From IMG/VR virus record IMGVR_UViG_3300029705_000029: 64,000 nucleotides of DNA, one strand, 5' to 3'. The position numbers were made by a program, and so were the translations under genes. Below, in pieces: positions 1-64,000 of the stretch (its first letter is position 1; every line of letters begins with the position of its first letter). The notes beneath the pieces were generated by a model. It made no database searches. It saw only the letters and a list, made by a program, of their open reading frames with translations, and was not told the origin of the DNA. Source of the stretch: a virus. Lineage: Duplodnaviria > Heunggongvirae > Uroviricota > Caudoviricetes.

Positions 1-1120
1 GATTAGACTATATCTTCACCATGTTGTTCATGGGACTAGCACTTCCACTACCATAAGTTTGTAGTGTACTCCCTTGTGGGATAGTCGTTGAGGTTAATCT
101 ATTTAACTTGGTCAGAGTTAAACTATTCTACTCTTTCTAATTTTATCCAATCCTTATGTCTGCTGCCATTGCTGGCGTCCATTATTTTGATTGTTCCATC
201 AGGCAATTTCCATTTATACTTTGGCTTTGGTTTCCGCAATGCAGCTTTATGTGCTTCAGATTTAGGTTTGTCACGCAAGCTTTCACTAACTTTCTCGTTC
301 CATTCCTTTGTGTGAATCACATTCTTAAGACCATTCGAAATACGCTTGTTCATGTCATCGCTATTTCGATATCCCGCTCTGCTTTTGTTTCCAATGCCAT
401 ATGTGTTGCCTAGGCTTCTTTGTCTTAGTTTTTCTTTATTTGAGTCAGACATTGGTGTGCCTTTTCTTCCAGTAAGCGTTTCTGAAATATGTTTTTTCCA
501 TTCATCGCTTTTGTTGGTCACGGCTTCTAATAATTTCTCTTTAACTTCTGGTCGACGCATCGCTTCTTTTGTTGCTTCGGATATCTTTTGCTTCCAGTTT
601 TCTTTTTCTTCGTCCGTATATCCAGCAATCAAACATCCACCTTCGCCGCCGCTTGCAATGTTATATCCGTTGGGTCGAATTGTATTATATTTTTTTATAT
701 AATACTTTTCAAGTTCACAAAGTTCTGACTCGTTTTCGCATATATGCAAAATGGTTTTTTCATAATATTTATATACTTTATTTTGCTCATAAACCCACTT
801 ATGATGCGTTTTTTTGCTACTATCTAGATCATTTCTATTAAATCTTTTTCTATAGGATTGCCATAATAGAATGCCGCTTCCCATATACTTAGTATTATCA
901 TTTTGATCTTTTCCAATGTAGCTTAATCCTGTTATTAAATTTGTAATTTTATATACTTGCACATGTCATCACCAATACTTGCGTTTTAGATTAACCTGCT
1001 GATTGACTCTATTTGACAAATTTTTAGGGTAAGTGACCAAACTTACATTAACCTCCTATTGTCAACCTAACGAGTTGTCCCAGCATTTCACTAGTTTTAT
1101 AGAGCCCCCACCAGCAACTA
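1..1120 (-). mobile_element. Group I intron (partial; 3' end and downstream exon lie beyond the window start) carrying a GIY-YIG homing-endonuclease ORF
   Basis: The RNR ORF stops at 1121 right after the active-site NPCAEEP codons. A 160-nt structured leader then precedes the HEG ORF at 123..962. Beyond the HEG the minus strand reads AACGACTATCCCACAAGGGA (P7/P8-like) and GAAGATATAGTC (P7'-like; RC of 1-20), which resembles a group I core. Confidence 0.45.
123..962 (-). CDS. GIY-YIG homing endonuclease with NUMOD3-like repeats
   Basis: N-terminal VYKITNLITGLSYIGKD is a GIY-YIG motif. The C-terminal part has repeated basic motifs. The ORF sits between RNR exon 1 and the intron core. Confidence 0.8.
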   Translation of the reverse strand: MQVYKITNLITGLSYIGKDQNDNTKYMGSGILLWQSYRKRFNRNDLDSSKKTHHKWVYEQNKVYKYYEKTILHICENESELCELEKYYIKKYNTIRPNGYNIASGGEGGCLIAGYTDEEKENWKQKISEATKEAMRRPEVKEKLLEAVTNKSDEWKKHISETLTGRKGTPMSDSNKEKLRQRSLGNTYGIGNKSRAGYRNSDDMNKRISNGLKNVIHTKEWNEKVSESLRDKPKSEAHKAALRKPKPKYKWKLPDGTIKIMDASNGSRHKDWIKLERVE

Positions 1121-1936
1121 TTAAGGCTCTTCGGCACATGGGTTTGTGCCAGCATAATGGAAATCATTGAATCCACTTAGCAAATTCCAGTTATCAATTC
1201 GATCCCAGAAAAGCATTCCAGGCTCTCCCATATTCCAATTGTTCTTCGCAATCTTATGGAATAGCTCCTTGGCCTTTACAACCTTCTTGATCTCTTCTCC
1301 AGTCTCTTGGCGCACAAATGACAGCTCATAGTCTTCGTCGGCAATTACAGCTTTCATGAAATCGTCTGTAATACGAATTGAAATGTTAGCCTTTGTAACA
1401 CGGTTTAGGTCGTTTTTGATGTCAATGAATTCTTCAATATCTGGATGGTCGCAAGATAGTGAAATCATAAGTGCGCCTCTGCGACCATTTTGTGAGATGA
1501 GCCCAGTAACCAAAGAATAAAGGTCCATAAATGATACCGCACCAGAAGATTCTTTTGCGGCGTTTCTAACCTTGGCACCATTTGGAGCAAGCTTAGATAG
1601 GTCTACGCCAATGCCACCGCCATAGCTGTATGTTCTTGCAATCTTCTTTGCACATTCAAAAATTGATTCGAGATTGTCCTCTGGAGGCTCACATACATAG
1701 CAATTTGACATGCTAACCTTCCTACCAGAATGTTCTAGTCCTCTATTAGATAGGATTCTTCCACCAAATAGAAACTTTTTATCAATAATAAGATCTCTTA
1801 CAGCATTGTTGCCACCAGAAATACGATCTAGCCACTGGTCAAATGTTTCGTCTTCATAACGATACTTTCTTTCCCAAATATCAATGCCAAGCTGATTATC
1901 AGCACCTAACCACTCTTGAACGTTCAATATAATCAC
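1121..1936 (-). CDS. Ribonucleotide reductase catalytic subunit, 5' exon (class II-like; ends at the active-site TNPCAE)
   Basis: The 271-aa product has an RNR N-terminal region and terminates immediately after TNPCAEEP, so the gene is truncated by the downstream intron and HEG. Its start overlaps the upstream gene (ATGA). Confidence 0.6.
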   Translation of the reverse strand: MIILNVQEWLGADNQLGIDIWERKYRYEDETFDQWLDRISGGNNAVRDLIIDKKFLFGGRILSNRGLEHSGRKVSMSNCYVCEPPEDNLESIFECAKKIARTYSYGGGIGVDLSKLAPNGAKVRNAAKESSGAVSFMDLYSLVTGLISQNGRRGALMISLSCDHPDIEEFIDIKNDLNRVTKANISIRITDDFMKAVIADEDYELSFVRQETGEEIKKVVKAKELFHKIAKNNWNMGEPGMLFWDRIDNWNLLSGFNDFHYAGTNPCAEEP

Positions 1937-2523
1937 TCCAATTCATTATCTTTATTCATATAATATAGAACCTGCTCAAGCACATTCTCTATATTCTCAT
2001 TAGCATCAATTTTATGTAATTCAACGTTTAAACCATTGATGTTTTTATGATGCCATACAAGTTTGTCCAACTCTCTATACCAGTCATTTTTGGTATCATC
2101 ATGATGCAGTCTAGAAATAACTTCCATATCACTCGCACCTCTATCAATCATACGATCAATACGAGTTGCAACGGCTGCATCAAAATAAATAATGCACATC
2201 GCAAGACATTTATCGTGCGCTCTATTAAGCAAATACTCAACCCCTGGCACATCAATTACGTAAATATTGCATTCTTCAAGCTGTGCAAAAGTTGTACCGT
2301 AATGATGGTTGTTATAGAACGTGTAGCCAGCAAGCTCACCCAAATTGCAAAACTCATCTTTACTGATAAAAATATGACCAGTTTCTCCATCAAATCTTGG
2401 TTGTCTCGTGGTATATGAGTAAACTTGTTTATGGCCATACTTTTCTTCTAATAGATTTGCGATAGTTGTCTTTCCGCTGGCGCTCTTGCCAACGAACAAG
2501 AACAATTGATCCATACCATTCAC
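1933..2523 (-). CDS. Guanylate-kinase-like (d)NMP kinase
   Basis: P-loop GKSASGKTT plus an SYTTRQPRFDGETGHIF motif matching guanylate kinase. Confidence 0.65.
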   Translation of the reverse strand: MNGMDQLFLFVGKSASGKTTIANLLEEKYGHKQVYSYTTRQPRFDGETGHIFISKDEFCNLGELAGYTFYNNHHYGTTFAQLEECNIYVIDVPGVEYLLNRAHDKCLAMCIIYFDAAVATRIDRMIDRGASDMEVISRLHHDDTKNDWYRELDKLVWHHKNINGLNVELHKIDANENIENVLEQVLYYMNKDNELE

Positions 2524-2524
2524 C

Positions 2525-3271
2525 TCAATTCTTGATTTTCAACAGAAGATCTCTATTAATAAAACCAAGACTAGCAGCTTCTATTTTATCCGTTACCTTT
2601 TCAATACAAGTCTTAACTTCAGGATTGGCCGTGCCGTTCGTGTTGCGTTCTTTAAAAATATGAGCATATTCCGTAAGGTTAACCTTAAAAATGAAATTAG
2701 ACGGAATAGAGAGCATATAAAGACCGCGCTTAACATCCTTGTTATTCTCCATACCTTTTAGAATGTAACCATTAACTCCACGAACATAAGTATTTTCTGC
2801 ACATTCAATTTCGGTAGGAAGCTCGATGCCGAGATACTCAAGTGCTTCGTCAGTTGGAATGATTTTGTCCTGATAATATTCGGACATTTCCCCGTCGGAG
2901 AAATCTGCTAGTCTGGTAGAAGAACGAATAATACGATTTTCCATACGTTTTGCGTGCGAATCAAGATCGTCCTGACCACCTCTATGTAGCCCATAAACAC
3001 TAATACTAAAATCAAGGAATCTTCCCATTGTGATATGCTTAGGGCACCACTTGAAAAGAATCTTTAGCCAATCGTTGAGCTTTTCAGTAGTATGACTTAG
3101 CGCACCTACCGGTCCATGCTCTGGATTAGTATTAATGCACTTTGCAACTTCTGCTCTAATATCCATCTCAAGCTCACGTGTTAGTGTACGCTTTGATAGA
3201 AACATTGAAATAATTGCGTCATCCCATCCATCAATTCTATTTAGATATGCTTCCATTAAGCTTACCTCCAT
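2525..3271 (-). CDS. Hypothetical protein (possibly a nucleotide-metabolism enzyme)
   Basis: 248-aa ORF tiled with neighbours. A weak resemblance to ThyX-like proteins is not established. Confidence 0.5.
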   Translation of the reverse strand: MEVSLMEAYLNRIDGWDDAIISMFLSKRTLTRELEMDIRAEVAKCINTNPEHGPVGALSHTTEKLNDWLKILFKWCPKHITMGRFLDFSISVYGLHRGGQDDLDSHAKRMENRIIRSSTRLADFSDGEMSEYYQDKIIPTDEALEYLGIELPTEIECAENTYVRGVNGYILKGMENNKDVKRGLYMLSIPSNFIFKVNLTEYAHIFKERNTNGTANPEVKTCIEKVTDKIEAASLGFINRDLLLKIKN

Positions 3272-3576
3272 TAATTTTGTACTGTTTCTTCTTCAGTATT
3301 CTTTTCTTCCTGCTTGAGCGCCTTACCGCAAAATTCCTCAACCTTCTTGAAGATACGTTCGTATTCACGATGGCTGCAGTTAGGCTTATGCCAACCAGAA
3401 ATCATCTGCATAATTGTCATGCAAGCGGTGCGATAACCTAGGATCATATTCTGAGTACGGATTCTTTCTAGTGTGCCATTAATAGCTTCCTTGAGCTCGT
3501 CGTCATTCATTGGAATGGTTTCATCGACCTCAGCGACTGCCTCGTCAACTTCGTTGATGTTCTTGTTCTCTTCCAT
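3271..3576 (-). CDS. Hypothetical acidic protein
   Basis: ORF track; start-stop overlap with the downstream gene; conserved motif upstream. Confidence 0.45.
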   Translation of the reverse strand: MEENKNINEVDEAVAEVDETIPMNDDELKEAINGTLERIRTQNMILGYRTACMTIMQMISGWHKPNCSHREYERIFKKVEEFCGKALKQEEKNTEEETVQN

Positions 3577-3617
3577 AGTATCATTCCTTCCTTTTATTGG
3601 ATATTATTATTATAACA

Positions 3618-3637
3618 CATTAATTTTGTATTGTCAA
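3618..3637 (-). promoter_or_regulatory. Conserved motif copy (gene strand: TTGACAATACAAAATTAATG); class 1, where the motif supplies the -35 and TATAAT lies 17 nt downstream
   Basis: Minus strand TTGACA-atacaaaattaatgtgt-TATAAT upstream of 3271..3576; an 8-bp inverted repeat GGCTCTGA/TCAGAGCC abuts the -35. Confidence 0.6.
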
Positions 3638-3679
3638 GGCTCTGAGTGCAATTATTTTACAGTCAGAGCCATACAATTG

Positions 3680-6600
3680 TTAGAATTTTAGTCCATACCT
3701 TTTCTTAGCAACATCATCAAGCCATTGTGAATAAGGTTTAATTTTATCTACAATCATGCTATCTTCGCCTTCTTTTTTGCCAAGAATAGCTACCTGCTTG
3801 CCCTTTGCGATCAGATCTTGGAATTTTTGTAATGCATCAGGCCAGATCGTAACCTCTATGAGGCCATCTCCAGAATAGATATTTGCAAAAGCAAACTGAC
3901 TGCCAGTCTTTGTTTTCTTCTTCTGGATCTTAGATATAATGCCTACAATAACGCACTTATCGCCATTCTCATAAGACGTAAAATCATCAAGAATTTCATA
4001 TGCTTTGGCGAATGGATTTTCATCTGATACAAAGATTTGTAAAGTCTCAAACTCCCAGAATGCTTCATCTTGTAAGTATTTTGTATTGCACTCTTCAATA
4101 TATGTTTGGTATTTAAGCTTTTGCTCTTCATCAAACTTGGCTTTTTTCTTAGCGTTGTAGATTTCTAGCACTCGTTCTTTATCTACTTTGCGGCCAATCA
4201 TATATTCCGTTGTGTCAATGTCCCAGTCTAATAGTAGTTTTTGTTTCGTAGGCAAAGTTGCAACAGGCTTGTATTCACTTTGCTGATACATTGAACTGAG
4301 ATATTTAATTAGAAACTTCTTCTTGTTCTTGGTGGGAATTGCGCCTGATTTTACAAGATTGATAATCTGCGCTTTTGTTGGTTGCACTCTTTCAATAAAA
4401 TTATTCAGGTCTACAAATTTGCCATTAGCATTACGTTCATCAATAATTGATTCAGCTAACGTTTCGCCAATGCCAGTAATTGCAGAATATCCAAATAGAA
4501 TTTTATCGTTAGCAACGGAAAAATTCATTTCAGATTTATTGATGTTTGGAGGCAACACTTCTACGTCAAACTGCTTTGCATCTAGAATGTGCTTGTTGAT
4601 CATGCCAGGTTTGTTTTTGTTCATGTTAAAAAGCGCACTGAAGAAGTATTTACTATAATGACATTTCAAGTATGCAGTTTGCAGACATAGAACTGCATAA
4701 CTATATGAATGCGACTTGTTAAAGAGGTAGCCGCCTTTAGTTGAAAGATCATCGCTGATCTGTTGTGCAAGTTCTTTGCTGTAGCCATTGTCAATAATTT
4801 CCTGATACAGTTTCGCAGACTCTTGCTTGACTAGTTCAATATTCTTTTTACCAATGGCCTTTCTAAATAGGTCAGCACCGCCATAACTTCTACCACCAAA
4901 TTTTCTAACAATATCTAGCAATTGCTCCTGATAAATCATACACCCAAACGTTTCTTTGAGAATTGGTTCCATATCTGGATGAATGTATGTTACTCTTTCA
5001 GGATGTTTGCTGCATTCAATATATTCTTCAAGCGCACCCATAGAGTCTGGCCTATATAGTGCTAGAACTGCAGAAACCTGAGACAAGTCAGAAGGCTGAA
5101 GTCTTAAAAGCAGATCCTTCATACCAGCGCTTTCTACCTGAAAAACACCATTTGTCATTGCGCTACTAAGCAGCTTATATGAATCCACATCATATTCAAA
5201 TTTTGGGTTGTTAATGTCAATTTCCCAATCAGACACATGCGCCTCATTTTGTGTTTCTTGAACAAGACCAAGTGACGCAACGCCAAGAATATCGTACTTA
5301 ATAATGCCAACTTCTTCAACAACGCGCTTATCAACCTGAATTACGTGCTCGCCATCTTGTCCAAGTTTCATTGGCATAAAGTCTGTAACTTTGCCATCAA
5401 CAATACCAACGCCACCTGCGTGAATAGATGTTGTTTTTACACGACCAGAAAGATGACTTGCAATATCAAACAATTCTTTGTACTTTGGATTGTCAGCAGC
5501 TTCCTTATTGTTTTCCAAACACTCCTCAAATGTTGCATACACAAAACCCTTGCTGAGCTTGTCCATTTCTTTATATGGAAATCCAAGCACTTTGCCGACG
5601 TCTTTAAGTGCCACAACAGGTGTGATAAAAGAAAAGTTAATAATCTGACAAACACGATCTTCACCATATCTTTCAATAAGATAATTAACAACAGCTCCTC
5701 TATCAAATACATCTGTATCTGTATCTGGCATAGATACTCGTTCAGGATTTAGGAATCTCTGAAAAATTAGACCATATTTGATAGGATCAATGTCGGTAAT
5801 TTCAATGGCAAAGCATACAAGGCTTCCAGCACAACTACCTCTGCCAGCGCCAACTTTGTTGCCATTTTCTTTACACCATTTAATAAAGTCTGCAACAATC
5901 AAAAAGTAACCGTCAAATCCCATCTGATGAATTACGTCAAGTTCATAGTCAAGTCGCTCACGATAGATTTTTTGCTTTTCTTCGTCAAACTCATTAAACT
6001 TGCGCTTCTTCCAGCCTTCTTCGATAGAATGTCTAAGATACTCATAGTTATCATTAAATCCATCAGGAAGCGGGAACGTAGGTAGCTTTGGAGACTGAAA
6101 TGGCATGCCAACAATCTCGCACATGTCAGCTATTTCATTAGTGTTGGCTAGGCCAATATTTACTGCTTCAACACCAATGTGCTCGTCAAGTACGTTGTGG
6201 ATTTCTTCCTCTGACATCAGATAACAGTCATTATAGCTTTCAGACATTGTTTCTGAATCATGTGCAATCTGTACTAGACGGCCTTGATAGTACAGATCCT
6301 CTTTTGTCGCGGCGTGAGAATCTGTGGTTATAATCCATTTAGTATTGGTGTCTTTGGCGAGTTCCAGAATCTTGGCGTTATATTCTTCTTGATCCTGATT
6401 ATTGCCATGCGCTTGTAGTTCTAGATAAAAATGAGGGAACAATGCGCGATATTCGTTCACATATTCTAAGCACTTATTGTAATCTGACTCTCTGGACAAT
6501 TTTGATGCCAAACAAGCAGATGTAATTACTAGATCATTCGCATATGGGGCAATATCATGGATTGTCACACGTGGACGATAGTATTTGCCATGAAGTTCTG

Positions 6601-6913
6601 ATAGAGTGATGAGTTCATTGAGTGCAACACGACCTCGCTCGTTTCTTGCAATTGCAATAAGGTGGAAATATTTTGTATCCTTATTCTTCTCGTTGCGATC
6701 AAAACATTCGTAAAATTCTACACCATAAAGCATTTTTACCTCTGGATAGTCTTTTTTGAGCTTGTCAAAATAGCACCAAGAATAGGCGTTACCATGCTCG
6801 GTAATACAAAATGCCTTGAGGCCAATTTCTTTAGCACGTTTAAGATACTCTTCTGGTTTCGCGTAACCGTCAAGCAAAGAGTACATGCTGTGGTTATGAA
6901 GACTACTGTACAT
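3680..6913 (-). CDS. dnaE: DNA polymerase III alpha subunit (DnaE-type replicative polymerase with PHP domain)
   Basis: 1077 aa. N-terminal PHP motifs (HNHSMYSLLDG, CITEHGN) and the palm motif GRGSCAGSLVCFAIEITDIDP...PDTDTD. Confidence 0.85.
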   Translation of the reverse strand: MYSSLHNHSMYSLLDGYAKPEEYLKRAKEIGLKAFCITEHGNAYSWCYFDKLKKDYPEVKMLYGVEFYECFDRNEKNKDTKYFHLIAIARNERGRVALNELITLSELHGKYYRPRVTIHDIAPYANDLVITSACLASKLSRESDYNKCLEYVNEYRALFPHFYLELQAHGNNQDQEEYNAKILELAKDTNTKWIITTDSHAATKEDLYYQGRLVQIAHDSETMSESYNDCYLMSEEEIHNVLDEHIGVEAVNIGLANTNEIADMCEIVGMPFQSPKLPTFPLPDGFNDNYEYLRHSIEEGWKKRKFNEFDEEKQKIYRERLDYELDVIHQMGFDGYFLIVADFIKWCKENGNKVGAGRGSCAGSLVCFAIEITDIDPIKYGLIFQRFLNPERVSMPDTDTDVFDRGAVVNYLIERYGEDRVCQIINFSFITPVVALKDVGKVLGFPYKEMDKLSKGFVYATFEECLENNKEAADNPKYKELFDIASHLSGRVKTTSIHAGGVGIVDGKVTDFMPMKLGQDGEHVIQVDKRVVEEVGIIKYDILGVASLGLVQETQNEAHVSDWEIDINNPKFEYDVDSYKLLSSAMTNGVFQVESAGMKDLLLRLQPSDLSQVSAVLALYRPDSMGALEEYIECSKHPERVTYIHPDMEPILKETFGCMIYQEQLLDIVRKFGGRSYGGADLFRKAIGKKNIELVKQESAKLYQEIIDNGYSKELAQQISDDLSTKGGYLFNKSHSYSYAVLCLQTAYLKCHYSKYFFSALFNMNKNKPGMINKHILDAKQFDVEVLPPNINKSEMNFSVANDKILFGYSAITGIGETLAESIIDERNANGKFVDLNNFIERVQPTKAQIINLVKSGAIPTKNKKKFLIKYLSSMYQQSEYKPVATLPTKQKLLLDWDIDTTEYMIGRKVDKERVLEIYNAKKKAKFDEEQKLKYQTYIEECNTKYLQDEAFWEFETLQIFVSDENPFAKAYEILDDFTSYENGDKCVIVGIISKIQKKKTKTGSQFAFANIYSGDGLIEVTIWPDALQKFQDLIAKGKQVAILGKKEGEDSMIVDKIKPYSQWLDDVAKKRYGLKF

Positions 6914-6919
6914 ATCTAA

Positions 6920-6939
6920 CCACCCCTTTCATTAATTTT
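6920..6939 (-). promoter_or_regulatory. Conserved motif copy (GTGACAATACAAAATTAATG) immediately upstream of the dnaE ribosome-binding site
   Basis: The motif is followed by AAAGGGGTGG...ATG. Confidence 0.5.
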
Positions 6940-6945
6940 GTATTG

Positions 6946-8085
6946 TCACTTCACTACAACTAACATTTTACTAGCCCTTGTCACAGAAGTGTACAACCAT
7001 TTCTTATGATATTCCCTGTCGCCGAGCCACTCGTCATACACAACAACTTTATCAAACTCAGAACCTTGAGCCTTGTGGGTGGTAATTGCATATCCATAAT
7101 CAAATTCATAAGCCTTATGAACATCTTTGAACTTCCACCAATTGTCCTTATTTATAGTGCTTTCTTTGTCAATGAAGATTTTATAATCCATTTGCAAATT
7201 ATTGTATACTCCACCACTATTAGAAGTAAATTTAGCAATCATCTTTGGATTATACAACTTATCACTGCATAATTCAATGTCACTTACAATGCCTATCATG
7301 CCATTAATCAATGGTTCTTCATTACTACCAATTTCTTGCCATTCATTATGAAGACAAATAATTTTATCACCACCAATTGGCACACTAGCGCACTGATCTC
7401 CAAACTTAATTTTGCGCAACTTATCGTTCAAATAATGTCTGGTTGTATTTTTACCGCACAAAACTTGATCTGCACCCAACAAAAGTTTGTCAGATACGCT
7501 TTCCTGTGGAATTATCCTACACTCCTTTGGACCACCGTAATTAATCCATTTGCCATCACGAATATCCATACTAAGTCTAATAATAGGATTGTCTTGCGCC
7601 TGTCGCACGACTTCATCTAGCATTACGTGAGGATTATCTAGAATTGTACTAATACCATCTATTGGCGGCAACTGCCCAGGATCACCTAATGCAATAACAT
7701 GAACATGGTGAGATAGGAGCAATTCCCACATTTCTTGTGGTAACATACTGCACTCATCTAGTACAACAATCTTATAATTGTAATCTAAACTTTTCTTAGG
7801 TTTAAATTCATACGTTCTGTCTGGTTTTTCTTTGGCGTTATACAATAACCTGTGCGCAGTCATTGAGTTGTTACATCCCTTACTTCTCAGCACCAATGAA
7901 GCCTTGCCAGTGTAAGCAATATATACAACACTCGCTTCGTCAACACATAGTGCATCAATAATAAATTGTACGAGAGTAGACTTGCCGCTACCAGCATAGC
8001 CAGCAATCACCGTATACGGTTCTTTATTCTTATACCTCTCAACCGCTATTCTCAAACCTTTTTCTTGTCCGCTAGTTAAAACCAC
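6946..8085 (-). CDS. Dda/RecD-like SF1 DNA helicase
   Basis: Walker A GYAGSGKST, Walker B VVLDECSM and the C-terminal TTHKAQGSEFDKVVV motif. Confidence 0.75.
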   Translation of the reverse strand: MVLTSGQEKGLRIAVERYKNKEPYTVIAGYAGSGKSTLVQFIIDALCVDEASVVYIAYTGKASLVLRSKGCNNSMTAHRLLYNAKEKPDRTYEFKPKKSLDYNYKIVVLDECSMLPQEMWELLLSHHVHVIALGDPGQLPPIDGISTILDNPHVMLDEVVRQAQDNPIIRLSMDIRDGKWINYGGPKECRIIPQESVSDKLLLGADQVLCGKNTTRHYLNDKLRKIKFGDQCASVPIGGDKIICLHNEWQEIGSNEEPLINGMIGIVSDIELCSDKLYNPKMIAKFTSNSGGVYNNLQMDYKIFIDKESTINKDNWWKFKDVHKAYEFDYGYAITTHKAQGSEFDKVVVYDEWLGDREYHKKWLYTSVTRASKMLVVVK

Positions 8086-8089
8086 CTAA

Positions 8090-8602
8090 TCACTTCCTCA
8101 ACTTCCCACCGCGCATTGTAATTTTAGTCTTATTAAACTCGGCAAGCATATCTTCAAACGGCCTATTGGCACTAGAGTGTTTGTTAGTACAAGTCAAATC
8201 ACTTCTCTGCCTAGGAGTGTAAGTTCTAGATTCCTGCGTGGCTCTCAGCTTAACTGAATTGCCCTGAAGAGACTGAATCTTGCTCTTAAACGACTGCCCC
8301 TGAGTGCTTTGAAAATACTCATACATATCTTTCAGCAATTCGTTTTCCTCCTTTGCGGTTCTCCTACGAATACGAGCTTCACGAATAGCTTTATAAATCA
8401 AATAGCCCTTGTACATATCCTTAGGCTCGGATAGTTCACATTCATGATAAAGATCATTGAGCTCACCTTCGGTTTGTTTAATAACATCAAGATTCATTTC
8501 ATAGTTCCTAACAACATCCTTGAAAATAGTCACAATAGTACTACTGTAATTGTTCACAATATTTGCCATCTTTTTGTTCCTTTCGCTATTCACCGTTTGC
8601 AA
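8090..8602 (-). CDS. Hypothetical protein
   Basis: 170-aa ORF with a long 5' leader that contains the conserved motif. Confidence 0.5.
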   Translation of the reverse strand: MQTVNSERNKKMANIVNNYSSTIVTIFKDVVRNYEMNLDVIKQTEGELNDLYHECELSEPKDMYKGYLIYKAIREARIRRRTAKEENELLKDMYEYFQSTQGQSFKSKIQSLQGNSVKLRATQESRTYTPRQRSDLTCTNKHSSANRPFEDMLAEFNKTKITMRGGKLRK

Positions 8603-8688
8603 TTATCCATGCCATCACAAAAAAGCCAAACAATATGCCAATGGATAACCCATTTAATAGATTTTCCACATATATCACCCCCCGCCCC

Positions 8689-8707
8689 ATTAATTTTGTA
8701 CTGTTGT
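8689..8707 (-). promoter_or_regulatory. Conserved motif copy located in the transcribed leader (class 2)
   Basis: Upstream TTGACA-N16/17-TATAAT at about 8712-8740 (minus strand); the motif lies downstream of the -10. Confidence 0.5.
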
Positions 8708-8787
8708 TATTATAACACAAACTCATGCTTTGTCAAGCGCAAAAAGAGTGCATAGCTAAGCCACACACTCTTTTTACAATAATTAAT

Positions 8788-8937
8788 TCACAGTACATCC
8801 TCCAGTTCAAACAGCGCCATGCGGTCATTGTTATATACCGCTTCAACAACATAGTCCACAAATTCATCATCTTCACATGTGTCCAACATGTTTAGTAGTA
8901 GGCTTGCGGCTTCAAGAATTTCAAACTTCAATTTCAT
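8788..8937 (-). CDS. Small hypothetical protein (49 aa, hand-called)
   Basis: ATG at 8937 preceded by GGAGGA at a spacing of about 9 nt; acidic product; not in the ORF track. Confidence 0.3.
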   Translation of the reverse strand: MKLKFEILEAASLLLNMLDTCEDDEFVDYVVEAVYNNDRMALFELEDVL

Positions 8938-9280
8938 GACATTGTTCCTCCAGTACGTTAATTAAGTATTTCCAGAACCAAGGGAGCGCTTTTTTGATTT
9001 GTTTGTTTCTTCTTAACGTATATCCATTGAGTTTCAACCAATTGTTTGATACGGGCCATCGCCATGAACGGCCATAAGTTAACGTCCAAAAGAATTTTCG
9101 ATTTAGATTTACATTGTTAAACTCAATTGTTGCTTCATCCCACTTTGGTAGAATAATTGGATTATTAGCAGGAATCTCCCAATAATCGAAATTTGGTGTA
9201 GATTCTTCCAACTCAAAAACAATATCGCTATTCAAGTCTCGTATTGACATTGTTCCAGTGATAAATTTTATGTTATTCAT
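8921..9280 (-). CDS. Hypothetical protein
   Basis: ORF track; tiled. Confidence 0.45.
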   Translation of the reverse strand: MNNIKFITGTMSIRDLNSDIVFELEESTPNFDYWEIPANNPIILPKWDEATIEFNNVNLNRKFFWTLTYGRSWRWPVSNNWLKLNGYTLRRNKQIKKALPWFWKYLINVLEEQCHEIEV

Positions 9281-9289
9281 AATTACTAT

Positions 9290-9637
9290 TTATTCTCTAG
9301 CTCCGCGCCATTCAAAGTTGTTTTTTCTACTCCCGCATCCTAAACACATGCCGAATATATCATATACGTTATCATTGTACATGTAATATTTACACAGAGC
9401 ACATTCTTTATACACAGATAGGTCTTTAATCGCTGCATCTCTTTCGAGTTTAACACGTTCAAGTTCTTCTGACAATTCTTCTATAATATCAGCCGCATTA
9501 AGCTCGTTCTGACATGGAAAGCCAGGATTGTACACAGGACACTGTTCGCATTTAAAATCTGAATCTGGACAACGTCTTAACGCTTTTACAGTCCGTTTTG
9601 CTTCGTTAGTCATCATTATCTCTCCCATCACTTGCAA
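9290..9637 (-). CDS. Hypothetical Cys-rich protein
   Basis: CxxC clusters (CEQCP, CALCK, CLGCGS). Confidence 0.45.
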   Translation of the reverse strand: MQVMGEIMMTNEAKRTVKALRRCPDSDFKCEQCPVYNPGFPCQNELNAADIIEELSEELERVKLERDAAIKDLSVYKECALCKYYMYNDNVYDIFGMCLGCGSRKNNFEWRGARE

Positions 9638-9719
9638 CCTTACACAATGCGTAGACGAAAAAGCATACAGCCACTACAATAATACTGATGAAAGCAGTTG
9701 CTAATATCTTCATCAATCA

Positions 9720-10151
9720 CTACTCCTTCGGCGGTTCTGGAAGTGGCATCCAGTGCGTGATCGTATGGTCGTAAAAGAAATATTGCCACGGAGAACGCCA
9801 ACCCTCTATGTTGTACCCGTGCATGTTGTGCGTGTAGCTTGTCATTGCGATAGCGTCATCTCCAATGGTAGCGGGAGCAAAAACCAGTACATTCACATCG
9901 TCATCGGGCAATCTATCATCTACACTAATCCACTTCGGAATACTTTTTAAGATGGTTTTAATATGCTGCGAAACTTTGTGCTTGACTTCTGCAAACTCGC
10001 TAATGGCATATGTGGCATTGAGCTGTTCTGCGTCACATCTTTTCTCAAGCTCCGATACATTTTCATATATAATGTCAATCAACTTATCAATTCTTTCGTT
10101 CGGACTCATATAACTGCACCATCCTATTCCATTCATCGATTGCTTCATCAT
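9720..10151 (-). CDS. Hypothetical protein
   Basis: ORF track; tiled. Confidence 0.45.
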   Translation of the reverse strand: MMKQSMNGIGWCSYMSPNERIDKLIDIIYENVSELEKRCDAEQLNATYAISEFAEVKHKVSQHIKTILKSIPKWISVDDRLPDDDVNVLVFAPATIGDDAIAMTSYTHNMHGYNIEGWRSPWQYFFYDHTITHWMPLPEPPKE

Positions 10152-10350
10152 GAGATTGCCAAGGACGATAATTTGCGCCCTTAACTTCTGCGTGAGTCTT
10201 TTTAAACAGCGGTTTGCACTTTATTGTAACGACATATCCTCCATAAGAAGGTACACAAGTTATTTCTGGCATTCTATTACACACTGGGCAAGGTTTAATA
10301 ACTGGCACTATATTGTTCCCCCTTCTGTATGTTCCCAAAATGGACAGCAA
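10087..10350 (-). CDS. Lar-family restriction-alleviation-like zinc-ribbon protein (start uncertain)
   Basis: CPVC...ITC...VTIKC...HAEV.G....W.S.DEAIDEWNR matches the Lar signature (CxxC ... AWNRR). The ORF overlaps its upstream neighbour by about 65 nt, so the true start is probably internal. Confidence 0.45.
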   Translation of the reverse strand: MLSILGTYRRGNNIVPVIKPCPVCNRMPEITCVPSYGGYVVTIKCKPLFKKTHAEVKGANYRPWQSHDEAIDEWNRMVQLYESERKN

Positions 10351-10580
10351 ATATAAAAATGAGAAACGTTCCCATTAGACTTTATATATTTTTCACATCC
10401 AACTCTATTATCACATAGGTCACATGATGCTCCATGATTATGCTTGTTCATATATTTTATGTACGTTTTATGAAGGTCTGCATATCTACTTTTATAATAT
10501 TCAATTTTTTGTTTGGCGTATAACCACACAAAAAATAATGCAATTATAAAGCATATGCTAACCACTACAACTTCTAACAA
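10308..10580 (-). CDS. Small membrane protein with Cys-rich C-terminus (TTG start in the ORF track)
   Basis: N-terminal transmembrane helix; CDLCDNRVGCEKY cluster; promoter TTGAAA-N18-TATAAT plus the conserved motif upstream. Confidence 0.4.
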   Translation of the reverse strand: MLEVVVVSICFIIALFFVWLYAKQKIEYYKSRYADLHKTYIKYMNKHNHGASCDLCDNRVGCEKYIKSNGNVSHFYICCPFWEHTEGGTI

Positions 10581-10597
10581 AATTACAACCTCTTCTC

Positions 10598-10615
10598 ATT
10601 AATTTTGTACCGTGA
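10598..10615 (-). promoter_or_regulatory. Conserved motif copy (class 2) overlapping an 8-bp inverted repeat
   Basis: Upstream TTGAAA-N18-TATAAT; inverted repeat GTACCGTG/CACGGTAC. Confidence 0.5.
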
Positions 10616-10672
10616 TACAATTATAGCACCACGGTACGTTGCTTTTCAATTGACCGAATAGACAAAGTTTGT

Positions 10673-12625
10673 TCACTCATTTTTGTCAATCATGCTCAAA
10701 AATTCTTCCTCTGTGATAATTGGCACTCCAAGCTCAACCGCTTTCTTGTACTTAGAAGATCCACTCTGTTCATTTGTGATAAGGTAGTCAGTCTTCTTGG
10801 ATACAGAGCCAACTGCTTTTGCGCCAAGAGATGCAATCTTTTCATTGATAGAATCTCTGGTGAAGTGGTTAAGTTTGCCTGTAACACAAATAGATTTACC
10901 GTTAAATTGGCTGTTACTTACACTTTTCTTTTCAGGAACAATAAAGTGCATCTCGTCAGCAAGCCTGAGAATATCCGAATAATTATATTCTAAATAATTA
11001 TCAAGAGTTGTAGCCATTGTTTCACCAAAATCGTCCAACGTGTCCCATGGGAATCCATGAGAATATGCATCCGCCCAATCGTGAAAACTCCCATTAAACT
11101 TCTGCGAGATGGTTTTAGCGGCAGACAAACCAATGTTGGGGATACCAAGTGCTGCAATGAAGTTCTCAAGCTTCACATTGCGTGATTTCTCTATGCTAGA
11201 CAATAGTTTTTCAACCGATTTAGCTCCTAAACCATCTAGCTTGATAAGTTGGTTACGGTAGTTTGAAAGCTTATAAATGTCCAAAAAACTATTGATATAA
11301 TTAAGAGAAATCAACCTTTCAAGCAAAGCCTCTGCAAGACCTTCGATGTTCATGCACTTGCGACTTACAAAATGTACAAACTGCGCAATCTTCTTGGCAG
11401 CACAATCTGGATTTACACACATAAGTACTTGGCTATTGTCGGTATTTTTAACAACCGTCTCTGACCCGCAACAAGGACATTTCTTTGGAGCTTCAAGAGT
11501 GTTACTTCTGGTAAGATTATCATCAATCTTAGGAATAACCATATTGCTGCGATAAACAGTAATAGTATCACCAATACCAAGTTCAAGCTGCTTAATGATA
11601 GACAAATTATGTAGTGTTGCTCTTGTGGTTAAAGCTCCATCGAGATCAATTTCAGAAAACACGGCAGTCGGCGCAATTAAACCCGTTCTAGTCGGATTCC
11701 ACTCCACATCAAGTAACGTAGTTTCATATGTACTATCCGCCCACTTAAGAGCCATTCTACAGCCCTCATGATGTGATGTTGCAGTGAGAGATTTAGAATA
11801 TTCCTTCATACACATCTCGAAAATTAGACCGTCGACAGGATAACTATAAGATTCTGGCGTCATTTCTGTTACGCAAGCTTCAACTTCCCCAAGACACCTA
11901 TCCACAGTTTCAAAACCAAGATAATCTAGATATCCAAGTTCATCCCACTTAGAATCATATTTGCCGTTTTCGTCATATAGATCAGATACACACTCAAATA
12001 CTATATAGGAAAGGTTTCTAACCTTAGTGATATTTGTATCAAGATTACGAAGACTGCCTGCAGCCAAATTACGAGGATGGGAATATTTATCCTCAAGAGT
12101 TTCATTAATCTTGTTGAAATTATCCCAAGAAACAACACATTCTCCACGAAGTTCAAGATCCATATCGTATGGAATATTCATGGGAAGGTTGCTAATCATC
12201 TTGGCCTGTTCGGTGACATCTTCTCCAATTGTACCCGTTCCCCTCGTAACAGCCTGTACAAACTTACCATTACTGTACCGAACGACGAGTGTCAATCCAT
12301 CAAGTTTGTAACTACAATAAAACGCATTATTACCAATGAACTTTTTGATTTCATTGATATCCTTAGTTTTTGCTGCGGATAGCATTGGTTTAGTGTGTTC
12401 TACTTTAGTAAAGCCATCTAGCACAGCGCCTTGCACTTTACGCGTAGGGCTGTTGGCAAGCCAGAAATTTGCTTCGTTTTCCAGCTGTTCAAGCTCGTTA
12501 TACTTTTTATCGTAAGCCGCATCACTAATAGTAGGATTGTCCATGACATAATATTCATGACAATACCGCAGAAGCTCTACAGTTAGTTCTTTGATTCTCT
12601 CAATTCTATTCATCGCGCACTTCAC
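10673..12625 (-). CDS. ligA: NAD-dependent DNA ligase
   Basis: KLDG adenylation motif (YKLDGLTLVVRY), Cys4 zinc finger (CPCCGSE...CVNPDC), helix-hairpin-helix region and a C-terminal BRCT domain. Confidence 0.85.
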   Translation of the reverse strand: MKCAMNRIERIKELTVELLRYCHEYYVMDNPTISDAAYDKKYNELEQLENEANFWLANSPTRKVQGAVLDGFTKVEHTKPMLSAAKTKDINEIKKFIGNNAFYCSYKLDGLTLVVRYSNGKFVQAVTRGTGTIGEDVTEQAKMISNLPMNIPYDMDLELRGECVVSWDNFNKINETLEDKYSHPRNLAAGSLRNLDTNITKVRNLSYIVFECVSDLYDENGKYDSKWDELGYLDYLGFETVDRCLGEVEACVTEMTPESYSYPVDGLIFEMCMKEYSKSLTATSHHEGCRMALKWADSTYETTLLDVEWNPTRTGLIAPTAVFSEIDLDGALTTRATLHNLSIIKQLELGIGDTITVYRSNMVIPKIDDNLTRSNTLEAPKKCPCCGSETVVKNTDNSQVLMCVNPDCAAKKIAQFVHFVSRKCMNIEGLAEALLERLISLNYINSFLDIYKLSNYRNQLIKLDGLGAKSVEKLLSSIEKSRNVKLENFIAALGIPNIGLSAAKTISQKFNGSFHDWADAYSHGFPWDTLDDFGETMATTLDNYLEYNYSDILRLADEMHFIVPEKKSVSNSQFNGKSICVTGKLNHFTRDSINEKIASLGAKAVGSVSKKTDYLITNEQSGSSKYKKAVELGVPIITEEEFLSMIDKNE

Positions 12626-12628
12626 CTC

Positions 12629-12934
12629 TTACTCCCCATCCATTTTTAATTCTCCAAAACTACAAAAGTCATCTGGCTCCATTTTTACATCATGTCCACA
12701 AGTAAAAGGATCAGGATCTTCTGAAAGTAGCTTGCACCTATGATATGTTCCGTCATACTCTACACAATCCTTGCAGTTAATAACTTCGCGCACTTCTTTT
12801 TCTTCATACGCATCAAACCAAAAATCTGCTTCGTAATTTAACTCTGGCACAACAACAGTTACCTTATACATGCCCATGCTTTTATAGTAATCGGCGGCGA
12901 AATCTTCATTTTCTGCAACTCTAATTAAATCCAT
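12629..12934 (-). CDS. Hypothetical protein
   Basis: ORF track; tiled. Confidence 0.45.
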   Translation of the reverse strand: MDLIRVAENEDFAADYYKSMGMYKVTVVVPELNYEADFWFDAYEEKEVREVINCKDCVEYDGTYHRCKLLSEDPDPFTCGHDVKMEPDDFCSFGELKMDGE

Positions 12935-12946
12935 ATACTCACCTCT

Positions 12947-13153
12947 TTATATTCCATAAACCTTCGGCAACTTATCCATACACTCATCAAACGTCATGCT
13001 CTGATCAATAAACAAATTGTACCAACCACTATAAGGGAAGAACCATCTAAGTTCTATGATGCAGCTTTCTTTGTCAACGATTTCCAAACATTCCACAATC
13101 TCTTCTTCTGATGGTCTAGCACCATCGCACAAGTATTCTTTAATTAGTTTCAT
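12947..13153 (-). CDS. Hypothetical protein
   Basis: ORF track. Confidence 0.4.
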   Translation of the reverse strand: MKLIKEYLCDGARPSEEEIVECLEIVDKESCIIELRWFFPYSGWYNLFIDQSMTFDECMDKLPKVYGI

Positions 13154-13166
13154 ATGTTGTCACCTC

Positions 13167-13418
13167 TTAAGTTTTGCTAAAAATTCTCTCTATACAATCA
13201 TTCCATCCCTCTGCATATTCGTCTCCATTAAAAGATATCAAACGCTCTACCGATTTCAATGGACACCAATCAGGTTTGCTATTTGGCTTTACATCTTGAT
13301 TATCCATCGGAGAACACCAATATTCTCTAGGTGACAAGGCACTTTCCGAATATGATGCGCAAACAGGACATTCTCTACAACAACTTGGCATATCAATTAC
13401 TAAAATTGCTTTGCTCAT
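13167..13418 (-). CDS. Cys-rich small protein; paralogue of 14003..14221
   Basis: Shares the SKPDWCPLK motif and a CCxxC cluster with 14003..14221. Confidence 0.45.
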   Translation of the reverse strand: MSKAILVIDMPSCCRECPVCASYSESALSPREYWCSPMDNQDVKPNSKPDWCPLKSVERLISFNGDEYAEGWNDCIERIFSKT

Positions 13419-13430
13419 AATTACCTCTTT

Positions 13431-13643
13431 TTATGCATCCAACTTTCTGCCACACATAGGACAATAATAAACTTCTACTGGCTTTATGCTGGGATATTTG
13501 GTCAAATATTCACCAAGAGGATATTCGACTTCTAAAAAGTATTTAAACCCATCGTATTTATATGAACTGCATCGATATAAATTTATCTCCCATGTATTTG
13601 GTTCTTGGTGAAAATCGCAAAACTTACAATCGCTTGCTTCCAT
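13431..13643 (-). CDS. Zinc-ribbon protein
   Basis: CKFCDF...CPMCGRK. Confidence 0.45.
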   Translation of the reverse strand: MEASDCKFCDFHQEPNTWEINLYRCSSYKYDGFKYFLEVEYPLGEYLTKYPSIKPVEVYYCPMCGRKLDA

Positions 13644-13666
13644 ATGTAATTACCTCTTAAACTTTT

Positions 13667-13942
13667 CTAATAATCAAAACAATTTGCTATCTTCTCTGCA
13701 AATCTATCAATTATTTTTTCAGCAATATGTTCTTTGCACAATTTATTGCAAGCTTCTTTTGCAAAATCATCAGTAATAACCTTACGCACTTCGCTCATCG
13801 CACAATCATGATACATATCCCAAATCCAATACGTATTATTTTTTGTGCGCTCAGAAATATACTGATTAACTCTTGCTTTAACTTGTTCTTTTACCATGTT
13901 TTCAATGATTTCATCTGAAATATTTATATCCATTTTTATCAC
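13667..13942 (-). CDS. Hypothetical protein
   Basis: ORF track. Confidence 0.45.
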   Translation of the reverse strand: MIKMDINISDEIIENMVKEQVKARVNQYISERTKNNTYWIWDMYHDCAMSEVRKVITDDFAKEACNKLCKEHIAEKIIDRFAEKIANCFDY

Positions 13943-14002
13943 CTGTTAAAAGTATATTTTTATGTATCTATAATTTGTTCTACGCAACTGTTATATCCTT
14001 TT

Positions 14003-14221
14003 TCACCAATCTTGCTCATCGCTACCATACGATATTTCCATCTTATTTGGCATTGGTTTTAACGGACACCAATCTGGCTTGCTATCTATGGTTATTACAT
14101 CATCATATTTATGACAATGATACAACAGAATGCAGTCTTCGCATTTTTCAGGCGTGTCGATTAATAGAATGGATTTGCTCATAATTATTTCACCCTCTCC
14201 ATATAAGCCACTTCTCCACAC
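14003..14221 (-). CDS. Cys-rich small protein; paralogue of 13167..13418
   Basis: CEDCILLYHCH...SKPDWCPLKP. Confidence 0.45.
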   Translation of the reverse strand: MWRSGLYGEGEIIMSKSILLIDTPEKCEDCILLYHCHKYDDVITIDSKPDWCPLKPMPNKMEISYGSDEQDW

Positions 14222-14370
14222 TTACCGCACTTTGTCCTACGCTTACCAAACCAATGAAAAGGAGTATGCAAGATCCAACTCCAGTAATTCTTGTAGACCA
14301 TCATATTGCCACATTTAGGACAAATTACTTTTACTTCTTTCATGCTGTTTGCCTCTCTAAGACTTATCAA
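14185..14370 (-). CDS. Trp-rich zinc-ribbon protein; paralogue of 14732..14920
   Basis: CPKCGN...W.W..TP.HWFGK...CGKCG. Confidence 0.4.
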   Translation of the reverse strand: MISLREANSMKEVKVICPKCGNMMVYKNYWSWILHTPFHWFGKRRTKCGKCGEVAYMERVK

Positions 14371-14557
14371 TTAAATCACAATACCTATTCGTTAAAATGT
14401 CAAAGCTATCTTTCAGACTGTCAAATCGAACCATTACGGACTCCAATGTGTCCAATACAATTGTTAAATTGTCTTGATATTCAGAATAGCTATCAAAATT
14501 AAGAAGAAATTCTATTACTTCGCGCAATTCTTTGGTTCTTAAATCTTCAGTTGTCAT
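14357..14557 (-). CDS. Hypothetical protein
   Basis: ORF track. Confidence 0.4.
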   Translation of the reverse strand: MTTEDLRTKELREVIEFLLNFDSYSEYQDNLTIVLDTLESVMVRFDSLKDSFDILTNRYCDLIDKS

Positions 14558-14731
14558 ATAATCACCATTTAAAACTTATTTTATTGTGTTCTCATATCTG
14601 CCCATTGTTCCAATATATCTGGAATAAAAACAATTCCGAAAATTGTAATTACCAATGCCAAACAAATTAATCCCATTATTATATCTAAAACAATATTCTT
14701 CATAATATCATCATTTAAAACTCTATTTTTA

Positions 14732-14920
14732 TTACTTATACCAATCAAACCACCAAGGCTTGTTCCAATCTTGTCTAGTCATAAAGTGCTTCTTTGCATC
14801 GCAGTGCTTGCACTTAATCCACTTCTTAGAACCGAAATGAGGTGTCCAAAGCCACTTCCAAAATGTCATAATTGTATTTGTTTTGCCACAATAACGGCAA
14901 GTGTATTTTATTTCTTTCAT
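14732..14920 (-). CDS. Trp-rich zinc-ribbon protein; paralogue of 14185..14370
   Basis: CRYCGK...FWKWLWTPHFGSKKWIKCKHCD. Confidence 0.45.
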   Translation of the reverse strand: MKEIKYTCRYCGKTNTIMTFWKWLWTPHFGSKKWIKCKHCDAKKHFMTRQDWNKPWWFDWYK

Positions 14921-14954
14921 ACGTTTTAACCTCTTAAAACTCTATTTTTATATG

Positions 14955-15170
14955 TTAACTTTCTGTACTTAAACCACAATGCTCAAGGATTGCTTTTGCT
15001 TCTTCAATAGTGAATGTTGCATATTCGGTATAACCATTGCCATTACATGCTTTGCAAACAACCTCTTCTCTTTCCATAGTGCCAGAAACATCGTCCATAT
15101 AGACTGTTTTCCAATTATAATGCTTGCCAATTCCTGCACAATTTCCACATGTTACTTGTATCACATTCAT
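14955..15170 (-). CDS. DnaJ-type CxxCxGxG zinc-finger-like small protein
   Basis: CGNCAGIGK...CKACNGNG. Confidence 0.45.
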   Translation of the reverse strand: MNVIQVTCGNCAGIGKHYNWKTVYMDDVSGTMEREEVVCKACNGNGYTEYATFTIEEAKAILEHCGLSTES

Positions 15171-15199
15171 AATTTTTACCTCATAAAAGTTTGTTTTTA

Positions 15200-15469
15200 T
15201 TAACTGCTCATTTCTTCATCTAGTAAAGTGGTTGACCTCGACAATACAATTGCAGGTTTATCACCAATATAACCATGCATAAATCCTCGTTTACCACACC
15301 AGACATCACGTAAGGAATTCCAGTCACCATTTGGATGCTCAATTGTCACATATGGGTCGCACCCAAAAGTTTTAATTTCTTTTTGTAACAGTTTAATTAA
15401 TTCCGACGCCTTCATTTGCGTTACACCCCATAAAATTCGTATTCTATGTGTCAATCCTCTCTCCTGCAA
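15200..15469 (-). CDS. Hypothetical protein
   Basis: ORF track. Confidence 0.45.
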   Translation of the reverse strand: MQERGLTHRIRILWGVTQMKASELIKLLQKEIKTFGCDPYVTIEHPNGDWNSLRDVWCGKRGFMHGYIGDKPAIVLSRSTTLLDEEMSS

Positions 15470-15636
15470 CCATACCTCTTCAGCTCCGCAACAAGCTCAC
15501 TCACTTCTTTGCGCAACCTCTTTAATTCACGCTCATATGTACCATCGTTATTATCCCATGATAAATTTTCAACTATTTCATCATAGTCATTGAACGCTTC
15601 AATAATTCTTTCAAGTCTTGTCATTTTCTTTGTCAC
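15451..15636 (-). CDS. Hypothetical protein
   Basis: ORF track. Confidence 0.4.
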   Translation of the reverse strand: MTKKMTRLERIIEAFNDYDEIVENLSWDNNDGTYERELKRLRKEVSELVAELKRYGCRRED

Positions 15637-15911
15637 CTTTCTTGTTTTAACTCTTCAAGATGTGTACAACCACTAGCCCAATCATCTGAAAGTCCAGAGC
15701 ATAAAGAGTTGCAATTTTTACAATACTTTTCAGTGTATTCTTCTCTTGTAAGCCTTTTGTTGTTATCAACTTGTATAGGTGTGCAAAATATGCTTGAAAC
15801 CCATTCCCAATGATTGTTGATATAAATCAAGAAATCTGGATCAAAACCGTCATTGTCTCGGATGCTATGCACATTATATTTGCCAAATTGATTGTAAAAA
15901 ACCTCAAACAT
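15633..15911 (-). CDS. Hypothetical Cys-containing protein
   Basis: ORF track. Confidence 0.45.
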   Translation of the reverse strand: MFEVFYNQFGKYNVHSIRDNDGFDPDFLIYINNHWEWVSSIFCTPIQVDNNKRLTREEYTEKYCKNCNSLCSGLSDDWASGCTHLEELKQER

Positions 15912-15924
15912 GTTATTTACCTCG

Positions 15925-16518
15925 TCAGTTTTTATTTAATGAATATAATACCTTTAGTGGGCAATTTTCATCAAGCGCATTCTTGTTAACTTTATAGTCT
16001 TCTTCTTTTAAATCCCACATCAGTTCACAACAACAGTGGGGATTACGACGATATGGACCATCTTCATAATGTCCAATAAACTTACATTCTCCACATGTAT
16101 TAGGCACCTTTGGCAATGAATCTAAAATCTTAAATATAGAATTAAAAATTCTATCAATAGTCTCCTCAGTATATCTGTCGTCATAACCAAAGTATTTTCT
16201 TTCGCATTTGCCGACGAATGTATCCAGTTTTGAAGACTTCTTTTTCTCGCGATCATACCATTCTTTATAGTTCTTAAGCCAATAGTTATCTGCAATCGCC
16301 CACATCTGGAGCAATTCATTGTCAGTAGCATCGGTTAATGGAAGATGTCCTTTGCTTCGTGCGTACTCTGTAATTTTATCCTCTTCAAACCAATGCCAGC
16401 CTTCGCATATGCCATAAATGCCCATTCCGTATCTACCATATAGGTCTGGATATTCGTCTTCAGATCCAGGCCATGGTATGCAATTCCTGACCTTGTTTAG
16501 CAGTTCTTCTCTATTCAT
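15925..16518 (-). CDS. Hypothetical protein
   Basis: 197-aa ORF. Confidence 0.5.
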   Translation of the reverse strand: MNREELLNKVRNCIPWPGSEDEYPDLYGRYGMGIYGICEGWHWFEEDKITEYARSKGHLPLTDATDNELLQMWAIADNYWLKNYKEWYDREKKKSSKLDTFVGKCERKYFGYDDRYTEETIDRIFNSIFKILDSLPKVPNTCGECKFIGHYEDGPYRRNPHCCCELMWDLKEEDYKVNKNALDENCPLKVLYSLNKN

Positions 16519-16708
16519 GCTTAAACCTCTTCATCTCTTCGATATCTTTCAATATCTGTCTATAGTTTTCTTCATTTTCCAGATCTTCATCGCAGTATTC
16601 ACACAAATATAATTGCTCAACCCGCCCTAAAACAACTGGACAATATTCATCACCATATTTACAACCATGCCATTTACAACAATGGCTTGCGTGAACACCA
16701 ATATTCAT
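16511..16708 (-). CDS. Cys/His-rich small protein
   Basis: ORF track. Confidence 0.4.
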   Translation of the reverse strand: MNIGVHASHCCKWHGCKYGDEYCPVVLGRVEQLYLCEYCDEDLENEENYRQILKDIEEMKRFKHE

Positions 16709-16720
16709 TTGCCACTCCTA

Positions 16721-17065
16721 TCATCTACACTTTGCGCGAAAAGTATAATTAGATCCGTTAGTAGACGTATATAATCTACAAACAAACCCATCATCATGCC
16801 CATTGTTGGTGTAATCATATGGCTCGTTTGCTTTAATATTCTCTATATCAGATGTAGGTATGAGAACTGTATTAACACACCAATCATCGTTACGACAATT
16901 ATTGCACATTGTCCAGAGTCGATCTGGACACGCGGACTTACAAGTAACTTTAATAATGGTCCAGTGCTCTGGTTTTAATTCACAATTTTCTTCGTGTATA
17001 TAGCAGCGAGTCTCATCATTTTCAAACTGCTTGCCACAGTATTCGCAAATATAAAGCCTTTTCAT
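16721..17065 (-). CDS. C2H2-like zinc-finger protein; paralogue of 18250..18516
   Basis: N-terminal YICEYCGKQFENDETRCYIHEENC. Confidence 0.45.
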   Translation of the reverse strand: MKRLYICEYCGKQFENDETRCYIHEENCELKPEHWTIIKVTCKSACPDRLWTMCNNCRNDDWCVNTVLIPTSDIENIKANEPYDYTNNGHDDGFVCRLYTSTNGSNYTFRAKCR

Positions 17066-17075
17066 TCAAATCTCC

Positions 17076-17366
17076 TTATTTCAACCTTTCATCATGTTCT
17101 TCGTACCACGCTAATTTTTGAACACATTCTGCTTTCCAGAGCACAGCATCTAAGCAATGTTCGCACGGCTTAGTGATTTCTTCTTGTAAGCCGCCAGACA
17201 TTTGAATTTCATATTGACGAGCCATCAGCTCCTTGCTCACTTCACAAGTGTTACAAGGGCATATAGCTGACAATTTTACATCTTGCCACTTGTTATGAGG
17301 GCGAAATGTTGCATCAAATGAACTCAAAGTGTCGAATACGTTTCTTTGGTATGTTTTCCAGTCCAT
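17076..17366 (-). CDS. Hypothetical Cys-containing protein
   Basis: ORF track. Confidence 0.45.
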   Translation of the reverse strand: MDWKTYQRNVFDTLSSFDATFRPHNKWQDVKLSAICPCNTCEVSKELMARQYEIQMSGGLQEEITKPCEHCLDAVLWKAECVQKLAWYEEHDERLK

Positions 17367-17468
17367 GTTTTATGTCTCCCCATTGCCCATATTGTGCAGT
17401 ATCTAATGTGACCAGGCGTCCAATCAGGATGTTTGGCACGAATGCGTGAGTAAATGAAAGAATATCTG

Positions 17469-17810
17469 TTAAATTTTTTCTTCATGCGCATATCTCCACA
17501 GCATTACGTTGCTTGCGCTAATGTCAGTAGGCATTGAAGTAAATACGATTTCCATCTCTTCTCCGCTAAAATCACAGACAATAATTCTATCTCCAATTTC
17601 TGGCATCTTATCTTCTGGATCAAACCACTCATGCTCTTCGTACTCAACATATTCGCGTTCAACTTTATAGCCAAGCATCTCAATTAGTCTAATCCACTCA
17701 TGATCTGGGACATTGTGTCCTTCGAAATGAAAATCTTCTCCGCAATTAACATCTAGAACTACCCAGTCGCCAATACCGTCAATAGTATATTTAATATAAG
17801 GTTTACTCAC
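17469..17810 (-). CDS. Hypothetical protein
   Basis: ORF track. Confidence 0.45.
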   Translation of the reverse strand: MSKPYIKYTIDGIGDWVVLDVNCGEDFHFEGHNVPDHEWIRLIEMLGYKVEREYVEYEEHEWFDPEDKMPEIGDRIIVCDFSGEEMEIVFTSMPTDISASNVMLWRYAHEEKI

Positions 17811-18235
17811 TTCAACATATCTCCAACAATTTTACTTGCAATGCTCATATCCATCTTGCCCTTGAAGTTTGCGCTCAGATACTTCATAATTTTACCCTTA
17901 TTCATTTCTACACCAGAGTTGCGAATAATTTCAGCAATCTCATCCTCATTAGTGATCAGACTGGGCGCAAACTCACAAATAATCTCCATCTGCTTCTTGT
18001 AATCTTCAAGTAGATCATGACGAGATTCTGGACAAGTGTCAATCATTTCCTGTGCGGTCTTCTTGGCTTTTAGGAGAACTTCATTAACAAGCGCTTCTGG
18101 AATATTATCTCTGCATCCATTGTCAATGGCTGCGTTCTTAATCTGTGCAATTGTAGTGGAGATAACGTTTTTGCGGAACTTGTCTCCTGATTTCATAGCG
18201 GCAATCATTGCCTGCTGTAGTGCTTCTAGTGTCAT
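17807..18235 (-). CDS. GatB/YqeY-domain protein
   Basis: MTLEALQQAMIAAMKSGDKFRK... N-terminus and overall pattern match the YqeY family. Confidence 0.6.
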   Translation of the reverse strand: MTLEALQQAMIAAMKSGDKFRKNVISTTIAQIKNAAIDNGCRDNIPEALVNEVLLKAKKTAQEMIDTCPESRHDLLEDYKKQMEIICEFAPSLITNEDEIAEIIRNSGVEMNKGKIMKYLSANFKGKMDMSIASKIVGDMLK

Positions 18236-18249
18236 AATTTATTCCTCCA

Positions 18250-18516
18250 TTAAAATATATAATCTTCCACGTCATATGGTCTAAAATCTCTGTAGTTGTT
18301 GTGCTTATTACAACTGTACTCATACATACATGTCAGTTCACAGCCGTATACATAGAACGAATTTACACAGCATCGACACATATCCCTGTCTGTCATATTC
18401 GCAATATAGTACTTGATCTTTTCTACATCTTCAAGGTGCAAAATCTCATGATAAGCACAACATGTTTTATCTGAGAATTGCTTGCCACAGTGCTCACATT
18501 CATAGATTGTTTTCAT
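18250..18516 (-). CDS. C2H2-like zinc-finger protein; paralogue of 16721..17065
   Basis: YECEHCGKQFSDKTCCAYHEILH. Confidence 0.45.
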   Translation of the reverse strand: MKTIYECEHCGKQFSDKTCCAYHEILHLEDVEKIKYYIANMTDRDMCRCCVNSFYVYGCELTCMYEYSCNKHNNYRDFRPYDVEDYIF

Positions 18517-18865
18517 GATGTTCTTTCACCTGCTTAAAATATTCTGGCCACGAAAACCATTTATCTTTCATTAAGTGCCCAATCTTAGTGATTTTAGCAC
18601 CCCAGCCTTCACTTTCAACTCTGCAATACTGACCAACAAGATCTTCCCAGCATTCTACTTCAAAGGTCTTCATTAGTTCAATAATCGCACCATAGCCATC
18701 AGAGGAATAATACTCGCCTGGTTTGCAGAACCAATGGTCTAAGCAATAGCCGCCTGGTGTGCAGCCCCAACCATCACCTTCGATTGTAATGTATGCAGTG
18801 AGACAGCCGTGATCTTCGCCAAGTCTAGTGTGAGTGATTTTGGCGTTTAGAATTTCTGTAGACAT
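18500..18865 (-). CDS. Hypothetical protein
   Basis: ORF track. Confidence 0.45.
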   Translation of the reverse strand: MSTEILNAKITHTRLGEDHGCLTAYITIEGDGWGCTPGGYCLDHWFCKPGEYYSSDGYGAIIELMKTFEVECWEDLVGQYCRVESEGWGAKITKIGHLMKDKWFSWPEYFKQVKEHHENNL

Positions 18866-18876
18866 ATTAAAGCTCC

Positions 18877-20097
18877 TTAATTCCCAATCTCAATCAAATA
18901 CTTAATAGTCATCTGATCATTTCTATAAAACACAATTTCGTCATTTATCAGCATCCCCTTGTCCGCTTTTGCATGCAGACAATTACATTTAGGATTCTTG
19001 TTCTGCAGTACATTGTAGTTCAAATGATAACAACTACTATCATGCTGGTATACAACATAAGGAGTTCCATAGGCCACTTCAAACAACGCCATGTAAGCGA
19101 CATTGTTTCCACCATGTGCCCAATAAGAACCAGACAGCGAGGTGTATCCAATGGACTTTTGACACTTAGGGGCAAAGTAGATTCCATCTGAAAACATGGA
19201 GCCTGTGTATACAGCATTACTAGGACGAATCATAAGGCCAGTTTTAATAATGGAAAACCAATTCTCACTGCGGCTACCATGAAACAGCAATCTGGTGTCC
19301 TGAATATCATTCTCAGCAATAAACTTATCAAAGCGTTCCTGAGTCTTAAGGTTCTTAACTCTCCAAGCCCTTCTAAACTTGCCAGCGGATTCATTCATAA
19401 GCTTCTTAATGAGCGCAATATCATCCGCAGTAGTTTCTTCCATTTCAAGTCCAAGTTCTTCAAGAATAGTTTGCTGTTTCTTTTCTACATGCTCAACAGG
19501 TTCATGCTCAGGTTTCACATAAATCTGACCGCGCATAACGTCAAGAAGATCCTGTTCTTTGGAAATAATCTGTGCAAAGTCTTCTACTTTATCAGCTAGA
19601 TAATCTCTGACATTGCCCATCTTTCTCGGAATTACCGTAAACAGTTTGAGCAGCTTGTCATTGAACGCTTCGATTGTAGCATCGCCATTTGCCAGCTCAT
19701 CAATGATCTTCTGAGCCGCATCAACCATATCCTGAGTAACAGCAGATGCTTGAACGGTATAGTTCTTCTGAATGGTTTCGCGAGCTAGACCCTGAAGCTT
19801 TTCTACGATAGCTTTGATTGCTGCGTTTTCAATGTCTCTGTAATGGCTTTCAGGATTGGCAGAAGAGATTTTCTCTACCAAATCCTGCTTTAGGTCTGTT
19901 ACATCTTGATATCCCTTATTAAGCTTACTGGAAATTTGCGTGTTCCATTTAGACATGGGATAATATCTTGTGGTTTTAGTTGCATCAACTCGTCCGTACT
20001 CGACTCTAAACTGGTCACCTTCTGGAAAAAGATTATAATACTTATTGTTATTCGCAGTTGTAACCATAATAAGATAAGTGGGTCTAATCTCTGCCAT
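18877..20097 (-). CDS. Poly/mono-ADP-ribose polymerase-like protein (WGR domain plus PARP catalytic domain)
   Basis: The N-terminus has a WGR-like FRVEYGRVDATKT segment. The C-terminus reads LLFHGSRSENWFSIIKTGL...YTGSMFSDGIYFA...YMALFEVAYG, matching the PARP H-G-S / Y / E catalytic signature. Confidence 0.7.
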   Translation of the reverse strand: MAEIRPTYLIMVTTANNNKYYNLFPEGDQFRVEYGRVDATKTTRYYPMSKWNTQISSKLNKGYQDVTDLKQDLVEKISSANPESHYRDIENAAIKAIVEKLQGLARETIQKNYTVQASAVTQDMVDAAQKIIDELANGDATIEAFNDKLLKLFTVIPRKMGNVRDYLADKVEDFAQIISKEQDLLDVMRGQIYVKPEHEPVEHVEKKQQTILEELGLEMEETTADDIALIKKLMNESAGKFRRAWRVKNLKTQERFDKFIAENDIQDTRLLFHGSRSENWFSIIKTGLMIRPSNAVYTGSMFSDGIYFAPKCQKSIGYTSLSGSYWAHGGNNVAYMALFEVAYGTPYVVYQHDSSCYHLNYNVLQNKNPKCNCLHAKADKGMLINDEIVFYRNDQMTIKYLIEIGN

Positions 20098-20112
20098 AAC
20101 TCAAACCTCCAA

Positions 20113-20538
20113 TTAGAGTTCGCAAATTACAATCTCAACGTCCATGTCTTCAAATACTTCGCAAATGATTTCATAAACCTTGCTCCAATCTAAACGATCC
20201 AAGCCAGAAGCAATGCGTGGCATGGCCAGCTTGGCTACATTCAGAAACTCCATAAATTCTTTCATCATTTCCAGTGCGGCTCTTACGGTTTCATAAGTAG
20301 GCTTGTGCCAATATTTCTGCTTAGTAACAAGATTAAAAACGTTGTCTACTGGTAGCGCATCGCCACCACAATACTCATAATCAGGATAATTTCTGAACAG
20401 CTTAAATCGCATATTATAAACACTATCAAAAGTCTTTGCGATACCAGCTCCGAGTGCAAAGTCGGCAGAGATACAATGTGCTAGATAATAACCCTGGGGC
20501 ATAGTAAATAGGTCACGCTTTTCAGTAGTAATAGTCAT
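20113..20538 (-). CDS. Macrodomain ADP-ribosyl hydrolase of the TARG1/OARD1/DarG-like clade
   Basis: YLAHCISADFALGAGIAKTF...HKPTYETV...AMPRIASGLDRLDWSKVYEIICEVF matches the TARG1 motifs (AHCISxD..MGAGIA; MPRIGCGLDRLxW). Confidence 0.75.
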   Translation of the reverse strand: MTITTEKRDLFTMPQGYYLAHCISADFALGAGIAKTFDSVYNMRFKLFRNYPDYEYCGGDALPVDNVFNLVTKQKYWHKPTYETVRAALEMMKEFMEFLNVAKLAMPRIASGLDRLDWSKVYEIICEVFEDMDVEIVICEL

Positions 20539-20560
20539 AAATCATTTCTCCTTTATAATT

Positions 20561-20580
20561 CATTAATTTTGTATTGTTAC
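20561..20580 (-). promoter_or_regulatory. Conserved motif copy, upstream of the DHH gene
   Basis: Motif followed by TATAAAGGAG. Confidence 0.5.
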
Positions 20581-22181
20581 CAAACGTCTTCAAATTTAAA
20601 ATCATTCAAGATTAACTGTCTGTAATAAGTTCTTCCAAAATATCCACTATCAAGCTGTCCCACTCCATAAAATTCTTTATCTTCTAGGTCCCACATATCA
20701 TCCCATCCATTAAAATTCCACTTAATAAATGTGACATTTGGGGTTGTAATTTTGAGGTGTTTGCCGCCCGACATATTGCCAACTTCGTAATCAGATACCT
20801 CTCCAATCATAACCGTAATTGGAGCAAATCCAGAGCCAGAAATTTTATTAATATCCTTAATCTGTTTAATTAGGATATCTGTAACTTGCTCTGCGTCAAG
20901 CTGAATATCAATATCACAAGACTGAACAAATTCGACGTCTCTCAGTACATCTTCTATTTTGTTTTTAAATTCTTCAAATCTATTAATTGGTATAAATGCG
21001 CCTGCGGCCAGCTCATGGCCCACACAAGATCCAATTCCAGTATCATTTACTATCTTGGTAAAATTATCTATACCAATTGCTCTCATAGACCCAGCGTAAC
21101 TATTGCCTACAGTTCTGAGCACAAACAATGGACGCTGATATTTTTCTAGCAATTTGTTACCCATCAAACCTGCGACTTCTGCATCAACATCGACAAAGAA
21201 GTACATACACTTTTGGTCTAGCTGTGCGTCTCCTTGTCTAATTAGCTCTTCCATCTGATCCGCCACAATATCGTTTTGCTTTTCTTTGCATTTCTTTAGA
21301 TCACGAATAAGAGCATTTACTTCTTTTGCATCGTCAGATAGAAACATCCTCATGGCCTTTTTGTTTTCACTCATTCTACAGGCAGCGTTCGCAAGAGGGG
21401 CCAGACCAAAACTGACAGCTTTGGAATCAAACCCATAAGAACCATTAATTTTTGAAATAGCAAGGTTTCTTTGGTGGTTGAAACCCTGATAACAAATATA
21501 TCTGTTTTCTGCCGACTGTTCGGAAACATCGCACATATCAGCAATAATACCTGCCGCTGCTAGATCCCAGAATTCTTCTGAATAGTCGTTCCAAGTTACT
21601 TCATCAATGTACTGACAAAACTTGAATACGACACCTGCACCACTTAGTGCTGGATTTGGGTAGTTGTTAGCAGAACTTATCAGACAAAATGGTAAATTTG
21701 CATCAATCAGTCGCTGCTCAATTAGGTGATGGTCACACACAATCAGCTTTGCACCTGTGTTTAGGATATTTTTATATACTTCTGGATCGTTGTTAAGAGA
21801 GTCAACAATAATTAGTGTGGTATTTTTGTCCAACATTTCAATCGGAAAATCTTCCGCACCATGCTTTTTACCTTCATTAATATATGTATCAATATTGTCA
21901 GTAAAATTTCGCAAGTATCTCGTCATAATTGTACCAGATGATAGACCATCCTGATCAACGTCGAAGAATACCACAAAACGATTGTTATCTTCGATTGTTT
22001 TTAATACAATATTACATCCCTCTTCAAGCCCTTGCATTTCTTCAAAAGGGACCATTGAATCTTCTGGTGGAGTCATAAAGGTTTTGTAATTTTTAATACC
22101 TCTGCTTTCCATAAGAGCTTCAATGATTTCAAGATGATCCATGTCTCTGCCATCTATTTTAATGTTCCAATTTTTCTTCAA
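20577..22181 (-). CDS. DHH/DHHA1 phosphoesterase (RecJ-like exonuclease or nano-RNase family)
   Basis: DHH motifs FFDVDQDG, IVCDHH and DHHA1 GHELAAGA. Confidence 0.7.
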   Translation of the reverse strand: MKKNWNIKIDGRDMDHLEIIEALMESRGIKNYKTFMTPPEDSMVPFEEMQGLEEGCNIVLKTIEDNNRFVVFFDVDQDGLSSGTIMTRYLRNFTDNIDTYINEGKKHGAEDFPIEMLDKNTTLIIVDSLNNDPEVYKNILNTGAKLIVCDHHLIEQRLIDANLPFCLISSANNYPNPALSGAGVVFKFCQYIDEVTWNDYSEEFWDLAAAGIIADMCDVSEQSAENRYICYQGFNHQRNLAISKINGSYGFDSKAVSFGLAPLANAACRMSENKKAMRMFLSDDAKEVNALIRDLKKCKEKQNDIVADQMEELIRQGDAQLDQKCMYFFVDVDAEVAGLMGNKLLEKYQRPLFVLRTVGNSYAGSMRAIGIDNFTKIVNDTGIGSCVGHELAAGAFIPINRFEEFKNKIEDVLRDVEFVQSCDIDIQLDAEQVTDILIKQIKDINKISGSGFAPITVMIGEVSDYEVGNMSGGKHLKITTPNVTFIKWNFNGWDDMWDLEDKEFYGVGQLDSGYFGRTYYRQLILNDFKFEDVW

Positions 22182-22927
22182 ATCATGTCATCCTCCAGTA
22201 CTACACAATTAATTTTTCCACTATGAGCGCAACAAGCATCAAGCGCAATAAAACCATCACCATAAAATGGGTCAAACTTTGCATCTGCTCCGAACTCACT
22301 GCGGCCTTCAAGTTTTGCCCAGCCAGTGCTGCAATGCCAATGGCCAAAAACAAGTGTTTTATTAGGAAGCAAACCGCATTCTGCAAGCTCAAACGGATCA
22401 CCCCATCTTGCATCATCCCACTGTGTTGCATGAGCTTCACGCCAATTTTCCATCTTTGTGTAGTTTTTGCCCCGAAGATAATACGGAGGTAGAATACTAT
22501 CACATTCAAGCGGGACAAAGCTGTGAACGAAGATGTAATTCTTAGTTTCTAAATAATTTACCATGCCGTCAACAAACTTTAAAACCTTTGGATAGATTGC
22601 TATACAAGCTTCTTCAAATGTATTGGCGCTTGGGGCAAGATCAATAATTGTTTGGGCGGTACCATTGCTCCAATCGTGCCCCTGTGGATATTCGCGTGCA
22701 AGACAATCCATTATGAGATCTTCGTGATTTCCGCGTATTAGAATTTTGCGCTCCAGAGACGCAAGATAGTCTATAACTTTATGTGGCTGTCTGCCCCTAT
22801 CGGTATAATCTCCAAGCCCTACCAGAAAATGATTTTTATTATTTTGATCAAATCCCGCTTCATCAAGCGCTTTGCACATTTCATCATAGAACCCATGCAC
22901 GTCACTGATGCAAAACAACTTTGCCAT
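22178..22927 (-). CDS. Calcineurin-like metallophosphoesterase (lambda-PPase/ApaH-like)
   Basis: Motifs DVHG, GDYTDRG and GNHE. Confidence 0.75.
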   Translation of the reverse strand: MAKLFCISDVHGFYDEMCKALDEAGFDQNNKNHFLVGLGDYTDRGRQPHKVIDYLASLERKILIRGNHEDLIMDCLAREYPQGHDWSNGTAQTIIDLAPSANTFEEACIAIYPKVLKFVDGMVNYLETKNYIFVHSFVPLECDSILPPYYLRGKNYTKMENWREAHATQWDDARWGDPFELAECGLLPNKTLVFGHWHCSTGWAKLEGRSEFGADAKFDPFYGDGFIALDACCAHSGKINCVVLEDDMI

Positions 22928-22960
22928 CTATATCTCCTCCCATCTATAGCTATTATACAC

Positions 22961-22980
22961 CATTAATTTTGTATTGTCTA
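22961..22980 (-). promoter_or_regulatory. Conserved motif copy, class 1 (TAGACA-N17-TATAAT)
   Basis: Upstream of the metallophosphatase gene. Confidence 0.55.
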
Positions 22981-23034
22981 TTGACGCATTAAACAAATAT
23001 GGGCCGCAGTTTTACTACGACCCATACAATGTTA

Positions 23035-23232
23035 TCACTCCTGTCTAATGTGATAATAAAATTCTCCAGAGTTAGGATTCTCAACAGTCACAACACTACC
23101 GCCAAGCAGCATCATGTCTAGAGCGGCCAAAACGCGAACAGTGGGAAGATCAAGATCATACGAGATTTCTCTGGGCGTCTTATCTGCGTTGCCCTTAAGA
23201 TAGCTATAAATTTTATTAATAATATTTTCCAT
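23035..23232 (-). CDS. Small putative winged-helix DNA-binding protein
   Basis: 65 aa; pattern PREISYDLDLPTVRVLAALDMM. Confidence 0.4.
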   Translation of the reverse strand: MENIINKIYSYLKGNADKTPREISYDLDLPTVRVLAALDMMLLGGSVVTVENPNSGEFYYHIRQE

Positions 23233-23242
23233 TTTTCATTCT

Positions 23243-23260
23243 CCTTAATTTTGTATTGTT
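23243..23260 (-). promoter_or_regulatory. Conserved motif copy
   Basis: Upstream of 23035..23232. Confidence 0.45.
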
Positions 23261-23312
23261 GTTTGCAAACGTATTCATTATACTGTATTGCGGCGTGTAT
23301 GTCAAGTTAAGT

Positions 23313-24194
23313 TTAGTGTGCGGCTTTATCTGCTTCGTGGAGCAAATCAATGTACTGCTTAAGATATGTAGGTAGATTGTTGTAATACTTACTATTAAAG
23401 AATGGTTCCATATGGTTACAAATTAACCAAGCTACAAACGGAGTAACATTTCTAATTCCATAAGACATCCATGCTCCATAGTTGTTATGAAAGTAAAAAT
23501 GCGCTATATCACAAGGATTACCCTTCGCATCCACAAACGCTTTCACTGCAGGCTTGCCAATGTCATGTAGCCATGCGGCCCATTGTAGTTCAAAATCATT
23601 GGTGGTCTTTAGCATATATTGGTAAGCTGCTTGGCAATGATCATAAATGTTCAGAGTATGATGAGGATTGTCATGTGGAATCTTCATTTCATCTACCAAT
23701 ATCATTTCATAAATACCATCATCATATTTAACAGATTTTACAACTTCAATGTGGTCAATACCTTCGTCGTACCATGGAGCCTGAAAACGCTTGAGCATCC
23801 TGCCAATTACTTCTGGACCAACAGTACGCTCTCTTTCGGCATCTCTTCTAATACAATCTTCAACAGGTGCCCAGATAATATGTGCCTCAATTTTTACAAA
23901 CTTTGGACATGCTGAAATGATATAAGCGCGATCTTTGCGAGTGATGTTCGTTGCGTCATACAGCACATTCTGACCATTGTTTAGTGCTTCGATTGCTCTG
24001 GACTGCATTAGAGAGAACACTTCATGGTTATCACCCTGAATCGCTTCATTCCCCCACAGTTCTTTTCTGATAGAATCAGAAGAAAGATGAATTACATTGT
24101 CGTGAAACTTTGCGTATTCTTTGGCATAGTAGGTTTTACCTGAACCAGGGATTCCTACGAGTAGAATTAGGGTTGGTCTGTTCATTTTAATCAC
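23313..24194 (-). CDS. Polynucleotide kinase (P-loop) fused to an HD-domain phosphohydrolase
   Basis: N-terminal GIPGSGKTYYA, as in the T4 Pnk kinase domain. C-terminal HD motifs (HLNIY..H...WLHDIGK). Confidence 0.6.
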   Translation of the reverse strand: MIKMNRPTLILLVGIPGSGKTYYAKEYAKFHDNVIHLSSDSIRKELWGNEAIQGDNHEVFSLMQSRAIEALNNGQNVLYDATNITRKDRAYIISACPKFVKIEAHIIWAPVEDCIRRDAERERTVGPEVIGRMLKRFQAPWYDEGIDHIEVVKSVKYDDGIYEMILVDEMKIPHDNPHHTLNIYDHCQAAYQYMLKTTNDFELQWAAWLHDIGKPAVKAFVDAKGNPCDIAHFYFHNNYGAWMSYGIRNVTPFVAWLICNHMEPFFNSKYYNNLPTYLKQYIDLLHEADKAAH

Positions 24195-24206
24195 CTACTT
24201 GTTCTA

Positions 24207-24228
24207 TTAAAAATTGTGTTGTTTCTAA
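24207..24228 (-). promoter_or_regulatory. Degenerate motif copy (ATTAAAAATTGTGTTGTT)
   Basis: Upstream of the Pnk gene. Confidence 0.3.
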
Positions 24229-24326
24229 TTGTAAGTCATCAATACATATTTTAGAAAAATATGTATACGGGATTCGTATTAATGGAACATTAGCATATTT
24301 TATTCCTCATTAAAACATTTTGTTAT

Positions 24327-25772
24327 TTATTCTTCCTGTGCTTCTTCTAGGTCTGGTTCAAGTGCTTCGTCCTTGATAATGCCCTCAAGAACCTTGAAAG
24401 AGAAGTTCTTATGCTTGTAGACCGCAATATTGGGACGATTTACGATACGAGCCACTACACCTTCGCGAATATGAGTCTTACCAATTGGGTCGGGGCCATC
24501 AAAGTATTCTTCAACCTTACGCAGGACATATTCGCCAGGGTTAACATGGATGCGCCTAGTTGCAACCCAGTTTTCAGCGAAATCAACAGCAGAATATTCT
24601 TTAATATATTCAGGAATAATGAATCGTTCAAATACGGGCACAGCATTTACGCCCATCTGTTCACAACGCATGCGCATCTGATCAGGAGACATCTCTACGA
24701 CATCACCGTCTTCGTTAGTCATAGTCATGCGGTAAACATAAACTTCGCACTTAGGAGGAAATACCTCAGTTGGAGATCCATTAGCAACATAAAAGCCATC
24801 TGGCTCAACAGAGTGAGGTTCCCAGCCACCAAGAGGTTCGCAACCATAAGAGAATACTGTTTCTTCACCGTACTGCTTAGAGAATTCTTTGTCCTTAATC
24901 TTGGAATTCTTTACAGATGCCATGATAGGGGTATCCTCGTTTACGAAGCCTACGATTTCGTAGTAGACCGTTTCGTTTTTACGTAGCTTACCTTCAAACT
25001 TCTTTGCCATCTCTAGTCTGAAATTGTTATCATCATAATATCCACCATCATGCTTGTCATCAAGAACAACACGACGAGTACCAGTTACATAACCATATTC
25101 CACATATTCCTTGCCAGGGCGACGACGAATCTTATCCCATAGAGTCTGCGGCTTACGATGATGCAGCGGCAGATAACCAGTACGACCGCTAGTTCCATGC
25201 ATCTTGAGCGTTAGCTCTACAATGTCTCCAGCCTTAAACTCACCCAGATTGTATGCCAGCTGTGCAGTATCAACATGCTCATAGAAAGTAGGTGCAAAAT
25301 TAGCCTTTGCTCTCTTGCCGCCACCACCATGATAAGTATGAGATGCATGATTGCGCCTTGGAATATACTTCTTGCAGATCTCCTTACCATTTAGCATAGA
25401 AATTGTATCGCCTTCCTTGAGATCAGAAATCTTACAGAAGTCAGCTAGGCAAGTTAGCGGAAGGAATAGTCCATCAGACTTTTCACCGCGAAGCTTTAGT
25501 GCCTTAATGTTGCGCTTTTCAGGGTCTAGATAACCACCACATAGATTGCCATTTTCATCCTTGCGACGCACAAGATCATTCGCCTTGCAAAATTCCTCAG
25601 ATAGCTGACCATCTACAGGGAAGTAAACGCCAAGCTGTCCTTCCATATAATCCATGGATACGATTACAGAGTTTCCAAAACATTCGCCAATCTGTAGGCG
25701 ATCTGCGTTAGAATGCTTGCGCACATTCTTTAGAATAGTAACAAAACCAGTGTATGCCATAATTCTTGCCAC
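24327..25772 (-). CDS. RNA ligase (Rnl2-like KxHGT nucleotidyltransferase) with an N-terminal tRNA-binding OB domain
   Basis: The N-terminus (KNVRKHSNADRLQIGECFG) resembles the Myf/CsaA tRNA-binding domain. Motif I is TLKMHGTSGR (KxHGT). Confidence 0.6.
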   Translation of the reverse strand: MARIMAYTGFVTILKNVRKHSNADRLQIGECFGNSVIVSMDYMEGQLGVYFPVDGQLSEEFCKANDLVRRKDENGNLCGGYLDPEKRNIKALKLRGEKSDGLFLPLTCLADFCKISDLKEGDTISMLNGKEICKKYIPRRNHASHTYHGGGGKRAKANFAPTFYEHVDTAQLAYNLGEFKAGDIVELTLKMHGTSGRTGYLPLHHRKPQTLWDKIRRRPGKEYVEYGYVTGTRRVVLDDKHDGGYYDDNNFRLEMAKKFEGKLRKNETVYYEIVGFVNEDTPIMASVKNSKIKDKEFSKQYGEETVFSYGCEPLGGWEPHSVEPDGFYVANGSPTEVFPPKCEVYVYRMTMTNEDGDVVEMSPDQMRMRCEQMGVNAVPVFERFIIPEYIKEYSAVDFAENWVATRRIHVNPGEYVLRKVEEYFDGPDPIGKTHIREGVVARIVNRPNIAVYKHKNFSFKVLEGIIKDEALEPDLEEAQEE

Positions 25773-25786
25773 CTTTTATATTTTGT

Positions 25787-26293
25787 TCAATTAAACGTCC
25801 AATAAAATTTTCCCTGTCCAACAAGATCCCAGCTGTCTGAGTGCACATAAGAGAAAACGCCCTCAATTGTTTCAATTTCTTCTGCAGAACTCAGGTCTGT
25901 GTCTGCGATATAATCAATACTAATTGACCCTTTAACCTTCTTATTTGCCATTACTTCTTCTGCGTATCCGTTTAGCGTCCAACCATTGACTGCAATTTCT
26001 GCAAACATGCACTGGATATTGCTATTTGTGTAGTTTTCAATAATTACGTCAATGTACATTGTTCCATAATCATCGTCAACACCCCAATATTCATCAAAAT
26101 AAGGAGCTCCAATCGCAGTCATTTTGACATTCTCGTCTTCGTACAGCACAGTTCCATCTACAACAGGGGGATAGAACTGCATAAGTTCTAGTCTAGCCTG
26201 GTCAATAATACTAATAAGTTCTTCTGGTGTGGCCGCAAAGGCGTAACTAGAAAGGCACATGATAAGAACAACACAAACAACAAGCTTCTTCAT
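25787..26293 (-). CDS. Secreted protein with signal peptide
   Basis: N-terminal MKKLVVCVVLIMCLSSYAFA. Confidence 0.5.
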   Translation of the reverse strand: MKKLVVCVVLIMCLSSYAFAATPEELISIIDQARLELMQFYPPVVDGTVLYEDENVKMTAIGAPYFDEYWGVDDDYGTMYIDVIIENYTNSNIQCMFAEIAVNGWTLNGYAEEVMANKKVKGSISIDYIADTDLSSAEEIETIEGVFSYVHSDSWDLVGQGKFYWTFN

Positions 26294-26310
26294 TTTGAAT
26301 TTCCTTCTTT

Positions 26311-26330
26311 CATTAATTTTGTACTGTTAG
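26311..26330 (-). promoter_or_regulatory. Conserved motif copy (class 2)
   Basis: Upstream TTGTTT-N17-TATATT; motif directly before the AAGAAGGAAA ribosome-binding site. Confidence 0.5.
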
Positions 26331-26346
26331 TACCTGGTAATAATAT

Positions 26347-26404
26347 ACCATAGAGCCATATAAAAAACAATTGACAGAATGGCCAAGAATTTCCTGATCA
26401 TTCT
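26347..26404 (-). terminator. Rho-independent terminator (11-bp stem TTGACAGAATG/CATTCTGTCAA followed by TTGTTTTTTAT on the minus strand)
   Basis: A perfect inverted repeat at 26365-26404 followed by a minus-strand T-run (plus aaaaaacaa, 26350-26358), directly downstream of 26421..26831. Confidence 0.5.
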
Positions 26405-26420
26405 GTCAACTTTTCACATA

Positions 26421-26831
26421 TTACCCCTCGTAAATTTCAAATAGCCGTCCCATTGACATACCATTTGCTCTTCCAAGATCTACAGCCAAAGCACACATAT
26501 TGGACTCCATACCAACACCAAGACCTTTGTTAAAATAATCAATCAAAGAATCATATGTGTCGTTGCCGTCCCGCGTCTCCCACCCAATCATAAACTGTCC
26601 GTTCACTGTAAAGAAATCTGCAGGAGTTCCCATATTGCTGCCCTTGGAACTGCGCCACCAACCGAACTCTTCTGGCCACTCAATAACATCTTCAAGAGTC
26701 TTAAGATCCTTCTTGTTGATCTCCCAAACCTCATAATAGGGCTTATGTGAACTCTTATAAGTTCTTTTTGCGTCAATCTTTAGCACTTTAAATGCTCTAT
26801 GTAGTCCATCTCCACCAAAAAGTTCTGCCAT
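26421..26831 (-). CDS. Hypothetical protein
   Basis: ORF track; TAATG overlap with the upstream gene. Confidence 0.45.
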   Translation of the reverse strand: MAELFGGDGLHRAFKVLKIDAKRTYKSSHKPYYEVWEINKKDLKTLEDVIEWPEEFGWWRSSKGSNMGTPADFFTVNGQFMIGWETRDGNDTYDSLIDYFNKGLGVGMESNMCALAVDLGRANGMSMGRLFEIYEG

Positions 26832-27610
26832 TACTTATTCTCCTTTACCTTTAGATATTCTCTCATTGCCTTAATCATGTTGAGAATTTCTTTTTTATGT
26901 ACATTATTTTCCACCCAGTCAAAATAATCTGGCTCACTATTATAAACATCAAGATAGCGCTTGCCCTTATGCTTGCCAAAATCGATCACGGTGTCCTCAC
27001 TAAAAGTAATCGCCGCAGGCTGTTCTACAACAATATTGTCAAAGTCCAAGCTAATACTCTTTCTAGAAGCAAGATAGTCTGCCACATGAACCATTCTTGC
27101 ATACTTGTTGTTGGGCTTCGGAAGCTCAACATTACTCTTCTTATCCGTGTTCCACTGACCCATATGCTTTGAGATTGTATCTGCTACTAGTTCAAGTTCA
27201 TCATGATTTAGATACTTGCCATCAAAACTTCTAATAACATCTGCCATTAGCACTGGATGATCGAACTTAGTGTACTTAGACTTTTCATAGTCTTCCTGAG
27301 ATCCACTCTTGCGTCCGTCATGAATTAGTCCCGAAAGTCTAATAAGATCTCGTTCTCTACTTGTGAGCTTGCTGTTATACTGCTCTAGTTCCAAAAAGAA
27401 ATTCAAGAATCTTACTACTGCAACCTGATGTCTCATAAGCCCCATTTCACCAAGTGAGTACGCTGGATGATACTTGCCTGTACTAGACGCTCCTACGCGC
27501 CAAATATAATCAGGGAGATCTTCAAGTAACACCATGGCAAATTCCTTGATGTCTTCGTTTTCAAACGTGTTTAAAATCGGTTGCACAAAATCGAGTCTTT
27601 CTTGCGTCAT
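26831..27610 (-). CDS. HD-domain phosphohydrolase
   Basis: H...LSGLIHDGRKSG...D pattern; C-terminal FGKHKGKRYLDV motif. Confidence 0.55.
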   Translation of the reverse strand: MTQERLDFVQPILNTFENEDIKEFAMVLLEDLPDYIWRVGASSTGKYHPAYSLGEMGLMRHQVAVVRFLNFFLELEQYNSKLTSRERDLIRLSGLIHDGRKSGSQEDYEKSKYTKFDHPVLMADVIRSFDGKYLNHDELELVADTISKHMGQWNTDKKSNVELPKPNNKYARMVHVADYLASRKSISLDFDNIVVEQPAAITFSEDTVIDFGKHKGKRYLDVYNSEPDYFDWVENNVHKKEILNMIKAMREYLKVKENK

Positions 27611-27783
27611 TATTCTTTCTCCTTAATGTCAATGTCGATTACTAGTCGGTCCATTTTGCCGCAACATGCACAAGGCTCCTTGCCATATGACAGAACTATG
27701 TGTTTAACTAACTTCTTGGGTGGCTTACATTCTTTGATGTAGCATTGCTTACAGTACTCGTATAGGTGTTCTACGTTCTCCAT
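27610..27783 (-). CDS. Small Cys-rich protein (57 aa, hand-called)
   Basis: ATG at 27783; CKQC...C...CACCGK; its stop overlaps the next start (TAATG). Confidence 0.3.
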   Translation of the reverse strand: MENVEHLYEYCKQCYIKECKPPKKLVKHIVLSYGKEPCACCGKMDRLVIDIDIKEKE

Positions 27784-27796
27784 AAATGTTCCTTCC

Positions 27797-28213
27797 TTAC
27801 TCTAAAATGTTTTCATGGGAATAACCTTCATTTGTTGTATAATAAATGTCTCTGATTCCGAGTTCTGTAATCAGCTTCATGCAGCTTGGACAAGGACGCG
27901 CAAGTAGTGCATTTCCTTTTTGTCCAGTTCTATATACATATAGACTAACATGTTTAAAGTCAATATCTCCACGTCCAATTAGCGGCTTAAGACATGCTAG
28001 TTCTGCGTGTATGCAGTGCATACTATCCTCGGAGAATCTATAGACATTATATTTCTTTTGAATAGGTGCAGTCTTACGTGAGTTAAATCCGCTTGAAATA
28101 ATGCGATGTTTGTAAACAGCTACCGCACCAATTTTAATTCTAGGAAAATCAGCAAGCTGAGAGACGGCTTTCGCCGCCTCAAAATATGCCTTGTGAGTCT
28201 TACTCAGTCTCAT
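27797..28213 (-). CDS. dCMP/cytidine-family deaminase
   Basis: HAELACL (H-A-E) and PCPSC zinc-ligand motifs. I trimmed the start to the internal Met (MRLSK) at 28213, which follows a GAGGAG ribosome-binding site. Confidence 0.7.
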   Translation of the reverse strand: MRLSKTHKAYFEAAKAVSQLADFPRIKIGAVAVYKHRIISSGFNSRKTAPIQKKYNVYRFSEDSMHCIHAELACLKPLIGRGDIDFKHVSLYVYRTGQKGNALLARPCPSCMKLITELGIRDIYYTTNEGYSHENILE

Positions 28214-28397
28214 CCAACGACTCCTCGTCCACAATATCAGGTTCATAATCATAAAGGCGCTTATCTTTGCGATCCTTGCCCCTATCATATGCGTTAAACT
28301 TCTTAAATACTTTTGCTACATGGTTAATTGGCCAGCTGGCACGTTCTTCTGCAGTAGGTTCCTGTGGTACATTCTTCTTATCAGTCATCGTATTCAA
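28200..28397 (-). CDS. Hypothetical acidic protein
   Basis: ORF track; 14-nt overlap with the trimmed deaminase start. Confidence 0.35.
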   Translation of the reverse strand: MNTMTDKKNVPQEPTAEERASWPINHVAKVFKKFNAYDRGKDRKDKRLYDYEPDIVDEESLDETE

Positions 28398-28575
28398 CCC
28401 TTTCTAGTAGTTCCTGGATACAATCAATACATAATTCACTTGAACCAAAGTAGTAAAGTTCGTCTTGTTCTTGTTCGCATCTATCGCATATATATCTTAT
28501 TACTTTATAAAATCTACATGCTTCGTAAGTGCATGGTAAGCCACAATCGCAGCAATCTGTATCTATTACCCTCAT
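28381..28575 (-). CDS. Cys-rich small protein
   Basis: CCDCGLPCTYEACRF...CDRCEQE...CIDC. Confidence 0.4.
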   Translation of the reverse strand: MRVIDTDCCDCGLPCTYEACRFYKVIRYICDRCEQEQDELYYFGSSELCIDCIQELLERVEYDD

Positions 28576-28587
28576 AGAACCACCACC

Positions 28588-28606
28588 TATTAATTTTGTA
28601 TTGTTA
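28588..28606 (-). promoter_or_regulatory. Conserved motif copy
   Basis: Upstream of 28381..28575. Confidence 0.45.
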
Positions 28607-29617
28607 TTTTAGTTTAAATACACAATCCTTGTATAGCCTCTCCCAGACATCTTGTCTATCCATTGGACTTTCTTTTTCATCAAGCAGGTTGTCTTTGTCG
28701 ATTACTGCGTATACATTAATTCCATCTATAAACATGTTGGCAATATCTTGCAGTTCATCTTCTTCGACATCTTTGTCAAACGCGAGAATAGGTGCACACC
28801 CAGTGCGCGTGATAAGTTCAACTTGATATTTGCTAATTGTTTTGCCACCAGTTGAGACGGCATTTCTATAGCCATATTCCGCAAGTTTTAGTACACTCTT
28901 TTCGCTTTCAACTACGATAATACACTTATTGTTTTTGATAAACTCTCTATTTTGCCAATAGCCATACAACACTCTACTTTTGTTGCATTTTTCGAGATAC
29001 ATAAAACGAGGATGCTGTTCGTCTGAATCTCCAAAGTATCTGCCTTTTACACCAACAAGTGAACCAATTGAATCAAAGATTGGAATTGCTATATAATTTG
29101 TTTGTTCATCATATGCTATCCTAAATTCAGCTTGAGTTGCAAGACTTATGCCTTCATCTGTCCACATTTTATTGCCATATGGAAGGTAATACGAAAGCAC
29201 TTGTTCCGAAATCGGTTTTAAAGGTATGTCATCTTCGTTGTGACAATCTTTATTAAGTTCTATTAACATTTTTAGCACCTGTAATTCTTCTAGTACATTG
29301 GCGTTTTCTGAATAATAATCTAGCCCCAATATATTGTGTACATACCTAAGTGCTTCAGGGAATGAACAATCTTGATAGAAAGAAATTAGATCAAAGATAT
29401 CAGCGACACGTTTGTTCTTGGTAATATTGCGAGTGTAATTTACAGTAATAAGAGTTTCGTTGTTGTACACTGTGATTGCTGAACTGTTATCCCCATCAGG
29501 GTTAGATGCAGTAAAATAGCCGTCATGCTCTCGAATATTACCACAGCCCAAATCTTCTAGAATTGTCTCTATGTAATTATTGTCAACAATATACTCCTTA
29601 AGCTCGTCAACTCGCAT
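28604..29617 (-). CDS. DnaG-like DNA primase (TOPRIM domain)
   Basis: TOPRIM motifs IIVVESEKSVLKL (E) and PILAFDKDVEEDE (DxD). Confidence 0.55.
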   Translation of the reverse strand: MRVDELKEYIVDNNYIETILEDLGCGNIREHDGYFTASNPDGDNSSAITVYNNETLITVNYTRNITKNKRVADIFDLISFYQDCSFPEALRYVHNILGLDYYSENANVLEELQVLKMLIELNKDCHNEDDIPLKPISEQVLSYYLPYGNKMWTDEGISLATQAEFRIAYDEQTNYIAIPIFDSIGSLVGVKGRYFGDSDEQHPRFMYLEKCNKSRVLYGYWQNREFIKNNKCIIVVESEKSVLKLAEYGYRNAVSTGGKTISKYQVELITRTGCAPILAFDKDVEEDELQDIANMFIDGINVYAVIDKDNLLDEKESPMDRQDVWERLYKDCVFKLK

Positions 29618-29657
29618 TTTTGTCCACCTGCTATAGTTTTATATGAATATTGTACCA

Positions 29658-29678
29658 CATTAATTTTGTATTGTCAAG
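29658..29678 (-). promoter_or_regulatory. Conserved motif copy, class 1 (TTGACA-N17-TACAAT)
   Basis: Upstream of the primase gene. Confidence 0.55.
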
Positions 29679-30294
29679 AGTCTTTTTCAATTAATAGCCA
29701 AACGCCGCCAGATGTAACACCCATTGATAGCGCATCAGAATGAGTTTCAACTGCGATATCAATTTGCTTATTCTTCACTGCACCACCGCAGTCATCTGCT
29801 GTGCGCCATCCATAACCTTCGATATATACTTTACTTCCATATGGAATTACCGTTGGGTCCACCGCAATAGTGCGTCCAGCTGTTACTTGTGTGCCTGTTG
29901 CGGTAATACCATCACCTGTGCCGCAAATATGAGATCGTAGTTCGCAACAGTAGTGAGTCAGCTTAAACTCTCCAATATAAACTAATTCATATTCAATATA
30001 TTTTAGCGCTAAAATCGTCTCATTTGCTTCGCCTAAGGATTTGGTCGCGGAGTCCAATTCGGCGGCTAATTTCTCTGATTTTGTATACTCTAACTGTAAG
30101 TTTTCGGTAACAGAAGCGAGCTCTTCCTGTGTCGCTTGCAATAAAGTGCTCTGTTCGTTCAGCTTATTGGTCGTATCTGCCAGCTCACTTCTTGATGAAG
30201 CGCACCAAGCGAACACAGAAAGTACAGCTACAGCTGCAGTAACTCCAATTATACTAAATATTGTGTCTTTAACCATCATGTCTAATCCTTTCAA
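29674..30294 (-). CDS. 3D-domain (MltA/YocH-like) cell-wall-active protein with N-terminal TM and coiled coil
   Basis: THYCCELRSHICGTGDGITATGT...AGRTIAVDPTVIPYGSKVYIEGYG...ADDCGGAVK. Confidence 0.65.
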   Translation of the reverse strand: MKGLDMMVKDTIFSIIGVTAAVAVLSVFAWCASSRSELADTTNKLNEQSTLLQATQEELASVTENLQLEYTKSEKLAAELDSATKSLGEANETILALKYIEYELVYIGEFKLTHYCCELRSHICGTGDGITATGTQVTAGRTIAVDPTVIPYGSKVYIEGYGWRTADDCGGAVKNKQIDIAVETHSDALSMGVTSGGVWLLIEKDS

Positions 30295-31402
30295 CCAATT
30301 TTGTTATAATGTCTGCTGCGGTGTCAATTTCTTGCTCTGTGTTTTCGCGTCCAAGAGTAATACGAACGCTACTCAGTGCTTCTTTGTTTGACAAACCAAT
30401 TGCCTTGAGCACATGAGATGGCGTTGGCTCATACGATTGGCATGCGGATCCTTTGCCGATATATAAATCATATAGCCCACACAGCGTTACCAATCTTTCA
30501 GCGTCAACTCCATCAATAGTAAGATTAATGTTATTCGCAAGCCTGCTTGATCCAACTGAGACCCCATTTAAAGTTGTACCTGAAATTTGCAGTAGTTTGT
30601 TTAATAGTTTGTCACGCAAACTTGTAATGCGATCCTGTACGCCAAACATATTATGGTTGCGAGTAATACTTAGCGCCTCGCCCATTCCTGCAATAGCTGC
30701 TGTGTCATATGTTCCTCCGCGCAGTTCATTTTCCTGTGATCCATAAATAATTGGTGTCAGTTCAATTCCATTTTTAACGTATAAAAATCCTGCACCACGA
30801 GGTCCACAAAACTTTTGAGCAGATACGGATACCATGTCAACACCAAGTTCTTTTACGTCAATACGCTGCTCTGGGTACAACTGAGTTGCGTCTGTGTGTA
30901 AAATGCAATTACAATCATGCACAGTTTGCGCAATAGCTTTAAGATCTTGTATTGTGCCAATTTCTCCGTTTGCCGCACCGATAGATACTAGAGATTTATG
31001 AGCTGGAAACTTAGTGAGGCTGCGAGAGTATTTTAGAAATGTTGGTCGAAGTTTTACATAACCTTGCTCATCATTTTCTATAAACATTGCGCGTGGCATT
31101 TTATAAATAGATGCATGTTCCATACGCGTAGTCCACCAACGAGCACCATTATGTGCTTTGAGATAGCCCTGAATTGCCATACTATTGGATTCGCATGCGC
31201 CGCTTGTGAAGATAATTTCTGTTGGGTCTGCGTTAATATCTTCTGCAACTTGCACTCTCACACCTTCAATAATTTTCCTAGCGCTATCACCAATTGCATA
31301 TGGACTTGACGGGTTGCCCCAACATGTTTTCATAACATGAGCCATAGTAGCAATAACTGACTCATATGGTTTTGTAGTCGCTGCATTGTCAAGATAAATC
31401 AA
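30269..31402 (-). CDS. Cysteine desulfurase (NifS/IscS class V aminotransferase)
   Basis: YLDNAATT N-terminus, SVSAQKFCGPRGAGFLYV (PLP lysine region) and the active-site loop GKGSACQS. Confidence 0.75.
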   Translation of the reverse strand: MIYLDNAATTKPYESVIATMAHVMKTCWGNPSSPYAIGDSARKIIEGVRVQVAEDINADPTEIIFTSGACESNSMAIQGYLKAHNGARWWTTRMEHASIYKMPRAMFIENDEQGYVKLRPTFLKYSRSLTKFPAHKSLVSIGAANGEIGTIQDLKAIAQTVHDCNCILHTDATQLYPEQRIDVKELGVDMVSVSAQKFCGPRGAGFLYVKNGIELTPIIYGSQENELRGGTYDTAAIAGMGEALSITRNHNMFGVQDRITSLRDKLLNKLLQISGTTLNGVSVGSSRLANNINLTIDGVDAERLVTLCGLYDLYIGKGSACQSYEPTPSHVLKAIGLSNKEALSSVRITLGRENTEQEIDTAADIITKLVERIRHDG

Positions 31403-31428
31403 ACATATTTCCCCTTTCCATTAATTTT

Positions 31429-31446
31429 GTACTGTTATTATACCAT
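31429..31446 (-). promoter_or_regulatory. Conserved motif copy
   Basis: Upstream of the cysteine desulfurase gene. Confidence 0.45.
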
Positions 31447-31490
31447 ATATTTGCATTTTGTCAACATAAAAAAATAAAAGGGTGGGAGGA

Positions 31491-32483
31491 TTACTCCTCT
31501 CCACCCATTGGAATATCAATAATTGGAAGTGCGCCAGAACCCATCATATAAGTTGGAAGGTTGCCAGTCCAGTTCTGTGCGTACTCATAAGCAACAACTT
31601 CGTTTGTGATAGCTTCTGCAAGAGCCTTAGTAGCTTCCGCTTCCTTTTCGCCCTTGTAAGCAATTGCATCAGCCTCAAGCTGTGCTACTTCAAAGTCGGC
31701 CTGAGCCTTAATGCGAGCGGCTTCAGCTTCTGCGTTTGCGTTAATTTCACGAATTGCAGCATCATTTTCGGCCTGAATCTTAGTGCGCTCAGCAGACTGT
31801 CGAGTACGCTCTGTTTCCATCTGCTGCTGAGTCTTGTCACGAAGAGCTTCCTGCTCGGCCACCTGCTTTGCTTCGATTGCAGCAGTGTAAGCATCAGAGA
31901 AATCAAAGTCATCAATTACAACAGCGACTTCAATACCATACTTAGACGCGAAAGTAGAAACCGTGGCATCAATGTTACTCTGCAGCTGAGTGCGTAGTTC
32001 AGTCATGTTTTCTGCCTCAACAAGACCAAATTCTGCCTTGATTGCGTTGTTAACCTGCGGCTTAATTAGAATGTTGAAATAATCAATACCAACAGTCTTG
32101 TAGATATTAGGCGCGGAAGATGAAAGCAGATTGTACTTTACAGTGTAAGTGTAAACAACTTCCTGTAGGTCAGAAGAAAAGCACACGTTTCGTTCAGTAA
32201 AAATCTGTTCCTTGTTCGTCATAGTCGTGATATTCTGCCATGGCGCGTGAATGTTCATGCCTTCTGGTAGGTTTCTATCTTCTACGCGACCAAAGGTGGT
32301 AAGAATACCAGTATGACCAGTAGGCACCGTAGAGATACAAGAACTACCAATAATAACCACCGCAAGAATTACTGCGATTACGCTTGCAATACCACCGATG
32401 CGGCTACATTCGAGCTTGGATGCAACAATGGGGATTACAATTGCGGCGATTAGAAGTAGGATACCGATTACGACACTAAACAT
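31491..32483 (-). CDS. SPFH/band-7 (prohibitin/HflK-like) membrane protein
   Basis: N-terminal TM, TGHTGILTTFGRV SPFH core and an Ala/Glu-rich coiled-coil C-terminus. Confidence 0.7.
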   Translation of the reverse strand: MFSVVIGILLLIAAIVIPIVASKLECSRIGGIASVIAVILAVVIIGSSCISTVPTGHTGILTTFGRVEDRNLPEGMNIHAPWQNITTMTNKEQIFTERNVCFSSDLQEVVYTYTVKYNLLSSSAPNIYKTVGIDYFNILIKPQVNNAIKAEFGLVEAENMTELRTQLQSNIDATVSTFASKYGIEVAVVIDDFDFSDAYTAAIEAKQVAEQEALRDKTQQQMETERTRQSAERTKIQAENDAAIREINANAEAEAARIKAQADFEVAQLEADAIAYKGEKEAEATKALAEAITNEVVAYEYAQNWTGNLPTYMMGSGALPIIDIPMGGEE

Positions 32484-32639
32484 AAGGACACCCTTTCTTT
32501 TTGTGTTTTATTTTAAGGCTTGTGCAGTGGCGTCCCACCGTATTAACCTGGGTTGAAAAAACCAATACTCTAAATGTTTCCATCCGTTATTGGTGAAAGT
32601 TATACCCCTTTTTCACGCACAATTTAATAATACCTTACC

Positions 32640-32713
32640 TGGAGCATCGTACCAGATTCGGACTGGCACTCCAACCTTGGAAGGGTTGTGTGCTACCATT
32701 ACACCAACGATGC
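32640..32713 (-). tRNA. tRNA-Gly (anticodon TCC)
   Basis: Minus-strand GCATCGT...anticodon loop CTTCCAA...T-loop TCCGAAT...ACGATGC-T-CCA. Confidence 0.8.
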
Positions 32714-32774
32714 ATATTTGCATAAGCTCTAGTTTAAACACCTACACGACGTGAACATACTTATGCTGGTAGGC

Positions 32775-32910
32775 TTGTCCCTCTGGGACTCGAACCCAGA
32801 CTATGCCTTGCTAGGGCCTACGGCTTATTGGTGACAGATTGTAGATTTGCACTACAATATCCTAAATGAATCTGCCAAGGCCGTGGCTCTCACCATTGAG
32901 CTAAGGGACA
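32775..32910 (-). tRNA. Atypical ~136-nt tRNA-like gene with a ~50-nt insertion in the anticodon arm (type II-like long variable arm)
   Basis: Canonical 7-bp acceptor (TGTCCCT/AGGGACA), U8, A14, D-arm GCTC/GAGC and T-arm CTGGG-TTCGAGT-CCCAG. The anticodon-stem halves ACGGC and GCCGT are separated by about 55 nt that fold into an extended hairpin (ATTGTAG-TGCAAAT-CTACAAT). Confidence 0.5.
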
Positions 32911-33446
32911 TTATAAAGCGGTTTTTCTTTCGGACATCTCCTATTGAGGTATGGATTACCGAAAACCACTAAGGTAGGCACATGTGCGTCACTTTCCTCA
33001 ACAAGCTAAAACACTTTAAAAGCCTTGGTGGGCAAGGTTGGTGCCGCCCCAACTACTCCCGAAGGAAACGGGTTTACAGCCCGTCGCGTTTGCTGATTCG
33101 CTACTTGCCCAAGGTGTCACGCCATTTTGAGACTAACGTGCTGTCTTGGCTTTTTGTTGTCGTTGTTTCACAGGTGCCATAACCAACGCCTTTCTCATGT
33201 TGCCACATATTAAGCCTGTGTTATTGAGAAATAGTAAGAGTCAATACCAGCTTGGTGCACGTGGAGGGCCACGATCCCTCAATCCCTTACGGGCACTGGT
33301 TTTTGAGACCAGCTTGTATGCCAATTCCAACACACGTGCGCATGCCCAACACTTGTCCATGCACCCACGAAAATTCGCACGTCAGCTGTTGGCACTGAAC
33401 AGAAACCATTTGAGCTCAGAGGCCGTTTACTGTCATATTACCTCTC

Positions 33447-33583
33447 TGGTGCTGGATACCAGACTTGAACTGGTACGGTATATTTCAACCAGCGGATTTT
33501 TTGTGATAGGCATGAGTGATGACCTCACTACTGCTCTGGCAACCCACCAAGTCCGCTGTGTCTGCCGATTCCACCAATCCAGC
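33447..33583 (-). tRNA. Atypical ~137-nt tRNA-like gene with a ~55-nt insertion in the anticodon arm; CCA encoded
   Basis: Perfect 7-bp acceptor GCTGGAT/ATCCAGC followed by A-CCA; T-arm ACCAG-TTCAAGT-CTGGT; 3-bp D-stem; anticodon-stem halves GCGGA and TCCGC separated by about 55 nt. Confidence 0.5.
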
Positions 33584-34232
33584 ATATCGGGCAGTTTTAC
33601 ATCTTGCCCAGGATGCCGATTAAAACTTCGGACCATCCTCCAAGTTGGAATAAGCAAATACAATCATAAGCAATTTCCTCCTTTGGATTATTTACTGCTG
33701 CTAACTAGAACGTCGAAACATAACTCCAATTACGAATAAGGAGCGACCTTTGTCCAGCGGACGCTATGCCCGAAATCCTTACAACCTAACAGTGTGGGAG
33801 CGACCTCGGTTAAAACTTTTTATTATATTGAGCTTGCTACTTACCAGCCACGGAGACAACCTATGGGCCTTGACCACCAACCCAAACTCTTTATCGTGGA
33901 TTTGGTAAATCTTTTGTGGACTACGCATTCTTCTGCGATCTTAGCCCTCTTTACAACCTTAATAAACGACCTTTGATCAAATCAATCTTTGAAGTTTGAA
34001 CGTTAAATTTTGAACCTTGATCCTTAATCTTTACAGCAACACTTATAATATATATCATATATTTTAAATCTTTATCATGCCTAAAAGATTTACAGTATAA
34101 GATTCTTGCTTAACGGGCAAGTCTTCTATTAATTGAAGATACTTTCTTTAACTTATTAATATCACTCTAAGTATCAAAAAGAAGAGATAAGCAGTCGTTT
34201 AAGGTTTCCGATAAGTAGCAAGCAAGTTTGCC

Positions 34233-34979
34233 TTAGTACTCGAACTCGATAACAGTTACAGCGTTGGAAACACTGAGAGCTGCATCAACTTCAGTTTCAA
34301 ACTCATTAATCTCGTCCATGAGATTTTCCATAAGGTTAGTGACGCCAAGCGGGTCAATTAGGTCATAAGTATTGTTCGTAATGTAATCCTTGCGAAGAGC
34401 CTTCATTGCATCACTATCGATAGCCATCTTAGAATCCTTAGGCTGAGCCTGGATTACAGACAGCACATACTGTTCAGCTCGCTTTTCAATGGCTTCGCCA
34501 CTATTACGATCAAGCTCAACATATGCTGCGCGATAGTTGTCTACAATGCGCTGACGAAGAATCTTCTTGTATTCCATGCCGTGATTCTTCTCTTCGATAG
34601 CCTCAGCGACCGTCATTTCCTTTTCGCCAACTACAACCTTGGTGGTTGCATTGGAAATCACAACAGCTCGCTTCATTGCGTCACGACGCGCAATTAGAGA
34701 CTGAACCTTCTGGTAAGCACTCTTGATGTTTTCCTTGAACTCGGCCACGGTAACTCCGTTAACCTTTTCTGCTGAGTGCTTAACTGCCATCGCGTAAGGA
34801 TGTGCGTTAATTGCCTTTAGGATGCGATCATCCATAGTCTTGAGTTCTGCAAGTGCCTTGTGAACCGTCATCTTTTCCTGAGTCATTTTCTTGTACCCCC
34901 TAATAAGCTTTGAATCATTAATTTTGTACTGTTTCCCTTGAACTGGAATTAGTATATCACACATTCCATATTCTGTCAA
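34233..34979 (-). CDS. Hypothetical protein
   Basis: 248-aa ORF; sigma-70-like promoter TTGACA-N17-TATACT at 34950-34980 plus the conserved motif upstream. Confidence 0.5.
   Translation of the reverse strand: MTEYGMCDILIPVQGKQYKINDSKLIRGYKKMTQEKMTVHKALAELKTMDDRILKAINAHPYAMAVKHSAEKVNGVTVAEFKENIKSAYQKVQSLIARRDAMKRAVVISNATTKVVVGEKEMTVAEAIEEKNHGMEYKKILRQRIVDNYRAAYVELDRNSGEAIEKRAEQYVLSVIQAQPKDSKMAIDSDAMKALRKDYITNNTYDLIDPLGVTNLMENLMDEINEFETEVDAALSVSNAVTVIEFEY
34917..34937 (-). promoter_or_regulatory. Conserved motif copy (class 2)
   Basis: Upstream TTGACA-N17-TATACT at about 34950-34980. Confidence 0.5.
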
Positions 34980-35003
34980 TAGAGTTTTTAAATCTTAACA
35001 AAA

Positions 35004-35080
35004 TGGCGTCCCAGGAGAGATTCGAACTCCCGACACACGGCTTAGAAGGCCGTTGCTCTATCCTACTGAGCTACTGGGAC
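35004..35080 (-). tRNA. tRNA-Arg (anticodon TCT)
   Basis: GTCCCAG...CTTCTAA...TTCGAAT...CTGGGAC-G-CCA. Confidence 0.8.
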
Positions 35081-35329
35081 ATAATATGGTAGGGTATCTC
35101 CAACCTACCGCGAACTACTAACAACATCACTTGCGTTTATTCTTTAGCAAGCATCCAATCAAGGCTGTGATGAACCCTGCTTGCCGCCGAAGACTAACTT
35201 GAATTATAAAGCCTAATAGTTTGTGGACTTGAACCACACAGCGCTCTTCCACTGGCCATCCTGCAACGTACCATATAACTTTTCGAGCAGTTTCTTCTCA
35301 ACTGGTTTAACGTGCGAAGTCAGCACGGC

Positions 35330-35405
35330 TGGTGGAGATGATGGGACTCAAACCCACGACTTTTACCTTGCAAGGGTAACACTCTATCAACTGAGTTACA
35401 TCCCC
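35330..35405 (-). tRNA. tRNA-Ala (anticodon TGC)
   Basis: GGGGATG...CTTGCAA...TTTGAGT...CATCTCC-A-CCA. Confidence 0.8.
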
Positions 35406-35821
35406 ATAAAATGTGTATACCAGTTTTGATTGGGACGAAGACTGGAAACTTCTTTTCTCTCGACTCGCTCCGTAGAGTCGGCTTAACCGACGTACTATTC
35501 TGTCTCGCATACACTTTCTGAGACTTGTGAAGAGAGCATTCACAATAGCGACCTAAGCCTTTTTGCCGTTAGAAAGCATTATCTTGTCGCCTGGATAGGT
35601 GGACTTTTGGAACGTGCACCACCATACACTCCGTCCTATATCTAACTGGACATTTCGCTTTTCTTTCAGATAAAAATCTTAGCTGCTTTGTGGTTTTGCG
35701 ATAACCCATAGTGTTCTCCATCAAGTACCGCATGGCAGCACGGGATTGACTTCACAGAACGAGCCTAATCTCAAGTATTAGGCAAAACACGTGTATGATA
35801 TTCTAAGTGTCATACCCGCTG

Positions 35822-35912
35822 TGGCGGAGATGGTGAGCTTTGAACTCACGCGCCAATTTCTTGACCTAATCGGTTAGCAACCGATCCCCTTCAACCGCTT
35901 GGGTACATCTCC
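35822..35912 (-). tRNA. tRNA-Ser (anticodon GCT), type II
   Basis: GGAGATG...TTGCTAA, long variable arm, TTCAAAG T-loop, CATCTCC-G-CCA. Confidence 0.75.
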
Positions 35913-35915
35913 ATG

Positions 35916-36006
35916 TGGCGACTGGTTTCGGACTTGAACCGAAACACCCTTTCGGGTTACTGGCAGATTTCGAATCTGCTGCCTTACCAATTAGGCTTAA
36001 CCAGCC
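35916..36006 (-). tRNA. tRNA-Ser (anticodon CGA), type II
   Basis: GGCTGGT...TTCGAAA, long variable arm (CAGTAACCCGAAAGGGTGT), TTCAAGT, ACCAGTC-G-CCA. Confidence 0.7.
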
Positions 36007-36016
36007 GCATGATTGA

Positions 36017-36139
36017 TTACTTCTGCTCCAGCTGTCTAATCTGACGCTTTAGCTTATTAATGATGTTTGCGTTGCCAACAGGATCTCTCTGCTGTAGAAG
36101 GTTAATACGTGCCTGAAGTCGTTCAACAGTCTTAGTCAT
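36017..36139 (-). CDS. Small basic coiled-coil protein (40 aa, hand-called) embedded in the tRNA array
   Basis: ATG at 36139 after GGAGGTATAAAATC; product MTKTVERLQARINLLQQRDPVGNANIINKLKRQIRQLEQK. Confidence 0.35.
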   Translation of the reverse strand: MTKTVERLQARINLLQQRDPVGNANIINKLKRQIRQLEQK

Positions 36140-36214
36140 GATTTTATACCTCCATTATTAATTAAATATGGTAGCAGTGTTTTTAGTCCATATTAAACTA
36201 GGCACCCACCTCTG

Positions 36215-36248
36215 TGGATCCCGCCAGGATTGAACTGACATCTCTGCT
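36215..36248 (-). other. Orphan tRNA 3'-half-like fragment (T-arm plus acceptor 3' strand) abutting tRNA-Thr
   Basis: Minus-strand GTCAG-TTCAATC-CTGGC followed by GGGATCC-A, with no matching 5' half nearby. Confidence 0.3.
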
Positions 36249-36324
36249 TGGAGCCGAGTATCGGACTTGAACCGATAGCCTGCTGATTACAAATCAGCTG
36301 CTCTGCCAATTGAGCTAACTCGGC
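36249..36324 (-). tRNA. tRNA-Thr (anticodon TGT)
   Basis: GCCGAGT...TTTGTAA...TTCAAGT...ACTCGGC-T-CCA. Confidence 0.8.
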
Positions 36325-36432
36325 ATAAAATAGTCTAAGACTCTTCCGTCCTGTCAAGGATAGGTCATCGCTTGTTTCTAGCCAAACCAAGAATCAATTA
36401 ACTCGAAAACGCTTTTACATTCTTAGACTATA

Positions 36433-36507
36433 TGGCTGGGAACCAGGGTAACGCTCCCCGTCTTCATGGGTCAAAGCCATGCGTACCAACTTTTATACGA
36501 GTTCCCA
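36433..36507 (-). tRNA. tRNA-Gln-like (anticodon TTG) with a non-canonical T-loop
   Basis: TGGGAAC acceptor pairing with GTTCCCA-G-CCA; D-arm GTAT/GTAC; anticodon arm CATGG-CTTTGAC-CCATG; T-arm CGGGG-AGCGTTA-CCCTG lacks the TTC. Confidence 0.45.
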
Positions 36508-36625
36508 TCATTGACCCAACTTTCTGCTCCTTGTATGCTTGCATCAGAGGCCAGGACGCTCTCTCCGTATTGGGTCGGAGTACGTATATTTCACTACTCA
36601 CGTGTCTGTTCGCGAAACAGCATGT

Positions 36626-36700
36626 TGGCGGTCACGGTGTGACTCGAACACACAACCTAGCGGTTAACAGCCGCTTGCTCCACCATTGAGCTACGTGACC
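36626..36700 (-). tRNA. tRNA-Asn (anticodon GTT)
   Basis: GGTCACG...CTGTTAA...TTCGAGT...CGTGACC-G-CCA. Confidence 0.8.
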
Positions 36701-36871
36701 ATATGGTGTCTCTACAGGCGGGGCCAGTGCAGCGACCCTATATGAGGGCTTTCCACGAACTACTTTTGCAACATTTTGTATGTCTGTTAATCTTACTGCC
36801 GTCAGCTAATTGGCAGTCGTTGCTATCCTTGTTCCGTACTAACACCTATACATTGCACTACCTGTAGAGAG

Positions 36872-36947
36872 TGGTGGGTGATTGGAGAATCGAACTCCAG
36901 ACGCCATGATTAAAAGTCATGTGCTCTACCAACTGAGCTAATCACCC
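36872..36947 (-). tRNA. tRNA-Lys (anticodon TTT)
   Basis: GGGTGAT...CTTTTAA...TTCGATT...ATCACCC-A-CCA. Confidence 0.8.
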
Positions 36948-36962
36948 ATATCGTGCGCCAGT

Positions 36963-37037
36963 TTATAGTCTTGGCGCAGGACTTCCCTTAACGGGTGGAC
37001 TATCCAGATCATTGCCGATTTCACGAATTCTCTTCAT
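36963..37037 (-). CDS. Candidate leader mini-ORF (24 aa) between the conserved promoter motif and tRNA-Lys
   Basis: GGGAGGATGATTCAT-ATG; product MKRIREIGNDLDSPPVKGSPAPRL; lies directly upstream of the tRNA array. Confidence 0.25.
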   Translation of the reverse strand: MKRIREIGNDLDSPPVKGSPAPRL

Positions 37038-37051
37038 ATGAATCATCCTCC

Positions 37052-37072
37052 CATTAATTTTGTACTGTCTTG
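37052..37072 (-). promoter_or_regulatory. Conserved motif copy (class 2) heading the tRNA array
   Basis: Motif followed by GGGAGG and the 24-aa mini-ORF, then tRNA-Lys. Confidence 0.5.
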
Positions 37073-37144
37073 CTTCGTTTGAAGTGTATTTATTATAACA
37101 CATCTTCCAGCATTTGTCAATACCTTTTTTCAAAAAACTTTATG

Positions 37145-37489
37145 TTAAGTATTTTCCTTGAACGTTTCACTTACTCGATCATTAAGTCGTTCAAGCGCCT
37201 TCTTGAACATCGCAATCTTAGAATCAAAGCACTTGTAATACTTCTTCATAAGCTTTGCCTTAGCGATCCGCTCACCAGTTGCTTCATCATAAACATCGTC
37301 ACCATGGCAGTGAGTTTCTACCCTAAAAGTATCTGGCATCATGTACTTATCATCAAACATGAAATCATCAGTTCCAAATTCGCTTGTTAGCTTTAGGATC
37401 TTATTACAAGCATCAAACTGAGTGCCGTTTAGCACAGCTACCGTCTTCTTCTGTTCTGGAACGTGATAATAATTAATTGCCATTTTCAT
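37145..37489 (-). CDS. Hypothetical protein
   Basis: ORF track. Confidence 0.45.
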   Translation of the reverse strand: MKMAINYYHVPEQKKTVAVLNGTQFDACNKILKLTSEFGTDDFMFDDKYMMPDTFRVETHCHGDDVYDEATGERIAKAKLMKKYYKCFDSKIAMFKKALERLNDRVSETFKENT

Positions 37490-37505
37490 TGTCTCCTTTG
37501 TTGCT

Positions 37506-37526
37506 CATTAATTTTGTTTTGTTCAA
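37506..37526 (-). promoter_or_regulatory. Conserved motif copy (variant)
   Basis: Upstream of 37145..37489. Confidence 0.4.
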
Positions 37527-37561
37527 CCGTGTATATATAATACCATATATTTCCATATATG

Positions 37562-38248
37562 TCAAGTGGTTTCTGAAATATTTTTTTCATTTCTTTTTTC
37601 AACCAGATAATCGTACAGATCTTCTGCACTCGCAAGCAGCTTACCATCAACAGTACGATCACTTTCGAGCCCAGTCAACCAGCGCATAATCAGCGGATCT
37701 TCATCAATATTGAAATACAGCTCAGGATCATAGAACTGTGGTTCAAGCTCCTCTTCTAGCGCATCAACAACTCTATCAATAATATCCATCATCATGCCGC
37801 GCTCAAAATAAACATTAAGAATGCCCTCTAGCGCCCTTAGGTTGGTCCAATAGCTTTCCAGCGCATTTACAACTTCACAAAACGACTTCTTTGTAATCAC
37901 AAACTTTTCACTGCTTTCTTCATTGGTGTAATCCTTTAATGTTTTCAGTTCGCTTAAAGAAATATTGTCCAAACGTGCAGAATACTCGTCGCAAACATTG
38001 CCTAGAATTCCATATACCCATTTCTTGAACGGAATCTCTTTTGGATGACACTCATTTACATATGCTCTCCAACCAGTTAAAGTTGGGACAAAGTAAAATG
38101 GGCTCATATACAGAAAATACTGGTCAGTGTCTTCTTCGTAGTAGAATTTAATTGGTTCGTTTGAAACAAAATCTGTAAATGTGTAGCCGTCTTCTGGTCG
38201 TAACAGTTTGTGAACTAGGCGTTTGCGTAGATTTTTAAATAGATTCAT
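37562..38248 (-). CDS. Hypothetical protein (start moved to the ATG at 38248; the track start at 38263 is TTG)
   Basis: GAGGAAAAG ribosome-binding site before the ATG (MNLFKN...). Confidence 0.5.
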   Translation of the reverse strand: MNLFKNLRKRLVHKLLRPEDGYTFTDFVSNEPIKFYYEEDTDQYFLYMSPFYFVPTLTGWRAYVNECHPKEIPFKKWVYGILGNVCDEYSARLDNISLSELKTLKDYTNEESSEKFVITKKSFCEVVNALESYWTNLRALEGILNVYFERGMMMDIIDRVVDALEEELEPQFYDPELYFNIDEDPLIMRWLTGLESDRTVDGKLLASAEDLYDYLVEKRNEKNISETT

Positions 38249-38372
38249 TTTTCTTTTCCTCAATCATATCAATAATCTTGTACTGAGTTGGATCTGTTTC
38301 ACAAATTTCAACTCTAAAGCCAACCTGGTTGAAAATCTCATTAAGCTCTTCGATACTCATATTGTTGTTCAT
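38235..38372 (-). CDS. Small acidic protein (45 aa, hand-called)
   Basis: AAAGGAG about 9 nt before the ATG at 38372; overlaps the next start. Confidence 0.3.
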   Translation of the reverse strand: MNNNMSIEELNEIFNQVGFRVEICETDPTQYKIIDMIEEKKNESI

Positions 38373-38410
38373 AAATTGCATCTCCTTTATTGTTTTTATT
38401 GATTATACCA

Positions 38411-38430
38411 CATTAATCTTGTATTGTCAA
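38411..38430 (-). promoter_or_regulatory. Conserved motif copy, class 1 (TTGACA-N17-TATAAT)
   Basis: Verified spacing on the minus strand. Confidence 0.55.
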
Positions 38431-38439
38431 TAGTTGGAA

Positions 38440-39981
38440 TTATTGTTTTTTAATGATATAACCAATATGATTCCAAATATTGTAGTCCAAATTATAATCA
38501 AACAGCATAATTTTATCTTTATCTCCAAGCCTATTCTTGTCCACTTTGATCGCGAAATATTTCTTCTTTGGATCTAAGTCATGAGCAACTTCCTCTCCCC
38601 AATCGTCATTAATTGCCATATATTGATAGTTATTATACTCATCAATATTGATTCTCTTACCAAGCGTCAGCAAGTCTACAGGGTGCTTAATGCCCTTTGC
38701 CGCACCAATGTTATTTGAGCTAAGATCAAACACACTATCAAACACTGTTGCATCGGTAAGCTGAAAAGTACAGACACCAAACAGCTTCAATTCCTTTCCA
38801 AGCTCAACAATCTTTGTGGCTGTCATCTTTACCTTAACCCAATCCTCTGCGCCCCATGCCTTTAATGTATCTACCGCAAAACAATTGCAGTCATAAACCA
38901 ATTTCGCTCTTCTAATCTCAAGCTCAATTGCCTCGTCACTATAGTCAGCAGTAATATCATTAAAATAAAACTTACCTTCCAACTGCGCTTCCATCCAGCG
39001 AGTCACTGCAATAACATCCTGATATTCCTTAGTGCTCTTAACTCTATTCAGAAAATCTTCATCGCTTTCAAGCCAATTACCATCTGCATCTCTAACTCTT
39101 TCAATAAACTCATGCGTTACGTCGTCCCTGAATAGGCCCATTGTAATTTCCTTTTCAGGTTTAATCAGCTCAACACCGTGAAGCTCCTTAAACTCCTTGC
39201 AATTCAGTACAGTAGTAATTAAGCAATTCTTAATTGCCTTCTCAGTCATCTCATTGCTAAGGAGCATAAATTTTTGTTTCTTAATCAATGTGACATACGC
39301 AATAAGATTTACCAAATTTCTTGATTTACCCTCATTTGACAAGAAGCCCTGAAACAAAACGTTCTCAGGAAGTAATCCTCTAAAATATTCATTATACCCA
39401 TCCCAGTGAGTTTGAATACCAAACTGTGGTGCAAGCAAATAAGAATCTATTACATCAGACACTCCCTGAGTCAGCAACACAGGCTCTTCAATAACATTAA
39501 TTTTTGTATTAATTTTATCTGCCTTACTGCGCATGTAACGATACACATCGCCTGCTGTCATATATTGAAAACTCTTTTTTGACAATATCTTTTCTGCGGG
39601 AAAACCTTGCTTATCATATTCTCGCACAAGTGAAAACTTTTTTACCGTATTAAAAACATTTTTAAAATCACTAGGGTCTGCAATATCCATCATGTGCTGA
39701 ATAGTCTTCCATCCACCATATGATTTGTATAACTTAAGCCTTTCCGAATTCTGTGTTGCAAAATTATTGACTTTATTTTGAGACATATCCTGGCTAAAAG
39801 TCAAATAACACTCTTCAAATAAATCGTAAAAAAATCTAGTTGATTCTCCAGAAAAATCATATTTAGACTTTGTAGATTCTCCATAGCTTAAATAAAGATC
39901 TGGATCTTTATACATGCAACCACAGAACAATAATTCTGCTTGATAGTTTGTTTTTTCAAATTGAATTACATTTTCATCCAT
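38440..39981 (-). CDS. DnaB-like replicative helicase (degenerate Walker A)
   Basis: 513 aa; DnaB-like N-terminal region; GFLSNEGKSRNLVNLIAY P-loop-like; located in the replication module. Confidence 0.45.
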   Translation of the reverse strand: MDENVIQFEKTNYQAELLFCGCMYKDPDLYLSYGESTKSKYDFSGESTRFFYDLFEECYLTFSQDMSQNKVNNFATQNSERLKLYKSYGGWKTIQHMMDIADPSDFKNVFNTVKKFSLVREYDKQGFPAEKILSKKSFQYMTAGDVYRYMRSKADKINTKINVIEEPVLLTQGVSDVIDSYLLAPQFGIQTHWDGYNEYFRGLLPENVLFQGFLSNEGKSRNLVNLIAYVTLIKKQKFMLLSNEMTEKAIKNCLITTVLNCKEFKELHGVELIKPEKEITMGLFRDDVTHEFIERVRDADGNWLESDEDFLNRVKSTKEYQDVIAVTRWMEAQLEGKFYFNDITADYSDEAIELEIRRAKLVYDCNCFAVDTLKAWGAEDWVKVKMTATKIVELGKELKLFGVCTFQLTDATVFDSVFDLSSNNIGAAKGIKHPVDLLTLGKRINIDEYNNYQYMAINDDWGEEVAHDLDPKKKYFAIKVDKNRLGDKDKIMLFDYNLDYNIWNHIGYIIKKQ

Positions 39982-39996
39982 CGTACACGTCCTCCA

Positions 39997-40659
39997 TTAA
40001 TCATCGTCGTCATCCAACAAATCAGAAATATCTCCCAGTCCTTCATGCTTAATTTCTGTTCTTTGCATGTTGTTATAGTTAATACGAGGAGTTGGCGTTT
40101 TAATTTCTGCCTGAAACGCATCTTGTTTTGCTTTATAAGCTAAAAATTCTGGTATTTTTCCTACAATAATAGCAAGATCATAAACAAGTCTTGTGTCATC
40201 ATTTCTATGGCCATTATGATTCATTTTCTTTTTATTATTAATTTTGTTTAGAGTTACTTGTCCCCATTGCCATGCTCCCAACAGCACCTCCATGGAAACA
40301 GGCTTACATCTTCTGCTTTGGTAGATTCCTCGTTCAAGGTCTGCAAGTCTTTGCCAGAATGAACATGGTACTTTTGTAATATTGTAATGATTTAGCAACC
40401 ATTCATTTAAGTTGTCCCGAGCAAATGAATGCTTAATTTTTTCTTTTGCTTCTGCTTTGAGGTTTTGTATATTGTAAAGGGCGTCTCGCCACATTTCTGG
40501 TTTTCCACGCTTTGAACATGCTTTCTTAGTAGCCATTTCTTCGAAACATGCAATATGATAATACTTGTCTTTAAAAGATATCACTCCAGTGATATTGTTT
40601 ATATTAACTTCTATTGTATTTTTACAATAAGCACACTTATATTCCTGTTTATCTACCAT
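39997..40659 (-). CDS. Hypothetical protein with N-terminal Cys cluster and poly-Asp C-terminal tail
   Basis: CAYCKN...HIAC; ends in DLLDDDDD. Confidence 0.45.
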   Translation of the reverse strand: MVDKQEYKCAYCKNTIEVNINNITGVISFKDKYYHIACFEEMATKKACSKRGKPEMWRDALYNIQNLKAEAKEKIKHSFARDNLNEWLLNHYNITKVPCSFWQRLADLERGIYQSRRCKPVSMEVLLGAWQWGQVTLNKINNKKKMNHNGHRNDDTRLVYDLAIIVGKIPEFLAYKAKQDAFQAEIKTPTPRINYNNMQRTEIKHEGLGDISDLLDDDDD

Positions 40660-40694
40660 GTTGCCACCTCCACTTTCTGTCGGTATTATACTCC

Positions 40695-40715
40695 ATTAAT
40701 TTTGTATTGTCAAGC
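40695..40715 (-). promoter_or_regulatory. Conserved motif copy, class 1 (TTGACA-N17-TATAAT)
   Basis: Upstream of 39997..40659. Confidence 0.55.
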
Positions 40716-40773
40716 ACCTACGCGTACAAAAATAAAAAAATAGGGAGGCACGTGGCCTCCCTTTATATTCATA

Positions 40774-41952
40774 TTATTCTGAAACAATCTCAAGGATGTG
40801 TTCAAGCACGCTTACGTCAGTTACTTTCTGATACGCAACAGGCAAACCAGCAGCCTTAAGCTTCTGTTTCATTTCCTGAACCTGAGGAGGAGTCATCGCC
40901 TTAGTAATTGGCCTAATCTGTTCAATAAGAGATTCAGCAGTTACAGGACTATCGCCTTCTGTCACCTTACTCATTTCCTTGTCCATATCATCCTTACTAA
41001 TGGGCGCAGACGCTCTGCCCATAACTTCACGTGCATATAGCTCCTGTTCGGTTGCTGCGGCATCAGAAAGATCATTTCTTAGCACGAACTTCTTCTTGCC
41101 CTTAGAACGGTCAATCACAACCTGCCAATCCAACAGCTGCGGGTCAACGAGAGTTTCCTTTGGATGCACACCAGTTCTATCCTTTTCCACATATGCTACA
41201 ACATCATCATCTTCGTTTCTATAGAATCTTACAACAGTATCTGCGTTATAGCTAATGTTCTTAAATCCAGCAGGAATCTTTTTGCCAGTAGAAATACTAG
41301 TAGTATTTCCCTGAGAATCTACATATGTTTCCTTTTCATCAGTTTCGCGACAAGTTACTACAGAATGCACACCTGCGCCCTGTAGAGATAGAATTAGATT
41401 CTGTCCCTTATATGAAATAGATCCCCAATCCTTGGTTTCCAGGGAGCTTCCCTCAATAGCAACTAGTCTTTCTTCACCAACCTGTCCCTTCTTGTCAGCA
41501 CGAACTCTTGCTCTCTTCTTAGAGAACTCAAGAAGTCCCTGCTGTACAGACATATGAAGAATAGATGCTCCGTCAACTACCATTGCATCTGCTCTAAATG
41601 GATTTCCGTTAGCATCAACAACAACTTCATCAGTTTCGTTGCCTTCATCGTCCAAGACATAGAAATCAGAACCATTCTTTACCTTGTCTACGTACTCAAG
41701 CACCTCTGCAAGGCTAGAAGTGTACACAATAAAAATATTCTCAAGGTCAACGCCATTAGCTTCCATTTCATCAATATAATTATCAATAGAACCTGCTTCG
41801 CAGTCAATATATAAAATTCTTAGCGGACTACCATCTTCATTTCGCATGTATGCTAGTTGAGATGCAAATGTACTTTTACCAGTAAATGATTCTCCATATA
41901 GAATCATATTTAGCTTTTTCTGAATAGCCGCAGCCTTACGTGCCTTTGCCAT
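40774..41952 (-). CDS. Sak4-like / AAA_24 recombination ATPase
   Basis: ILYGESFTGKSTFA Walker A; RecA-like core. Confidence 0.6.
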   Translation of the reverse strand: MAKARKAAAIQKKLNMILYGESFTGKSTFASQLAYMRNEDGSPLRILYIDCEAGSIDNYIDEMEANGVDLENIFIVYTSSLAEVLEYVDKVKNGSDFYVLDDEGNETDEVVVDANGNPFRADAMVVDGASILHMSVQQGLLEFSKKRARVRADKKGQVGEERLVAIEGSSLETKDWGSISYKGQNLILSLQGAGVHSVVTCRETDEKETYVDSQGNTTSISTGKKIPAGFKNISYNADTVVRFYRNEDDDVVAYVEKDRTGVHPKETLVDPQLLDWQVVIDRSKGKKKFVLRNDLSDAAATEQELYAREVMGRASAPISKDDMDKEMSKVTEGDSPVTAESLIEQIRPITKAMTPPQVQEMKQKLKAAGLPVAYQKVTDVSVLEHILEIVSE

Positions 41953-41978
41953 ATATATTCAATCTCCTTTTATGTCAT

Positions 41979-41996
41979 TATTAATTTTGTATTGTT
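41979..41996 (-). promoter_or_regulatory. Conserved motif copy
   Basis: Upstream of the Sak4-like gene. Confidence 0.45.
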
Positions 41997-42028
41997 AGGA
42001 GTGAGCTGTCGCCCACTCCTTGCTTGAT

Positions 42029-43102
42029 TTATTCAGCGTCCCATGGATCTTCATCGTCATCGTCATAATCATCGCCCCAGCCGCTAGTGTCTGCGCTTGA
42101 GGTTGCCTTGCCAGAGAAGTTCTGTTCTGCAGTCTGAGACGCACGGATCTTCTTGATTGCTTCAGCAACATTCTTTTCGGTATAGCTTTCCCTATCAATA
42201 CTAGAAGGCTTAGCACCAGTAACAACCAGTTCAGTTCTAGTGGGCGCAGACACACTATTCATTGCGTTTGCTTCGCCCCAACAATCATCTTCGGTTACTT
42301 CCTGAACACTATGAGTCACCTCAATCTTACCATGCACTTCAATAGCAGTATAAGGCTTAAGGTTCTTCTTAAATAGACCAGCAAGCTTGGTGTCAACAAT
42401 AATGAACTGAGTGTCAACAATATCAGAATAGGTTACAATCTTTGCAGAAAGCACAAATCTTCCAGTGTCCTTACCATTTTCCTGTTCCTTTTCAATACCA
42501 GTGAACACAATAGCCTGAGTAAAGTCATGAGTTGGCTTAACATCAACACCATCATATGCGCTATAATCAATATCCTTGCATAGAGAAATCTGATTTGGCA
42601 CATACTTAATGCTTCTGCGAATATTTCCATCTCCATCCATAAAGCTACTAAAATCAAGATTGCCTCGAATAAAAGTTGACATATCATCCTTTAGATGCGC
42701 ATTAATATAATCACATGCGTCAAACTGCGTCATTGTCTTTTTGTCATTAACTGTCTTACCATTACTGTCTACTGTCTTAGTAAGACCAAGATTAACACCA
42801 ATCATTCGCCAGCCTTCTGCATTAAACTTGTTTCTATTTGCCCAATCTACAGCCTGTGTTTCGGTCTTGCCAGACTCCTGATCTCTCTTAGAAAAATATA
42901 CCTTCTGCTGTGGCATGCCATTTAGGCTCATATACACACTCTTCTTGTCATCATAAGCACAACCGAAATTTACAGCTCTAAAATCCTTCCCAGTCTTTGT
43001 CTTCTTACTGGTATAAAACTTATCTCTTTCGGTGCCGTTAATAATACCTGCTACCTGAAATGTACCCTTAGTTTCTGGAAGCTCAAAAATCCTATTCGCC
43101 AT
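42029..43102 (-). CDS. Putative single-stranded DNA-binding protein (acidic C-terminal tail)
   Basis: C-terminus DDYDDDDEDPWDAE; sits between the Sak4-like ATPase and a downstream hypothetical gene; no strong motif. Confidence 0.35.
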   Translation of the reverse strand: MANRIFELPETKGTFQVAGIINGTERDKFYTSKKTKTGKDFRAVNFGCAYDDKKSVYMSLNGMPQQKVYFSKRDQESGKTETQAVDWANRNKFNAEGWRMIGVNLGLTKTVDSNGKTVNDKKTMTQFDACDYINAHLKDDMSTFIRGNLDFSSFMDGDGNIRRSIKYVPNQISLCKDIDYSAYDGVDVKPTHDFTQAIVFTGIEKEQENGKDTGRFVLSAKIVTYSDIVDTQFIIVDTKLAGLFKKNLKPYTAIEVHGKIEVTHSVQEVTEDDCWGEANAMNSVSAPTRTELVVTGAKPSSIDRESYTEKNVAEAIKKIRASQTAEQNFSGKATSSADTSGWGDDYDDDDEDPWDAE

Positions 43103-43131
43103 AATTACGTCTTCTCCTTTTAGTCCTTAAA

Positions 43132-43473
43132 TTATTCCTTGCAATTGCAATGTTCACAATTGCCATCACAGTCACATTCATCTTCAACTAGAATGTCTGC
43201 AAATCCATCCTTGAACATTTCGTCCAGTACATTAAGCAGTTCGTAAACGTCATCACATTCAAAAACCTGCTCCATAATGTTAAATTTTACGCGTTCGTAA
43301 TCAGAAGGGGTGCTCATATCAAACTCATAAACCCAAGTAGGATCACAGCAACAACTTACCCTAAACATAGATTCATCACAATGCTTCTGAAGCTCAATAC
43401 AGTACATGTCTTCATAGATGCCAGCAGTGTGAAAAGTGATTACCTCAGCAGTATAAGTTCCGTTGTACACCAT
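43132..43473 (-). CDS. Hypothetical Cys-rich acidic protein
   Basis: ORF track. Confidence 0.4.
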   Translation of the reverse strand: MVYNGTYTAEVITFHTAGIYEDMYCIELQKHCDESMFRVSCCCDPTWVYEFDMSTPSDYERVKFNIMEQVFECDDVYELLNVLDEMFKDGFADILVEDECDCDGNCEHCNCKE

Positions 43474-43495
43474 ACCATTAATCTCCTTTTACGCC

Positions 43496-43513
43496 ATTAA
43501 TCTTGTGTTGTTA
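43496..43513 (-). promoter_or_regulatory. Conserved motif copy (variant CTTGTGTTG)
   Basis: Upstream of 43132..43473. Confidence 0.4.
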
Positions 43514-43720
43514 ATATATGAATCGATCCATATTAGGATTCATATATAAATAAATATCTTCCTGGTCTTCGCCCAAGTTCAAACCTGTAGTTATACCACA
43601 ATTTGGACAATTAGCTTTCACAAACGTCTCGTCAATTGGGATATCGTGCGGGGTTATATATATTACTCCACATGTTTGACATTGGATATAACAACTTTCT
43701 CTTTTCCATTCCGTACTCAT
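43511..43720 (-). CDS. Zinc-ribbon protein
   Basis: CQTCG...CPNCG. Confidence 0.4.
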   Translation of the reverse strand: MSTEWKRESCYIQCQTCGVIYITPHDIPIDETFVKANCPNCGITTGLNLGEDQEDIYLYMNPNMDRFIY

Positions 43721-43757
43721 TATTCATGTTTGGCCTCCTTCCATACCGTCTCAATAC

Positions 43758-43776
43758 CATTAATTTTGTGTTGTAA
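43758..43776 (-). promoter_or_regulatory. Conserved motif copy
   Basis: Upstream of 43511..43720. Confidence 0.45.
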
Positions 43777-43850
43777 TCTTACATCATGTAAGCATTATAT
43801 CATATATTTTCCAGCTTGTCAAGTGTTTCCCCGCCCCAACCGCCATATTT

Positions 43851-44117
43851 TTATAATATAGTATAATCAATATATAATTCCATTACTTCACTTTTCAAAC
43901 AACATGCTTTGTCATCAATGCTTATCTCACAAAGCTCGTCCATAGTGATATATCTCTCTTCGTCTTCAATAATAAGGCCGATGCGACCCTCGTCCACAAA
44001 AGGATGAAGGACACATCTGTTCATTTTTTGGTTACCATACAGCAAATGATTGATTCGCAAATTTGCGTTCTTATTTTCTAGTGCCATAAATTTCTCTATA
44101 AAATCTCTTGTCAACAT
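43851..44117 (-). CDS. Hypothetical protein
   Basis: ORF track. Confidence 0.4.
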   Translation of the reverse strand: MLTRDFIEKFMALENKNANLRINHLLYGNQKMNRCVLHPFVDEGRIGLIIEDEERYITMDELCEISIDDKACCLKSEVMELYIDYTIL

Positions 44118-44141
44118 TTGTTATACCCCCTAGGCTGTCAA

Positions 44142-45110
44142 TTACACAAAATCCTTAAAGCGATGTGCTAAATTATCTACGTAGCTATCTGACTGAAATC
44201 CATACTTTTCAGCTAACTGCCTACCATCTTCAGATCTTAAAAAGCTTTTAAGCTCAAGCCCTGTTTCTTGCATGCCTTGAACTAAATAATGGTACATGCC
44301 GCTGATGTGTATGTTTTTCATTGTTAGGCTGGGGATACCAACTAGATCTCTGAAGTTTTGCAGTTTTCTATACACCCATCTAAAATTGCGGTCATCAGAA
44401 TCTGCGGCATGTGCATTATCTCTTTCCTTGTATAGTCTGCCAACTCCAATGAGTTTTTTAACTCTCAAGGATTCTCCATAACACATATATTCAACTTCAT
44501 CGAACGCTTTTGTCAAAAGTTCATACAGTCTATCTGTCAATTGAACCACTCTTCCGTCAGAGAAATATAATGATTTCTCCCTTGAATTGACCATAGATCT
44601 ATCAATCTTCACCAAGTCATTCATACTTGGTCCAGAAATGCCCTCCCATAAGCACTCTAAGATTGCCTTGTCAGTCCAATTGTATAACTGACCCTCGATT
44701 TCAGTTATTTCTTCTCTACTTAAGAATTTCATGCTATCAGGTGGAACGCATGGCTTTAATAAATCTATTGTAATACTATTATATGAGTCCGTTGTTTTAT
44801 CTTTATGATAATACTTTCTCCATGCGCAATATGCTTTTAGAATTACGTTGTAATTCATAAGCACATAAACCGATTTTGCCTTAAATTCTTTATACATTTC
44901 TAAAGATTCTGCGTTATTGAACTGACTGCAATCTTTATTATTTTTTTCTTCAAAAGGTTCTGTTTTTCTGAATAGACTATATAAAGACGTTCTGGCTACC
45001 ACCCTTGACCTTAAATAATCGTTTATAAAACCTTCTTTCATGTCAGATTGATACATTGATATTGCCACCCCTTTGTGGATTATTATATATGACGAACATG
45101 TGTTTGTCAA
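44142..45110 (-). CDS. Hypothetical protein (possible divergent integrase-like fold)
   Basis: 322 aa; lies adjacent to a tyrosine recombinase; the catalytic motifs are not clearly retained. Confidence 0.45.
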   Translation of the reverse strand: MTNTCSSYIIIHKGVAISMYQSDMKEGFINDYLRSRVVARTSLYSLFRKTEPFEEKNNKDCSQFNNAESLEMYKEFKAKSVYVLMNYNVILKAYCAWRKYYHKDKTTDSYNSITIDLLKPCVPPDSMKFLSREEITEIEGQLYNWTDKAILECLWEGISGPSMNDLVKIDRSMVNSREKSLYFSDGRVVQLTDRLYELLTKAFDEVEYMCYGESLRVKKLIGVGRLYKERDNAHAADSDDRNFRWVYRKLQNFRDLVGIPSLTMKNIHISGMYHYLVQGMQETGLELKSFLRSEDGRQLAEKYGFQSDSYVDNLAHRFKDFV

Positions 45111-45130
45111 TTTGTAATTGTTGGAATATT

Positions 45131-46156
45131 TTAAATCATACCATCCAAAATATTCGCTGCCTTTTTCTGCTTTTCCTTGGACAGTTCAGCATATCTTTGC
45201 GTGGTTGATACATTTTTATGATGCAGCTGTTTAGCGCACAAATAAATATCACCAGTCGCTTCGTACAAGTTAGTCGCGCAAGAATGTCGCATTACGTGAG
45301 GCGTAACATGCTTATCGGTTGCCCCTTTTGCATATTTGTCCATCATGTCCTTGACTGTTCTTACGTCCAGTCTTGTGTTTCGCTGAGTGACAAACAATGC
45401 ATCATTGTCCGCAGCATTAAAATACAGTTCACGATCTTTAAGCCACAATTTGATTTGTGTTTTAAGATTATCGCCGATTACTACGCAAGCGTCATGATCA
45501 CCCTTTTCTGTAATATAGATTTGATTATGCTCCAAATCCAAATCGCTAATATCGATTTGTACAATAGCAGAAATTCGTAGACCAGTTGCAAACCCAAGTT
45601 TCAAAAGACACAAATCTCTATTTATTAGCTTTTCGTTTGCTGTCTGTTCTACATTTTTCAGAATTTTTGCGATTTCTTCTGAGGTCAAAAAAGTTACATT
45701 AGGATTGTCTTTCATCTTCGGTCTTGATGTATTGCTTACTGGATTTGTGTCAATATAATCAGGCACCAAAAACTGAAAAAACGAGTTAAGCGCGGACCAA
45801 TTCGTTGTCTTATAGCTATCGGATGTCCTTTCGGTTTTTCCATTAGTTGATTTAGTTCTCAAAGAAGAAATGTACCTGTTAATATGGCTAGTATTTACAT
45901 CAAGATAGAATTCTTCTGGACATTTCACCTTAAATGTAAATTTAATAAATCGAATTACACTTGAAATGTATTCTTTTGCCGTTCTATATGATTTGCCTGC
46001 ACCAATTAGACTGTACCAGTAATCAGTCAAAATAGACGGCATACCTTGTATATTTTTCATAACATTTTGTTCAATCTGCATTTCATTTTCAAATCTACCA
46101 CTCAACGTAACGGCCTCCTTTTTCGATCTTCTTCTTTCTCCAGCTGAAAAAAACAT
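45131..46156 (-). CDS. Tyrosine recombinase (XerC/XerD / phage-integrase family)
   Basis: GLRISA (box I Arg), HVMRHS (HxxR) and LHHKNVSTTQRY (Tyr nucleophile). Confidence 0.7.
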   Translation of the reverse strand: MFFSAGERRRSKKEAVTLSGRFENEMQIEQNVMKNIQGMPSILTDYWYSLIGAGKSYRTAKEYISSVIRFIKFTFKVKCPEEFYLDVNTSHINRYISSLRTKSTNGKTERTSDSYKTTNWSALNSFFQFLVPDYIDTNPVSNTSRPKMKDNPNVTFLTSEEIAKILKNVEQTANEKLINRDLCLLKLGFATGLRISAIVQIDISDLDLEHNQIYITEKGDHDACVVIGDNLKTQIKLWLKDRELYFNAADNDALFVTQRNTRLDVRTVKDMMDKYAKGATDKHVTPHVMRHSCATNLYEATGDIYLCAKQLHHKNVSTTQRYAELSKEKQKKAANILDGMI

Positions 46157-46529
46157 ATGAAATCAAACACCACAGTATAATATTTCCTTTGAAAATCGTC
46201 GCGACAATCATAAGGAAAATATACCATACCCACCCAATGGTGAGTCCGTCAATCATTGAATCTGGCAACACTTTTTCTTCTGGAAAATGTACATTACTAT
46301 TTGTTTTACTTGTTATTTTAATAAAACAGTTATCAAAATGTTCCTGATACGCATGATACCTTGCGTGGCCAAGTTTATACACATACACTTCACGTTTCGT
46401 ATCATAACAAATAAACGTAGCTTCCGTTTCTTCAAGGCCATCTTTAACAATAAATACTGTACCAGTATAATATTTTTGCCCATCAACAACAAAATAATTT
46501 TGAAACCTCATTGAATTTCCTCCAAGCAA
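46095..46529 (-). CDS. Membrane-anchored hypothetical protein
   Basis: C-terminal transmembrane helix. Confidence 0.4.
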   Translation of the reverse strand: MLGGNSMRFQNYFVVDGQKYYTGTVFIVKDGLEETEATFICYDTKREVYVYKLGHARYHAYQEHFDNCFIKITSKTNSNVHFPEEKVLPDSMIDGLTIGWVWYIFLMIVATIFKGNIILWCLISYVFFSWRKKKIEKGGRYVEW

Positions 46530-46726
46530 GAAATCGCTTCTTCGAGCGCATCAATCGCTGCTTCCAAGTTTTCTTGTGCCTCCTCAGATTCCATTCCTCT
46601 GTCAGATCCCTGCAAACTTTCGGGCATGTTGTCAAACGCTTCCTGTTCATCATCGAGAATGTTCTGTACCAGTTCTTCGATGCGCTCAATTGCCTGTTTG
46701 ATTTGCTTTCTTCTTGCCTTATTCAT
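46508..46726 (-). CDS. Small acidic helical protein
   Basis: ORF track. Confidence 0.4.
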   Translation of the reverse strand: MNKARRKQIKQAIERIEELVQNILDDEQEAFDNMPESLQGSDRGMESEEAQENLEAAIDALEEAISCLEEIQ

Positions 46727-46989
46727 GCCTGTACTCCTCCAGTTACTTCCATAATATATTCGTTGATCATAATCTTTCTAGCTTTACGCTTCTGTTTAAC
46801 CAATTCCCGCTGTCTCCAATACTGGTGTTCTTCATTCTTAACAAGATGCTTGCACTCTTTCTGAAGACAGTTCTTGCACTTCATCTGCTTTACAGTCATA
46901 GATGCGTGATGGTGTCGGCAGTACGCAGCTACATTGTTTGAGCAGGTATTAAACAGACATTCCTTCATAGTATACCACCTTTCCTGCAT
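46723..46989 (-). CDS. Cys/His-rich small protein
   Basis: ORF track. Confidence 0.4.
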   Translation of the reverse strand: MQERWYTMKECLFNTCSNNVAAYCRHHHASMTVKQMKCKNCLQKECKHLVKNEEHQYWRQRELVKQKRKARKIMINEYIMEVTGGVQA

Positions 46990-46997
46990 TATACCTC

Positions 46998-47018
46998 ATT
47001 AATTTTGAATTGTCAAGA
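46998..47018 (-). promoter_or_regulatory. Conserved motif copy, class 1 (TTGACA-N17-TATAAT; duplicated TTGACAAT)
   Basis: Upstream of 46723..46989. Confidence 0.55.
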
Positions 47019-47044
47019 TTGTCAATTTTGAATATTTCAACTAT

Positions 47045-47560
47045 TTATGCGATCTTTTTACGCTTTTCAAAAGTTCTCTTGTATGGTTCAAATTCTTTTG
47101 TCTCATCATATCCAATGCTTTTAAGAATCTGGATCCTTTCTGTTTCATCAATAATTCTAGTAATTTTAATCTTATCCGTAATAATCCATATGCGATTGCA
47201 TCCAGTCTCTCTAAACCTGTAAAATCCGTTCTCTGGGATATGATCTACAAAACATTTTTTAGGTAGTTGCGCAACCACGTCAGTATAATCTACTGCTGTG
47301 TTACATTCTACTTCACACCAAACTCTTTTCCATGTTTTACCCCTTTGTGACTTATACATTCCATTGGCAGACATAAGCCATGGTGCAGAACAAATCTGGC
47401 CTACATGAATACCAGGTCTTTTTGCGAAGCCTGCAGTTGGATGATTTTCTGCTTGAATCCATTGTCCAATTGGATATACAGTTTTCTTATCAATAAACAA
47501 CGGATACAAATTGCCGAACCTATCCATTTCAAATAACTTGTAGTATTTCTGTTTGCTCAT
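47045..47560 (-). CDS. Hypothetical protein
   Basis: ORF track. Confidence 0.45.
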   Translation of the reverse strand: MSKQKYYKLFEMDRFGNLYPLFIDKKTVYPIGQWIQAENHPTAGFAKRPGIHVGQICSAPWLMSANGMYKSQRGKTWKRVWCEVECNTAVDYTDVVAQLPKKCFVDHIPENGFYRFRETGCNRIWIITDKIKITRIIDETERIQILKSIGYDETKEFEPYKRTFEKRKKIA

Positions 47561-47574
47561 ATATTATACCTCCC

Positions 47575-47748
47575 TTATTCCTCTGTATCAAACAGCATTT
47601 CAATTGTATTATTTTCTTCATCAATATTAAATTCCTGAAAATATGTTTCAAACCATTCCTGTTTATTTCCATCTACAAAATAGATTTCTGCATTTGGATA
47701 TATTTCTTGCAATTTTAACAAATTCTTAACGAGTTCTTTAATTTTCAT
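47575..47748 (-). CDS. Small hypothetical protein (57 aa, hand-called)
   Basis: AAAGGAGATGGAAGT-ATG. Confidence 0.35.
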   Translation of the reverse strand: MKIKELVKNLLKLQEIYPNAEIYFVDGNKQEWFETYFQEFNIDEENNTIEMLFDTEE

Positions 47749-47763
47749 ACTTCCATCTCCTTT

Positions 47764-48093
47764 TTAATTATCATACTTTGAACAATGCCCACTTGCGCAC
47801 ACCAGATCTTCAATAAAAGGTTCATATGCCTTAATAAACCTAATTAGTCTACCAACATCAGATCGCCATGTCTTGCGTTCATCTTCGTATTCGCTATGCC
47901 TCATTTCTTCATTGCAATGCCCAACCTCATAATAAGTACTAAGCACATAATCGCACTCAGCAACCATATCACGCAAATTCCATTCGCTTGTATTTTCACT
48001 AAGCGTTTCTCCAATTGTGTTATGTTCATAGCAAAGTGAATACATGATATTGTTGTATCTTTTAAGCGCACTTTCCATGTTTAACTTCTTCAT
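47764..48093 (-). CDS. Hypothetical protein
   Basis: ORF track. Confidence 0.45.
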   Translation of the reverse strand: MKKLNMESALKRYNNIMYSLCYEHNTIGETLSENTSEWNLRDMVAECDYVLSTYYEVGHCNEEMRHSEYEDERKTWRSDVGRLIRFIKAYEPFIEDLVCASGHCSKYDN

Positions 48094-48308
48094 TATTCAA
48101 ACCTCCATTCGTCAGGAAACATCATCCAACCATTACGCATCATATCTTCAAACTGAATGCAATAGCATTGATTCTGTTCATATGCGTTAAGATTACACCA
48201 TAAAAATCCTGTGTGGTTGTATCTATCTTCTGCTTCTTTCCATACTGTATTTACAAACTCCAAATGACTCATACACTGTCCAGTTTTAACATTTATAAAT
48301 TTTAACAT
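48093..48308 (-). CDS. Hypothetical protein
   Basis: ORF track. Confidence 0.4.
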   Translation of the reverse strand: MLKFINVKTGQCMSHLEFVNTVWKEAEDRYNHTGFLWCNLNAYEQNQCYCIQFEDMMRNGWMMFPDEWRFE

Positions 48309-48321
48309 TATTTACTCCTCC

Positions 48322-48573
48322 TTATACGTTCAATGTTCCAGTTTCAATCATGATCACATGATAATTTTTAACAACAAAACTATACGAATAACCTACCGCA
48401 CCAGGAGCCACACTCCACCCCATAGATTCTCTTACTCCAAAATAATCACATCTCTCTTCAAAATTCATGCTTTCCAATTCCCAAAATTCATCATCGTTCT
48501 CAAGTTCAAAAACATGAATCTTTTCCGCAGTTTCATCCCAGCTGTTCCACTCAGATTCAAAAACCTTTTTCAT
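48322..48573 (-). CDS. Hypothetical protein
   Basis: ORF track. Confidence 0.4.
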   Translation of the reverse strand: MKKVFESEWNSWDETAEKIHVFELENDDEFWELESMNFEERCDYFGVRESMGWSVAPGAVGYSYSFVVKNYHVIMIETGTLNV

Positions 48574-48574
48574 A

Positions 48575-49045
48575 CTATTTCTCCTTAAGCTGCATTTTCA
48601 AGTGCGCAATTTCAAGTCTCAGCTCACAATTATCTCTTGTAAGCCTATTAATCAAGCTTTCATTTCTTTCAGCCTTCTGAAGTCGTTCTTGTTTAATCTC
48701 GTCTTCACTGTACATATCCCAATTTTCTTGAGTGTAATCGTGCATCACATCAAAGATGCTATAGTCAATGATTCCCTTGCTAATGATTTTATTAGTATCA
48801 CAATCTACAATTACATACGCATTCCCCTCAAAATACATATAAATTAAAGACAAGTCATAATCATTATCAAACTTAGTTCTTTCAATGCGCTCTCCATACA
48901 ACGGATCATCAGATAAATTTCTTATGTCTGTAATCAGCATGTCATACTGGCCGCGCTTCTTTGGTTTCCATTCGCTCTTAACAATAGTTAACCAATCTTC
49001 ATCAAATCCTAATCGTTCTAATTTTTTAATTGTTCTTATATCCAT
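48575..49045 (-). CDS. Hypothetical protein
   Basis: ORF track. Confidence 0.45.
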   Translation of the reverse strand: MDIRTIKKLERLGFDEDWLTIVKSEWKPKKRGQYDMLITDIRNLSDDPLYGERIERTKFDNDYDLSLIYMYFEGNAYVIVDCDTNKIISKGIIDYSIFDVMHDYTQENWDMYSEDEIKQERLQKAERNESLINRLTRDNCELRLEIAHLKMQLKEK

Positions 49046-49062
49046 TTAACATATCTCCTTTT

Positions 49063-49416
49063 TTAACAATATTTATCACAATACTTTTGAATCGCTTTTC
49101 TGTTTTCATTTGTGTCAATCCAGCCCAAATATTTTCTGTCAAAGTTTTCAGGAAGTTCTTCAATAGGAATAATTTTAACTCCATCTTTAATTGCTTGCTC
49201 TGTAGCCTTATCATCATCAAAACATCCTACATCACTAATTGCTTCAATCTCCAACATTCCAGTTCCATCAAAGTTAAAAACCTCATAGCCCTTATTGCAA
49301 CTTTCAGGTCCCCAATCATAAACTATATCTTTAATTGCTTCCTCGTCGTTTCCATAATATCTCATCATTTGTTCGTATCTTTCTTTTGTCAAACCAAATT
49401 TACTCATAATAGCCAC
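49063..49416 (-). CDS. Hypothetical protein
   Basis: ORF track. Confidence 0.45.
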   Translation of the reverse strand: MAIMSKFGLTKERYEQMMRYYGNDEEAIKDIVYDWGPESCNKGYEVFNFDGTGMLEIEAISDVGCFDDDKATEQAIKDGVKIIPIEELPENFDRKYLGWIDTNENRKAIQKYCDKYC

Positions 49417-49428
49417 CTCAATTAATTT

Positions 49429-49448
49429 TGTACTGTTTAATGCTGATG
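49429..49448 (-). promoter_or_regulatory. Conserved motif copy
   Basis: Upstream of 49063..49416. Confidence 0.45.
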
Positions 49449-50114
49449 AAACACAACTGCTTTGAGCGCTTTAGACCAACATGCGCCACAAGCCGAGCAA
49501 GTAGATTCTCTTCCAGGACATACGAACGCGTTCTTAGGAAAGTCAGGATTCAAACGCTTGTCGTTAAAATCTACATACGCAACACCCAGTCCATGAGGAT
49601 TAGGAACTTCCCACAGCTTGTCCCAAGCGGAAAACATGATATTAAGATTGTCAGGCAGTTTTCCGTTCTTGTCAATGTAGTCATTTACAAGTTCGTACTG
49701 CTTAGTAAACGCCATGTATTTAGTGCTAGGAGTTTTCTTACACAGATCCACAAGTCTTACCAGAAAAGCCATATCAGGGAAATCACCGCTATCGAAAATT
49801 CTCACCTTAGGAAGTCCAGAAAACTTTACCTTGTAATAAACCTGTTCAAAGAAATTGTCAGGATCGTCATAGTACAGTCTAAGGTTTCTGTAATATGCTG
49901 CCTGTACATTCGCCATTTGCTGAAATCCCTTACATGCATAGCAAGTTGACTTACAAGGTGCATCATTACGACAAGTACATACTGGAAATGCAAGATTCAA
50001 ACAAGCTGCGCCAGTCTTGCTGTTCTTATTAGCCATGTTAATTTCATTACTCTTGTTTGCGAGAAAATCAATATACTCCTGTTTAGTTGCAAAAAATTCT
50101 TTATTCTGTTTCAT
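49437..50114 (-). CDS. Hypothetical multi-Cys protein (start trimmed to the Met at 50114)
   Basis: Cys clusters CTCRNDAPCKSTCYAC and CSACGAC; GGGAGG ribosome-binding site before the internal ATG. Confidence 0.45.
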   Translation of the reverse strand: MKQNKEFFATKQEYIDFLANKSNEINMANKNSKTGAACLNLAFPVCTCRNDAPCKSTCYACKGFQQMANVQAAYYRNLRLYYDDPDNFFEQVYYKVKFSGLPKVRIFDSGDFPDMAFLVRLVDLCKKTPSTKYMAFTKQYELVNDYIDKNGKLPDNLNIMFSAWDKLWEVPNPHGLGVAYVDFNDKRLNPDFPKNAFVCPGRESTCSACGACWSKALKAVVFHQH

Positions 50115-50118
50115 GTTA

Positions 50119-50400
50119 TTATACCTCCCATTTTTCCATTTCTCTTTTAATTTCTCCATCAAACGGTTCATCTTCCAAGCTAACTCCATATGCCATGTAA
50201 ATAGCTTCAAGAATCATATCAGCAAACCCAATAAGTCCGTTCCAGCACAGATATTCTGCAAGAAATTCCTTACCAGACATGGATAAAATCTTTTCGTCTG
50301 GGGTAGTGTCATCTTCATCATAACCGAGGCGCTGACGCATATCCTTCATGACGAATTCGGGAATTCCAGGATGCTTGTCAATATAATAGTTAATATCCAT
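50119..50400 (-). CDS. Hypothetical protein
   Basis: ORF track. Confidence 0.4.
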   Translation of the reverse strand: MDINYYIDKHPGIPEFVMKDMRQRLGYDEDDTTPDEKILSMSGKEFLAEYLCWNGLIGFADMILEAIYMAYGVSLEDEPFDGEIKREMEKWEV

Positions 50401-50684
50401 TATTCTTCCTCCTTATATACTCCAATAATATGTTTGTGAGTATAATCCTCATCATCGGAATCTGCCCACACAAGACAATCTAGAACATCGTCATACGTTG
50501 CAAATTCCATTGTTCCATGTTTGACTTCATAGTGCGGCCTCACCAAACATACATCCTGAATAATTCTACCGTCCTTGTCCCGAATACAGATAATCATTTC
50601 TGGCGGAATTTCAGGTTGATTTCTGTCATCAATTTCTGCGACAATCTGATAGCTCCCAAACGGAATAATAAGTTTATTTTCCAT
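50400..50684 (-). CDS. Hypothetical protein
   Basis: ORF track. Confidence 0.4.
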   Translation of the reverse strand: MENKLIIPFGSYQIVAEIDDRNQPEIPPEMIICIRDKDGRIIQDVCLVRPHYEVKHGTMEFATYDDVLDCLVWADSDDEDYTHKHIIGVYKEEE

Positions 50685-51055
50685 TACTCTTCCTCCATTT
50701 CAACAAATACATAATCATCAATACCATTGATATCAGGGCAATGTCCTTTAAAATATTCCTTTACATATTGTGGGACAATATATTCATCATCACCGTCACT
50801 TCCGTTTTTATAACAATTGAGCGGAATCGCAAAAGCAGATTCTCCTCCAGCATAATCAATCAAAATAAACCTAGAAGTGTATTCTGGGATTTCAATTACT
50901 CTTGCAAAATACCATGCCTCTACGCTATGAGTATCTGGAATTTCGTCAGGCCAATCAACCCCTGGGTCGCATCCAAATTCAACCGTGTCTCCGTTTTTAA
51001 GAGTCAAAAGATGCTGGGCAAAATCATCGCACGTCATAGGCTGGATGTATTTCAT
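50684..51055 (-). CDS. Hypothetical protein
   Basis: ORF track. Confidence 0.45.
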   Translation of the reverse strand: MKYIQPMTCDDFAQHLLTLKNGDTVEFGCDPGVDWPDEIPDTHSVEAWYFARVIEIPEYTSRFILIDYAGGESAFAIPLNCYKNGSDGDDEYIVPQYVKEYFKGHCPDINGIDDYVFVEMEEE

Positions 51056-51558
51056 TCTTCTTCCTCCTCACAATCAAGCAGCTCTCCCCAACCAAAATAT
51101 TCAATTTCTTCGTCTGTAAGGTCAATATTTCTGAATTTGGCGAGCGTTTCTTCTTCATCAAGTCGATACGATCCATAACAATCTGCAATATAGCACAGAC
51201 AATCTCTAATGATTTGCATTGCTCGCTGGTAGTCAATTCCATCTCCACCAAGATAGATTTCTCTTGAAACATAAATCAGCAAATCATACGTTTCAACATG
51301 CGCCAATTCATTTGCGCATTGAAAAATTGCCTTTTCAAAGCTTCTTGTCATGAACAGAATTTTACCTACCGCTTCAGCTGCATCATGGCGATCATCTATT
51401 GCATTGAGCTGATCCTCGTACCATGCTTCGTCTCTAAATGCGTTCTGTCCGCATTCAACAACATACTGAATTGCTGTGCGGAAAATCACATCTCCTTTGC
51501 ATATGTACTTGGCGCGAATTTTATCTAACTTCTGTTTAGATTCTGTGTAATTGTTCAT
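51052..51558 (-). CDS. Hypothetical protein
   Basis: ORF track. Confidence 0.45.
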   Translation of the reverse strand: MNNYTESKQKLDKIRAKYICKGDVIFRTAIQYVVECGQNAFRDEAWYEDQLNAIDDRHDAAEAVGKILFMTRSFEKAIFQCANELAHVETYDLLIYVSREIYLGGDGIDYQRAMQIIRDCLCYIADCYGSYRLDEEETLAKFRNIDLTDEEIEYFGWGELLDCEEEEE

Positions 51559-51570
51559 AATTAAACCTCC

Positions 51571-51729
51571 TTAATGTGCGATCATTTTCCACAAATCAGA
51601 AATAATATCGTGAATTGCGTTCGTAATTGCTTCTTTGTCATCAAATTGTTCGTCTGTAATGTAACCGAAATCTCTTAGACTGATTTGTTCTTCGTCGTCA
51701 ATTGTAATAATCACTCTTGTGTCTGACAT
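51571..51729 (-). CDS. Small acidic protein (52 aa, hand-called)
   Basis: GAGGAGG before the ATG at 51729. Confidence 0.35.
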   Translation of the reverse strand: MSDTRVIITIDDEEQISLRDFGYITDEQFDDKEAITNAIHDIISDLWKMIAH

Positions 51730-51914
51730 GACCCATCCTCCTCACTTACATTCATAGGCTGAACATCAATTATAAACTCCTCTGTGTCACATGGACTGAT
51801 CGCACCAAGAAACACTAAATTTCTTGCGGCACTTTGTGCTTCTTTGGCGCTACCTGCAACAACTTTTGTGATATACTTAGCTACTACTTCTACTGTTACT
51901 TCTCTTAGTGCCAT
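51711..51914 (-). CDS. Hypothetical protein
   Basis: ORF track. Confidence 0.4.
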   Translation of the reverse strand: MALREVTVEVVAKYITKVVAGSAKEAQSAARNLVFLGAISPCDTEEFIIDVQPMNVSEEDGSCQTQE

Positions 51915-51926
51915 AATTAAACCCCC

Positions 51927-52421
51927 TTAGCCACCCCATCTCAAATTAGTCCACTTTCCATCATAGCAACCATATCGTCCGCCCACAATCATTTTATACA
52001 CTGCACACAATCCTTCGTTCCACTTGTCACGGCTACCCTTGAACACGGTCATAGGATAAATCTGTTCTTTATAACTATCACCGCTACCAACATAATCAAG
52101 AAACCAGATGTCTTCAATTTGCTTTGCCTTATATACCATTGCTGGTTCAAGCGCCAAAAAAATCTTTTGACCATTGATATCAATTACCTTTTGAAGTCCA
52201 AAGTCCAATTCAAACTTTGCGTTTCCAACATCTTCATCGTCGCAATCATAATCATTGTACTCTGCTTCTCCGTTTATAGTGGCGACGATCTCTGTTGCAA
52301 AAGTCCTCATTAAACTTGTATTGTTACATAGAATGATGATGTTTTCTGTGATTGGACACAAAAGATTATTGTCGTCTTTCGTATCAAATCTTTCGTGATT
52401 AAATTTGATGCCGTTTACCAT
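51927..52421 (-). CDS. Hypothetical protein
   Basis: ORF track. Confidence 0.45.
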   Translation of the reverse strand: MVNGIKFNHERFDTKDDNNLLCPITENIIILCNNTSLMRTFATEIVATINGEAEYNDYDCDDEDVGNAKFELDFGLQKVIDINGQKIFLALEPAMVYKAKQIEDIWFLDYVGSGDSYKEQIYPMTVFKGSRDKWNEGLCAVYKMIVGGRYGCYDGKWTNLRWGG

Positions 52422-52446
52422 GTTGTCACCTCTTCAAATTATCCTT

Positions 52447-52773
52447 TCACAAATTCTTGCAAGCATCAATGATTGCCTGTGCATTGTTAATCTGCGGCTG
52501 AAGATTTGCCTTTGCAGCTTCCTCAGTGAGCCACATCTCTCCACTAAGATATGTCTTCAGGTAAAATGCTTTTTCATTGGCAATACACTTTATCCTGCTG
52601 AGTTCTCTTACTTTTTCTCTAAGGGTATTATTAACGTCTGCCAACATTTCGCTAAGCTGTAATGCTGAAATATCGTCATAGCATACATAAAGATATCGCT
52701 TTAGAATATCTTCAATCGAATTCAGGCTATCGTTTCCATTCAGCATGCCCAGCAGTCTTTCTCTGTCTGTCAT
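52447..52773 (-). CDS. Hypothetical protein
   Basis: ORF track. Confidence 0.45.
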   Translation of the reverse strand: MTDRERLLGMLNGNDSLNSIEDILKRYLYVCYDDISALQLSEMLADVNNTLREKVRELSRIKCIANEKAFYLKTYLSGEMWLTEEAAKANLQPQINNAQAIIDACKNL

Positions 52774-52793
52774 ACTTTCACCTCATCAAATCG

Positions 52794-52967
52794 TCATTTT
52801 ATTTCCTTTTCTACATCAATTACAACAGTTACTTTTGAACCCACCTTTATATGCTTACCAATAAATCCATTTAAGCAAACTACTGAATATCCATACTCGT
52901 CATCTTGCGTATCAATATAGACATTATTTTCTGCTTTCCAGTATGTTCCTTCAAATACATATCTCAT
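52794..52967 (-). CDS. Small hypothetical protein (57 aa, hand-called)
   Basis: GAGGTGA before the ATG at 52967. Confidence 0.3.
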   Translation of the reverse strand: MRYVFEGTYWKAENNVYIDTQDDEYGYSVVCLNGFIGKHIKVGSKVTVVIDVEKEIK

Positions 52968-53034
52968 ATTATCACCTCATAAAATTATCCTTTCAAGTCG
53001 TTATTATTTCATATACACTCATGAATTCCGTAAG

Positions 53035-53139
53035 CTCTCTTTAACAGATTCATGTTTGAGCTGCATTGAACCTGGGAATGATCTCAGAACCGGGTGATAA
53101 CCGGGTGACGAGATCAGCGCCCAGGTGTTTGTGCAGCTC
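53035..53139. repeat. Structured repeat unit A1 (conserved box CTCTTTAACAGATTCATGTTTGA plus an 82-nt hairpin closed by GAGCTGCA/TGCAGCTC)
   Basis: Box homologous to units A2 and B0-B3. The hairpin core contains CCGGGTGATAACCGGGTGA. Confidence 0.5.
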
Positions 53140-53140
53140 G

Positions 53141-53325
53141 GCTGAATTGAATTCCCTTGTGTATATTGGCGCTTATACCAAATTAAAATGCACTCTGTAT
53201 TTCCGTAGATATTTCTTTACAAGTTCCATATTCGGATCAATCTGAGAAAGTTACCAGCAAGGAAGCCGGGTAGATAAACCGGCTGTAATGCTGGTAAATT
53301 GAGCTTGAGGATTGATCGGAGTTAA
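53141..53325. repeat. Structured repeat unit A2 (box ...TTTCTTTACAAGTTCCATATTCGG plus a hairpin closed by GATCAATC/GATTGATC)
   Basis: Hairpin core AGCCGGGTAGATAAACCGGCT. The box aligns with B2 (CCTTGT..AATTAAA..TTTCT.TA...TCATAT). Confidence 0.5.
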
Positions 53326-53367
53326 ATTGAAACACCTTATGCATTCGCAGTATCTATCTGCGTTATG

Positions 53368-54300
53368 TTAATAGCCCTTTACTCCAAGCTCATGCATTCT
53401 ATTAGCATAGTTGAAATTATTGTCCTTAATTACCTTCTTCATCAGCGCAAACATTCTCCAACCTTCTCCCCTATATTCGTTAAGCTTGTATTTAAGCTCC
53501 TGCATAGACCCATAATTGGTAAGCGTTCCATTGTTATCTTTAATTACACAGTCGTGATACATTACCAGATTCTTAAGCGTATAATAAGCACCTTCTCCCT
53601 TGAAAGCATCAACCCATGCCTTGCTTTTGCGAGTTTCATAAGGAAGCTTAATCATGTCCTTCATAAAGTCCTTAAGATAACCATACAGTGAAGCGTAACT
53701 AACTGCATACTTAAGATACACAATCTTACTCATCAGCGGACGATACAGTTTCTTGTTCAAATCCTCTACAAAGATGTCAATTCCATTTACTCTCTTGTAA
53801 GGAACTCCCTTGCACTTCTTAGTAGGAAGCTTATCAACATAATCCTTGAGTTTTTCCACATAATCACATGCCACATCAATAACAACTTCCTTGGTGAAGA
53901 AGTGGCTTCTTTCATCAAAGCTTTCCTTGTCGCTGATTTCAAGGCAGCTAAGCACTCTTACTTCTTCGAGCATCATATCGAAAGTGTACTGATAGCCGTA
54001 CATTCTATGAAGGTAATCAGTGTAGCCCTCATGCATTCCATCATAGGACTTCCAATTCAACATCTGGAACATCTGAGCCATTACGAACCTTCTGTGAAGC
54101 TTGGTGTTCCTTACATATCCATTGGCGATAATCTGTTCTACAATGGGATCGGGTTCTTTGCCATTAACCACCACAGGCTGTCCATTTTCATCAATAATCA
54201 GATGAATCTTGGTTCCATTGTCAAGGTCCACAGTGAAGTACTTGCTGGTGTTGATGCCTGCCTGGTTCAATTTTTCCATTCTTTCTTTCTTGTTCAACAT
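53368..54300 (-). CDS. Hypothetical protein (first gene of the cassette flanked by the repeat array)
   Basis: 310-aa ORF. Confidence 0.5.
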   Translation of the reverse strand: MLNKKERMEKLNQAGINTSKYFTVDLDNGTKIHLIIDENGQPVVVNGKEPDPIVEQIIANGYVRNTKLHRRFVMAQMFQMLNWKSYDGMHEGYTDYLHRMYGYQYTFDMMLEEVRVLSCLEISDKESFDERSHFFTKEVVIDVACDYVEKLKDYVDKLPTKKCKGVPYKRVNGIDIFVEDLNKKLYRPLMSKIVYLKYAVSYASLYGYLKDFMKDMIKLPYETRKSKAWVDAFKGEGAYYTLKNLVMYHDCVIKDNNGTLTNYGSMQELKYKLNEYRGEGWRMFALMKKVIKDNNFNYANRMHELGVKGY

Positions 54301-54320
54301 AATATCATTCTCCTTATCTT

Positions 54321-54818
54321 TTAATTATTTTCAATCCACTTTCTTAGAATTACTAGATCTTTATCATTCTTTGACTGGTAAAACCACTTACCCATAGTCT
54401 TTTCATCCCACACAAAGCTGCCTTCAAGCGCAATGCATAGGATAAATCCTTCAAGCCGTGCTTTTGTAATCTCCCTCCTGTTCGCCAAAAATAATCTTTC
54501 ATCAGGAATCTCTTCAATTGGCAGCGCTTTGAAGTATGTTCGTCTCTTATTATCACTCCTTTCACTTGGTAGAGAATACTTATATCTGTCATATAATACA
54601 TCAATCGTTCCAAGAACAAGTTCCATCGTTGTAGGATCTCCTTTACGATTAAACAAATTCCTTGAAGTATCATATTCTCCGTTCTTAATCAGATAATCAT
54701 TGCCGACTTTCATTGTTCGCTTCTCAAAGTCAATATGGAACGTCTCTCCGTTTTCAACTCTTAAAAGCAGCTCTTCATAAATTGTCATTGTCTTACCTCC
54801 TTTTTGATAGATGCTCAA
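54321..54818 (-). CDS. Hypothetical protein (second gene of the cassette flanked by the repeat array)
   Basis: 165-aa ORF; GGAGGTAAGACA ribosome-binding site. Confidence 0.5.
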   Translation of the reverse strand: MSIYQKGGKTMTIYEELLLRVENGETFHIDFEKRTMKVGNDYLIKNGEYDTSRNLFNRKGDPTTMELVLGTIDVLYDRYKYSLPSERSDNKRRTYFKALPIEEIPDERLFLANRREITKARLEGFILCIALEGSFVWDEKTMGKWFYQSKNDKDLVILRKWIENN

Positions 54819-54821
54819 CAG

Positions 54822-54937
54822 TTTTGGTATATATCTTTAGAAGTCTCATATATCCTGAAGCGAGGCTCGTATTGGAGGCAGCCCCTGAAAGATAATTCGG
54901 CTGGCAGCCTCCTAATGCGAGACGTTATAGCTTCAGG
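54822..54937. repeat. Structured repeat unit B0 (partial box TTTAGAAGTCTCATATATCC plus a hairpin closed by CCTGAAGC/GCTTCAGG)
   Basis: Hairpin core contains CTGAAAGATAATTCGGCTGGCAGCC. Confidence 0.45.
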
Positions 54938-55098
54938 AAATTGAATCAACTGCCTTGCTATCTACTGCTATACTGCATAGATTACTCATAATACTGGTGT
55001 GTTCCTTTACCTGTTTCATGTTTGACTGCGCATGCCAGATTTAAGGCCATGATGGCAGGATGATAACCCTGCGATCTGGCCTGTGATCTGGGTTAATG
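54938..55098. repeat. Structured repeat unit B1 (box ...ATTACTCATAATACTGGTGTGTTCCTTTACCTGTTTCATGTTTGA plus a hairpin closed by GACTGC/GCAGTC)
   Basis: Hairpin core GGATGATAACCCTGCGATCTGG. Confidence 0.5.
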
Positions 55099-55268
55099 AG
55101 CAGTCGTCTGAATTCTATTACCTTGTAATCCATCGTCACACTACGAATTAAATTACTCAACAACATTGGTGCATTTCTCTAGTTGTTTCATATAAGAGGC
55201 AAATGCCTGCGTGAGAGACGGGATAATTCTGAGGTCTCAGTGTGTTATCCCGTTGGGCACGCAGGTCT
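55099..55268. repeat. Structured repeat unit B2 (box ...ATTACTCAACAACATTGGTGCATTTCTCTAGTTGTTTCATATAAGAGG plus a hairpin closed by CCTGCGTG/CACGCAGG)
   Basis: Hairpin core GGGATAATTCTGAGGTCTCAG. Confidence 0.5.
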
Positions 55269-55470
55269 ACTTGCCTTCTATTGAATCTAGTTGTCTTGTA
55301 ATTCACTGTTGCACTACATCATTACTCATAGCCATTGTGCGTTTCTTTAACTGTCTCATATTGGGGAATTATTTCAGCGACCTGGCATGGGAGCTGGAGC
55401 AATTTGAAACTTGCGTGCGCCTTCAAAGTGATAGCGACTAGGCGCAGCCAGTTTCAATGCGTAATAATTC
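55269..55470. repeat. Structured repeat unit B3 (box ...ATTACTCATAGCCATTGTGCGTTTCTTTAACTGTCTCATATTGGGG plus a ~104-nt hairpin closed by GGAATTATT/AATAATTCC)
   Basis: Hairpin core contains GTGATAGCGACTAGGCGCAGCC. Confidence 0.5.
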
Positions 55471-55526
55471 CCCAGTTGAATCTCGGCTACATTGTAATTT
55501 GCTTTTGTCGCACTCCAAAATGTCAA

Positions 55527-56786
55527 TCACATGCTTCTCACCAAAGTGTCATAAACTGCTCTGTTTGTGAGGATTGCATTCTGCATGCAGCGGATTGACA
55601 GATAACCGTCAATTTCCTTGTCGGTTTTATTTCTGTTCGCCGCTACATTTTTGCCCGTCCCTCTTAAGATGGTGTAATCTTCTTTATCACTTACACTACC
55701 AAGACCTCCAATCTTTTTCTTATTTGTTGCACAGGCTCTAATGCAATCCATTACGAACTGATTCAAAATGTCAATATCTTTTTGTACATTAATGATGGGA
55801 AGCACTGAAGTTGCCCACGAATACTTGCCATCTCCTTTATACAAATAAGATTGAACTTGATTGAGCGCTCGCTTCATGGAAATATTGCGCTGCTTGATTG
55901 TCCGAGATTCAATCTCTTTTTGAAAACTCTTTACGCGAGACTTGGCAAGTGTAATTTGATTTCCTTTGATATAGAAACCAAGGAACTTAAACCACCTGTC
56001 TTTCGTAAGAATCTCAACTTTCTTTGGATTCAATTCGAGTTCCATTTCATCAAGCATTCTCTTAATGGCTGCGTATGCTTGCTCCCACTCATTTCCTAGT
56101 GCCAACAAATCATCTGAATATCTAACATAGTAAACATTCATATCACTTATTGCCTTGTCAATGGGATACAACACTGCATCAGCCAAGAAGCTTGCCACAG
56201 CGCAACCTTGTTTCAAAGACTGATAATGTTCAATCAGTTCTCCATTGAAGTCAAAGCACAAATCTGCATGATAGTATTTCCTTACAACATCAATGATCTT
56301 TGACTTACCAACTTTCGATTCCATTCTGTCAAAGATGTCATCAATGTATCTGATAGGAACCCTATCAAAATACTTGGTCAGGTCTGCTTTCAGTCCAACC
56401 TCGCGAGTCTTTGTATTAATCACCTGCCTTGATACTTCCTGTACAATCTTGCCGCAACCAATGCCGCTTTGGTATGATTTGCAACTCTTATGAACGAACT
56501 CAGGAAACATCTCAAAGAACAAATTGTTTGCAATGGATAAGAAGATTCGGTCTACATTTTCATTAACGTAAACAATTCTCATATCTCCATTGTCTTTAGG
56601 AATCTGTGCTTGGTGCGGCGGAGCGATTTCGTAATTATCAGTGATAATTGCATTGTACAGCGCAAGTCTAACTTCTGGAGATGTAAGTTTTCTTAATTCT
56701 CCCTTGTCGATGTGCTTGTCGACACCAACTTCAAGTGCCTGCTCCCAGCGTTCAGTTTCAAAAAACTTCTTCAACAAAATGTCCAA
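55527..56786 (-). CDS. Reverse transcriptase (group II intron/DGR-like RT domain; no maturase or endonuclease domain evident)
   Basis: IPKDNGDMRIVYV (RT motifs 1-2), LKQGCAVASFLADAVL (motif 4), YVRYSDDLLALG (motif C, YxDD) and WFKFLGFYI (motif 7). Confidence 0.8.
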   Translation of the reverse strand: MDILLKKFFETERWEQALEVGVDKHIDKGELRKLTSPEVRLALYNAIITDNYEIAPPHQAQIPKDNGDMRIVYVNENVDRIFLSIANNLFFEMFPEFVHKSCKSYQSGIGCGKIVQEVSRQVINTKTREVGLKADLTKYFDRVPIRYIDDIFDRMESKVGKSKIIDVVRKYYHADLCFDFNGELIEHYQSLKQGCAVASFLADAVLYPIDKAISDMNVYYVRYSDDLLALGNEWEQAYAAIKRMLDEMELELNPKKVEILTKDRWFKFLGFYIKGNQITLAKSRVKSFQKEIESRTIKQRNISMKRALNQVQSYLYKGDGKYSWATSVLPIINVQKDIDILNQFVMDCIRACATNKKKIGGLGSVSDKEDYTILRGTGKNVAANRNKTDKEIDGYLSIRCMQNAILTNRAVYDTLVRSM

Positions 56787-56808
56787 ATTTTCACCTCCCG
56801 TATTAATT

Positions 56809-56828
56809 TTGTGTTGTTACTTTAATAC
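56809..56828 (-). promoter_or_regulatory. Conserved motif copy directly upstream of the RT gene
   Basis: Motif followed by GGGAGGTGA...ATG. Confidence 0.45.
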
Positions 56829-57382
56829 CATTCGTGATAGAACAGTGCTTCTTCGTCAGTCGGGTCTTCTTCGGAAACATGCTCATCAAATTCCGTGTTC
56901 ATTTCCGCAATCCGTTCTGCGTCAAGGATGTAATAACCACAATTGTCTACATCTTCGAGGTTGTCATAGAACCACTGCTGCAGTTCATAATGCTTGCGCC
57001 AGTACGCTTCCTCTTCTTCATACCAGATGTAAGTAGGAACAGATCTGGTAATTGTATATTTCTCTTCAATTTCCTCTCTAGAAATGAACTGGCCTACATA
57101 TTCGTCATTGTCATTTCTTCCAGAGATACGTATTCCTTCATAAGAATACATTCCAATGCGTGAATTTTTCGGCAGCTTGTAATCTTCAATCATCTTTTCT
57201 TTGTTGTAATATTCTGTAAGTACATTTCTTACAACAGTATATGGAATAAGCTGTTCAAAATTCTCTTCTACTTCTTCAACAGCAACCATTGCATAACCCA
57301 TGTTACTAATTTCTTCTACAGTGTACACCTTATCTTCAAGATCAGGTTTTCTTACACGTCTAACCCACATATCGAGTCCCAT
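56822..57382 (-). CDS. Hypothetical acidic protein
   Basis: ORF track. Confidence 0.45.
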   Translation of the reverse strand: MGLDMWVRRVRKPDLEDKVYTVEEISNMGYAMVAVEEVEENFEQLIPYTVVRNVLTEYYNKEKMIEDYKLPKNSRIGMYSYEGIRISGRNDNDEYVGQFISREEIEEKYTITRSVPTYIWYEEEEAYWRKHYELQQWFYDNLEDVDNCGYYILDAERIAEMNTEFDEHVSEEDPTDEEALFYHEWY

Positions 57383-57399
57383 AATTAATCTCCTTTCTT

Positions 57400-58344
57400 T
57401 TACACAGCAATCTTTTTATTTACCATGTTGTTAAACTGGTCAAAGATTGCATGTCCATCCATGATTTTGCTCCAGCGGTTTTCTTGATACGTTGCGGTGT
57501 TGCGTCGAGGTGCTGCGTGGGTAATAACATCACTCATTGCGTTAACTGCCTTCCATGCGCTGTCTTCAAACTTTGCAATATCTGGCATGTTGTATGCAGT
57601 CCAGTAGTTATTCTTAAACTGCTGTACATTGTTCTTTTTCTTCTGGCTTGCATCTTCCTTTACAGGGAACATTTCATCAAGAATCTGCTCAATCTGTTCA
57701 CGATAAAGCTTTGCGTTTGCAAGTCGGTCTGCCTCTTCATCAAGATTTACCATATAATCGTTAGCCAACTGCAAACACAATTTCGCTTCTTCAAGCTTAG
57801 ACTGCATATCGCCAACGTGCTTAGTGCTCCACTGACGCTTTGCACCATTAAGTGCCATACTTAAAGTGTTCTGACAAACCACTCGAATAGGAGTCATGGC
57901 AATTCTGATTGCGCCTGTGCCATCATGAGAATTTGTAAACACCATAAAAGGATCTACATCATCATCAAGCACCTTCTTTGTAGGCATCTTTGCGAGCAGC
58001 CAAATTCTCTTGCCTCCTGCGAGAGAGCCTGCGGTTTCATAGGTTACAACTCCGTCTTCCGTTTCACCAACAATTTCATCAGTAAACTCAAACGCTTCAA
58101 CGTTCTGTACAATCTTATAGCGGTCGCTTACAATACCAAGAATCGTGCCATCAGTGTCACGTCTGTTTGCCTTATATCCAGGAATCTCAATGCCAGAATC
58201 AGTGAACACAGGAGTCTGTTCTACGCGCCAATCAAGTCCAGCAAAATGCAATGCGTCTTCGCTCGTCGGTGCCTTTTCAACATTCACACCCAGTCCATGC
58301 CACGGTACCTGTCTTACATAAAACATAGATTCAACATTATGCAT
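57400..58344 (-). CDS. Hypothetical protein (DUF932-like phage/plasmid protein?)
   Basis: 314-aa ORF; the N-terminus FYVRQVPWHGLG is reminiscent of the DUF932 family. Confidence 0.5.
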   Translation of the reverse strand: MHNVESMFYVRQVPWHGLGVNVEKAPTSEDALHFAGLDWRVEQTPVFTDSGIEIPGYKANRRDTDGTILGIVSDRYKIVQNVEAFEFTDEIVGETEDGVVTYETAGSLAGGKRIWLLAKMPTKKVLDDDVDPFMVFTNSHDGTGAIRIAMTPIRVVCQNTLSMALNGAKRQWSTKHVGDMQSKLEEAKLCLQLANDYMVNLDEEADRLANAKLYREQIEQILDEMFPVKEDASQKKKNNVQQFKNNYWTAYNMPDIAKFEDSAWKAVNAMSDVITHAAPRRNTATYQENRWSKIMDGHAIFDQFNNMVNKKIAV

Positions 58345-58927
58345 TTTCCTTTTCTCCTTTTTCTTTATAGTAATTACTTACAGTTTCTTTCCACGATTTA
58401 CCAGACAAAATGCCATTTACCAACCCTCTGCTTAGACCGAGCATCTTGGCAATTTTCCTACATCCAAAGCCTGTATCATCTCTTATCTTCAAGATTGTAC
58501 ATACTATATCGCTTGTGATTATTGCATTATAGTGCTGCTCTTCTCTTGGTGCATATGTTGCTACATCCGCTGGATGTCTTAGCCCATTATCAAGCGCATG
58601 CTGATTGTTTTCAGATGGCGTCACATATTCAAGATTTTCAATTTTATTGTTATGCTTATTACCATCTTTATGATTAACAACATATCCTTCTGGACACTTG
58701 CCAAGAAATGCTTCTGCAACCGCTCTATGCACACGAATATTTATCACTTGATATTTCTGTGGCCTTGCTTGTAATGTCATATATCCATTTTTATTTTCGA
58801 ATTGCTTTAATGTACGCTTAGTGATTGCATTTCTGAATCTTCCGAAGTTGCTTGCTTCGTACATATTGTTCAGTGACGGAATTGGTTTCCATATTTCATT
58901 GCATAGATTTTCATCATTAGCTGCCAT
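58337..58927 (-). CDS. HNH homing endonuclease with NUMOD4-like N-terminus
   Basis: EIWKPIP...YEASNFGRFRN (NUMOD4-like) and NHKDGNKHNNKIENLEYVTPSEN (HNH). Confidence 0.7.
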   Translation of the reverse strand: MAANDENLCNEIWKPIPSLNNMYEASNFGRFRNAITKRTLKQFENKNGYMTLQARPQKYQVINIRVHRAVAEAFLGKCPEGYVVNHKDGNKHNNKIENLEYVTPSENNQHALDNGLRHPADVATYAPREEQHYNAIITSDIVCTILKIRDDTGFGCRKIAKMLGLSRGLVNGILSGKSWKETVSNYYKEKGEKENA

Positions 58928-58940
58928 TGTTTTATACCTC

Positions 58941-58960
58941 CATTAATCTTGTACTGTCCA
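58941..58960 (-). promoter_or_regulatory. Conserved motif copy upstream of the HNH endonuclease gene
   Basis: Variant CATTAATCTTGTACTGTCC. Confidence 0.45.
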
Positions 58961-59266
58961 CTCATCTACGCAAATCTGATGACTTTCATAGTTCTCATCT
59001 GCACCATATGAGATGCAATAATAACCATGTTCGTAATCTTCTTCAATCCACAGCGCACCACTATCCCAGTCATCATCTGGATACAACTCTTTATTTGAAT
59101 ACTTCTTCATTTCATCAGCATACGCTTCTTTTATCTCTTCAAAACCCTCCTTCGCGCACTGAAGTGCTTTGTTTCTGTCGTAAAAACAACCATGTTTTCG
59201 TTGTTCAAACGATATGTCATAGTCTATTTTGTCTGTGCTTGTTACCGTATATACTTTATTCATCAT
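58943..59266 (-). CDS. Hypothetical protein
   Basis: ORF track. Confidence 0.4.
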   Translation of the reverse strand: MMNKVYTVTSTDKIDYDISFEQRKHGCFYDRNKALQCAKEGFEEIKEAYADEMKKYSNKELYPDDDWDSGALWIEEDYEHGYYCISYGADENYESHQICVDEWTVQD

Positions 59267-59481
59267 TAATCATCCTCCAACACATCATAATAACTAAGTT
59301 CATTTTCTTTCGCTTCTCTTAGAGCGCTAATATCATATCCGTCATAATCGTCAACGTCAATACAAAACACACCTTCGTTGTAAGCAGCTTCTACTTTCTT
59401 TTCTGCATCACTTGCGTTTTCTGCGGCCACTACAACTGTTCTTGCCAGTGTTTCTTCAATGCGCACAACATAATGCTTCAT
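59266..59481 (-). CDS. Hypothetical protein
   Basis: ORF track. Confidence 0.4.
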   Translation of the reverse strand: MKHYVVRIEETLARTVVVAAENASDAEKKVEAAYNEGVFCIDVDDYDGYDISALREAKENELSYYDVLEDD

Positions 59482-59493
59482 AGTTACAACTCC

Positions 59494-60090
59494 TTACTCA
59501 ATCAAGTCGTAAATTTCATTTCCGTATCTGCAAACAAAGTTTACCTTATTCATTTCCTCAATGACATAATCAATATCTTCAATTGCAATCTCTCCAAGGT
59601 CATATCCAATATCGGTTATGTTGTCAAGCGTTTTCGGTTCAAATTCATCGCCATATTCTGCGATTTCTTCGTTGTAATGTTCAATGCAATCGTAATAATA
59701 GAATACGCTGTTATGAATCACCTCGTCATCAAGGTCAATTTCAATATCGCCCTCACTCCAATACTGAAGTTCTTCCATTCCCTTTTCACTTAGTGCAATG
59801 AGACCGCGGTTTCTGCTATAGTCTTCCTTTTTGAAAGTTTCATTCGGATAAAGTTTCTGAATGTAATCAAACTCATAAGCGTCACCTCGAATGCCGCCAC
59901 CATTATCTTCGCAGAATCGAATCAGTCTGAGCAAGAGTGCGCTTTCGCTTTCATCTTCGCTGTTGTAAATGCAGTTTACTATGTCTCTTGCTTCCATCAG
60001 TGCACTGTGACTGTATGCGCTCCAATGAAAGTAAATCTTGCACAAGTCCTTGCCACATCTATTAACTGTTACAACCAATCTCTGTCCCAT
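59494..60090 (-). CDS. Hypothetical acidic protein
   Basis: ORF track. Confidence 0.45.
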   Translation of the reverse strand: MGQRLVVTVNRCGKDLCKIYFHWSAYSHSALMEARDIVNCIYNSEDESESALLLRLIRFCEDNGGGIRGDAYEFDYIQKLYPNETFKKEDYSRNRGLIALSEKGMEELQYWSEGDIEIDLDDEVIHNSVFYYYDCIEHYNEEIAEYGDEFEPKTLDNITDIGYDLGEIAIEDIDYVIEEMNKVNFVCRYGNEIYDLIE

Positions 60091-60092
60091 AT

Positions 60093-60275
60093 TTATTCTC
60101 CTTTCTTTGCACCATCAATAATTTCCATTATATCTTCAAATGGATCTCTAAAATGTTCGGTGGTATCAAGTCTTGCGCAGTATGTGTCAACACCATCGTA
60201 GAACTTGTCTCTTAATCGTTGTATTTTTTTATATTCTTTTTCTGTTATTGTTATCACGCACTTCGCTCCTTTCAT
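60093..60275 (-). CDS. Hypothetical protein
   Basis: ORF track. Confidence 0.35.
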   Translation of the reverse strand: MKGAKCVITITEKEYKKIQRLRDKFYDGVDTYCARLDTTEHFRDPFEDIMEIIDGAKKGE

Positions 60276-60291
60276 TAATTTTGTACTGTTT
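60273..60291 (-). promoter_or_regulatory. Conserved motif copy
   Basis: Upstream of 60093..60275. Confidence 0.45.
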
Positions 60292-60497
60292 CATTATATC
60301 ACTTTCCTTACTAATTTGTCTTTCTATTTTTTCAATCCTTTATTTTAAATGTTCGTAAGTAGCAAGTGACCCGATGTTTCCTATGCATATGAGAATAAAC
60401 CCTATTCTCATCATCATTTCGGAATCTCCTGCACACATCCACGTTAAAATGCCTACAATGCTTGTTTGTATAAATGCTATCATTCGATCACTCTCCT

Positions 60498-60692
60498 TTA
60501 ATACATCATGAATCTTCCTTCTTCGTCCTCGGCATTGGCTACATTCCAGTTGATGTTTTCAAGCCGACCAAAGTTAATCTCACATACCATGTCGTTTGCC
60601 TTATCTGCCGCTTCATCAAAACTATTAGCTTCAACTTCAATGTACACTCTGCCATCTACGGCAACGCCTACTGTGTACTTCATTTCATCCAC
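60498..60692 (-). CDS. Hypothetical protein
   Basis: ORF track. Confidence 0.35.
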   Translation of the reverse strand: MDEMKYTVGVAVDGRVYIEVEANSFDEAADKANDMVCEINFGRLENINWNVANAEDEEGRFMMY

Positions 60693-61015
60693 TCTCCAAA
60701 TCCGTTAATGTACATATCACCATTCTTTACTCGAATCGAACGAAAAGCAAGCGCAATTCTTTCTCCAAGACTTACACTGTCGAAGTAATTGTCCACCTCC
60801 ATTAGACATCTTATAAATGCGCTTGGCTTGTCACAGCTGTCAAGATAATCAAACATTGCGGTTTTCATAATCTTTGACATTTGGGATTGAGTGTATTCTT
60901 CAATAGGAACATCACATTCTTTTGACATGTATTCTTTAGCGGCTTCAATTACATCTCCATACGCTACCTTTTTACATGCCATGATTATGTTGTAGGTTCT
61001 TTCGGTCATTTGCAT
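60680..61015 (-). CDS. Hypothetical protein
   Basis: ORF track. Confidence 0.45.
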   Translation of the reverse strand: MQMTERTYNIIMACKKVAYGDVIEAAKEYMSKECDVPIEEYTQSQMSKIMKTAMFDYLDSCDKPSAFIRCLMEVDNYFDSVSLGERIALAFRSIRVKNGDMYINGFGEWMK

Positions 61016-61275
61016 CTCCTTAAAATTTCGTCTCTCAAAAGATTCACAGCCCTGTTAATTGTATCCTCATATCCTTTTCGGCATACACCACCATACCACC
61101 ATCTATTAGACATGAGCCTTCCAATATCACTTTCATTATCAAAGCGAATGTCAGTTTCCTTTCGTTTATGAATTCGGTGGCATTCCTCGCAAATGTAACA
61201 ATGGTCGAATGTAACAAGTCGGACAATAAGGTTGGGTAGCTGTTTAAGTTTCCATTTAATGTGATGCAGTTTCAC
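61006..61275 (-). CDS. Cys/His small protein
   Basis: CYICEECHRIH. Confidence 0.4.
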   Translation of the reverse strand: MKLHHIKWKLKQLPNLIVRLVTFDHCYICEECHRIHKRKETDIRFDNESDIGRLMSNRWWYGGVCRKGYEDTINRAVNLLRDEILRRCK

Positions 61276-61581
61276 TTATATCACCCTCTCAACAATGCCA
61301 AGGTTGTAAATGTGAATATCATTTGGATTGATTTCATTGCTCTCGCCAATAACTGATTCAAATGTAGAACGATGGAATTTGTGAATCTTATCAAAGTCTC
61401 CTTTAATTTGATCCACAATATCTCTTGCGTTAGCAAGTCCAACAATAATACTTTGATCATCAATATAAGGCATTTTAGGTTGAATACCCCATACGTGACC
61501 TCTATCTATATAAAGACAGATTAGTTCGTTTGGTGCTGTTCCGAGTACGTAGAGGTTGCTTCGCGGTTTTGTTTTGTACAT
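61276..61581 (-). CDS. Hypothetical protein
   Basis: ORF track; AACGGAGG ribosome-binding site. Confidence 0.45.
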   Translation of the reverse strand: MYKTKPRSNLYVLGTAPNELICLYIDRGHVWGIQPKMPYIDDQSIIVGLANARDIVDQIKGDFDKIHKFHRSTFESVIGESNEINPNDIHIYNLGIVERVI

Positions 61582-61595
61582 TTAAGTTACCTCCG

Positions 61596-61751
61596 TTAAT
61601 CAAATCCATATTTAATAAACGTACCACATTCAGCAATTACTACGCATACGAGTAGCGCCCAAAATGCCGCTCCATCAATTCCGTTCTTGCGTGCGATTAT
61701 ACCAAAAAGAATGTATCCGAGTGAACTGATGATTTGTCCAATTACTTTCAT
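61596..61751 (-). CDS. Small membrane protein (51 aa, hand-called)
   Basis: GGAGGTAAAGTAA-ATG; two predicted transmembrane helices; TAAATG junction with the upstream gene. Confidence 0.35.
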   Translation of the reverse strand: MKVIGQIISSLGYILFGIIARKNGIDGAAFWALLVCVVIAECGTFIKYGFD

Positions 61752-62021
61752 TTACTTTACCTCCGTACAGTCATTTTCCCAAACAACACCATTATTTTCA
61801 ACTATAAGCCTGCAATTCAATGGGATTACCATGTCACTCGGGCGAAAAATTCTTGTAAGTCCATGTGAGATAGTAACTGCGTTACACATAATTGTTCCAA
61901 GTGAGTTTTCTACTGGACCAATTACCATAAACATTGCTCCACCATGTTCAAATACAGTTCCGCTACTAAGATTTCTGAATTCTACACTGGGAATCTTGGA
62001 TCTGTTATCAGCAACTACCAT
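61752..62021 (-). CDS. Hypothetical protein
   Basis: ORF track. Confidence 0.4.
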   Translation of the reverse strand: MVVADNRSKIPSVEFRNLSSGTVFEHGGAMFMVIGPVENSLGTIMCNAVTISHGLTRIFRPSDMVIPLNCRLIVENNGVVWENDCTEVK

Positions 62022-62022
62022 G

Positions 62023-62280
62023 TTATTTTACCTCAGTCCTCTCTACGGCTTCATTCCACTTTTCTCTTGCTTCACGAATAGTCTTACCACGTTCGCTTCT
62101 GAGACCACACGTGCATTTGTAAATATAACCAGATTCTTTTGCGACCGAATCGTATGTTACGTAGTTGTCAATGCGCTTGCGACCACAAACACAAGGAAGT
62201 AGCTTCACTGGTTTAGGTGGAATCTTGATGATGTTGTAGCCCAGCTTTTTCGCTTCGAGTTTGAGTTCTTCAACTGTCAT
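62023..62280 (-). CDS. Lar-family restriction-alleviation-like protein
   Basis: CVCGRK...YKCTCGLRSERGKTIREAREKWNEAV matches the Lar signature. Confidence 0.5.
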   Translation of the reverse strand: MTVEELKLEAKKLGYNIIKIPPKPVKLLPCVCGRKRIDNYVTYDSVAKESGYIYKCTCGLRSERGKTIREAREKWNEAVERTEVK

Positions 62281-62295
62281 GGTGCACTTCCTTTC

Positions 62296-62496
62296 TTAGT
62301 AATGCTCTTTCAGCGTTTCGTCCAGATATGCAAATCCGTTGTGGTTTTCAATGATCTCATAGTCTTCAGGTTCAATATATCCACCACAACAGAAACACAG
62401 GATAAATCCGTTGTCGAAGAGAATACCGAAATGCTCTGTGGAGTTTTCTTCCAGAGTGTCTCTGAATTTTACGAGGCTTACTGCATTTTCACCCAT
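62296..62496 (-). CDS. Hypothetical protein
   Basis: ORF track. Confidence 0.4.
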   Translation of the reverse strand: MGENAVSLVKFRDTLEENSTEHFGILFDNGFILCFCCGGYIEPEDYEIIENHNGFAYLDETLKEHY

Positions 62497-62665
62497 TGTT
62501 ATTCTCCTTTACAAACTGTTGTTTTTTAAACTCAGGATTATGATGGATTTGTGAAACATAATATAACATTTCAATGAGTCCTTCTTCGTTTAGTTTTGAT
62601 GTTAAAAGGAGAATACACTTTATCAAGATTTCTTCGTCGCTTATAGTATGGTGTTTGGCACTCAT
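62489..62665 (-). CDS. Small hypothetical protein (58 aa, hand-called)
   Basis: GGAGAGTAGTT-ATG. Confidence 0.3.
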   Translation of the reverse strand: MSAKHHTISDEEILIKCILLLTSKLNEEGLIEMLYYVSQIHHNPEFKKQQFVKENNNG

Positions 62666-62677
62666 AACTACTCTCCT

Positions 62678-63046
62678 TTACAACTCATATGCACTCAACG
62701 ACCAACTGTAGCCATACTCAAAATATAGATTATACTTTGCGAATAGCTTCTGAAGCTGTTCTTCAAGCTTATAGCCGCCGCGCACATATCCGTTAAGCAC
62801 TGAGTACAGCGGCCCTTCAAAGCTCATTGTGATTGTGTCGGGATTTGCGTATTCGATGTATTTCAGAGGATCTTTGCCTTCGTACTGATATAGATCTTCA
62901 TCAATTTTCTTGCCAAGCACTCCCTCCCATTCGTCACAGTCTGCAAATGCCTTGCCATCGAAGTAGATTACAATGTCGCTCCAGAGATGATGCTTTTTGC
63001 ACCATGTGTATATGTCTATTGCAAGTGATTCGTTTCTGTTGGTCAT
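62678..63046 (-). CDS. Hypothetical protein
   Basis: ORF track. Confidence 0.45.
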   Translation of the reverse strand: MTNRNESLAIDIYTWCKKHHLWSDIVIYFDGKAFADCDEWEGVLGKKIDEDLYQYEGKDPLKYIEYANPDTITMSFEGPLYSVLNGYVRGGYKLEEQLQKLFAKYNLYFEYGYSWSLSAYEL

Positions 63047-63061
63047 TGTTTTATACCTCCT

Positions 63062-63361
63062 TTAATCAGTTGTTCTCCAATAATACTCAAGCTCTTCTCC
63101 CTTAAGCTTCTCCCATGCGTAGTTATTTGCTTCGTGATACAGGTTTGAATACAGCAGAGAGTATTCGTTATTTCCTGTATGGTAAAAGTCCCAGCATTTC
63201 CAGTTAAGCACCATTACAAGTTCTGTAAGATACTTGTGGTTTGACTTCCATTCGTTGAACGCTCTGGTGTATGTTTCCTTTATTGCGTGAATACCGAATC
63301 TGTCTGCGATGCTGAAATCCTGCCAGAAAGTGGTGATTGTTTCGTATCCGTTTATGTTCAT
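63062..63361 (-). CDS. Hypothetical protein
   Basis: ORF track. Confidence 0.45.
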   Translation of the reverse strand: MNINGYETITTFWQDFSIADRFGIHAIKETYTRAFNEWKSNHKYLTELVMVLNWKCWDFYHTGNNEYSLLYSNLYHEANNYAWEKLKGEELEYYWRTTD

Positions 63362-63373
63362 GATTTTACCTCC

Positions 63374-63514
63374 TTACATTTCATCAATTAGTTCAAGTAG
63401 ATCATTAAGTGCGGAAACTCTTCCATATTCAAAATCATTCATATGACGATTTTCTGTTGCATCATACACTTCTTTTAGCAACCGTTCAATTAGCAATCGC
63501 AATTTATTTTCCAT
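63374..63514 (-). CDS. Small hypothetical protein (46 aa, hand-called)
   Basis: GAGG...ATG at 63514. Confidence 0.3.
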   Translation of the reverse strand: MENKLRLLIERLLKEVYDATENRHMNDFEYGRVSALNDLLELIDEM

Positions 63515-63629
63515 GATTTTCAACCTCATTTATTGCTTCAATCATGCTGTCTGCGCTACAGTAGTATTCTCCATTGATGTAGACTTCGTAGTGTCCGTTG
63601 ACTTGTACGATGCGCAAGTTATCTGGCAT
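63504..63629 (-). CDS. Small hypothetical protein (41 aa, hand-called)
   Basis: AAAGGAAG before the ATG at 63629. Confidence 0.3.
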   Translation of the reverse strand: MPDNLRIVQVNGHYEVYINGEYYCSADSMIEAINEVENHGK

Positions 63630-63643
63630 TTGAATCACTTCCT

Positions 63644-63853
63644 TTATTTGATGGTGAATTCGTAATCAACGATGTAAACGATTGTTTCTTCATCAAAGTA
63701 ACATACATCTCCGTCATACAGGTTAACTGCATTGTTATTGCACATAGGGTCGTAAATTTTCATGTAGTATAGCCCACCACTTGTGGCGAAAACTGAACCA
63801 CATGTAAGGTCTTCAAGTTTTGCCGTGTTATTATGAGGTTTGTTAATGTACAT
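63644..63853 (-). CDS. Small protein; paralogue of 63869..63997
   Basis: Ends ...YEFTIK, compared with ...HELIIK in its neighbour. Confidence 0.4.
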   Translation of the reverse strand: MYINKPHNNTAKLEDLTCGSVFATSGGLYYMKIYDPMCNNNAVNLYDGDVCYFDEETIVYIVDYEFTIK

Positions 63854-63868
63854 ATGTAATTTCCTTTC

Positions 63869-63997
63869 TTACTTGATGATGAGTTCGTGGTCGAGAGTGA
63901 TAACAACAGCAGTTTCATATGCCATTTCAAGACTGCCGTTTGTCAAATCAACCACATTACACATGAAGTCACCAGTTTCAATTCTTTCAGTTTTCAT
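63869..63997 (-). CDS. Small protein (42 aa, hand-called); paralogue of 63644..63853
   Basis: ATG at 63997, close to the window edge. Confidence 0.3.
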   Translation of the reverse strand: MKTERIETGDFMCNVVDLTNGSLEMAYETAVVITLDHELIIK

Positions 63998-64000
63998 GAA

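Follow-up and report, generated by a model that had tools for sequence, protein, structure and literature searches.

The 64 kb stretch of DNA analysed here (the window), part of a ~171.5 kb metagenomic, uncultured phage, encodes an ATP-dependent RNA ligase beside a polynucleotide kinase fused to an HD phosphoesterase domain (Pnk-HD). We put the probability that these two genes form an RNA end-healing and sealing cassette, acting by the following steps, at roughly 60%. After cleavage by a host or competitor ribonuclease, the RNA would end in a 5'-OH and a 2',3'-cyclic phosphate (or 3'-phosphate). Pnk-HD would remove the cyclic or 3' phosphate with its HD domain, yielding a 3'-OH, and phosphorylate the 5'-OH with its P-loop kinase domain. 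The ligase would self-adenylylate at K186, with its N-terminal OB domain aiding ATP positioning as in NgrRnl, pass AMP to the 5'-phosphate, and then seal the break. The RNAs most likely to be repaired are tRNAs, or other structured RNAs of translation, that host defence nucleases have cut, consistent with a putative counter-defence role in which anticodon-nuclease damage may be a target. The initial annotation had recognised the logic of T4 Pnk/Rnl in this locus, and that view held: kinase, phosphoesterase and ligase occur together with the SSDxxR and ligase motifs intact, and relatives place RlaP, Thg1-like genes and alternative Rnl1-type ligases beside Pnk-HD. We therefore read the locus as an ordinary phage RNA healing-and-sealing cassette.

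Gene order and transcription units

The ligase, Pnk-HD and their neighbours all lie on the minus strand, so transcription runs from the ligase through Pnk-HD, a 65-aa ORF and a metallophosphoesterase (MPE) to a DHH protein. Each ORF named in the initial annotation is real and lies where it was placed; only the order it implied, with the ligase following and the phosphoesterases upstream, is reversed. The ORF finder started the ligase at GTG 25772 (481 aa), a codon contained in the ribosome-binding site AAGGTGG that precedes ATG 25760. Because this Shine-Dalgarno site precedes it and the identical database protein has 477 aa, ATG 25760 is probably the true start. The same holds for ATG 24185 of Pnk-HD, which is preceded by a Shine-Dalgarno site containing the GTG of the 293-aa ORF-finder call and gives the 290 aa of the identical database protein.

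Table 1. Features of the ligase/Pnk-HD locus and its neighbours (window coordinates)
Feature	Coordinates	Strand	Details
ATP-dependent RNA ligase, 477 aa, Rnl5-type architecture	24327..25760	-	ATG 25760; PF09414, PF21189
Ligase N-terminal OB domain, ~residues 10-102	25455..25733	-	PF21189
Ligase motif I KMHGTSG, predicted adenylylated lysine K186	25185..25205	-	Invariant in homologues
Ligase motifs IV (E433-G434) and V (K449, K451)	24408..24464	-	Invariant columns
Pnk-HD, predicted bifunctional end-healing enzyme, 290 aa	23313..24185	-	ATG 24185
Pnk-HD kinase domain, predicted 5'-OH polynucleotide kinase, residues 1-150	23736..24185	-	
Kinase P-loop GIPGSGKT	24132..24155	-	
Kinase catalytic motif SSDSIR	24066..24083	-	
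Pnk-HD HD phosphoesterase domain (predicted), residues ~165-290	23316..23693	-	
HD dyad H207-D208	23562..23567	-	
Sigma-70 promoter consensus TTGACA-17-TATAAT	23277..23305	-	12/12 match, directly after Pnk-HD stop codon
65-aa ORF, putative gene outside the repair pair	23035..23232	-	Own promoter
Terminator hairpin after 65-aa ORF	22997..23027	-	
Promoter ahead of MPE	22952..22980	-	11/12 consensus match
Lambda-phosphatase/NinI-like metallophosphoesterase (MPE), context gene	22178..22927	-	Metallophos E 3.3e-14
RecJ-like 5'-3' ssDNA exonuclease, DHH/DHHA1, context gene outside the repair pair	20577..22181	-	

The perfect promoter behind Pnk-HD sets the 3' limit of the ligase/Pnk-HD unit, and promoter and terminator signals divide the region into at least three units. 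Searches of Pfam, PHROG and PADLOC gave no match for the 65-aa ORF. The MPE (249-aa ORF) matches PHROG 246 (E 3e-33), PDB 1g5b (E 3e-8) and, weakly, ApaH (E 9e-9), and is possibly an accessory 2',3'-phosphoesterase. The DHH protein, whose start overlaps the MPE stop by 4 nt, had been thought to process RNA ends or degrade second messengers; instead, this 534-aa ORF carries DHH and DHHA1 domains (Pfam) and matches RecJ over its full length (TIGR00644, E 8e-78; PDB 8y30, E 2.7e-27; PHROG 2484, E 1e-97). Together with a TARG1/DarG-like macrodomain and a PARP1/2-like protein, RecJ lies within 4 kb downstream. Counting the MPE, these four other enzymes look like separate, DNA-related genes in a transcription unit of their own, and the proposed repair mechanism does not need them. 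The place of the MPE and DHH genes in the repair island first drawn around them is not supported: they have their own promoter and terminator signals, and accompany Pnk-HD in only 5/62 and 10/62 sampled loci. Elsewhere, the phage encodes 11 tRNAs (Lys-UUU, Tyr, Asn and Arg among them) and a separate NAD-dependent DNA ligase (LigA, 10673..12625), so the RNA ligase of the pair is not the replicative ligase.

The RNA ligase

Within the 481-aa ORF, Pfam identified RNA_ligase (PF09414, E 9.6e-6) and an N-terminal PHA02142 OB-fold domain (PF21189, E 1.7e-4), and the protein matches PHROG 968 'RNA ligase' (E 2e-65). TIGR02306 (DraRnl) aligns with residues 13-197 (E 1e-11), although the score of 44 bits is far below the 151-bit curated cut-off of the DraRnl family. 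A phage-ligase profile (A1) matches NgrRnl colinearly from the N-terminus through motif I (E 2.6e-5) and the T4 Rnl2 nucleotidyltransferase domain (E 1e-4). The ligase is also homologous to gp162 of mycobacteriophage Omega; DraRnl homologues have been reported in phages that include mycobacteriophages (PMC4408790). Like DraRnl and NgrRnl, it comprises an N-terminal OB domain, then a nucleotidyltransferase domain, and no C-terminal appendage: only 26 residues follow motif V in the sequence, with no C-terminal domain. Thus, of the Rnl2-type ligase first described, the KMHGTSG motif is present, but the domain layout is that of Rnl5 and not an Rnl2 fusion.

The same N-terminus had been likened to a Myf/CsaA tRNA-binding domain, in an unusual fusion. 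It is instead the N-domain of the ligase family, and an N-terminal OB is the defining domain of Rnl5. PF21189 is present in 8/8 homologues (best E 4.3e-9); tRNA_bind (PF01588) appears weakly in 2/8 (best E 1.3e-3) and was not found in the window ligase by domain search. The OB domain aligns to NgrRnl residues 8-120, with the invariant K131 as the counterpart of NgrRnl Lys121. The NgrRnl domain holds the pyrophosphate leaving group of ATP in position (PMC7261155).

The nucleotidyltransferase motifs are all intact. Across 11 diverse phage ligases (28-80% identity to the window protein), motifs I, III, IV and V are invariant, including K186, H188, G189, T190 and S191. Profile alignment sets KMHGTSG opposite the 'KLDGSS' segment of NgrRnl, whose motif I nucleophile is Lys170 (PMC7261155). 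The window ligase differs from Rnl5 enzymes in two respects. Its motif I reads KxHG, as in T4 Rnl2, rather than KxDG, with His replacing the metal-binding Asp of Rnl5, and it is ~140 residues longer than DraRnl and NgrRnl because of insertions in the nucleotidyltransferase domain. Structure prediction returned a pLDDT of 54.6, too low for a usable fold.

T4 Rnl1 carries a C-terminal tRNA-specificity domain that is absent from the window ligase, which has an N-terminal OB instead. The Rnl5 enzymes characterised so far act on nicks in duplexes rather than on breaks in loops, and the phenotype reported for DraRnl is one of DNA repair (PMC4408790, PMC5397189); a tRNA cut in its anticodon loop is thus not an obvious substrate. 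Built like an Rnl5 enzyme, the window ligase may favour nicks whose ends a duplex or stem keeps together.

Pnk-HD and its recurrent neighbours

The reported fusion of a P-loop polynucleotide kinase to an HD domain was confirmed by Pfam, which places AAA_33 (residues 9-140, E 6.7e-22) and HD (residues 184-268, E 7.6e-6) in one 293-aa ORF. The P-loop and the SSDxxR catalytic Asp/Arg motif are invariant among homologues. In structural comparison, polynucleotide kinases are closest to the kinase domain, well above NMP and dNMP kinases. The six H..HD..H..H..D positions of the HD domain are likewise all invariant, and its best matches are HD modules of tRNA nucleotidyltransferases (3wfp, E 1e-12; TIGR02692, E 5e-7), that of an A-adding enzyme among them. 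The HD domain of E. coli Cca is a 2',3'-cyclic phosphodiesterase/phosphatase, as PMC2190708 cites Yakunin 2004.

An HD domain in place of the usual Pnk phosphatase had been considered unusual, yet the layout is common (626 Pnk-HD clusters at E<=1e-30), is annotated as 'polynucleotide kinase' in Bacillus phages, and has characterised counterparts. These are the HD-type PNKP of phage RM378 (PMC1997131) and Runella HD-Pnk, a DNA/RNA end-healing enzyme encoded, like Pnk-HD, beside an ATP-dependent ligase (PMC6097658). Both, and D. radiodurans PNKP, share with Pnk-HD an HD phosphoesterase and a P-loop 5'-OH kinase in one polypeptide. Both domains of RM378 p110 are homologous to those of Pnk-HD (kinase E 7e-8, HD E 1e-3), but the domain order is reversed (HD 35-94 and kinase 189-325 in RM378; kinase 1-150 and HD ~165-290 in the window), and identity to HD-Pnk enzymes is low, about 24-27%. 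For the Pnk-HD order, a literature search turned up no enzyme characterised biochemically. In T4 Pnkp, by contrast, the phosphatase is a HAD/DxDxT acylphosphatase rather than a metal-dependent HD domain. Pnkp/Hen1 and Pnkp1-Rnl-Hen1 systems (Clostridium thermocellum, Capnocytophaga gingivalis) fuse a calcineurin-type metallophosphatase to the kinase and include an Rnl4-type ligase domain and the Hen1 methyltransferase, whereas the window has no Hen1 and encodes its metallophosphatase as a gene by itself, in another transcription unit.

We sampled 62 non-redundant IMG/VR Pnk-HD loci, much of this evidence coming from one phage lineage and partly reflecting shared synteny. A ligase was found within 8 kb in 35 loci (22 Rnl5-like and 13 Rnl1-like, never both) and was not detected at that distance in the other 27. 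RlaP lies nearby in 36 loci, directly upstream in 25 of them, and a Thg1-like gene in 21, so that 51/62 have at least one of ligase, RlaP and Thg1-like. Rarer neighbours are RecJ (10), macrodomain (8), MPE (5) and PARP (5). Bacillus phages Kirov and PBC2 have ligase and Pnk-HD side by side, as does vB_BcoS-136 by tblastn coordinates; Lysinibacillus phage LC76P1 has the order ligase, RlaP, Pnk-HD. In Microbacterium phage Jacko a Pnk-HAD adjoins a ligase of the window-ligase family, and in one relative (L008) an Rnl1-type ligase (PF09511) occupies the ligase slot. The adjacency thus recurs beyond chance, both in Bacillus and Lysinibacillus phage isolates and in numerous metagenomic phages. The ligase, RlaP, Pnk-HD and Thg1-like sets of relatives match phage RNA repair clusters known from comparative genomics (Burroughs & Aravind 2016; PMC7824862). 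The window locus is a reduced version of these, with no RlaP or Thg1-like gene anywhere in its 64 kb. HD-like and calcineurin-like phosphatases, PARPs and macrodomains had already been noted in jumbo phages (Iyer et al. 2021; PMC7824862).

Alternative readings

The pair might instead repair DNA or RNA-DNA hybrid nicks, with Pnk-HD healing 5'-OH/3'-phosphate DNA ends and the ligase sealing nicks that carry a short 3' ribonucleotide patch, alongside RecJ, PARP and the macrodomain, while phage DNA is replicated or recombined or recovers after attack by nucleases. The precedent is DraRnl, the Rnl5 founder, which protects D. radiodurans from ionising radiation, speeds genome reassembly and adjoins an operon of LigB, PARG and HD-Pnk (PMC5397189); the dual DNA/RNA activity ascribed to Runella HD-Pnk (PMC6097658) and the proximity of RecJ, macrodomain and PARP in the window point the same way. 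We nevertheless consider this unlikely. The commonest partners of Pnk-HD in the 62 loci, RlaP, Thg1-like and Rnl1-type genes, are RNA-specific, whereas RecJ, PARP and macrodomain genes are infrequent. In addition, the HD domain resembles tRNA nucleotidyltransferase modules, a terminator and a consensus promoter stand between the pair and the RecJ and PARP genes, and the phage has its own LigA. A broader scheme, in which everything from ligase through PARP forms one end-processing system with reversible ADP-ribosylation (PARP as writer, TARG1-like macrodomain as eraser) coupled to healing, resection and ligation, appears very doubtful. One sub-lineage (L033; also L022-L025) does order ligase, macrodomain, PARP, RlaP and Pnk-HD, with minimal or overlapping spacers in L033. 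Independent parallels exist in the Deinococcus operon and in a Runella ligase and HD-Pnk cluster with Tpt1, and RecJ, macrodomain and PARP follow within a few kb in the window and three relatives. Yet PARP and macrodomain accompany Pnk-HD in few loci, and the window region is split into separate units. The RecJ-macrodomain-PARP order recurs in the window contig and 3/4 sampled relatives, two of which place it 2-3 kb from ligase/Pnk-HD, suggesting a separate module.

A reading in which the ligase is unrelated, and free nucleotides or nucleotide second messengers are the substrates of Pnk-HD and the phosphoesterases beside it (for dNMP metabolism or the breakdown of defence signals), is highly improbable. 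The HD, DHH and metallophosphatase families each contain nucleotide-signal phosphodiesterases, the MPE has its weak ApaH match, and nucleotide-metabolism genes occur in the region, including a dCMP deaminase (27797..28288). The kinase fold, however, sides with polynucleotide kinases, the DHH protein matches RecJ over its entire length, and PADLOC gives no match for Pnk-HD or the ligase. Nor does nucleotide metabolism account for how closely and repeatedly Pnk-HD is linked to RNA ligases, RlaP and Thg1-like genes.

Gene order and predicted transcription units

The genes of the region all lie on the minus strand, and transcription runs from high to low coordinates. Pfam searches confirmed the coordinates and domain calls of the initial annotation, which had read the region as an RNA-repair island. 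For both the ATP-dependent RNA ligase and Pnk-HD, a protein joining a kinase to an HD phosphoesterase, the GTG starts picked by the ORF finder fall within Shine-Dalgarno sequences; ATG 25760 and ATG 24185 are almost certainly the true ones, yielding proteins of 477 and 290 aa that match database protein lengths. Searched by megablast, the region had no counterpart among 50,697 phage records. The window belongs to a phage genome of ~171.5 kb that has been recovered repeatedly in metagenomes, with an identical Pnk-HD gene on contigs of 171,495-171,516 bp.

Because predicted promoters and a terminator lie between them, the genes would split into three units: ligase and Pnk-HD, a small ORF, and a run of metallophosphoesterase (MPE), RecJ-like DHH protein, macrodomain and PARP-like genes. 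The promoter past Pnk-HD matches the sigma-70 consensus at 12/12 positions, for which ~0.02 chance occurrences are estimated in this stretch from base composition. With its own promoter and terminator, the 65-aa ORF forms a tiny, self-contained predicted transcription unit.

Features of the repair region and its surroundings (window coordinates)
Feature	Coordinates	Strand	Remark
tRNA array	32640..36947	-	11 genes; 7 kb from the repair pair
Replication genes	3680..12625 and 28604..32483	-	
HD/ExoX_C protein (second HD protein)	27610..26831	-	First in transcription order; two small ORFs next, then ligase
Ligase	25760..24327	-	Upstream of Pnk-HD in transcription order
Pnk-HD	24185..23313	-	Directly after ligase
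Sigma-70 promoter, TTGACA-17-TATAAT	23305..23277	-	Just past Pnk-HD stop; perfect, consensus match only
65-aa ORF	23232..23035	-	Between Pnk-HD and MPE; strong RBS
Hairpin terminator, 14-bp stem	23027..22997	-	After 65-aa ORF; predicted
Promoter, 11/12	22980..22952	-	Ahead of MPE; consensus match only
Predicted small-ORF unit	22952..23305	-	65-aa ORF with promoter and terminator
MPE	22927..22178	-	Stop overlaps RecJ start
DHH protein (RecJ)	22181..20577	-	After MPE
Macrodomain protein	20538..20113	-	After RecJ; TARG1/OARD1-like
PARP-like protein	20097..18877	-	Directly after macrodomain; PARP1/2-like
GatB/YqeY-domain protein	17807..18235	-	After PARP; same in several relatives

The tRNA array comprises Gly-UCC, Tyr-GUA, Leu-CAA, Arg-UCU, Ala-UGC, Ser-GCU, Ser-CGA, Thr-UGU, Gln-UUG, Asn-GUU and Lys-UUU; anticodon nucleases are known to attack several of these isoacceptors. 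A class-V aminotransferase and an SPFH/Band-7 protein adjoin the array. The replication genes encode a Pol III alpha subunit with PHP domain, a PIF1/UvrD-like helicase, an NAD-dependent DNA ligase with BRCT domain and a Toprim primase.

The Pnk-HD protein and its partner ligase

Pnk-HD carries a kinase (residues 1-150) and an HD domain (~165-290) in one polypeptide. Its AlphaFold2 model, built with 30 homologues, is confident (pLDDT 91, pTM 0.89), and the modelled fold of the kinase half is nearer to polynucleotide kinases than to NMP/dNMP kinases; thymidylate and adenylate kinases score just 9.5-11.7 against it, and Foldseek is concordant. The P-loop (G11-K17), S36, D37 and R40 are invariant across the 30 homologues, and the SSDxxR motif, of the SxDxxR type that holds the catalytic Asp and Arg of polynucleotide kinases, aligns with NRDDFR of Pnkp1. 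Given the fold scores and this invariant motif, the kinase half looks like a 5'-OH polynucleotide kinase, which answers in silico the check proposed in the initial annotation between this activity and a dNMP kinase.

The H..HD..H..H..D set of the HD half is likewise invariant, leaving the metal ligands intact. A profile of this half matches the HD region of the Aquifex A-adding tRNA nucleotidyltransferase (E 1e-12) and also PhnZ (E 4e-5), and its NCBIfam match is CCA tRNA nucleotidyltransferase (E 5e-7). The HD domain of the E. coli CCA-adding enzyme is described, in work cited in PMC2190708 (Yakunin 2004), as a 2',3'-cyclic phosphodiesterase, 2'-nucleotidase and phosphatase. Because of those activities, it is a reasonable inference, by analogy, that the HD half would heal 3' ends.

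Whereas T4-type Pnkp fuses a HAD (DxDxT) phosphatase to its kinase, the window protein has HD instead, with no match to HAD_PNKP (the DxDxT 3'-phosphatase). This replacement, initially considered unusual, is common: among 50%-identity representatives, an E≤1e-10 threshold gives 2,737 clusters with the same domain order, and E≤1e-30 still gives 626, mostly full-length at 290-330 aa; this order already bears the annotation 'polynucleotide kinase' in GenBank phage records. HD-type PNKPs are also known from RM378, Runella and Deinococcus and are compositionally closest to Pnk-HD; the RM378 enzyme has a demonstrated HD-domain 3'-phosphatase (PMC1997131), and the Runella HD-Pnk gene adjoins a ligase gene (PMC6097658). 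These enzymes, however, run in reverse: RM378 p110 has HD at 35-94 and kinase at 189-325, so Pnk-HD is a domain-order variant of RM378 PNK and not its orthologue. The order seen here thus appears widespread but biochemically uncharacterised.

The ligase was aligned with homologues 28-80% identical to it. Across these 11 sequences, K186-x-H-G-T-S (motif I), E268 (III), E433-G434 (IV) and K449/K451 (V) are invariant, preserving the nucleotidyltransferase set of Rnl5 enzymes. Only a 26-residue acidic tail follows motif V in the 477-residue protein, so the ligase is without a C-terminal domain, as are the Rnl5 enzymes DraRnl and NgrRnl, in which an N-terminal OB domain likewise directly precedes the NTase domain. 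Rnl2 enzymes (T4 Rnl2, REL1) share its KxHGxN-type motif I and a related NTase but have a signature C-terminal domain that it lacks. The earlier assignment as Rnl2-type therefore holds for the KMHGTSG motif and the T4 Rnl2-like NTase, but not for the overall layout, which is predicted to be Rnl5-like.

Profile comparisons divide along similar lines. The N-terminal ~100 residues match PF21189, as in 8/8 homologues. DraRnl model TIGR02306 aligns with residues 13-197 (E 1e-11), the N-terminal half alone, and at 44.4 bits stays under its curated cut-off of 151. A profile of diverse phage homologues (A1) matches Naegleria NgrRnl colinearly over residues 8-176, from the N-terminus into motif I (E 2.6e-5), and T4 Rnl2 over NTase residues 109-210 (E 1e-4), to which the C-terminal half is nearest. 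With 26.3 bits, PF09414 falls just under its cut-off of 27. A single-sequence PDB search gave a spurious SSB match and a weak NgrRnl match, and the AlphaFold2 model is poor (pLDDT 54.6; 30 homologues, all at least 73% identical), so the classification uses sequence profiles alone: within the broad Rnl2/PF09414 superfamily, the ligase is best described as having an Rnl5-like architecture.

In NgrRnl, adenylylation of the lysine requires the OB domain, which binds the gamma-phosphate of ATP (PMC7261155), and the counterpart of the NgrRnl Lys121 contact is retained here as K131. Motif I differs: the Rnl5 KxDG Asp, which as NgrRnl Asp172 contacts the catalytic metal (PMC7261155), is absent, and His188 takes its place throughout the phage clade. 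The window ligase also exceeds NgrRnl in length by ~140 residues. Mycobacteriophage Omega gp162 is one of its homologues, and the Rnl5 literature lists phage homologues, including those of mycobacteriophages (PMC4408790). The proposal that its N-terminus is a tRNA-binding domain found only faint support: PF01588, the tRNA_bind OB of Myf/CsaA/Trbp111, gave no match in the window protein even at E<=10 and reached only two of eight homologues, at best with E 1.3e-3.

Linkage in relatives and downstream neighbours

The ligase and Pnk-HD genes are adjacent in Bacillus phages Kirov and PBC2 and, from tblastn coordinates, in vB_BcoS-136. In Lysinibacillus phage LC76P1 an RlaP nucleotidyltransferase (PF10127) sits between them, and Microbacterium phage Jacko has a member of this ligase family beside a T4-type Pnk-HAD (PF25109, E 1e-38, in the Jacko Pnk). 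Among metagenomic relatives, an Rnl1-type ligase (PF09511) occupies the ligase slot on contig L008, and a Thg1-like gene directly follows Pnk-HD on L015. The latter contig (176..8739) also holds an NAD+ salvage block between ligase and Pnk-HD, with isochorismatase/nicotinamidase-like, PRPP synthetase-like, NAMPT and NAD synthase genes.

We scanned ±8 kb around Pnk-HD relatives (33-67% identity) at 80 IMG/VR loci with phmmer, giving 62 non-redundant architectures. A ligase was present in 35, Rnl5-like in 22 and Rnl1-like in 13. No locus had both types, where ~4.6 would be expected under independence, although the 62 loci are phylogenetically related and the counts overstate independence. RlaP was found in 36 (less than 300 nt upstream in 25), a Thg1-like gene in 21, and at least one of ligase, RlaP and Thg1-like in 51. 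Exchange of ligase and phosphatase types within a constant theme classically marks a functional cassette, here a predicted one. Neither RlaP nor a Thg1-like gene was found within the 64-kb window, which carries a minimal version of the cassette.

The second HD protein, with its ExoX-like C-terminal motif, belongs to PHROG 5889, of unknown function, and a PDB sequence search with it gave no significant match. It lies near Pnk-HD in 24 of the 62 loci and may belong to the repair neighbourhood as a so far overlooked member.

The downstream genes recur near Pnk-HD far less often: RecJ in 10 of the 62 loci, the macrodomain in 8, and PARP and MPE in 5 each. RecJ, macrodomain and PARP keep their order in the window contig and three of four sampled relatives. 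Together with MPE, these genes appear to form a group apart from the repair pair.

The DHH protein, earlier suspected of processing RNA ends or second messengers, is a predicted RecJ: TIGR00644 covers residues 18-527 (model 3-545, E 7.7e-78; 262 bits, under the 397-bit equivalog cut-off), solved RecJ structures match it (best PDB 8y30, E 2.7e-27), and its relatives carry a RecJ_OB domain. A nanoRNase or cyclic-dinucleotide phosphodiesterase was rejected on these full-length TIGR00644 and PDB matches.

The MPE shows all calcineurin-like motifs (DVHG, GDYTDRG, GNHE, GHWH), shared with lambda phosphatase/NinI, and matches lambda phosphatase 1g5b (E 3e-8) and PHROG 246 (E 3e-33). In the comparison with the CthPnkp-type RNA 2',3'-phosphoesterase domain, TIGR04075 is a weak match (E 1.5e-5, model positions 185-308). 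PHROG 246 and PHROG 8238 also include kinase-MPE fusions, which lend some support to MPE being a split-off Pnkp phosphatase domain. The lambda-phosphatase likeness noted earlier is thus upheld; with regard to the repair pair MPE is left unassigned, because the nearest isolate proteins are stand-alone phosphatases of Enterococcus phages and MPE so rarely accompanies Pnk-HD. By analogy with lambda phosphatase, a known 2',3'-cyclic phosphodiesterase (PMC2190708), MPE could have a healing role.

The PARP-like protein matches the PARP1 regulatory helical and catalytic domains (E 6e-11) with an apparent H-Y-E triad (HGS, GIYF, DEIVFY), and the macrodomain has a full-length match to human TARG1 (E 3.7e-23) and a further match to DarG (PADLOC, 1.6e-12). 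The two are a candidate phage writer/eraser pair for ADP-ribosylation. On L033 (3867..8876), and also on L022-L025, macrodomain and PARP lie between the ligase and RlaP-Pnk-HD, all on the same strand in L033 with minimal or overlapping spacers. Comparable arrangements are the LigB-PARG-HD-Pnk operon of Deinococcus and the ligase/HD-Pnk/Tpt1 cluster of Runella.

Proposed repair reaction, alternatives and host

In the proposed reaction, the HD domain of Pnk-HD would release a 3'-OH at a break, the kinase would generate a 5'-phosphate, and the ligase would close the break. The likeliest substrate is tRNA, because the tRNA-end enzymes Thg1-like, RlaP and Rnl1 are linked in relatives, the HD domain resembles those of tRNA nucleotidyltransferases, and 11 tRNA genes of the phage lie nearby. 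By analogy, the pair would be a functional counterpart of T4 Pnkp/Rnl1, and a counter-defence role can be inferred from the T4/PrrC paradigm (PMC2610378, PMC7824862). A PADLOC scan found no defence-system match for ligase or Pnk-HD.

The main rival, which we consider unlikely, is that ligase and Pnk-HD repair nicks in DNA or RNA-DNA. Duplex nicks are what the characterised Rnl5 enzymes seal, DraRnl gives Deinococcus protection against radiation, and the Deinococcus LigB-PARG-HD-Pnk operon lies beside DraRnl (PMC5397189); set against this is the company of tRNA-end enzymes that makes tRNA the likelier target. It is quite improbable that the whole stretch forms one system with ADP-ribosylation, as the L033 array might suggest, since predicted signals divide the window genes into separate units. 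Nucleotide or second-messenger metabolism is very unlikely for a kinase half that resembles polynucleotide kinases.

A further proposal, functional coupling of the PARP1/2-like enzyme and TARG1-like macrodomain to the ligase and Pnk-HD genes, is also improbable. It draws on the L033 arrangement and on the recurrence of ADP-ribose enzymes by ligase/HD-Pnk cassettes in unrelated bacteria, as in the LigB-PARG-Pnk operon of Deinococcus and the Tpt1-containing cluster of Runella. If true, the phage would repair RNA or DNA breaks, or shield broken ends from host nucleases, with the help of a step that is either reversible ADP-ribosylation of nucleic-acid ends or an NAD+-dependent removal of junction phosphates, after which the ADP-ribose phosphate products would be cleared. 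Comparative surveys have already noted PARPs, macrodomains and both HD-like and calcineurin-like phosphatases in phage RNA-repair and NAD contexts (PMC7824862).

Under the favoured reading of tRNA repair, the locus is an added example and brings no new principle, because phage RNA healing-and-sealing against tRNA-cutting defences is already known. An abundant lineage of ~150-175 kb uncultured phages pairs Pnk-HD interchangeably with Rnl5-like or Rnl1-like ligases, often accompanied by RlaP and Thg1-like genes, and this swapping offers a natural series for comparing the repair targets of the ligase types. What Rnl5 ligases do physiologically has been described as uncharted (PMC5397189), and the consistent phage pairing of an Rnl5-like ligase with an end-healing enzyme is a testable clue to it.

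MAG binning of relatives points to gut Bacteroidales as hosts. Against this, strong Shine-Dalgarno sites and sigma-70 consensus promoters suggest Firmicutes, as do the nearest isolates, which are phages of Bacillus, Lysinibacillus and Enterococcus, and for the window's Shine-Dalgarno sites and promoters a Firmicutes-type host is the better fit. The closest full-length Pnk-HD relatives in the genome collection, on contigs L099 and L100 (147 kb and 166 kb), were binned into gut Prevotella and Paludibacteraceae MAGs; both contigs look like whole phage genomes.

Follow-up and report, generated by a model that had tools for sequence, protein, structure and literature searches.

Known tRNA introns and tRNA-like processing signals

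Among the closest described counterparts of the architecture reported here, in which the anticodon loop of phage tRNAs is interrupted by a short insert that itself has the shape of a tRNA, are the bulge-helix-bulge introns of archaea and eukaryotes, which are processed by the EndA/TSEN endonuclease and an RNA ligase. These too are short, ORF-less introns of the anticodon loop, and the phage inserts are likewise presumed to be removed by protein or ribonucleoprotein enzymes, with joining by an RNA ligase. However, the phage inserts have no bulge-helix-bulge motif, lie mostly between nucleotides 34 and 35, belong to a bacterial virus and are tRNA-shaped, ending in CCA. The group I introns of bacterial tRNAs (e.g., the cyanobacterial tRNA-Leu(UAA)) share with them a bacterial-type tRNA, a site in the anticodon loop, a U before the 5' junction, the splitting of tRNA-Leu(UAA) between U34 and A35, and a presence that varies among relatives; in contrast to these introns of >200 nt, the phage inserts are 47–105 nt long and have neither a ribozyme core nor a corresponding Rfam match. 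Split and permuted tRNA genes (Nanoarchaeum, Caldivirga, Cyanidioschyzon) also consist of separately bounded halves that are often joined in the anticodon loop, but theirs are processed via bulge-helix-bulge motifs, whereas here the halves belong to one transcript and are separated by a tRNA-like element.

Further parallels concern processing signals and tRNA repair. The stack of acceptor stem and T arm, with the discriminator and CCA, is the minimal structure that directs cleavage by RNase P and RNase Z, and an acceptor/T-arm stack is the signal in mitochondrial tRNA punctuation, the MALAT1 mascRNA, the dimeric tRNA precursors of phage T4 and the minihelix substrates of RNase P. In the phage genes, however, the stack delimits, at either end, the segment that would be excised and is nested in the anticodon loop of another tRNA; its excision would break a functional RNA, and religation would be needed. 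Phage T4 possesses a kinase/phosphatase and a ligase (Pnkp/Rnl1) that repair PrrC-cut tRNA-Lys, and there too the break lies beside U34, but it is damage by a host nuclease, whereas here it would be programmed maturation of the phage's own tRNA. Finally, the T4 tRNA cluster yields the stable 119–139-nt species 1 and 2 RNAs (rnaC and rnaD), of which rnaC has a T-arm-like hairpin. A likeness to these RNAs, entertained in the initial annotation of our loci, did not survive reading and folding of the T4 sequences: they have no normal D arm, no anticodon stem around a nested CCA-terminated 7/5 helix, and no anticodon-loop halves. Full-text literature searches returned no prior description of tRNA-like inserts in the anticodon loops of phage tRNAs.

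Two interrupted tRNA genes in a phage tRNA cluster

The window, i.e., the whole 64,000-nt stretch of DNA analysed here, contains a tRNA cluster with two loci, TL1 and TL2, that are both interrupted between U34 and nucleotide 35:

36947 to 32640, minus strand: tRNA cluster, containing TL1 and TL2
37092..37120, minus strand: predicted promoter-like element upstream of the tRNA cluster (TTGACA, 17-nt spacer, TATAAT, extended TG), read from the sequence
32910 to 32775, minus strand: TL1, whole locus, 136 nt (88 nt once 48 nt are removed in silico)
32877..32910, minus strand: TL1 exon 1 (acceptor 5' strand, D arm, anticodon-stem 5' half ACGGC, C32 U33 U34)
32829..32876, minus strand: TL1 insert (mini-tRNA), 48 nt
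32775..32828, minus strand: TL1 exon 2 (A35 U36 A37 A38, GCCGU, variable region, T arm, acceptor 3' strand, discriminator A)
33583 to 33447, minus strand: TL2, whole locus, 137 nt (89 nt once 48 nt are removed in silico)
33549..33583, minus strand: TL2 exon 1 (acceptor 5' strand, Leu-type D arm GGUGGAAUCGGCAGACAC, GCGGA, C32 U33 U34)
33501..33548, minus strand: TL2 insert (mini-tRNA), 48 nt
33447..33500, minus strand: TL2 exon 2 (A35 A36 A37 A38, UCCGC, long variable arm, T arm, acceptor 3' strand, A73, CCA)

All the tRNA features that the initial annotation had recognised in both loci are present at these minus-strand positions. TL1 has a perfect acceptor stem (UGUCCCU/AGGGACA, 7/7 pairs), U8, a GCUC/GAGC D arm, the T arm CUGGG-UUCGAGU-CCCAG and a discriminator A without an encoded CCA. 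TL2 combines the acceptor stem GCUGGAU/AUCCAGC with U8, a Leu-type D stem of 3 bp, the T arm ACCAG-UUCAAGU-CUGGU and a discriminator A followed by an encoded CCA. The halves of the anticodon stem (ACGGC/GCCGU in TL1, GCGGA/UCCGC in TL2), previously placed about 50–55 nt apart, are separated by 55 nt at both loci, and the long variable arms noted earlier are there as well, as a 20-nt variable region in TL1 and a variable arm in TL2.

Neither locus is detected by ARAGORN in its default mode, and in intron mode both are called as tRNAs with 48-nt introns. The Rfam tRNA model (RF00005) matches TL1 (48.6 bits against a gathering score of 29), reading the insert as a 52-nt anticodon-loop insertion, and gives no match to TL2. 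As default ARAGORN finds neither locus and Rfam only one, phage tRNA repertoires are undercounted. The ARAGORN label of TL1, "tRNA-Pro(tgg)", was rejected because the geometry of the family sets the boundaries at CUU/...CCA/AUAA and hence the anticodon at UAU; the orthologue in L010 agrees. When the exons are joined, ARAGORN without intron mode returns a full-length 88-nt tRNA(UAU) for TL1 (predicted junction GGCCUU/AUAAGCC; junction k-mer GAGCCACGGCCTTATAAGCCGTAGGCCC) and, in default mode, a full-length 89-nt tRNA-Leu(UAA) for TL2 (predicted junction GGACUU/AAAAUCC; junction k-mer ACACAGCGGACTTAAAATCCGCTGGTTG). After joining, the anticodon arm of TL2 is of a sequence type common in ordinary bacterial tRNA-Leu(UAA) genes, and the matches of a degenerate, poorly designed junction pattern in a metagenome collection were ordinary bacterial tRNA-Leu(UAA) genes only. 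TL1 is a real phage tRNA gene with the anticodon UAU and a long variable arm, and TL2 is a real phage tRNA-Leu(UAA) gene interrupted after U34.

The 1.1-kb region with both loci is 100% identical among seven independently assembled contigs from JGI, ENA and Logan samples, the samples that hold the phage being JGI 3300018878 and 3300022660, ENA ERZ27248370 and Logan SRR7031497. This identity, together with the recurrence of the architecture in 38 distinct genes (see below), excludes chance or an assembly artefact as its source. The phage is 171 kb in size, and its host is Bacillota-like in appearance. Its tRNA cluster is of the bacterial type, with a type II tRNA-Tyr and encoded CCA ends. ARAGORN, in default and intron modes, reports no uninterrupted tRNA with the anticodon UAU or UAA in the window, and IMG/VR contains no intron-less alleles of the TL1 and TL2 exons. 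A blastn search with the region against 50,697 phage records gave ordinary tRNA-Leu matches only.

Interrupted tRNAs of related phages retain intact anticodon loops

The same architecture is found in related uncultured phages, where we identified 38 distinct interrupted tRNA genes with 35 distinct inserts of 47–105 nt. The insertion falls between nucleotides 34 and 35 in 29 of the 38 genes, between 35 and 36 in five, 36 and 37 in three, and 32 and 33 in one; U34 is present in every interrupted tRNA (38/38). In all 38 genes the split loop halves sum to a 7-nt loop with U33 and A37, and in-silico excision restores sequences that ARAGORN without intron mode calls full-length tRNAs, with an anticodon that fits the body (38/38). 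This bears out the earlier suggestion of tRNAs with an unusual short intron in the anticodon loop. The 13 excised Leu(UAA) sequences form a type II cloverleaf with compensatory changes at 15 of its 23 pairs, the anticodon-stem pairs beside the insert included, and the exons thus constrained appear to evolve as working tRNAs.

The insert may be absent from close counterparts: L006 and L011 have an uninterrupted tRNA-Leu(UAA) that shares its acceptor stem and D arm with the interrupted gene of L008 and L009, and the acceptor stem of the interrupted tRNA-Lys(UUU) gene of L004, L018 and L019 is found again in an uninterrupted one of L005, L017 and L020. Such differences between sister phages, along with the spread of related inserts over Leu, Gln, Lys and UAU tRNAs, a hint of mobility, would suit tRNA pseudogenes that had been inactivated by a selfish tRNA-derived mobile element and whose decay was still to come. 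However, the Leu(UAA) exons and inserts have diverged widely and yet kept all their stems, with compensatory changes, and the loop; moreover, TL1 and TL2 are identical across the seven independent assemblies, and their exons have no intron-less alleles in IMG/VR. We therefore regard pseudogenes as very improbable.

The inserts are nested mini-tRNAs

The two inserts of the window share the following elements:

32876-32870 (GGCAGAU) with 32839-32833 (AUCUGUC), minus strand: TL1 insert, acceptor-like stem, 7/7 pairs
32869-32857, minus strand: TL1 insert, linker, 13 nt
32856-32852 (UGUAG) with 32844-32840 (CUACA), minus strand: TL1 insert, T-like stem, 5/5 pairs
32851-32845 (UGCAAAU), minus strand: TL1 insert, T-like loop, 7 nt
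32832-32829, minus strand: TL1 insert, 3' tail, discriminator A and CCA
33548-33542 (GGUGGGU) with 33511-33505 (GCCUAUC), minus strand: TL2 insert, acceptor-like stem, 7/7 pairs, two of them G-U
33541-33529, minus strand: TL2 insert, linker, 13 nt, containing CCAGAG
33528-33524 (GUGAG) with 33516-33512 (CUCAU), minus strand: TL2 insert, T-like stem, 5/5 pairs
33523-33517 (GUCAUCA), minus strand: TL2 insert, T-like loop, 7 nt
33504-33501, minus strand: TL2 insert, 3' tail, discriminator A and CAA

A single scheme fits all 38 genes: nucleotides 1–7 of the insert pair with the 7 nt before N-CCA, and the preceding 5+7+5 nt form a hairpin. This gives a 7-bp acceptor-like stem and, after a linker (13 nt in TL1 and TL2), a T-like hairpin of 5 bp closed by a 7-nt loop; the 3' tail is a discriminator followed by CCA or CAA. 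The register of the pairing is set by the insert ends and was not hand-picked; we used a fixed-register pseudo-alignment and our own geometry scan, as the MAFFT alignment for the covariance model misregistered the 5' strands. In an alignment of 18 insert sequences, 97.7% of the paired cells can pair, 11 of the 12 pairs show compensatory changes, the equivalent of the G53:C61 pair is invariant and that of C56 nearly so. The covariation score of 1.078 compares with 0.278 in shuffles (none of 500 reaching 1.078) and 0.10–0.23 with slid partners. A strict geometry scan of 0.82 Mb recovered 22 elements, the TL1 insert conforming to this geometry, versus 0–1 in shuffles, and 17 of the 22 lie within anticodon loops. 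Two candidate members, L003 and L055, were dropped as chance pattern matches.

The initial annotation had described a hairpin with the terminal loop UGCAAAU in the TL1 insert as a coaxial extension of the anticodon stem. The hairpin exists, and its loop is a near-canonical T loop, but it is the T-like arm of the tRNA-shaped insert and does not extend the anticodon stem. A related fold of this insert, with a P1 of UUGG/CCAA, a 3-nt UCA bulge and an extended anticodon helix, was likewise dropped, the homologues showing the 7-bp stem and the A-CCA register.

This anatomy bears on whether the inserts belong to a known intron type. The candidates are self-splicing group I introns or other small ribozymes, and the bulge-helix-bulge introns that splicing endonucleases cut in archaea and eukaryotes. 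The place of the inserts in the anticodon loop would fit, and U34/A35 of tRNA-Leu(UAA) is the classical site of the cyanobacterial group I intron. However, a 48-nt insert has no room for the group I core (P3–P9, > about 200 nt), and no Rfam intron or ribozyme family, Intron_gpI included, matched at E <= 1 in 32400-37200. A bulge-helix-bulge cannot be drawn, since the 5' junction abuts the acceptor-like helix and an unpaired stretch of 8 nt contains the 3' junction; UUGG/CCAA of TL1, the one pairing of 4 bp that might serve, is absent in most family members; the insertion is at 34/35 and not at the canonical 37/38; and the tRNA cluster is bacterial in type (type II tRNA-Tyr, encoded CCA ends). 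Both of these intron classes, which had already been set aside in the initial annotation, are most improbable here.

The 3' end of the insert is CCA in 35 of the 38 genes and CAA in three (TL2 among them), the discriminator is A in 30/38, the nucleotide at -1 is U in 36/38, and that at +1 is G in 26/38 and C in 11/38. The family thus has the ends typical of minihelix-type substrates of RNase P and RNase Z (discriminator and CCA, U at -1, G at +1), and the TL1 and TL2 inserts have their 7-bp plus 5-bp stack with a 7-nt loop. Of tRNA structure, the insert has kept just those parts that the end-processing enzymes recognise. Non-canonical T-like loops (GGCAGCA, GUCAUCA) are frequent among the mini-inserts: the GGCAGCA-class loops and the GUCAUCA of TL2 are without U54/A58 and covary instead with a linker base. 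Inserts with the loop GGCAG(C/U)A and the linker CCAGUG are found in Leu, Gln, Lys and UAU tRNAs, and the loop/linker type of TL2 recurs in L002 (439-561), L012 (3003-3126) and L048 (1960-2092).

Longer inserts approach complete tRNAs. The 47–50-nt minis have neither D nor anticodon arms, the 71–105-nt inserts begin with UAG, like U8-A9-G10, and five inserts are full tRNAs by ARAGORN: two with the anticodon CUA (ARAGORN: Pyl) lie inside tRNA(UAU) genes and one, an Asn(GUU), inside a Lys(UUU) gene (L039, 6847-6996); two of the five have odd anticodon loops. The inserts appear to form a continuum from mini-tRNA to real tRNA.

That some inner elements (Asn(GUU), the suppressor-like CUA) could be useful tRNAs alone is a point in favour of a reading in which the insert is released without the halves being rejoined, or processing does not take place at all, and the outer tRNA serves to scaffold the inner RNA, to supply tRNA halves or to act as a decoy against anticodon nucleases. 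tRNA scaffolds stabilise inserted RNAs, and U34 tRNAs, to which all the interrupted ones belong, are the class attacked by anticodon nucleases. Nevertheless, a canonical 7-nt loop with U33 and A37 and an anticodon matching the body in 38/38 genes, an outer anticodon stem maintained by compensatory evolution, and the lack of an uninterrupted UAU or UAA tRNA in the window all argue against it, as do the 47–50-nt minis, which, stripped of D and anticodon arms, are of no use as tRNAs in their own right. We consider this reading rather unlikely; the decoy or regulator that the initial annotation had offered is, in particular, hard to reconcile with exons that seem to evolve as working tRNAs.

RNA ligase and end-healing genes near the cluster

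Genes for RNA joining and end healing lie in the same part of the window:

24327..25772, minus strand: RNA ligase of the DraRnl/DRB0094 type, with an N-terminal OB domain and an adenylyltransferase domain (phrog_968, E = 2e-65)
23313..24194, minus strand: P-loop polynucleotide kinase fused to an HD phosphohydrolase domain (AAA_33 and HD; phrog_505, polynucleotide kinase)
22178..22927, minus strand: calcineurin-like (Metallophos) phosphoesterase, resembling the phosphatase module of bacterial Pnkp
26831-27610: conserved HD-domain protein, 44–84% identical in the 29 relatives that a search with it recovered

We infer that the ligase, which also has weak matches to PF09414 and PF21189 and a partial one to TIGR02306, is the enzyme that would seal the exons. 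The kinase-HD protein resembles bacterial Pnkp in its kinase part and a CCA-adding enzyme in its HD part, and is taken as an end-healing enzyme, possibly in an accessory role; the phosphoesterase may have an accessory role too. An RNA ligase occurs at the same position in 19/19 tRNA-cluster-bearing relatives, in the form of three unrelated, non-orthologous types and accompanied beside the cluster by a polynucleotide kinase, and in 0/10 tRNA-less distant relatives. tRNA-rich phages commonly carry RNA ligase and kinase modules that repair the damage done by anticodon nucleases, and the position of these genes by the cluster is therefore not specific to splicing. Among cultured relatives, the closest ligase (46% identity) belongs to Bacillus phage PBC2; the 92 kb of this phage that were examined (record positions 1-50000 and 60801-102045) are free of tRNAs, and Geobacillus virus E3 has no annotated tRNA beside its helicase, the place equivalent to the window's cluster. 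In one gut-phage set a DRB0094-family ligase is reported to be 140-fold enriched, with a role that was proposed only tentatively (PMC10879173).

A proposed pathway of excision and ligation

Drawing the enzymes and the ligation step from the sequence features above, we propose, at a probability of roughly 0.55, that the insert is excised by RNase P and a CCA-proximal endonuclease, and the loop resealed by the phage ligase. RNase P would treat the start of the insert like any other tRNA 5' end and cut there, leaving exon 1 with a 3'-OH on U34; the endonuclease would cut directly 3' of the CCA, leaving exon 2 with a 5' phosphate; between the cuts the tRNA body would hold both halves together; and the phage ATP-dependent RNA ligase would then seal the nick in the anticodon loop. 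The products of RNase P and RNase Z have 3'-OH and 5'-phosphate ends of the kind that ATP-dependent ligases join, so the role given to the ligase would be chemically fitting. Should the end chemistry differ, the neighbouring kinase and phosphatase could heal the ends.

The RNase Z of Thermotoga maritima cuts immediately after CCA (PMC7479834). In Bacillus subtilis, CCA inhibits RNase Z, and CCA-containing precursors are matured by exonucleases (PMC7479834); such maturation would destroy exon 2, which, the host being Bacillota-like, counts against an RNase P/RNase Z-type model. So do the CAA ends of TL2 and two other inserts, which would weaken the contact of RNase P with CCA, the many T-like loops without U54 and A58, and the lack of a nuclease candidate among the genes of the window in the searches described below. 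The block of Bacillota-type RNase Z by CCA (PMC7479834) would instead favour excision and joining through a protein endonuclease, of phage or host origin, that is dedicated to the mini-tRNA, possibly leaving a 2',3'-cyclic phosphate and a 5'-OH to be healed by kinase and phosphatase. The kinase-HD fusion and the Metallophos phosphatase that adjoin the ligase, two enzymes that 3'-OH and 5'-phosphate ends would not require, point the same way, as does the conserved HD-domain protein at 26831-27610, with its 44–84% identity across 29 relatives. However, the features conserved in the inserts (U at -1, G at +1, 12-bp stack, A-CCA) are the exact determinants of RNase P and RNase Z, some inserts are ordinary tRNAs that would need RNase P anyway, and searches of the window's neighbouring ORFs against Pfam, PHROG, NCBIfam and PDB sequences yielded no nuclease candidate. 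A dedicated endonuclease is thus an unlikely agent.

Excision by RNase P and a CCA-proximal endonuclease, followed by religation, might more generally be a further mode of tRNA splicing, in addition to group I self-splicing and bulge-helix-bulge endonuclease splicing, in which an intron that is a tRNA or mini-tRNA is excised by the cell's own end-processing enzymes and the exons are rejoined by a phage ligase; we put this forward tentatively, together with the idea that the inserts may have arisen or spread at the RNA level. A mature tRNA, with its 5' phosphate and CCA 3'-OH, would have been ligated into an anticodon loop that an anticodon nuclease had cut beside U34, a repair ligase doing the joining, and the product would then have been copied back into DNA. 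Such an origin would explain why the inserts span exactly +1 to CCA, why only U34 tRNAs are hit and why tRNA-rich phages keep RNA ligases.

Implications for phage tRNA biology

Enzyme-dependent tRNA splicing is not known outside archaea and eukaryotes. Should the phage tRNAs indeed lose their inserts and have their halves joined again, such splicing would also occur in viruses that infect bacteria, built there from familiar parts (RNase P, a 3' endonuclease and an RNA ligase), and the RNA ligase and kinase genes enriched in tRNA-rich phages would acquire a housekeeping function. The 48-nt minis would provide a naturally selected definition of the minimal RNA still recognised by the processing machinery, and a full tRNA inside a tRNA, as with Asn in Lys and CUA in UAU, is a new mode of gene packing.

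Two interrupted tRNA genes in a phage tRNA cluster

The window comes from a phage genome of ~171.5 kb (171,495, 171,514 and 171,516 bp in three independent assemblies) that has a G+C content of ~38% and genes on the minus strand; 23 contigs drawn from JGI, ENA and Logan samples encode one of its proteins. Cultured phages are only distantly related: the helicase shares 34% identity with its counterpart in Geobacillus virus E3, and the RNA ligase 44-46% with those of large Bacillus siphophages. The strong GGAGG sequences preceding the ORFs, the encoded CCA of every one of the 11 ordinary tRNAs in its tRNA cluster, a bacterial-type tRNA-Tyr with a long variable arm and a promoter-like site together indicate a bacterial host, probably from Bacillota.

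Features of the tRNA cluster
36947 to 32640, minus strand: tRNA cluster
37120-37092: promoter-like TTGACA-17-TATAAT upstream of the cluster
32775-32910, minus strand: TL1, first interrupted tRNA locus (insert 32829-32876)
33447-33583, minus strand: TL2, second interrupted tRNA locus (insert 33501-33548)
35651-35760, minus strand: drum RNA RF02958 (68.6 bits), inside the cluster

The initial annotation had described TL1 and TL2 as tRNA-like genes with an insertion in the anticodon arm, and all the features it listed were found at both loci. Default ARAGORN calls neither. The Rfam tRNA model has no match at TL2 and one at TL1, which scores 48.6 bits and treats 52 nt of the anticodon loop as an insertion. 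The intron mode of ARAGORN, which that annotation had proposed as a check, calls both with 48-nt introns. The region with the two loci is 100% identical across 7 independent assemblies.

Since the TL1 and TL2 inserts are alike only at their ends, we sought relatives by three routes: a shared-ends pattern, which yielded 4 syntenic IMG/VR contigs; a conserved neighboring HD-domain protein used as an anchor, which yielded 29 further loci; and a pattern specific to the interrupted Leu(UAA) gene, which picked up 23 contigs spanning a dozen samples or more and also matched a 147-kb contig binned as uncultured Prevotella. ARAGORN in intron mode, combined with our own parsing, gave a set of 38 distinct interrupted tRNA genes, TL1 and TL2 included, that carry 35 distinct inserts.

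The inserts are themselves tRNA-shaped

In all inserts, nucleotides 1-7 pair with the 7 nucleotides just before the final four, which are a discriminator followed by CCA in 35 genes and by CAA in 3 (including TL2), and a 5-bp stem with a 7-nt loop lies directly upstream of the 3' strand. The insert is a tRNA acceptor/T-arm stack followed by a single-stranded NCCA tail.

Insert structures (5' strand, linker, T-like stem, loop, stem, 3' strand, tail)
TL1: GGCAGAU - 13-nt linker - UGUAG - UGCAAAU - CUACA - AUCUGUC - ACCA
TL2: GGUGGGU - 13-nt linker - GUGAG - GUCAUCA - CUCAU - GCCUAUC - ACAA

The pairing register is not hand-tuned, because it is dictated by both ends of the insert. In an alignment of 18 sequences, with the linker left out, standard pairs occupy 97.7% of cells and compensatory changes occur at 11 of 12 pairs; the covariation score is 1.078 versus 0.278 in shuffled alignments (0/500 shuffles reach 1.078) and 0.10-0.23 with slid partners. 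The equivalent of the G53:C61 pair is invariant and that of C56 nearly so. A strict scan of 0.82 Mb (7/7 and 5/5 pairs, G-C closing pair, NCCA, linker of 8-30 nt) recovered 22 elements, 17 of them within anticodon loops, as against 0-1 in shuffled sequence. We regard the anatomy of the nested inserts as secure. Two free-standing elements were also seen, both outside any anticodon loop: a mini-tRNA-like element of 46 nt (L023 7835-7880, plus strand), and a tRNA-like gene of 64 nt (L044 4600-4663, plus strand) that has GCCA and the acceptor, D and T arms and lacks an anticodon arm.

The inserts range from 47 to 105 nt. The long ones start with UAG, resembling U8-A9-G10, and five are complete tRNAs according to ARAGORN; three of these are listed here and the other two have odd anticodon loops.

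Complete tRNAs nested within tRNAs of related phages
L002 2702-2855, minus strand: CUA-anticodon (amber-suppressor-like) tRNA inside tRNA(UAU)
L022 4076-4227, plus strand: CUA-anticodon (amber-suppressor-like) tRNA inside tRNA(UAU)
L039 6847-6996, minus strand: normal-looking tRNA-Asn(GUU) inside tRNA-Lys(UUU)

At the other end are the minis of 47-56 nt, including TL1 and TL2, which retain just the acceptor stem, T-like arm, tail and a short linker, often with CCAG(U/A)G. The variable base of AG-N-G in the minis tracks position 5 of the T-like loop (U/G in 10 cases, A/U in 4, C/G in 1), which hints at a tertiary contact replacing the D-loop/T-loop elbow; we treat this as a lead rather than a demonstrated contact.

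Host genes are maintained as tRNAs

When the insert is removed in silico, from its first base through the CCA, what remains in 38/38 genes is a 7-nt loop containing U33 and A37, and ARAGORN without intron mode calls all 38 as full-length tRNAs. Excision turns TL2 into a tRNA-Leu(UAA) of 89 nt, in which the D arm is of the Leu type and position 73 is A. For TL1 the result is a tRNA of 88 nt that has a UAU anticodon, a D stem of 4 bp and a variable arm of 20 nt and encodes no CCA; the label Pro(tgg) that ARAGORN gave TL1 came from a different, arbitrary intron placement and was rejected. The TL1-type tRNA is likewise interrupted in L010 (1025-1165), and occurs uninterrupted, at 96 nt, in L004, L018 (4647-4742) and L021 (4459-4554). 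The combination of a UAU anticodon and a long variable arm prompts the question which synthetase charges it. ARAGORN finds neither a UAA nor a UAU tRNA in uninterrupted form within the window.

The anticodon matches the tRNA body: Gln-type genes (D arm UAGCCAAGUGGUAAGGC, G73) have UUG and Lys-type genes UUU, and both have uninterrupted orthologues in sister phages (e.g., the acceptor stem CAGGAUG is common to L005 4003-4078 and L004 7989-8139). For thirteen Leu(UAA) sequences with the insert removed, the fold is a type II cloverleaf, and 15 of its 23 pairs, those of the anticodon stem that flank the insert among them, show compensatory changes. The invariant loop and inner stem of this set are partly owed to the search pattern; genes found without it show the same conservation. 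Together, the intact loops, full-length calls and compensatory changes indicate, at the level of sequence comparison, that the interrupted genes are under constraint as working tRNAs.

Insertion sites and signs of mobility

In 29 genes the insertion point lies just after nucleotide 34, in 5 after 35, in 3 after 36 and in 1 after 32; the base directly before the insert is U in 36/38. The host anticodons are all U-initial (UAA 16, UAU 7, UUU 7, UUG 6, UGU 1, UUC 1); the U34 share among 191 distinct uninterrupted tRNAs of the same loci is 52%. For interrupted genes not chosen via the Leu pattern the figure is 22/22, a naive P of 7e-7 for genes that are not phylogenetically independent. Abundant U34 tRNAs in which position 35 is C or G (Gly UCC, Arg UCU, Pro, Ser, Ala) hardly ever carry an insert. 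Kindred inserts (loop GGCAG[C/U]A, linker CCAGUG) are found in Leu, Gln, Lys and UAU tRNAs, and the 34/35 site of Leu(UAA) holds inserts of at least four loop types; these patterns point to mobility of the inserts.

The window also has a reverse transcriptase gene (55527-56786, minus strand; RVT_1, E = 8e-21), which resembles those of group II introns and scores far under their cutoff; it could matter should the inserts spread via an RNA intermediate. An IscS/NifS-type cysteine desulfurase (30269-31402, minus strand), kept in relatives, adjoins the tRNA cluster and could feed 2-thiolation of U34, U34 tRNAs being the insert-bearing class.

A conserved RNA ligase module and a model for excision

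Three genes lie 7-10 kb downstream of the tRNA cluster.

RNA ligase module
24327-25772: RNA ligase, DraRnl/DRB0094 type
23313-24194: polynucleotide kinase fused to an HD domain
22178-22927: Metallophos phosphatase

In the HD-protein-anchored set, an RNA ligase occupies the same slot in 19/19 tRNA-cluster-bearing loci, with a kinase alongside in every one. The slot ligases fall into three non-orthologous types, of which two are OB-plus-adenylyltransferase types and one is the T4 Rnl1 type. That different types have replaced one another in a fixed slot speaks for selection acting on ligase activity itself. Most ligase/kinase loci also have RlaP-like and Thg1-like genes, which are absent from the window. 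The ligase, kinase, RlaP-like and Thg1-like genes are found in 0/10 tRNA-less distant relatives. An example of the additional pair is L008 14343-15149 and 16092-16907, encoding an RlaP-like nucleotidyltransferase and a Thg1-like protein (tRNA 5'-end repair), with homologues in most relatives. According to a published survey, DRB0094-family ligases are 140-fold enriched in tRNA-rich gut phages, and a role was proposed for them only tentatively (PMC10879173).

We propose that the inserts work like protein-spliced tRNA introns. The conserved insert features match the RNase P determinants established with minihelix model substrates: stacking over 12 bp, U at position -1, G at +1 and an RCCA tail. 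The nested full tRNAs must in any case need RNase P to be cut out. On exon 1, RNase P would leave a 3'-OH; a cut right after the CCA would give exon 2 a 5' phosphate. ATP-dependent ligases join such 3'-OH and 5'-phosphate ends, and T4 Rnl1 seals a nick beside U34 after PrrC damage; the phage ligase would join the exons likewise. That the halves are not religated is unlikely in our estimate.

The 3' cut is the weak point of the model. RNase Z of T. maritima is a precedent for cutting directly after CCA, and that of B. subtilis is inhibited by CCA (PMC7479834). Trimming by exonucleases would use up exon 2. Sequence searches of the neighboring ORFs against Pfam, PHROG, NCBIfam and PDB gave no phage nuclease candidate. 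Excision by a different enzyme is unlikely in our estimate. Overall, we place the combination of RNase P, a CCA-endonuclease and ligase at a probability of about 0.55, a plausible but unproven mechanism.

Comparison with known elements

The inserts fail the defining tests for both bulge-helix-bulge and group I introns, in agreement with the initial annotation, which had set aside group I and archaeal-type introns; its suggested likeness to the T4 species 1 and 2 RNAs did not hold, as the inserts share nothing with rnaC/rnaD. In function, the inserts come nearest to tRNA-like processing signals and T4 anticodon-loop repair, neither of which involves a tRNA nested inside a tRNA. A full-text literature search of incomplete coverage found no published description of tRNA-like inserts in the anticodon loops of phage tRNAs, and an earlier report is possible.

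Related phages contain interrupted tRNA-like genes of a second class, which is absent from the window. These form adjacent pairs or triplets without a CCA end and share a conserved AACAGCAA(G/T)TTT motif; brute-force deletion is ambiguous for them. One subfamily is tRNA-Asn(GUU)-like, with ~44 extra nucleotides between the D arm and the anticodon arm.

Second-class genes in related phages
L001 12781-12900, minus strand
L004 12342-12461 and 12468-12593, minus strand
L013 839-1238, plus strand
L016 1637-1888, plus strand
L021 1269-1519, plus strand

Other elements of the window

A weaker drum-like match (32914-33025, minus strand; 33.3 bits, under the gathering score of 43) occupies exactly the spacer between tRNA-Tyr and TL1. 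Directly downstream of a 248-aa ORF within the cluster is a sub-threshold RAGATH-27 RNA match (34137-34222, minus strand; 41.7 bits, gathering score 76.1). Inter-tRNA spacers of 100-550 nt have no assigned function.

Inter-tRNA spacers, minus strand
33111-33252, 33340-33446, 33584-34136, 35081-35329, 35406-35650
36007-36248, 36325-36432, 36508-36625, 36701-36871

Some of these carry solitary T-arm-like hairpins (UGUGG-UUCAAGU-CCACA near 35233 and another near 36234). Finally, a 3.3-kb region (12626-15924), free of ORFs of at least 110 aa on both strands, has the lowest G+C of the window (0.34-0.36).
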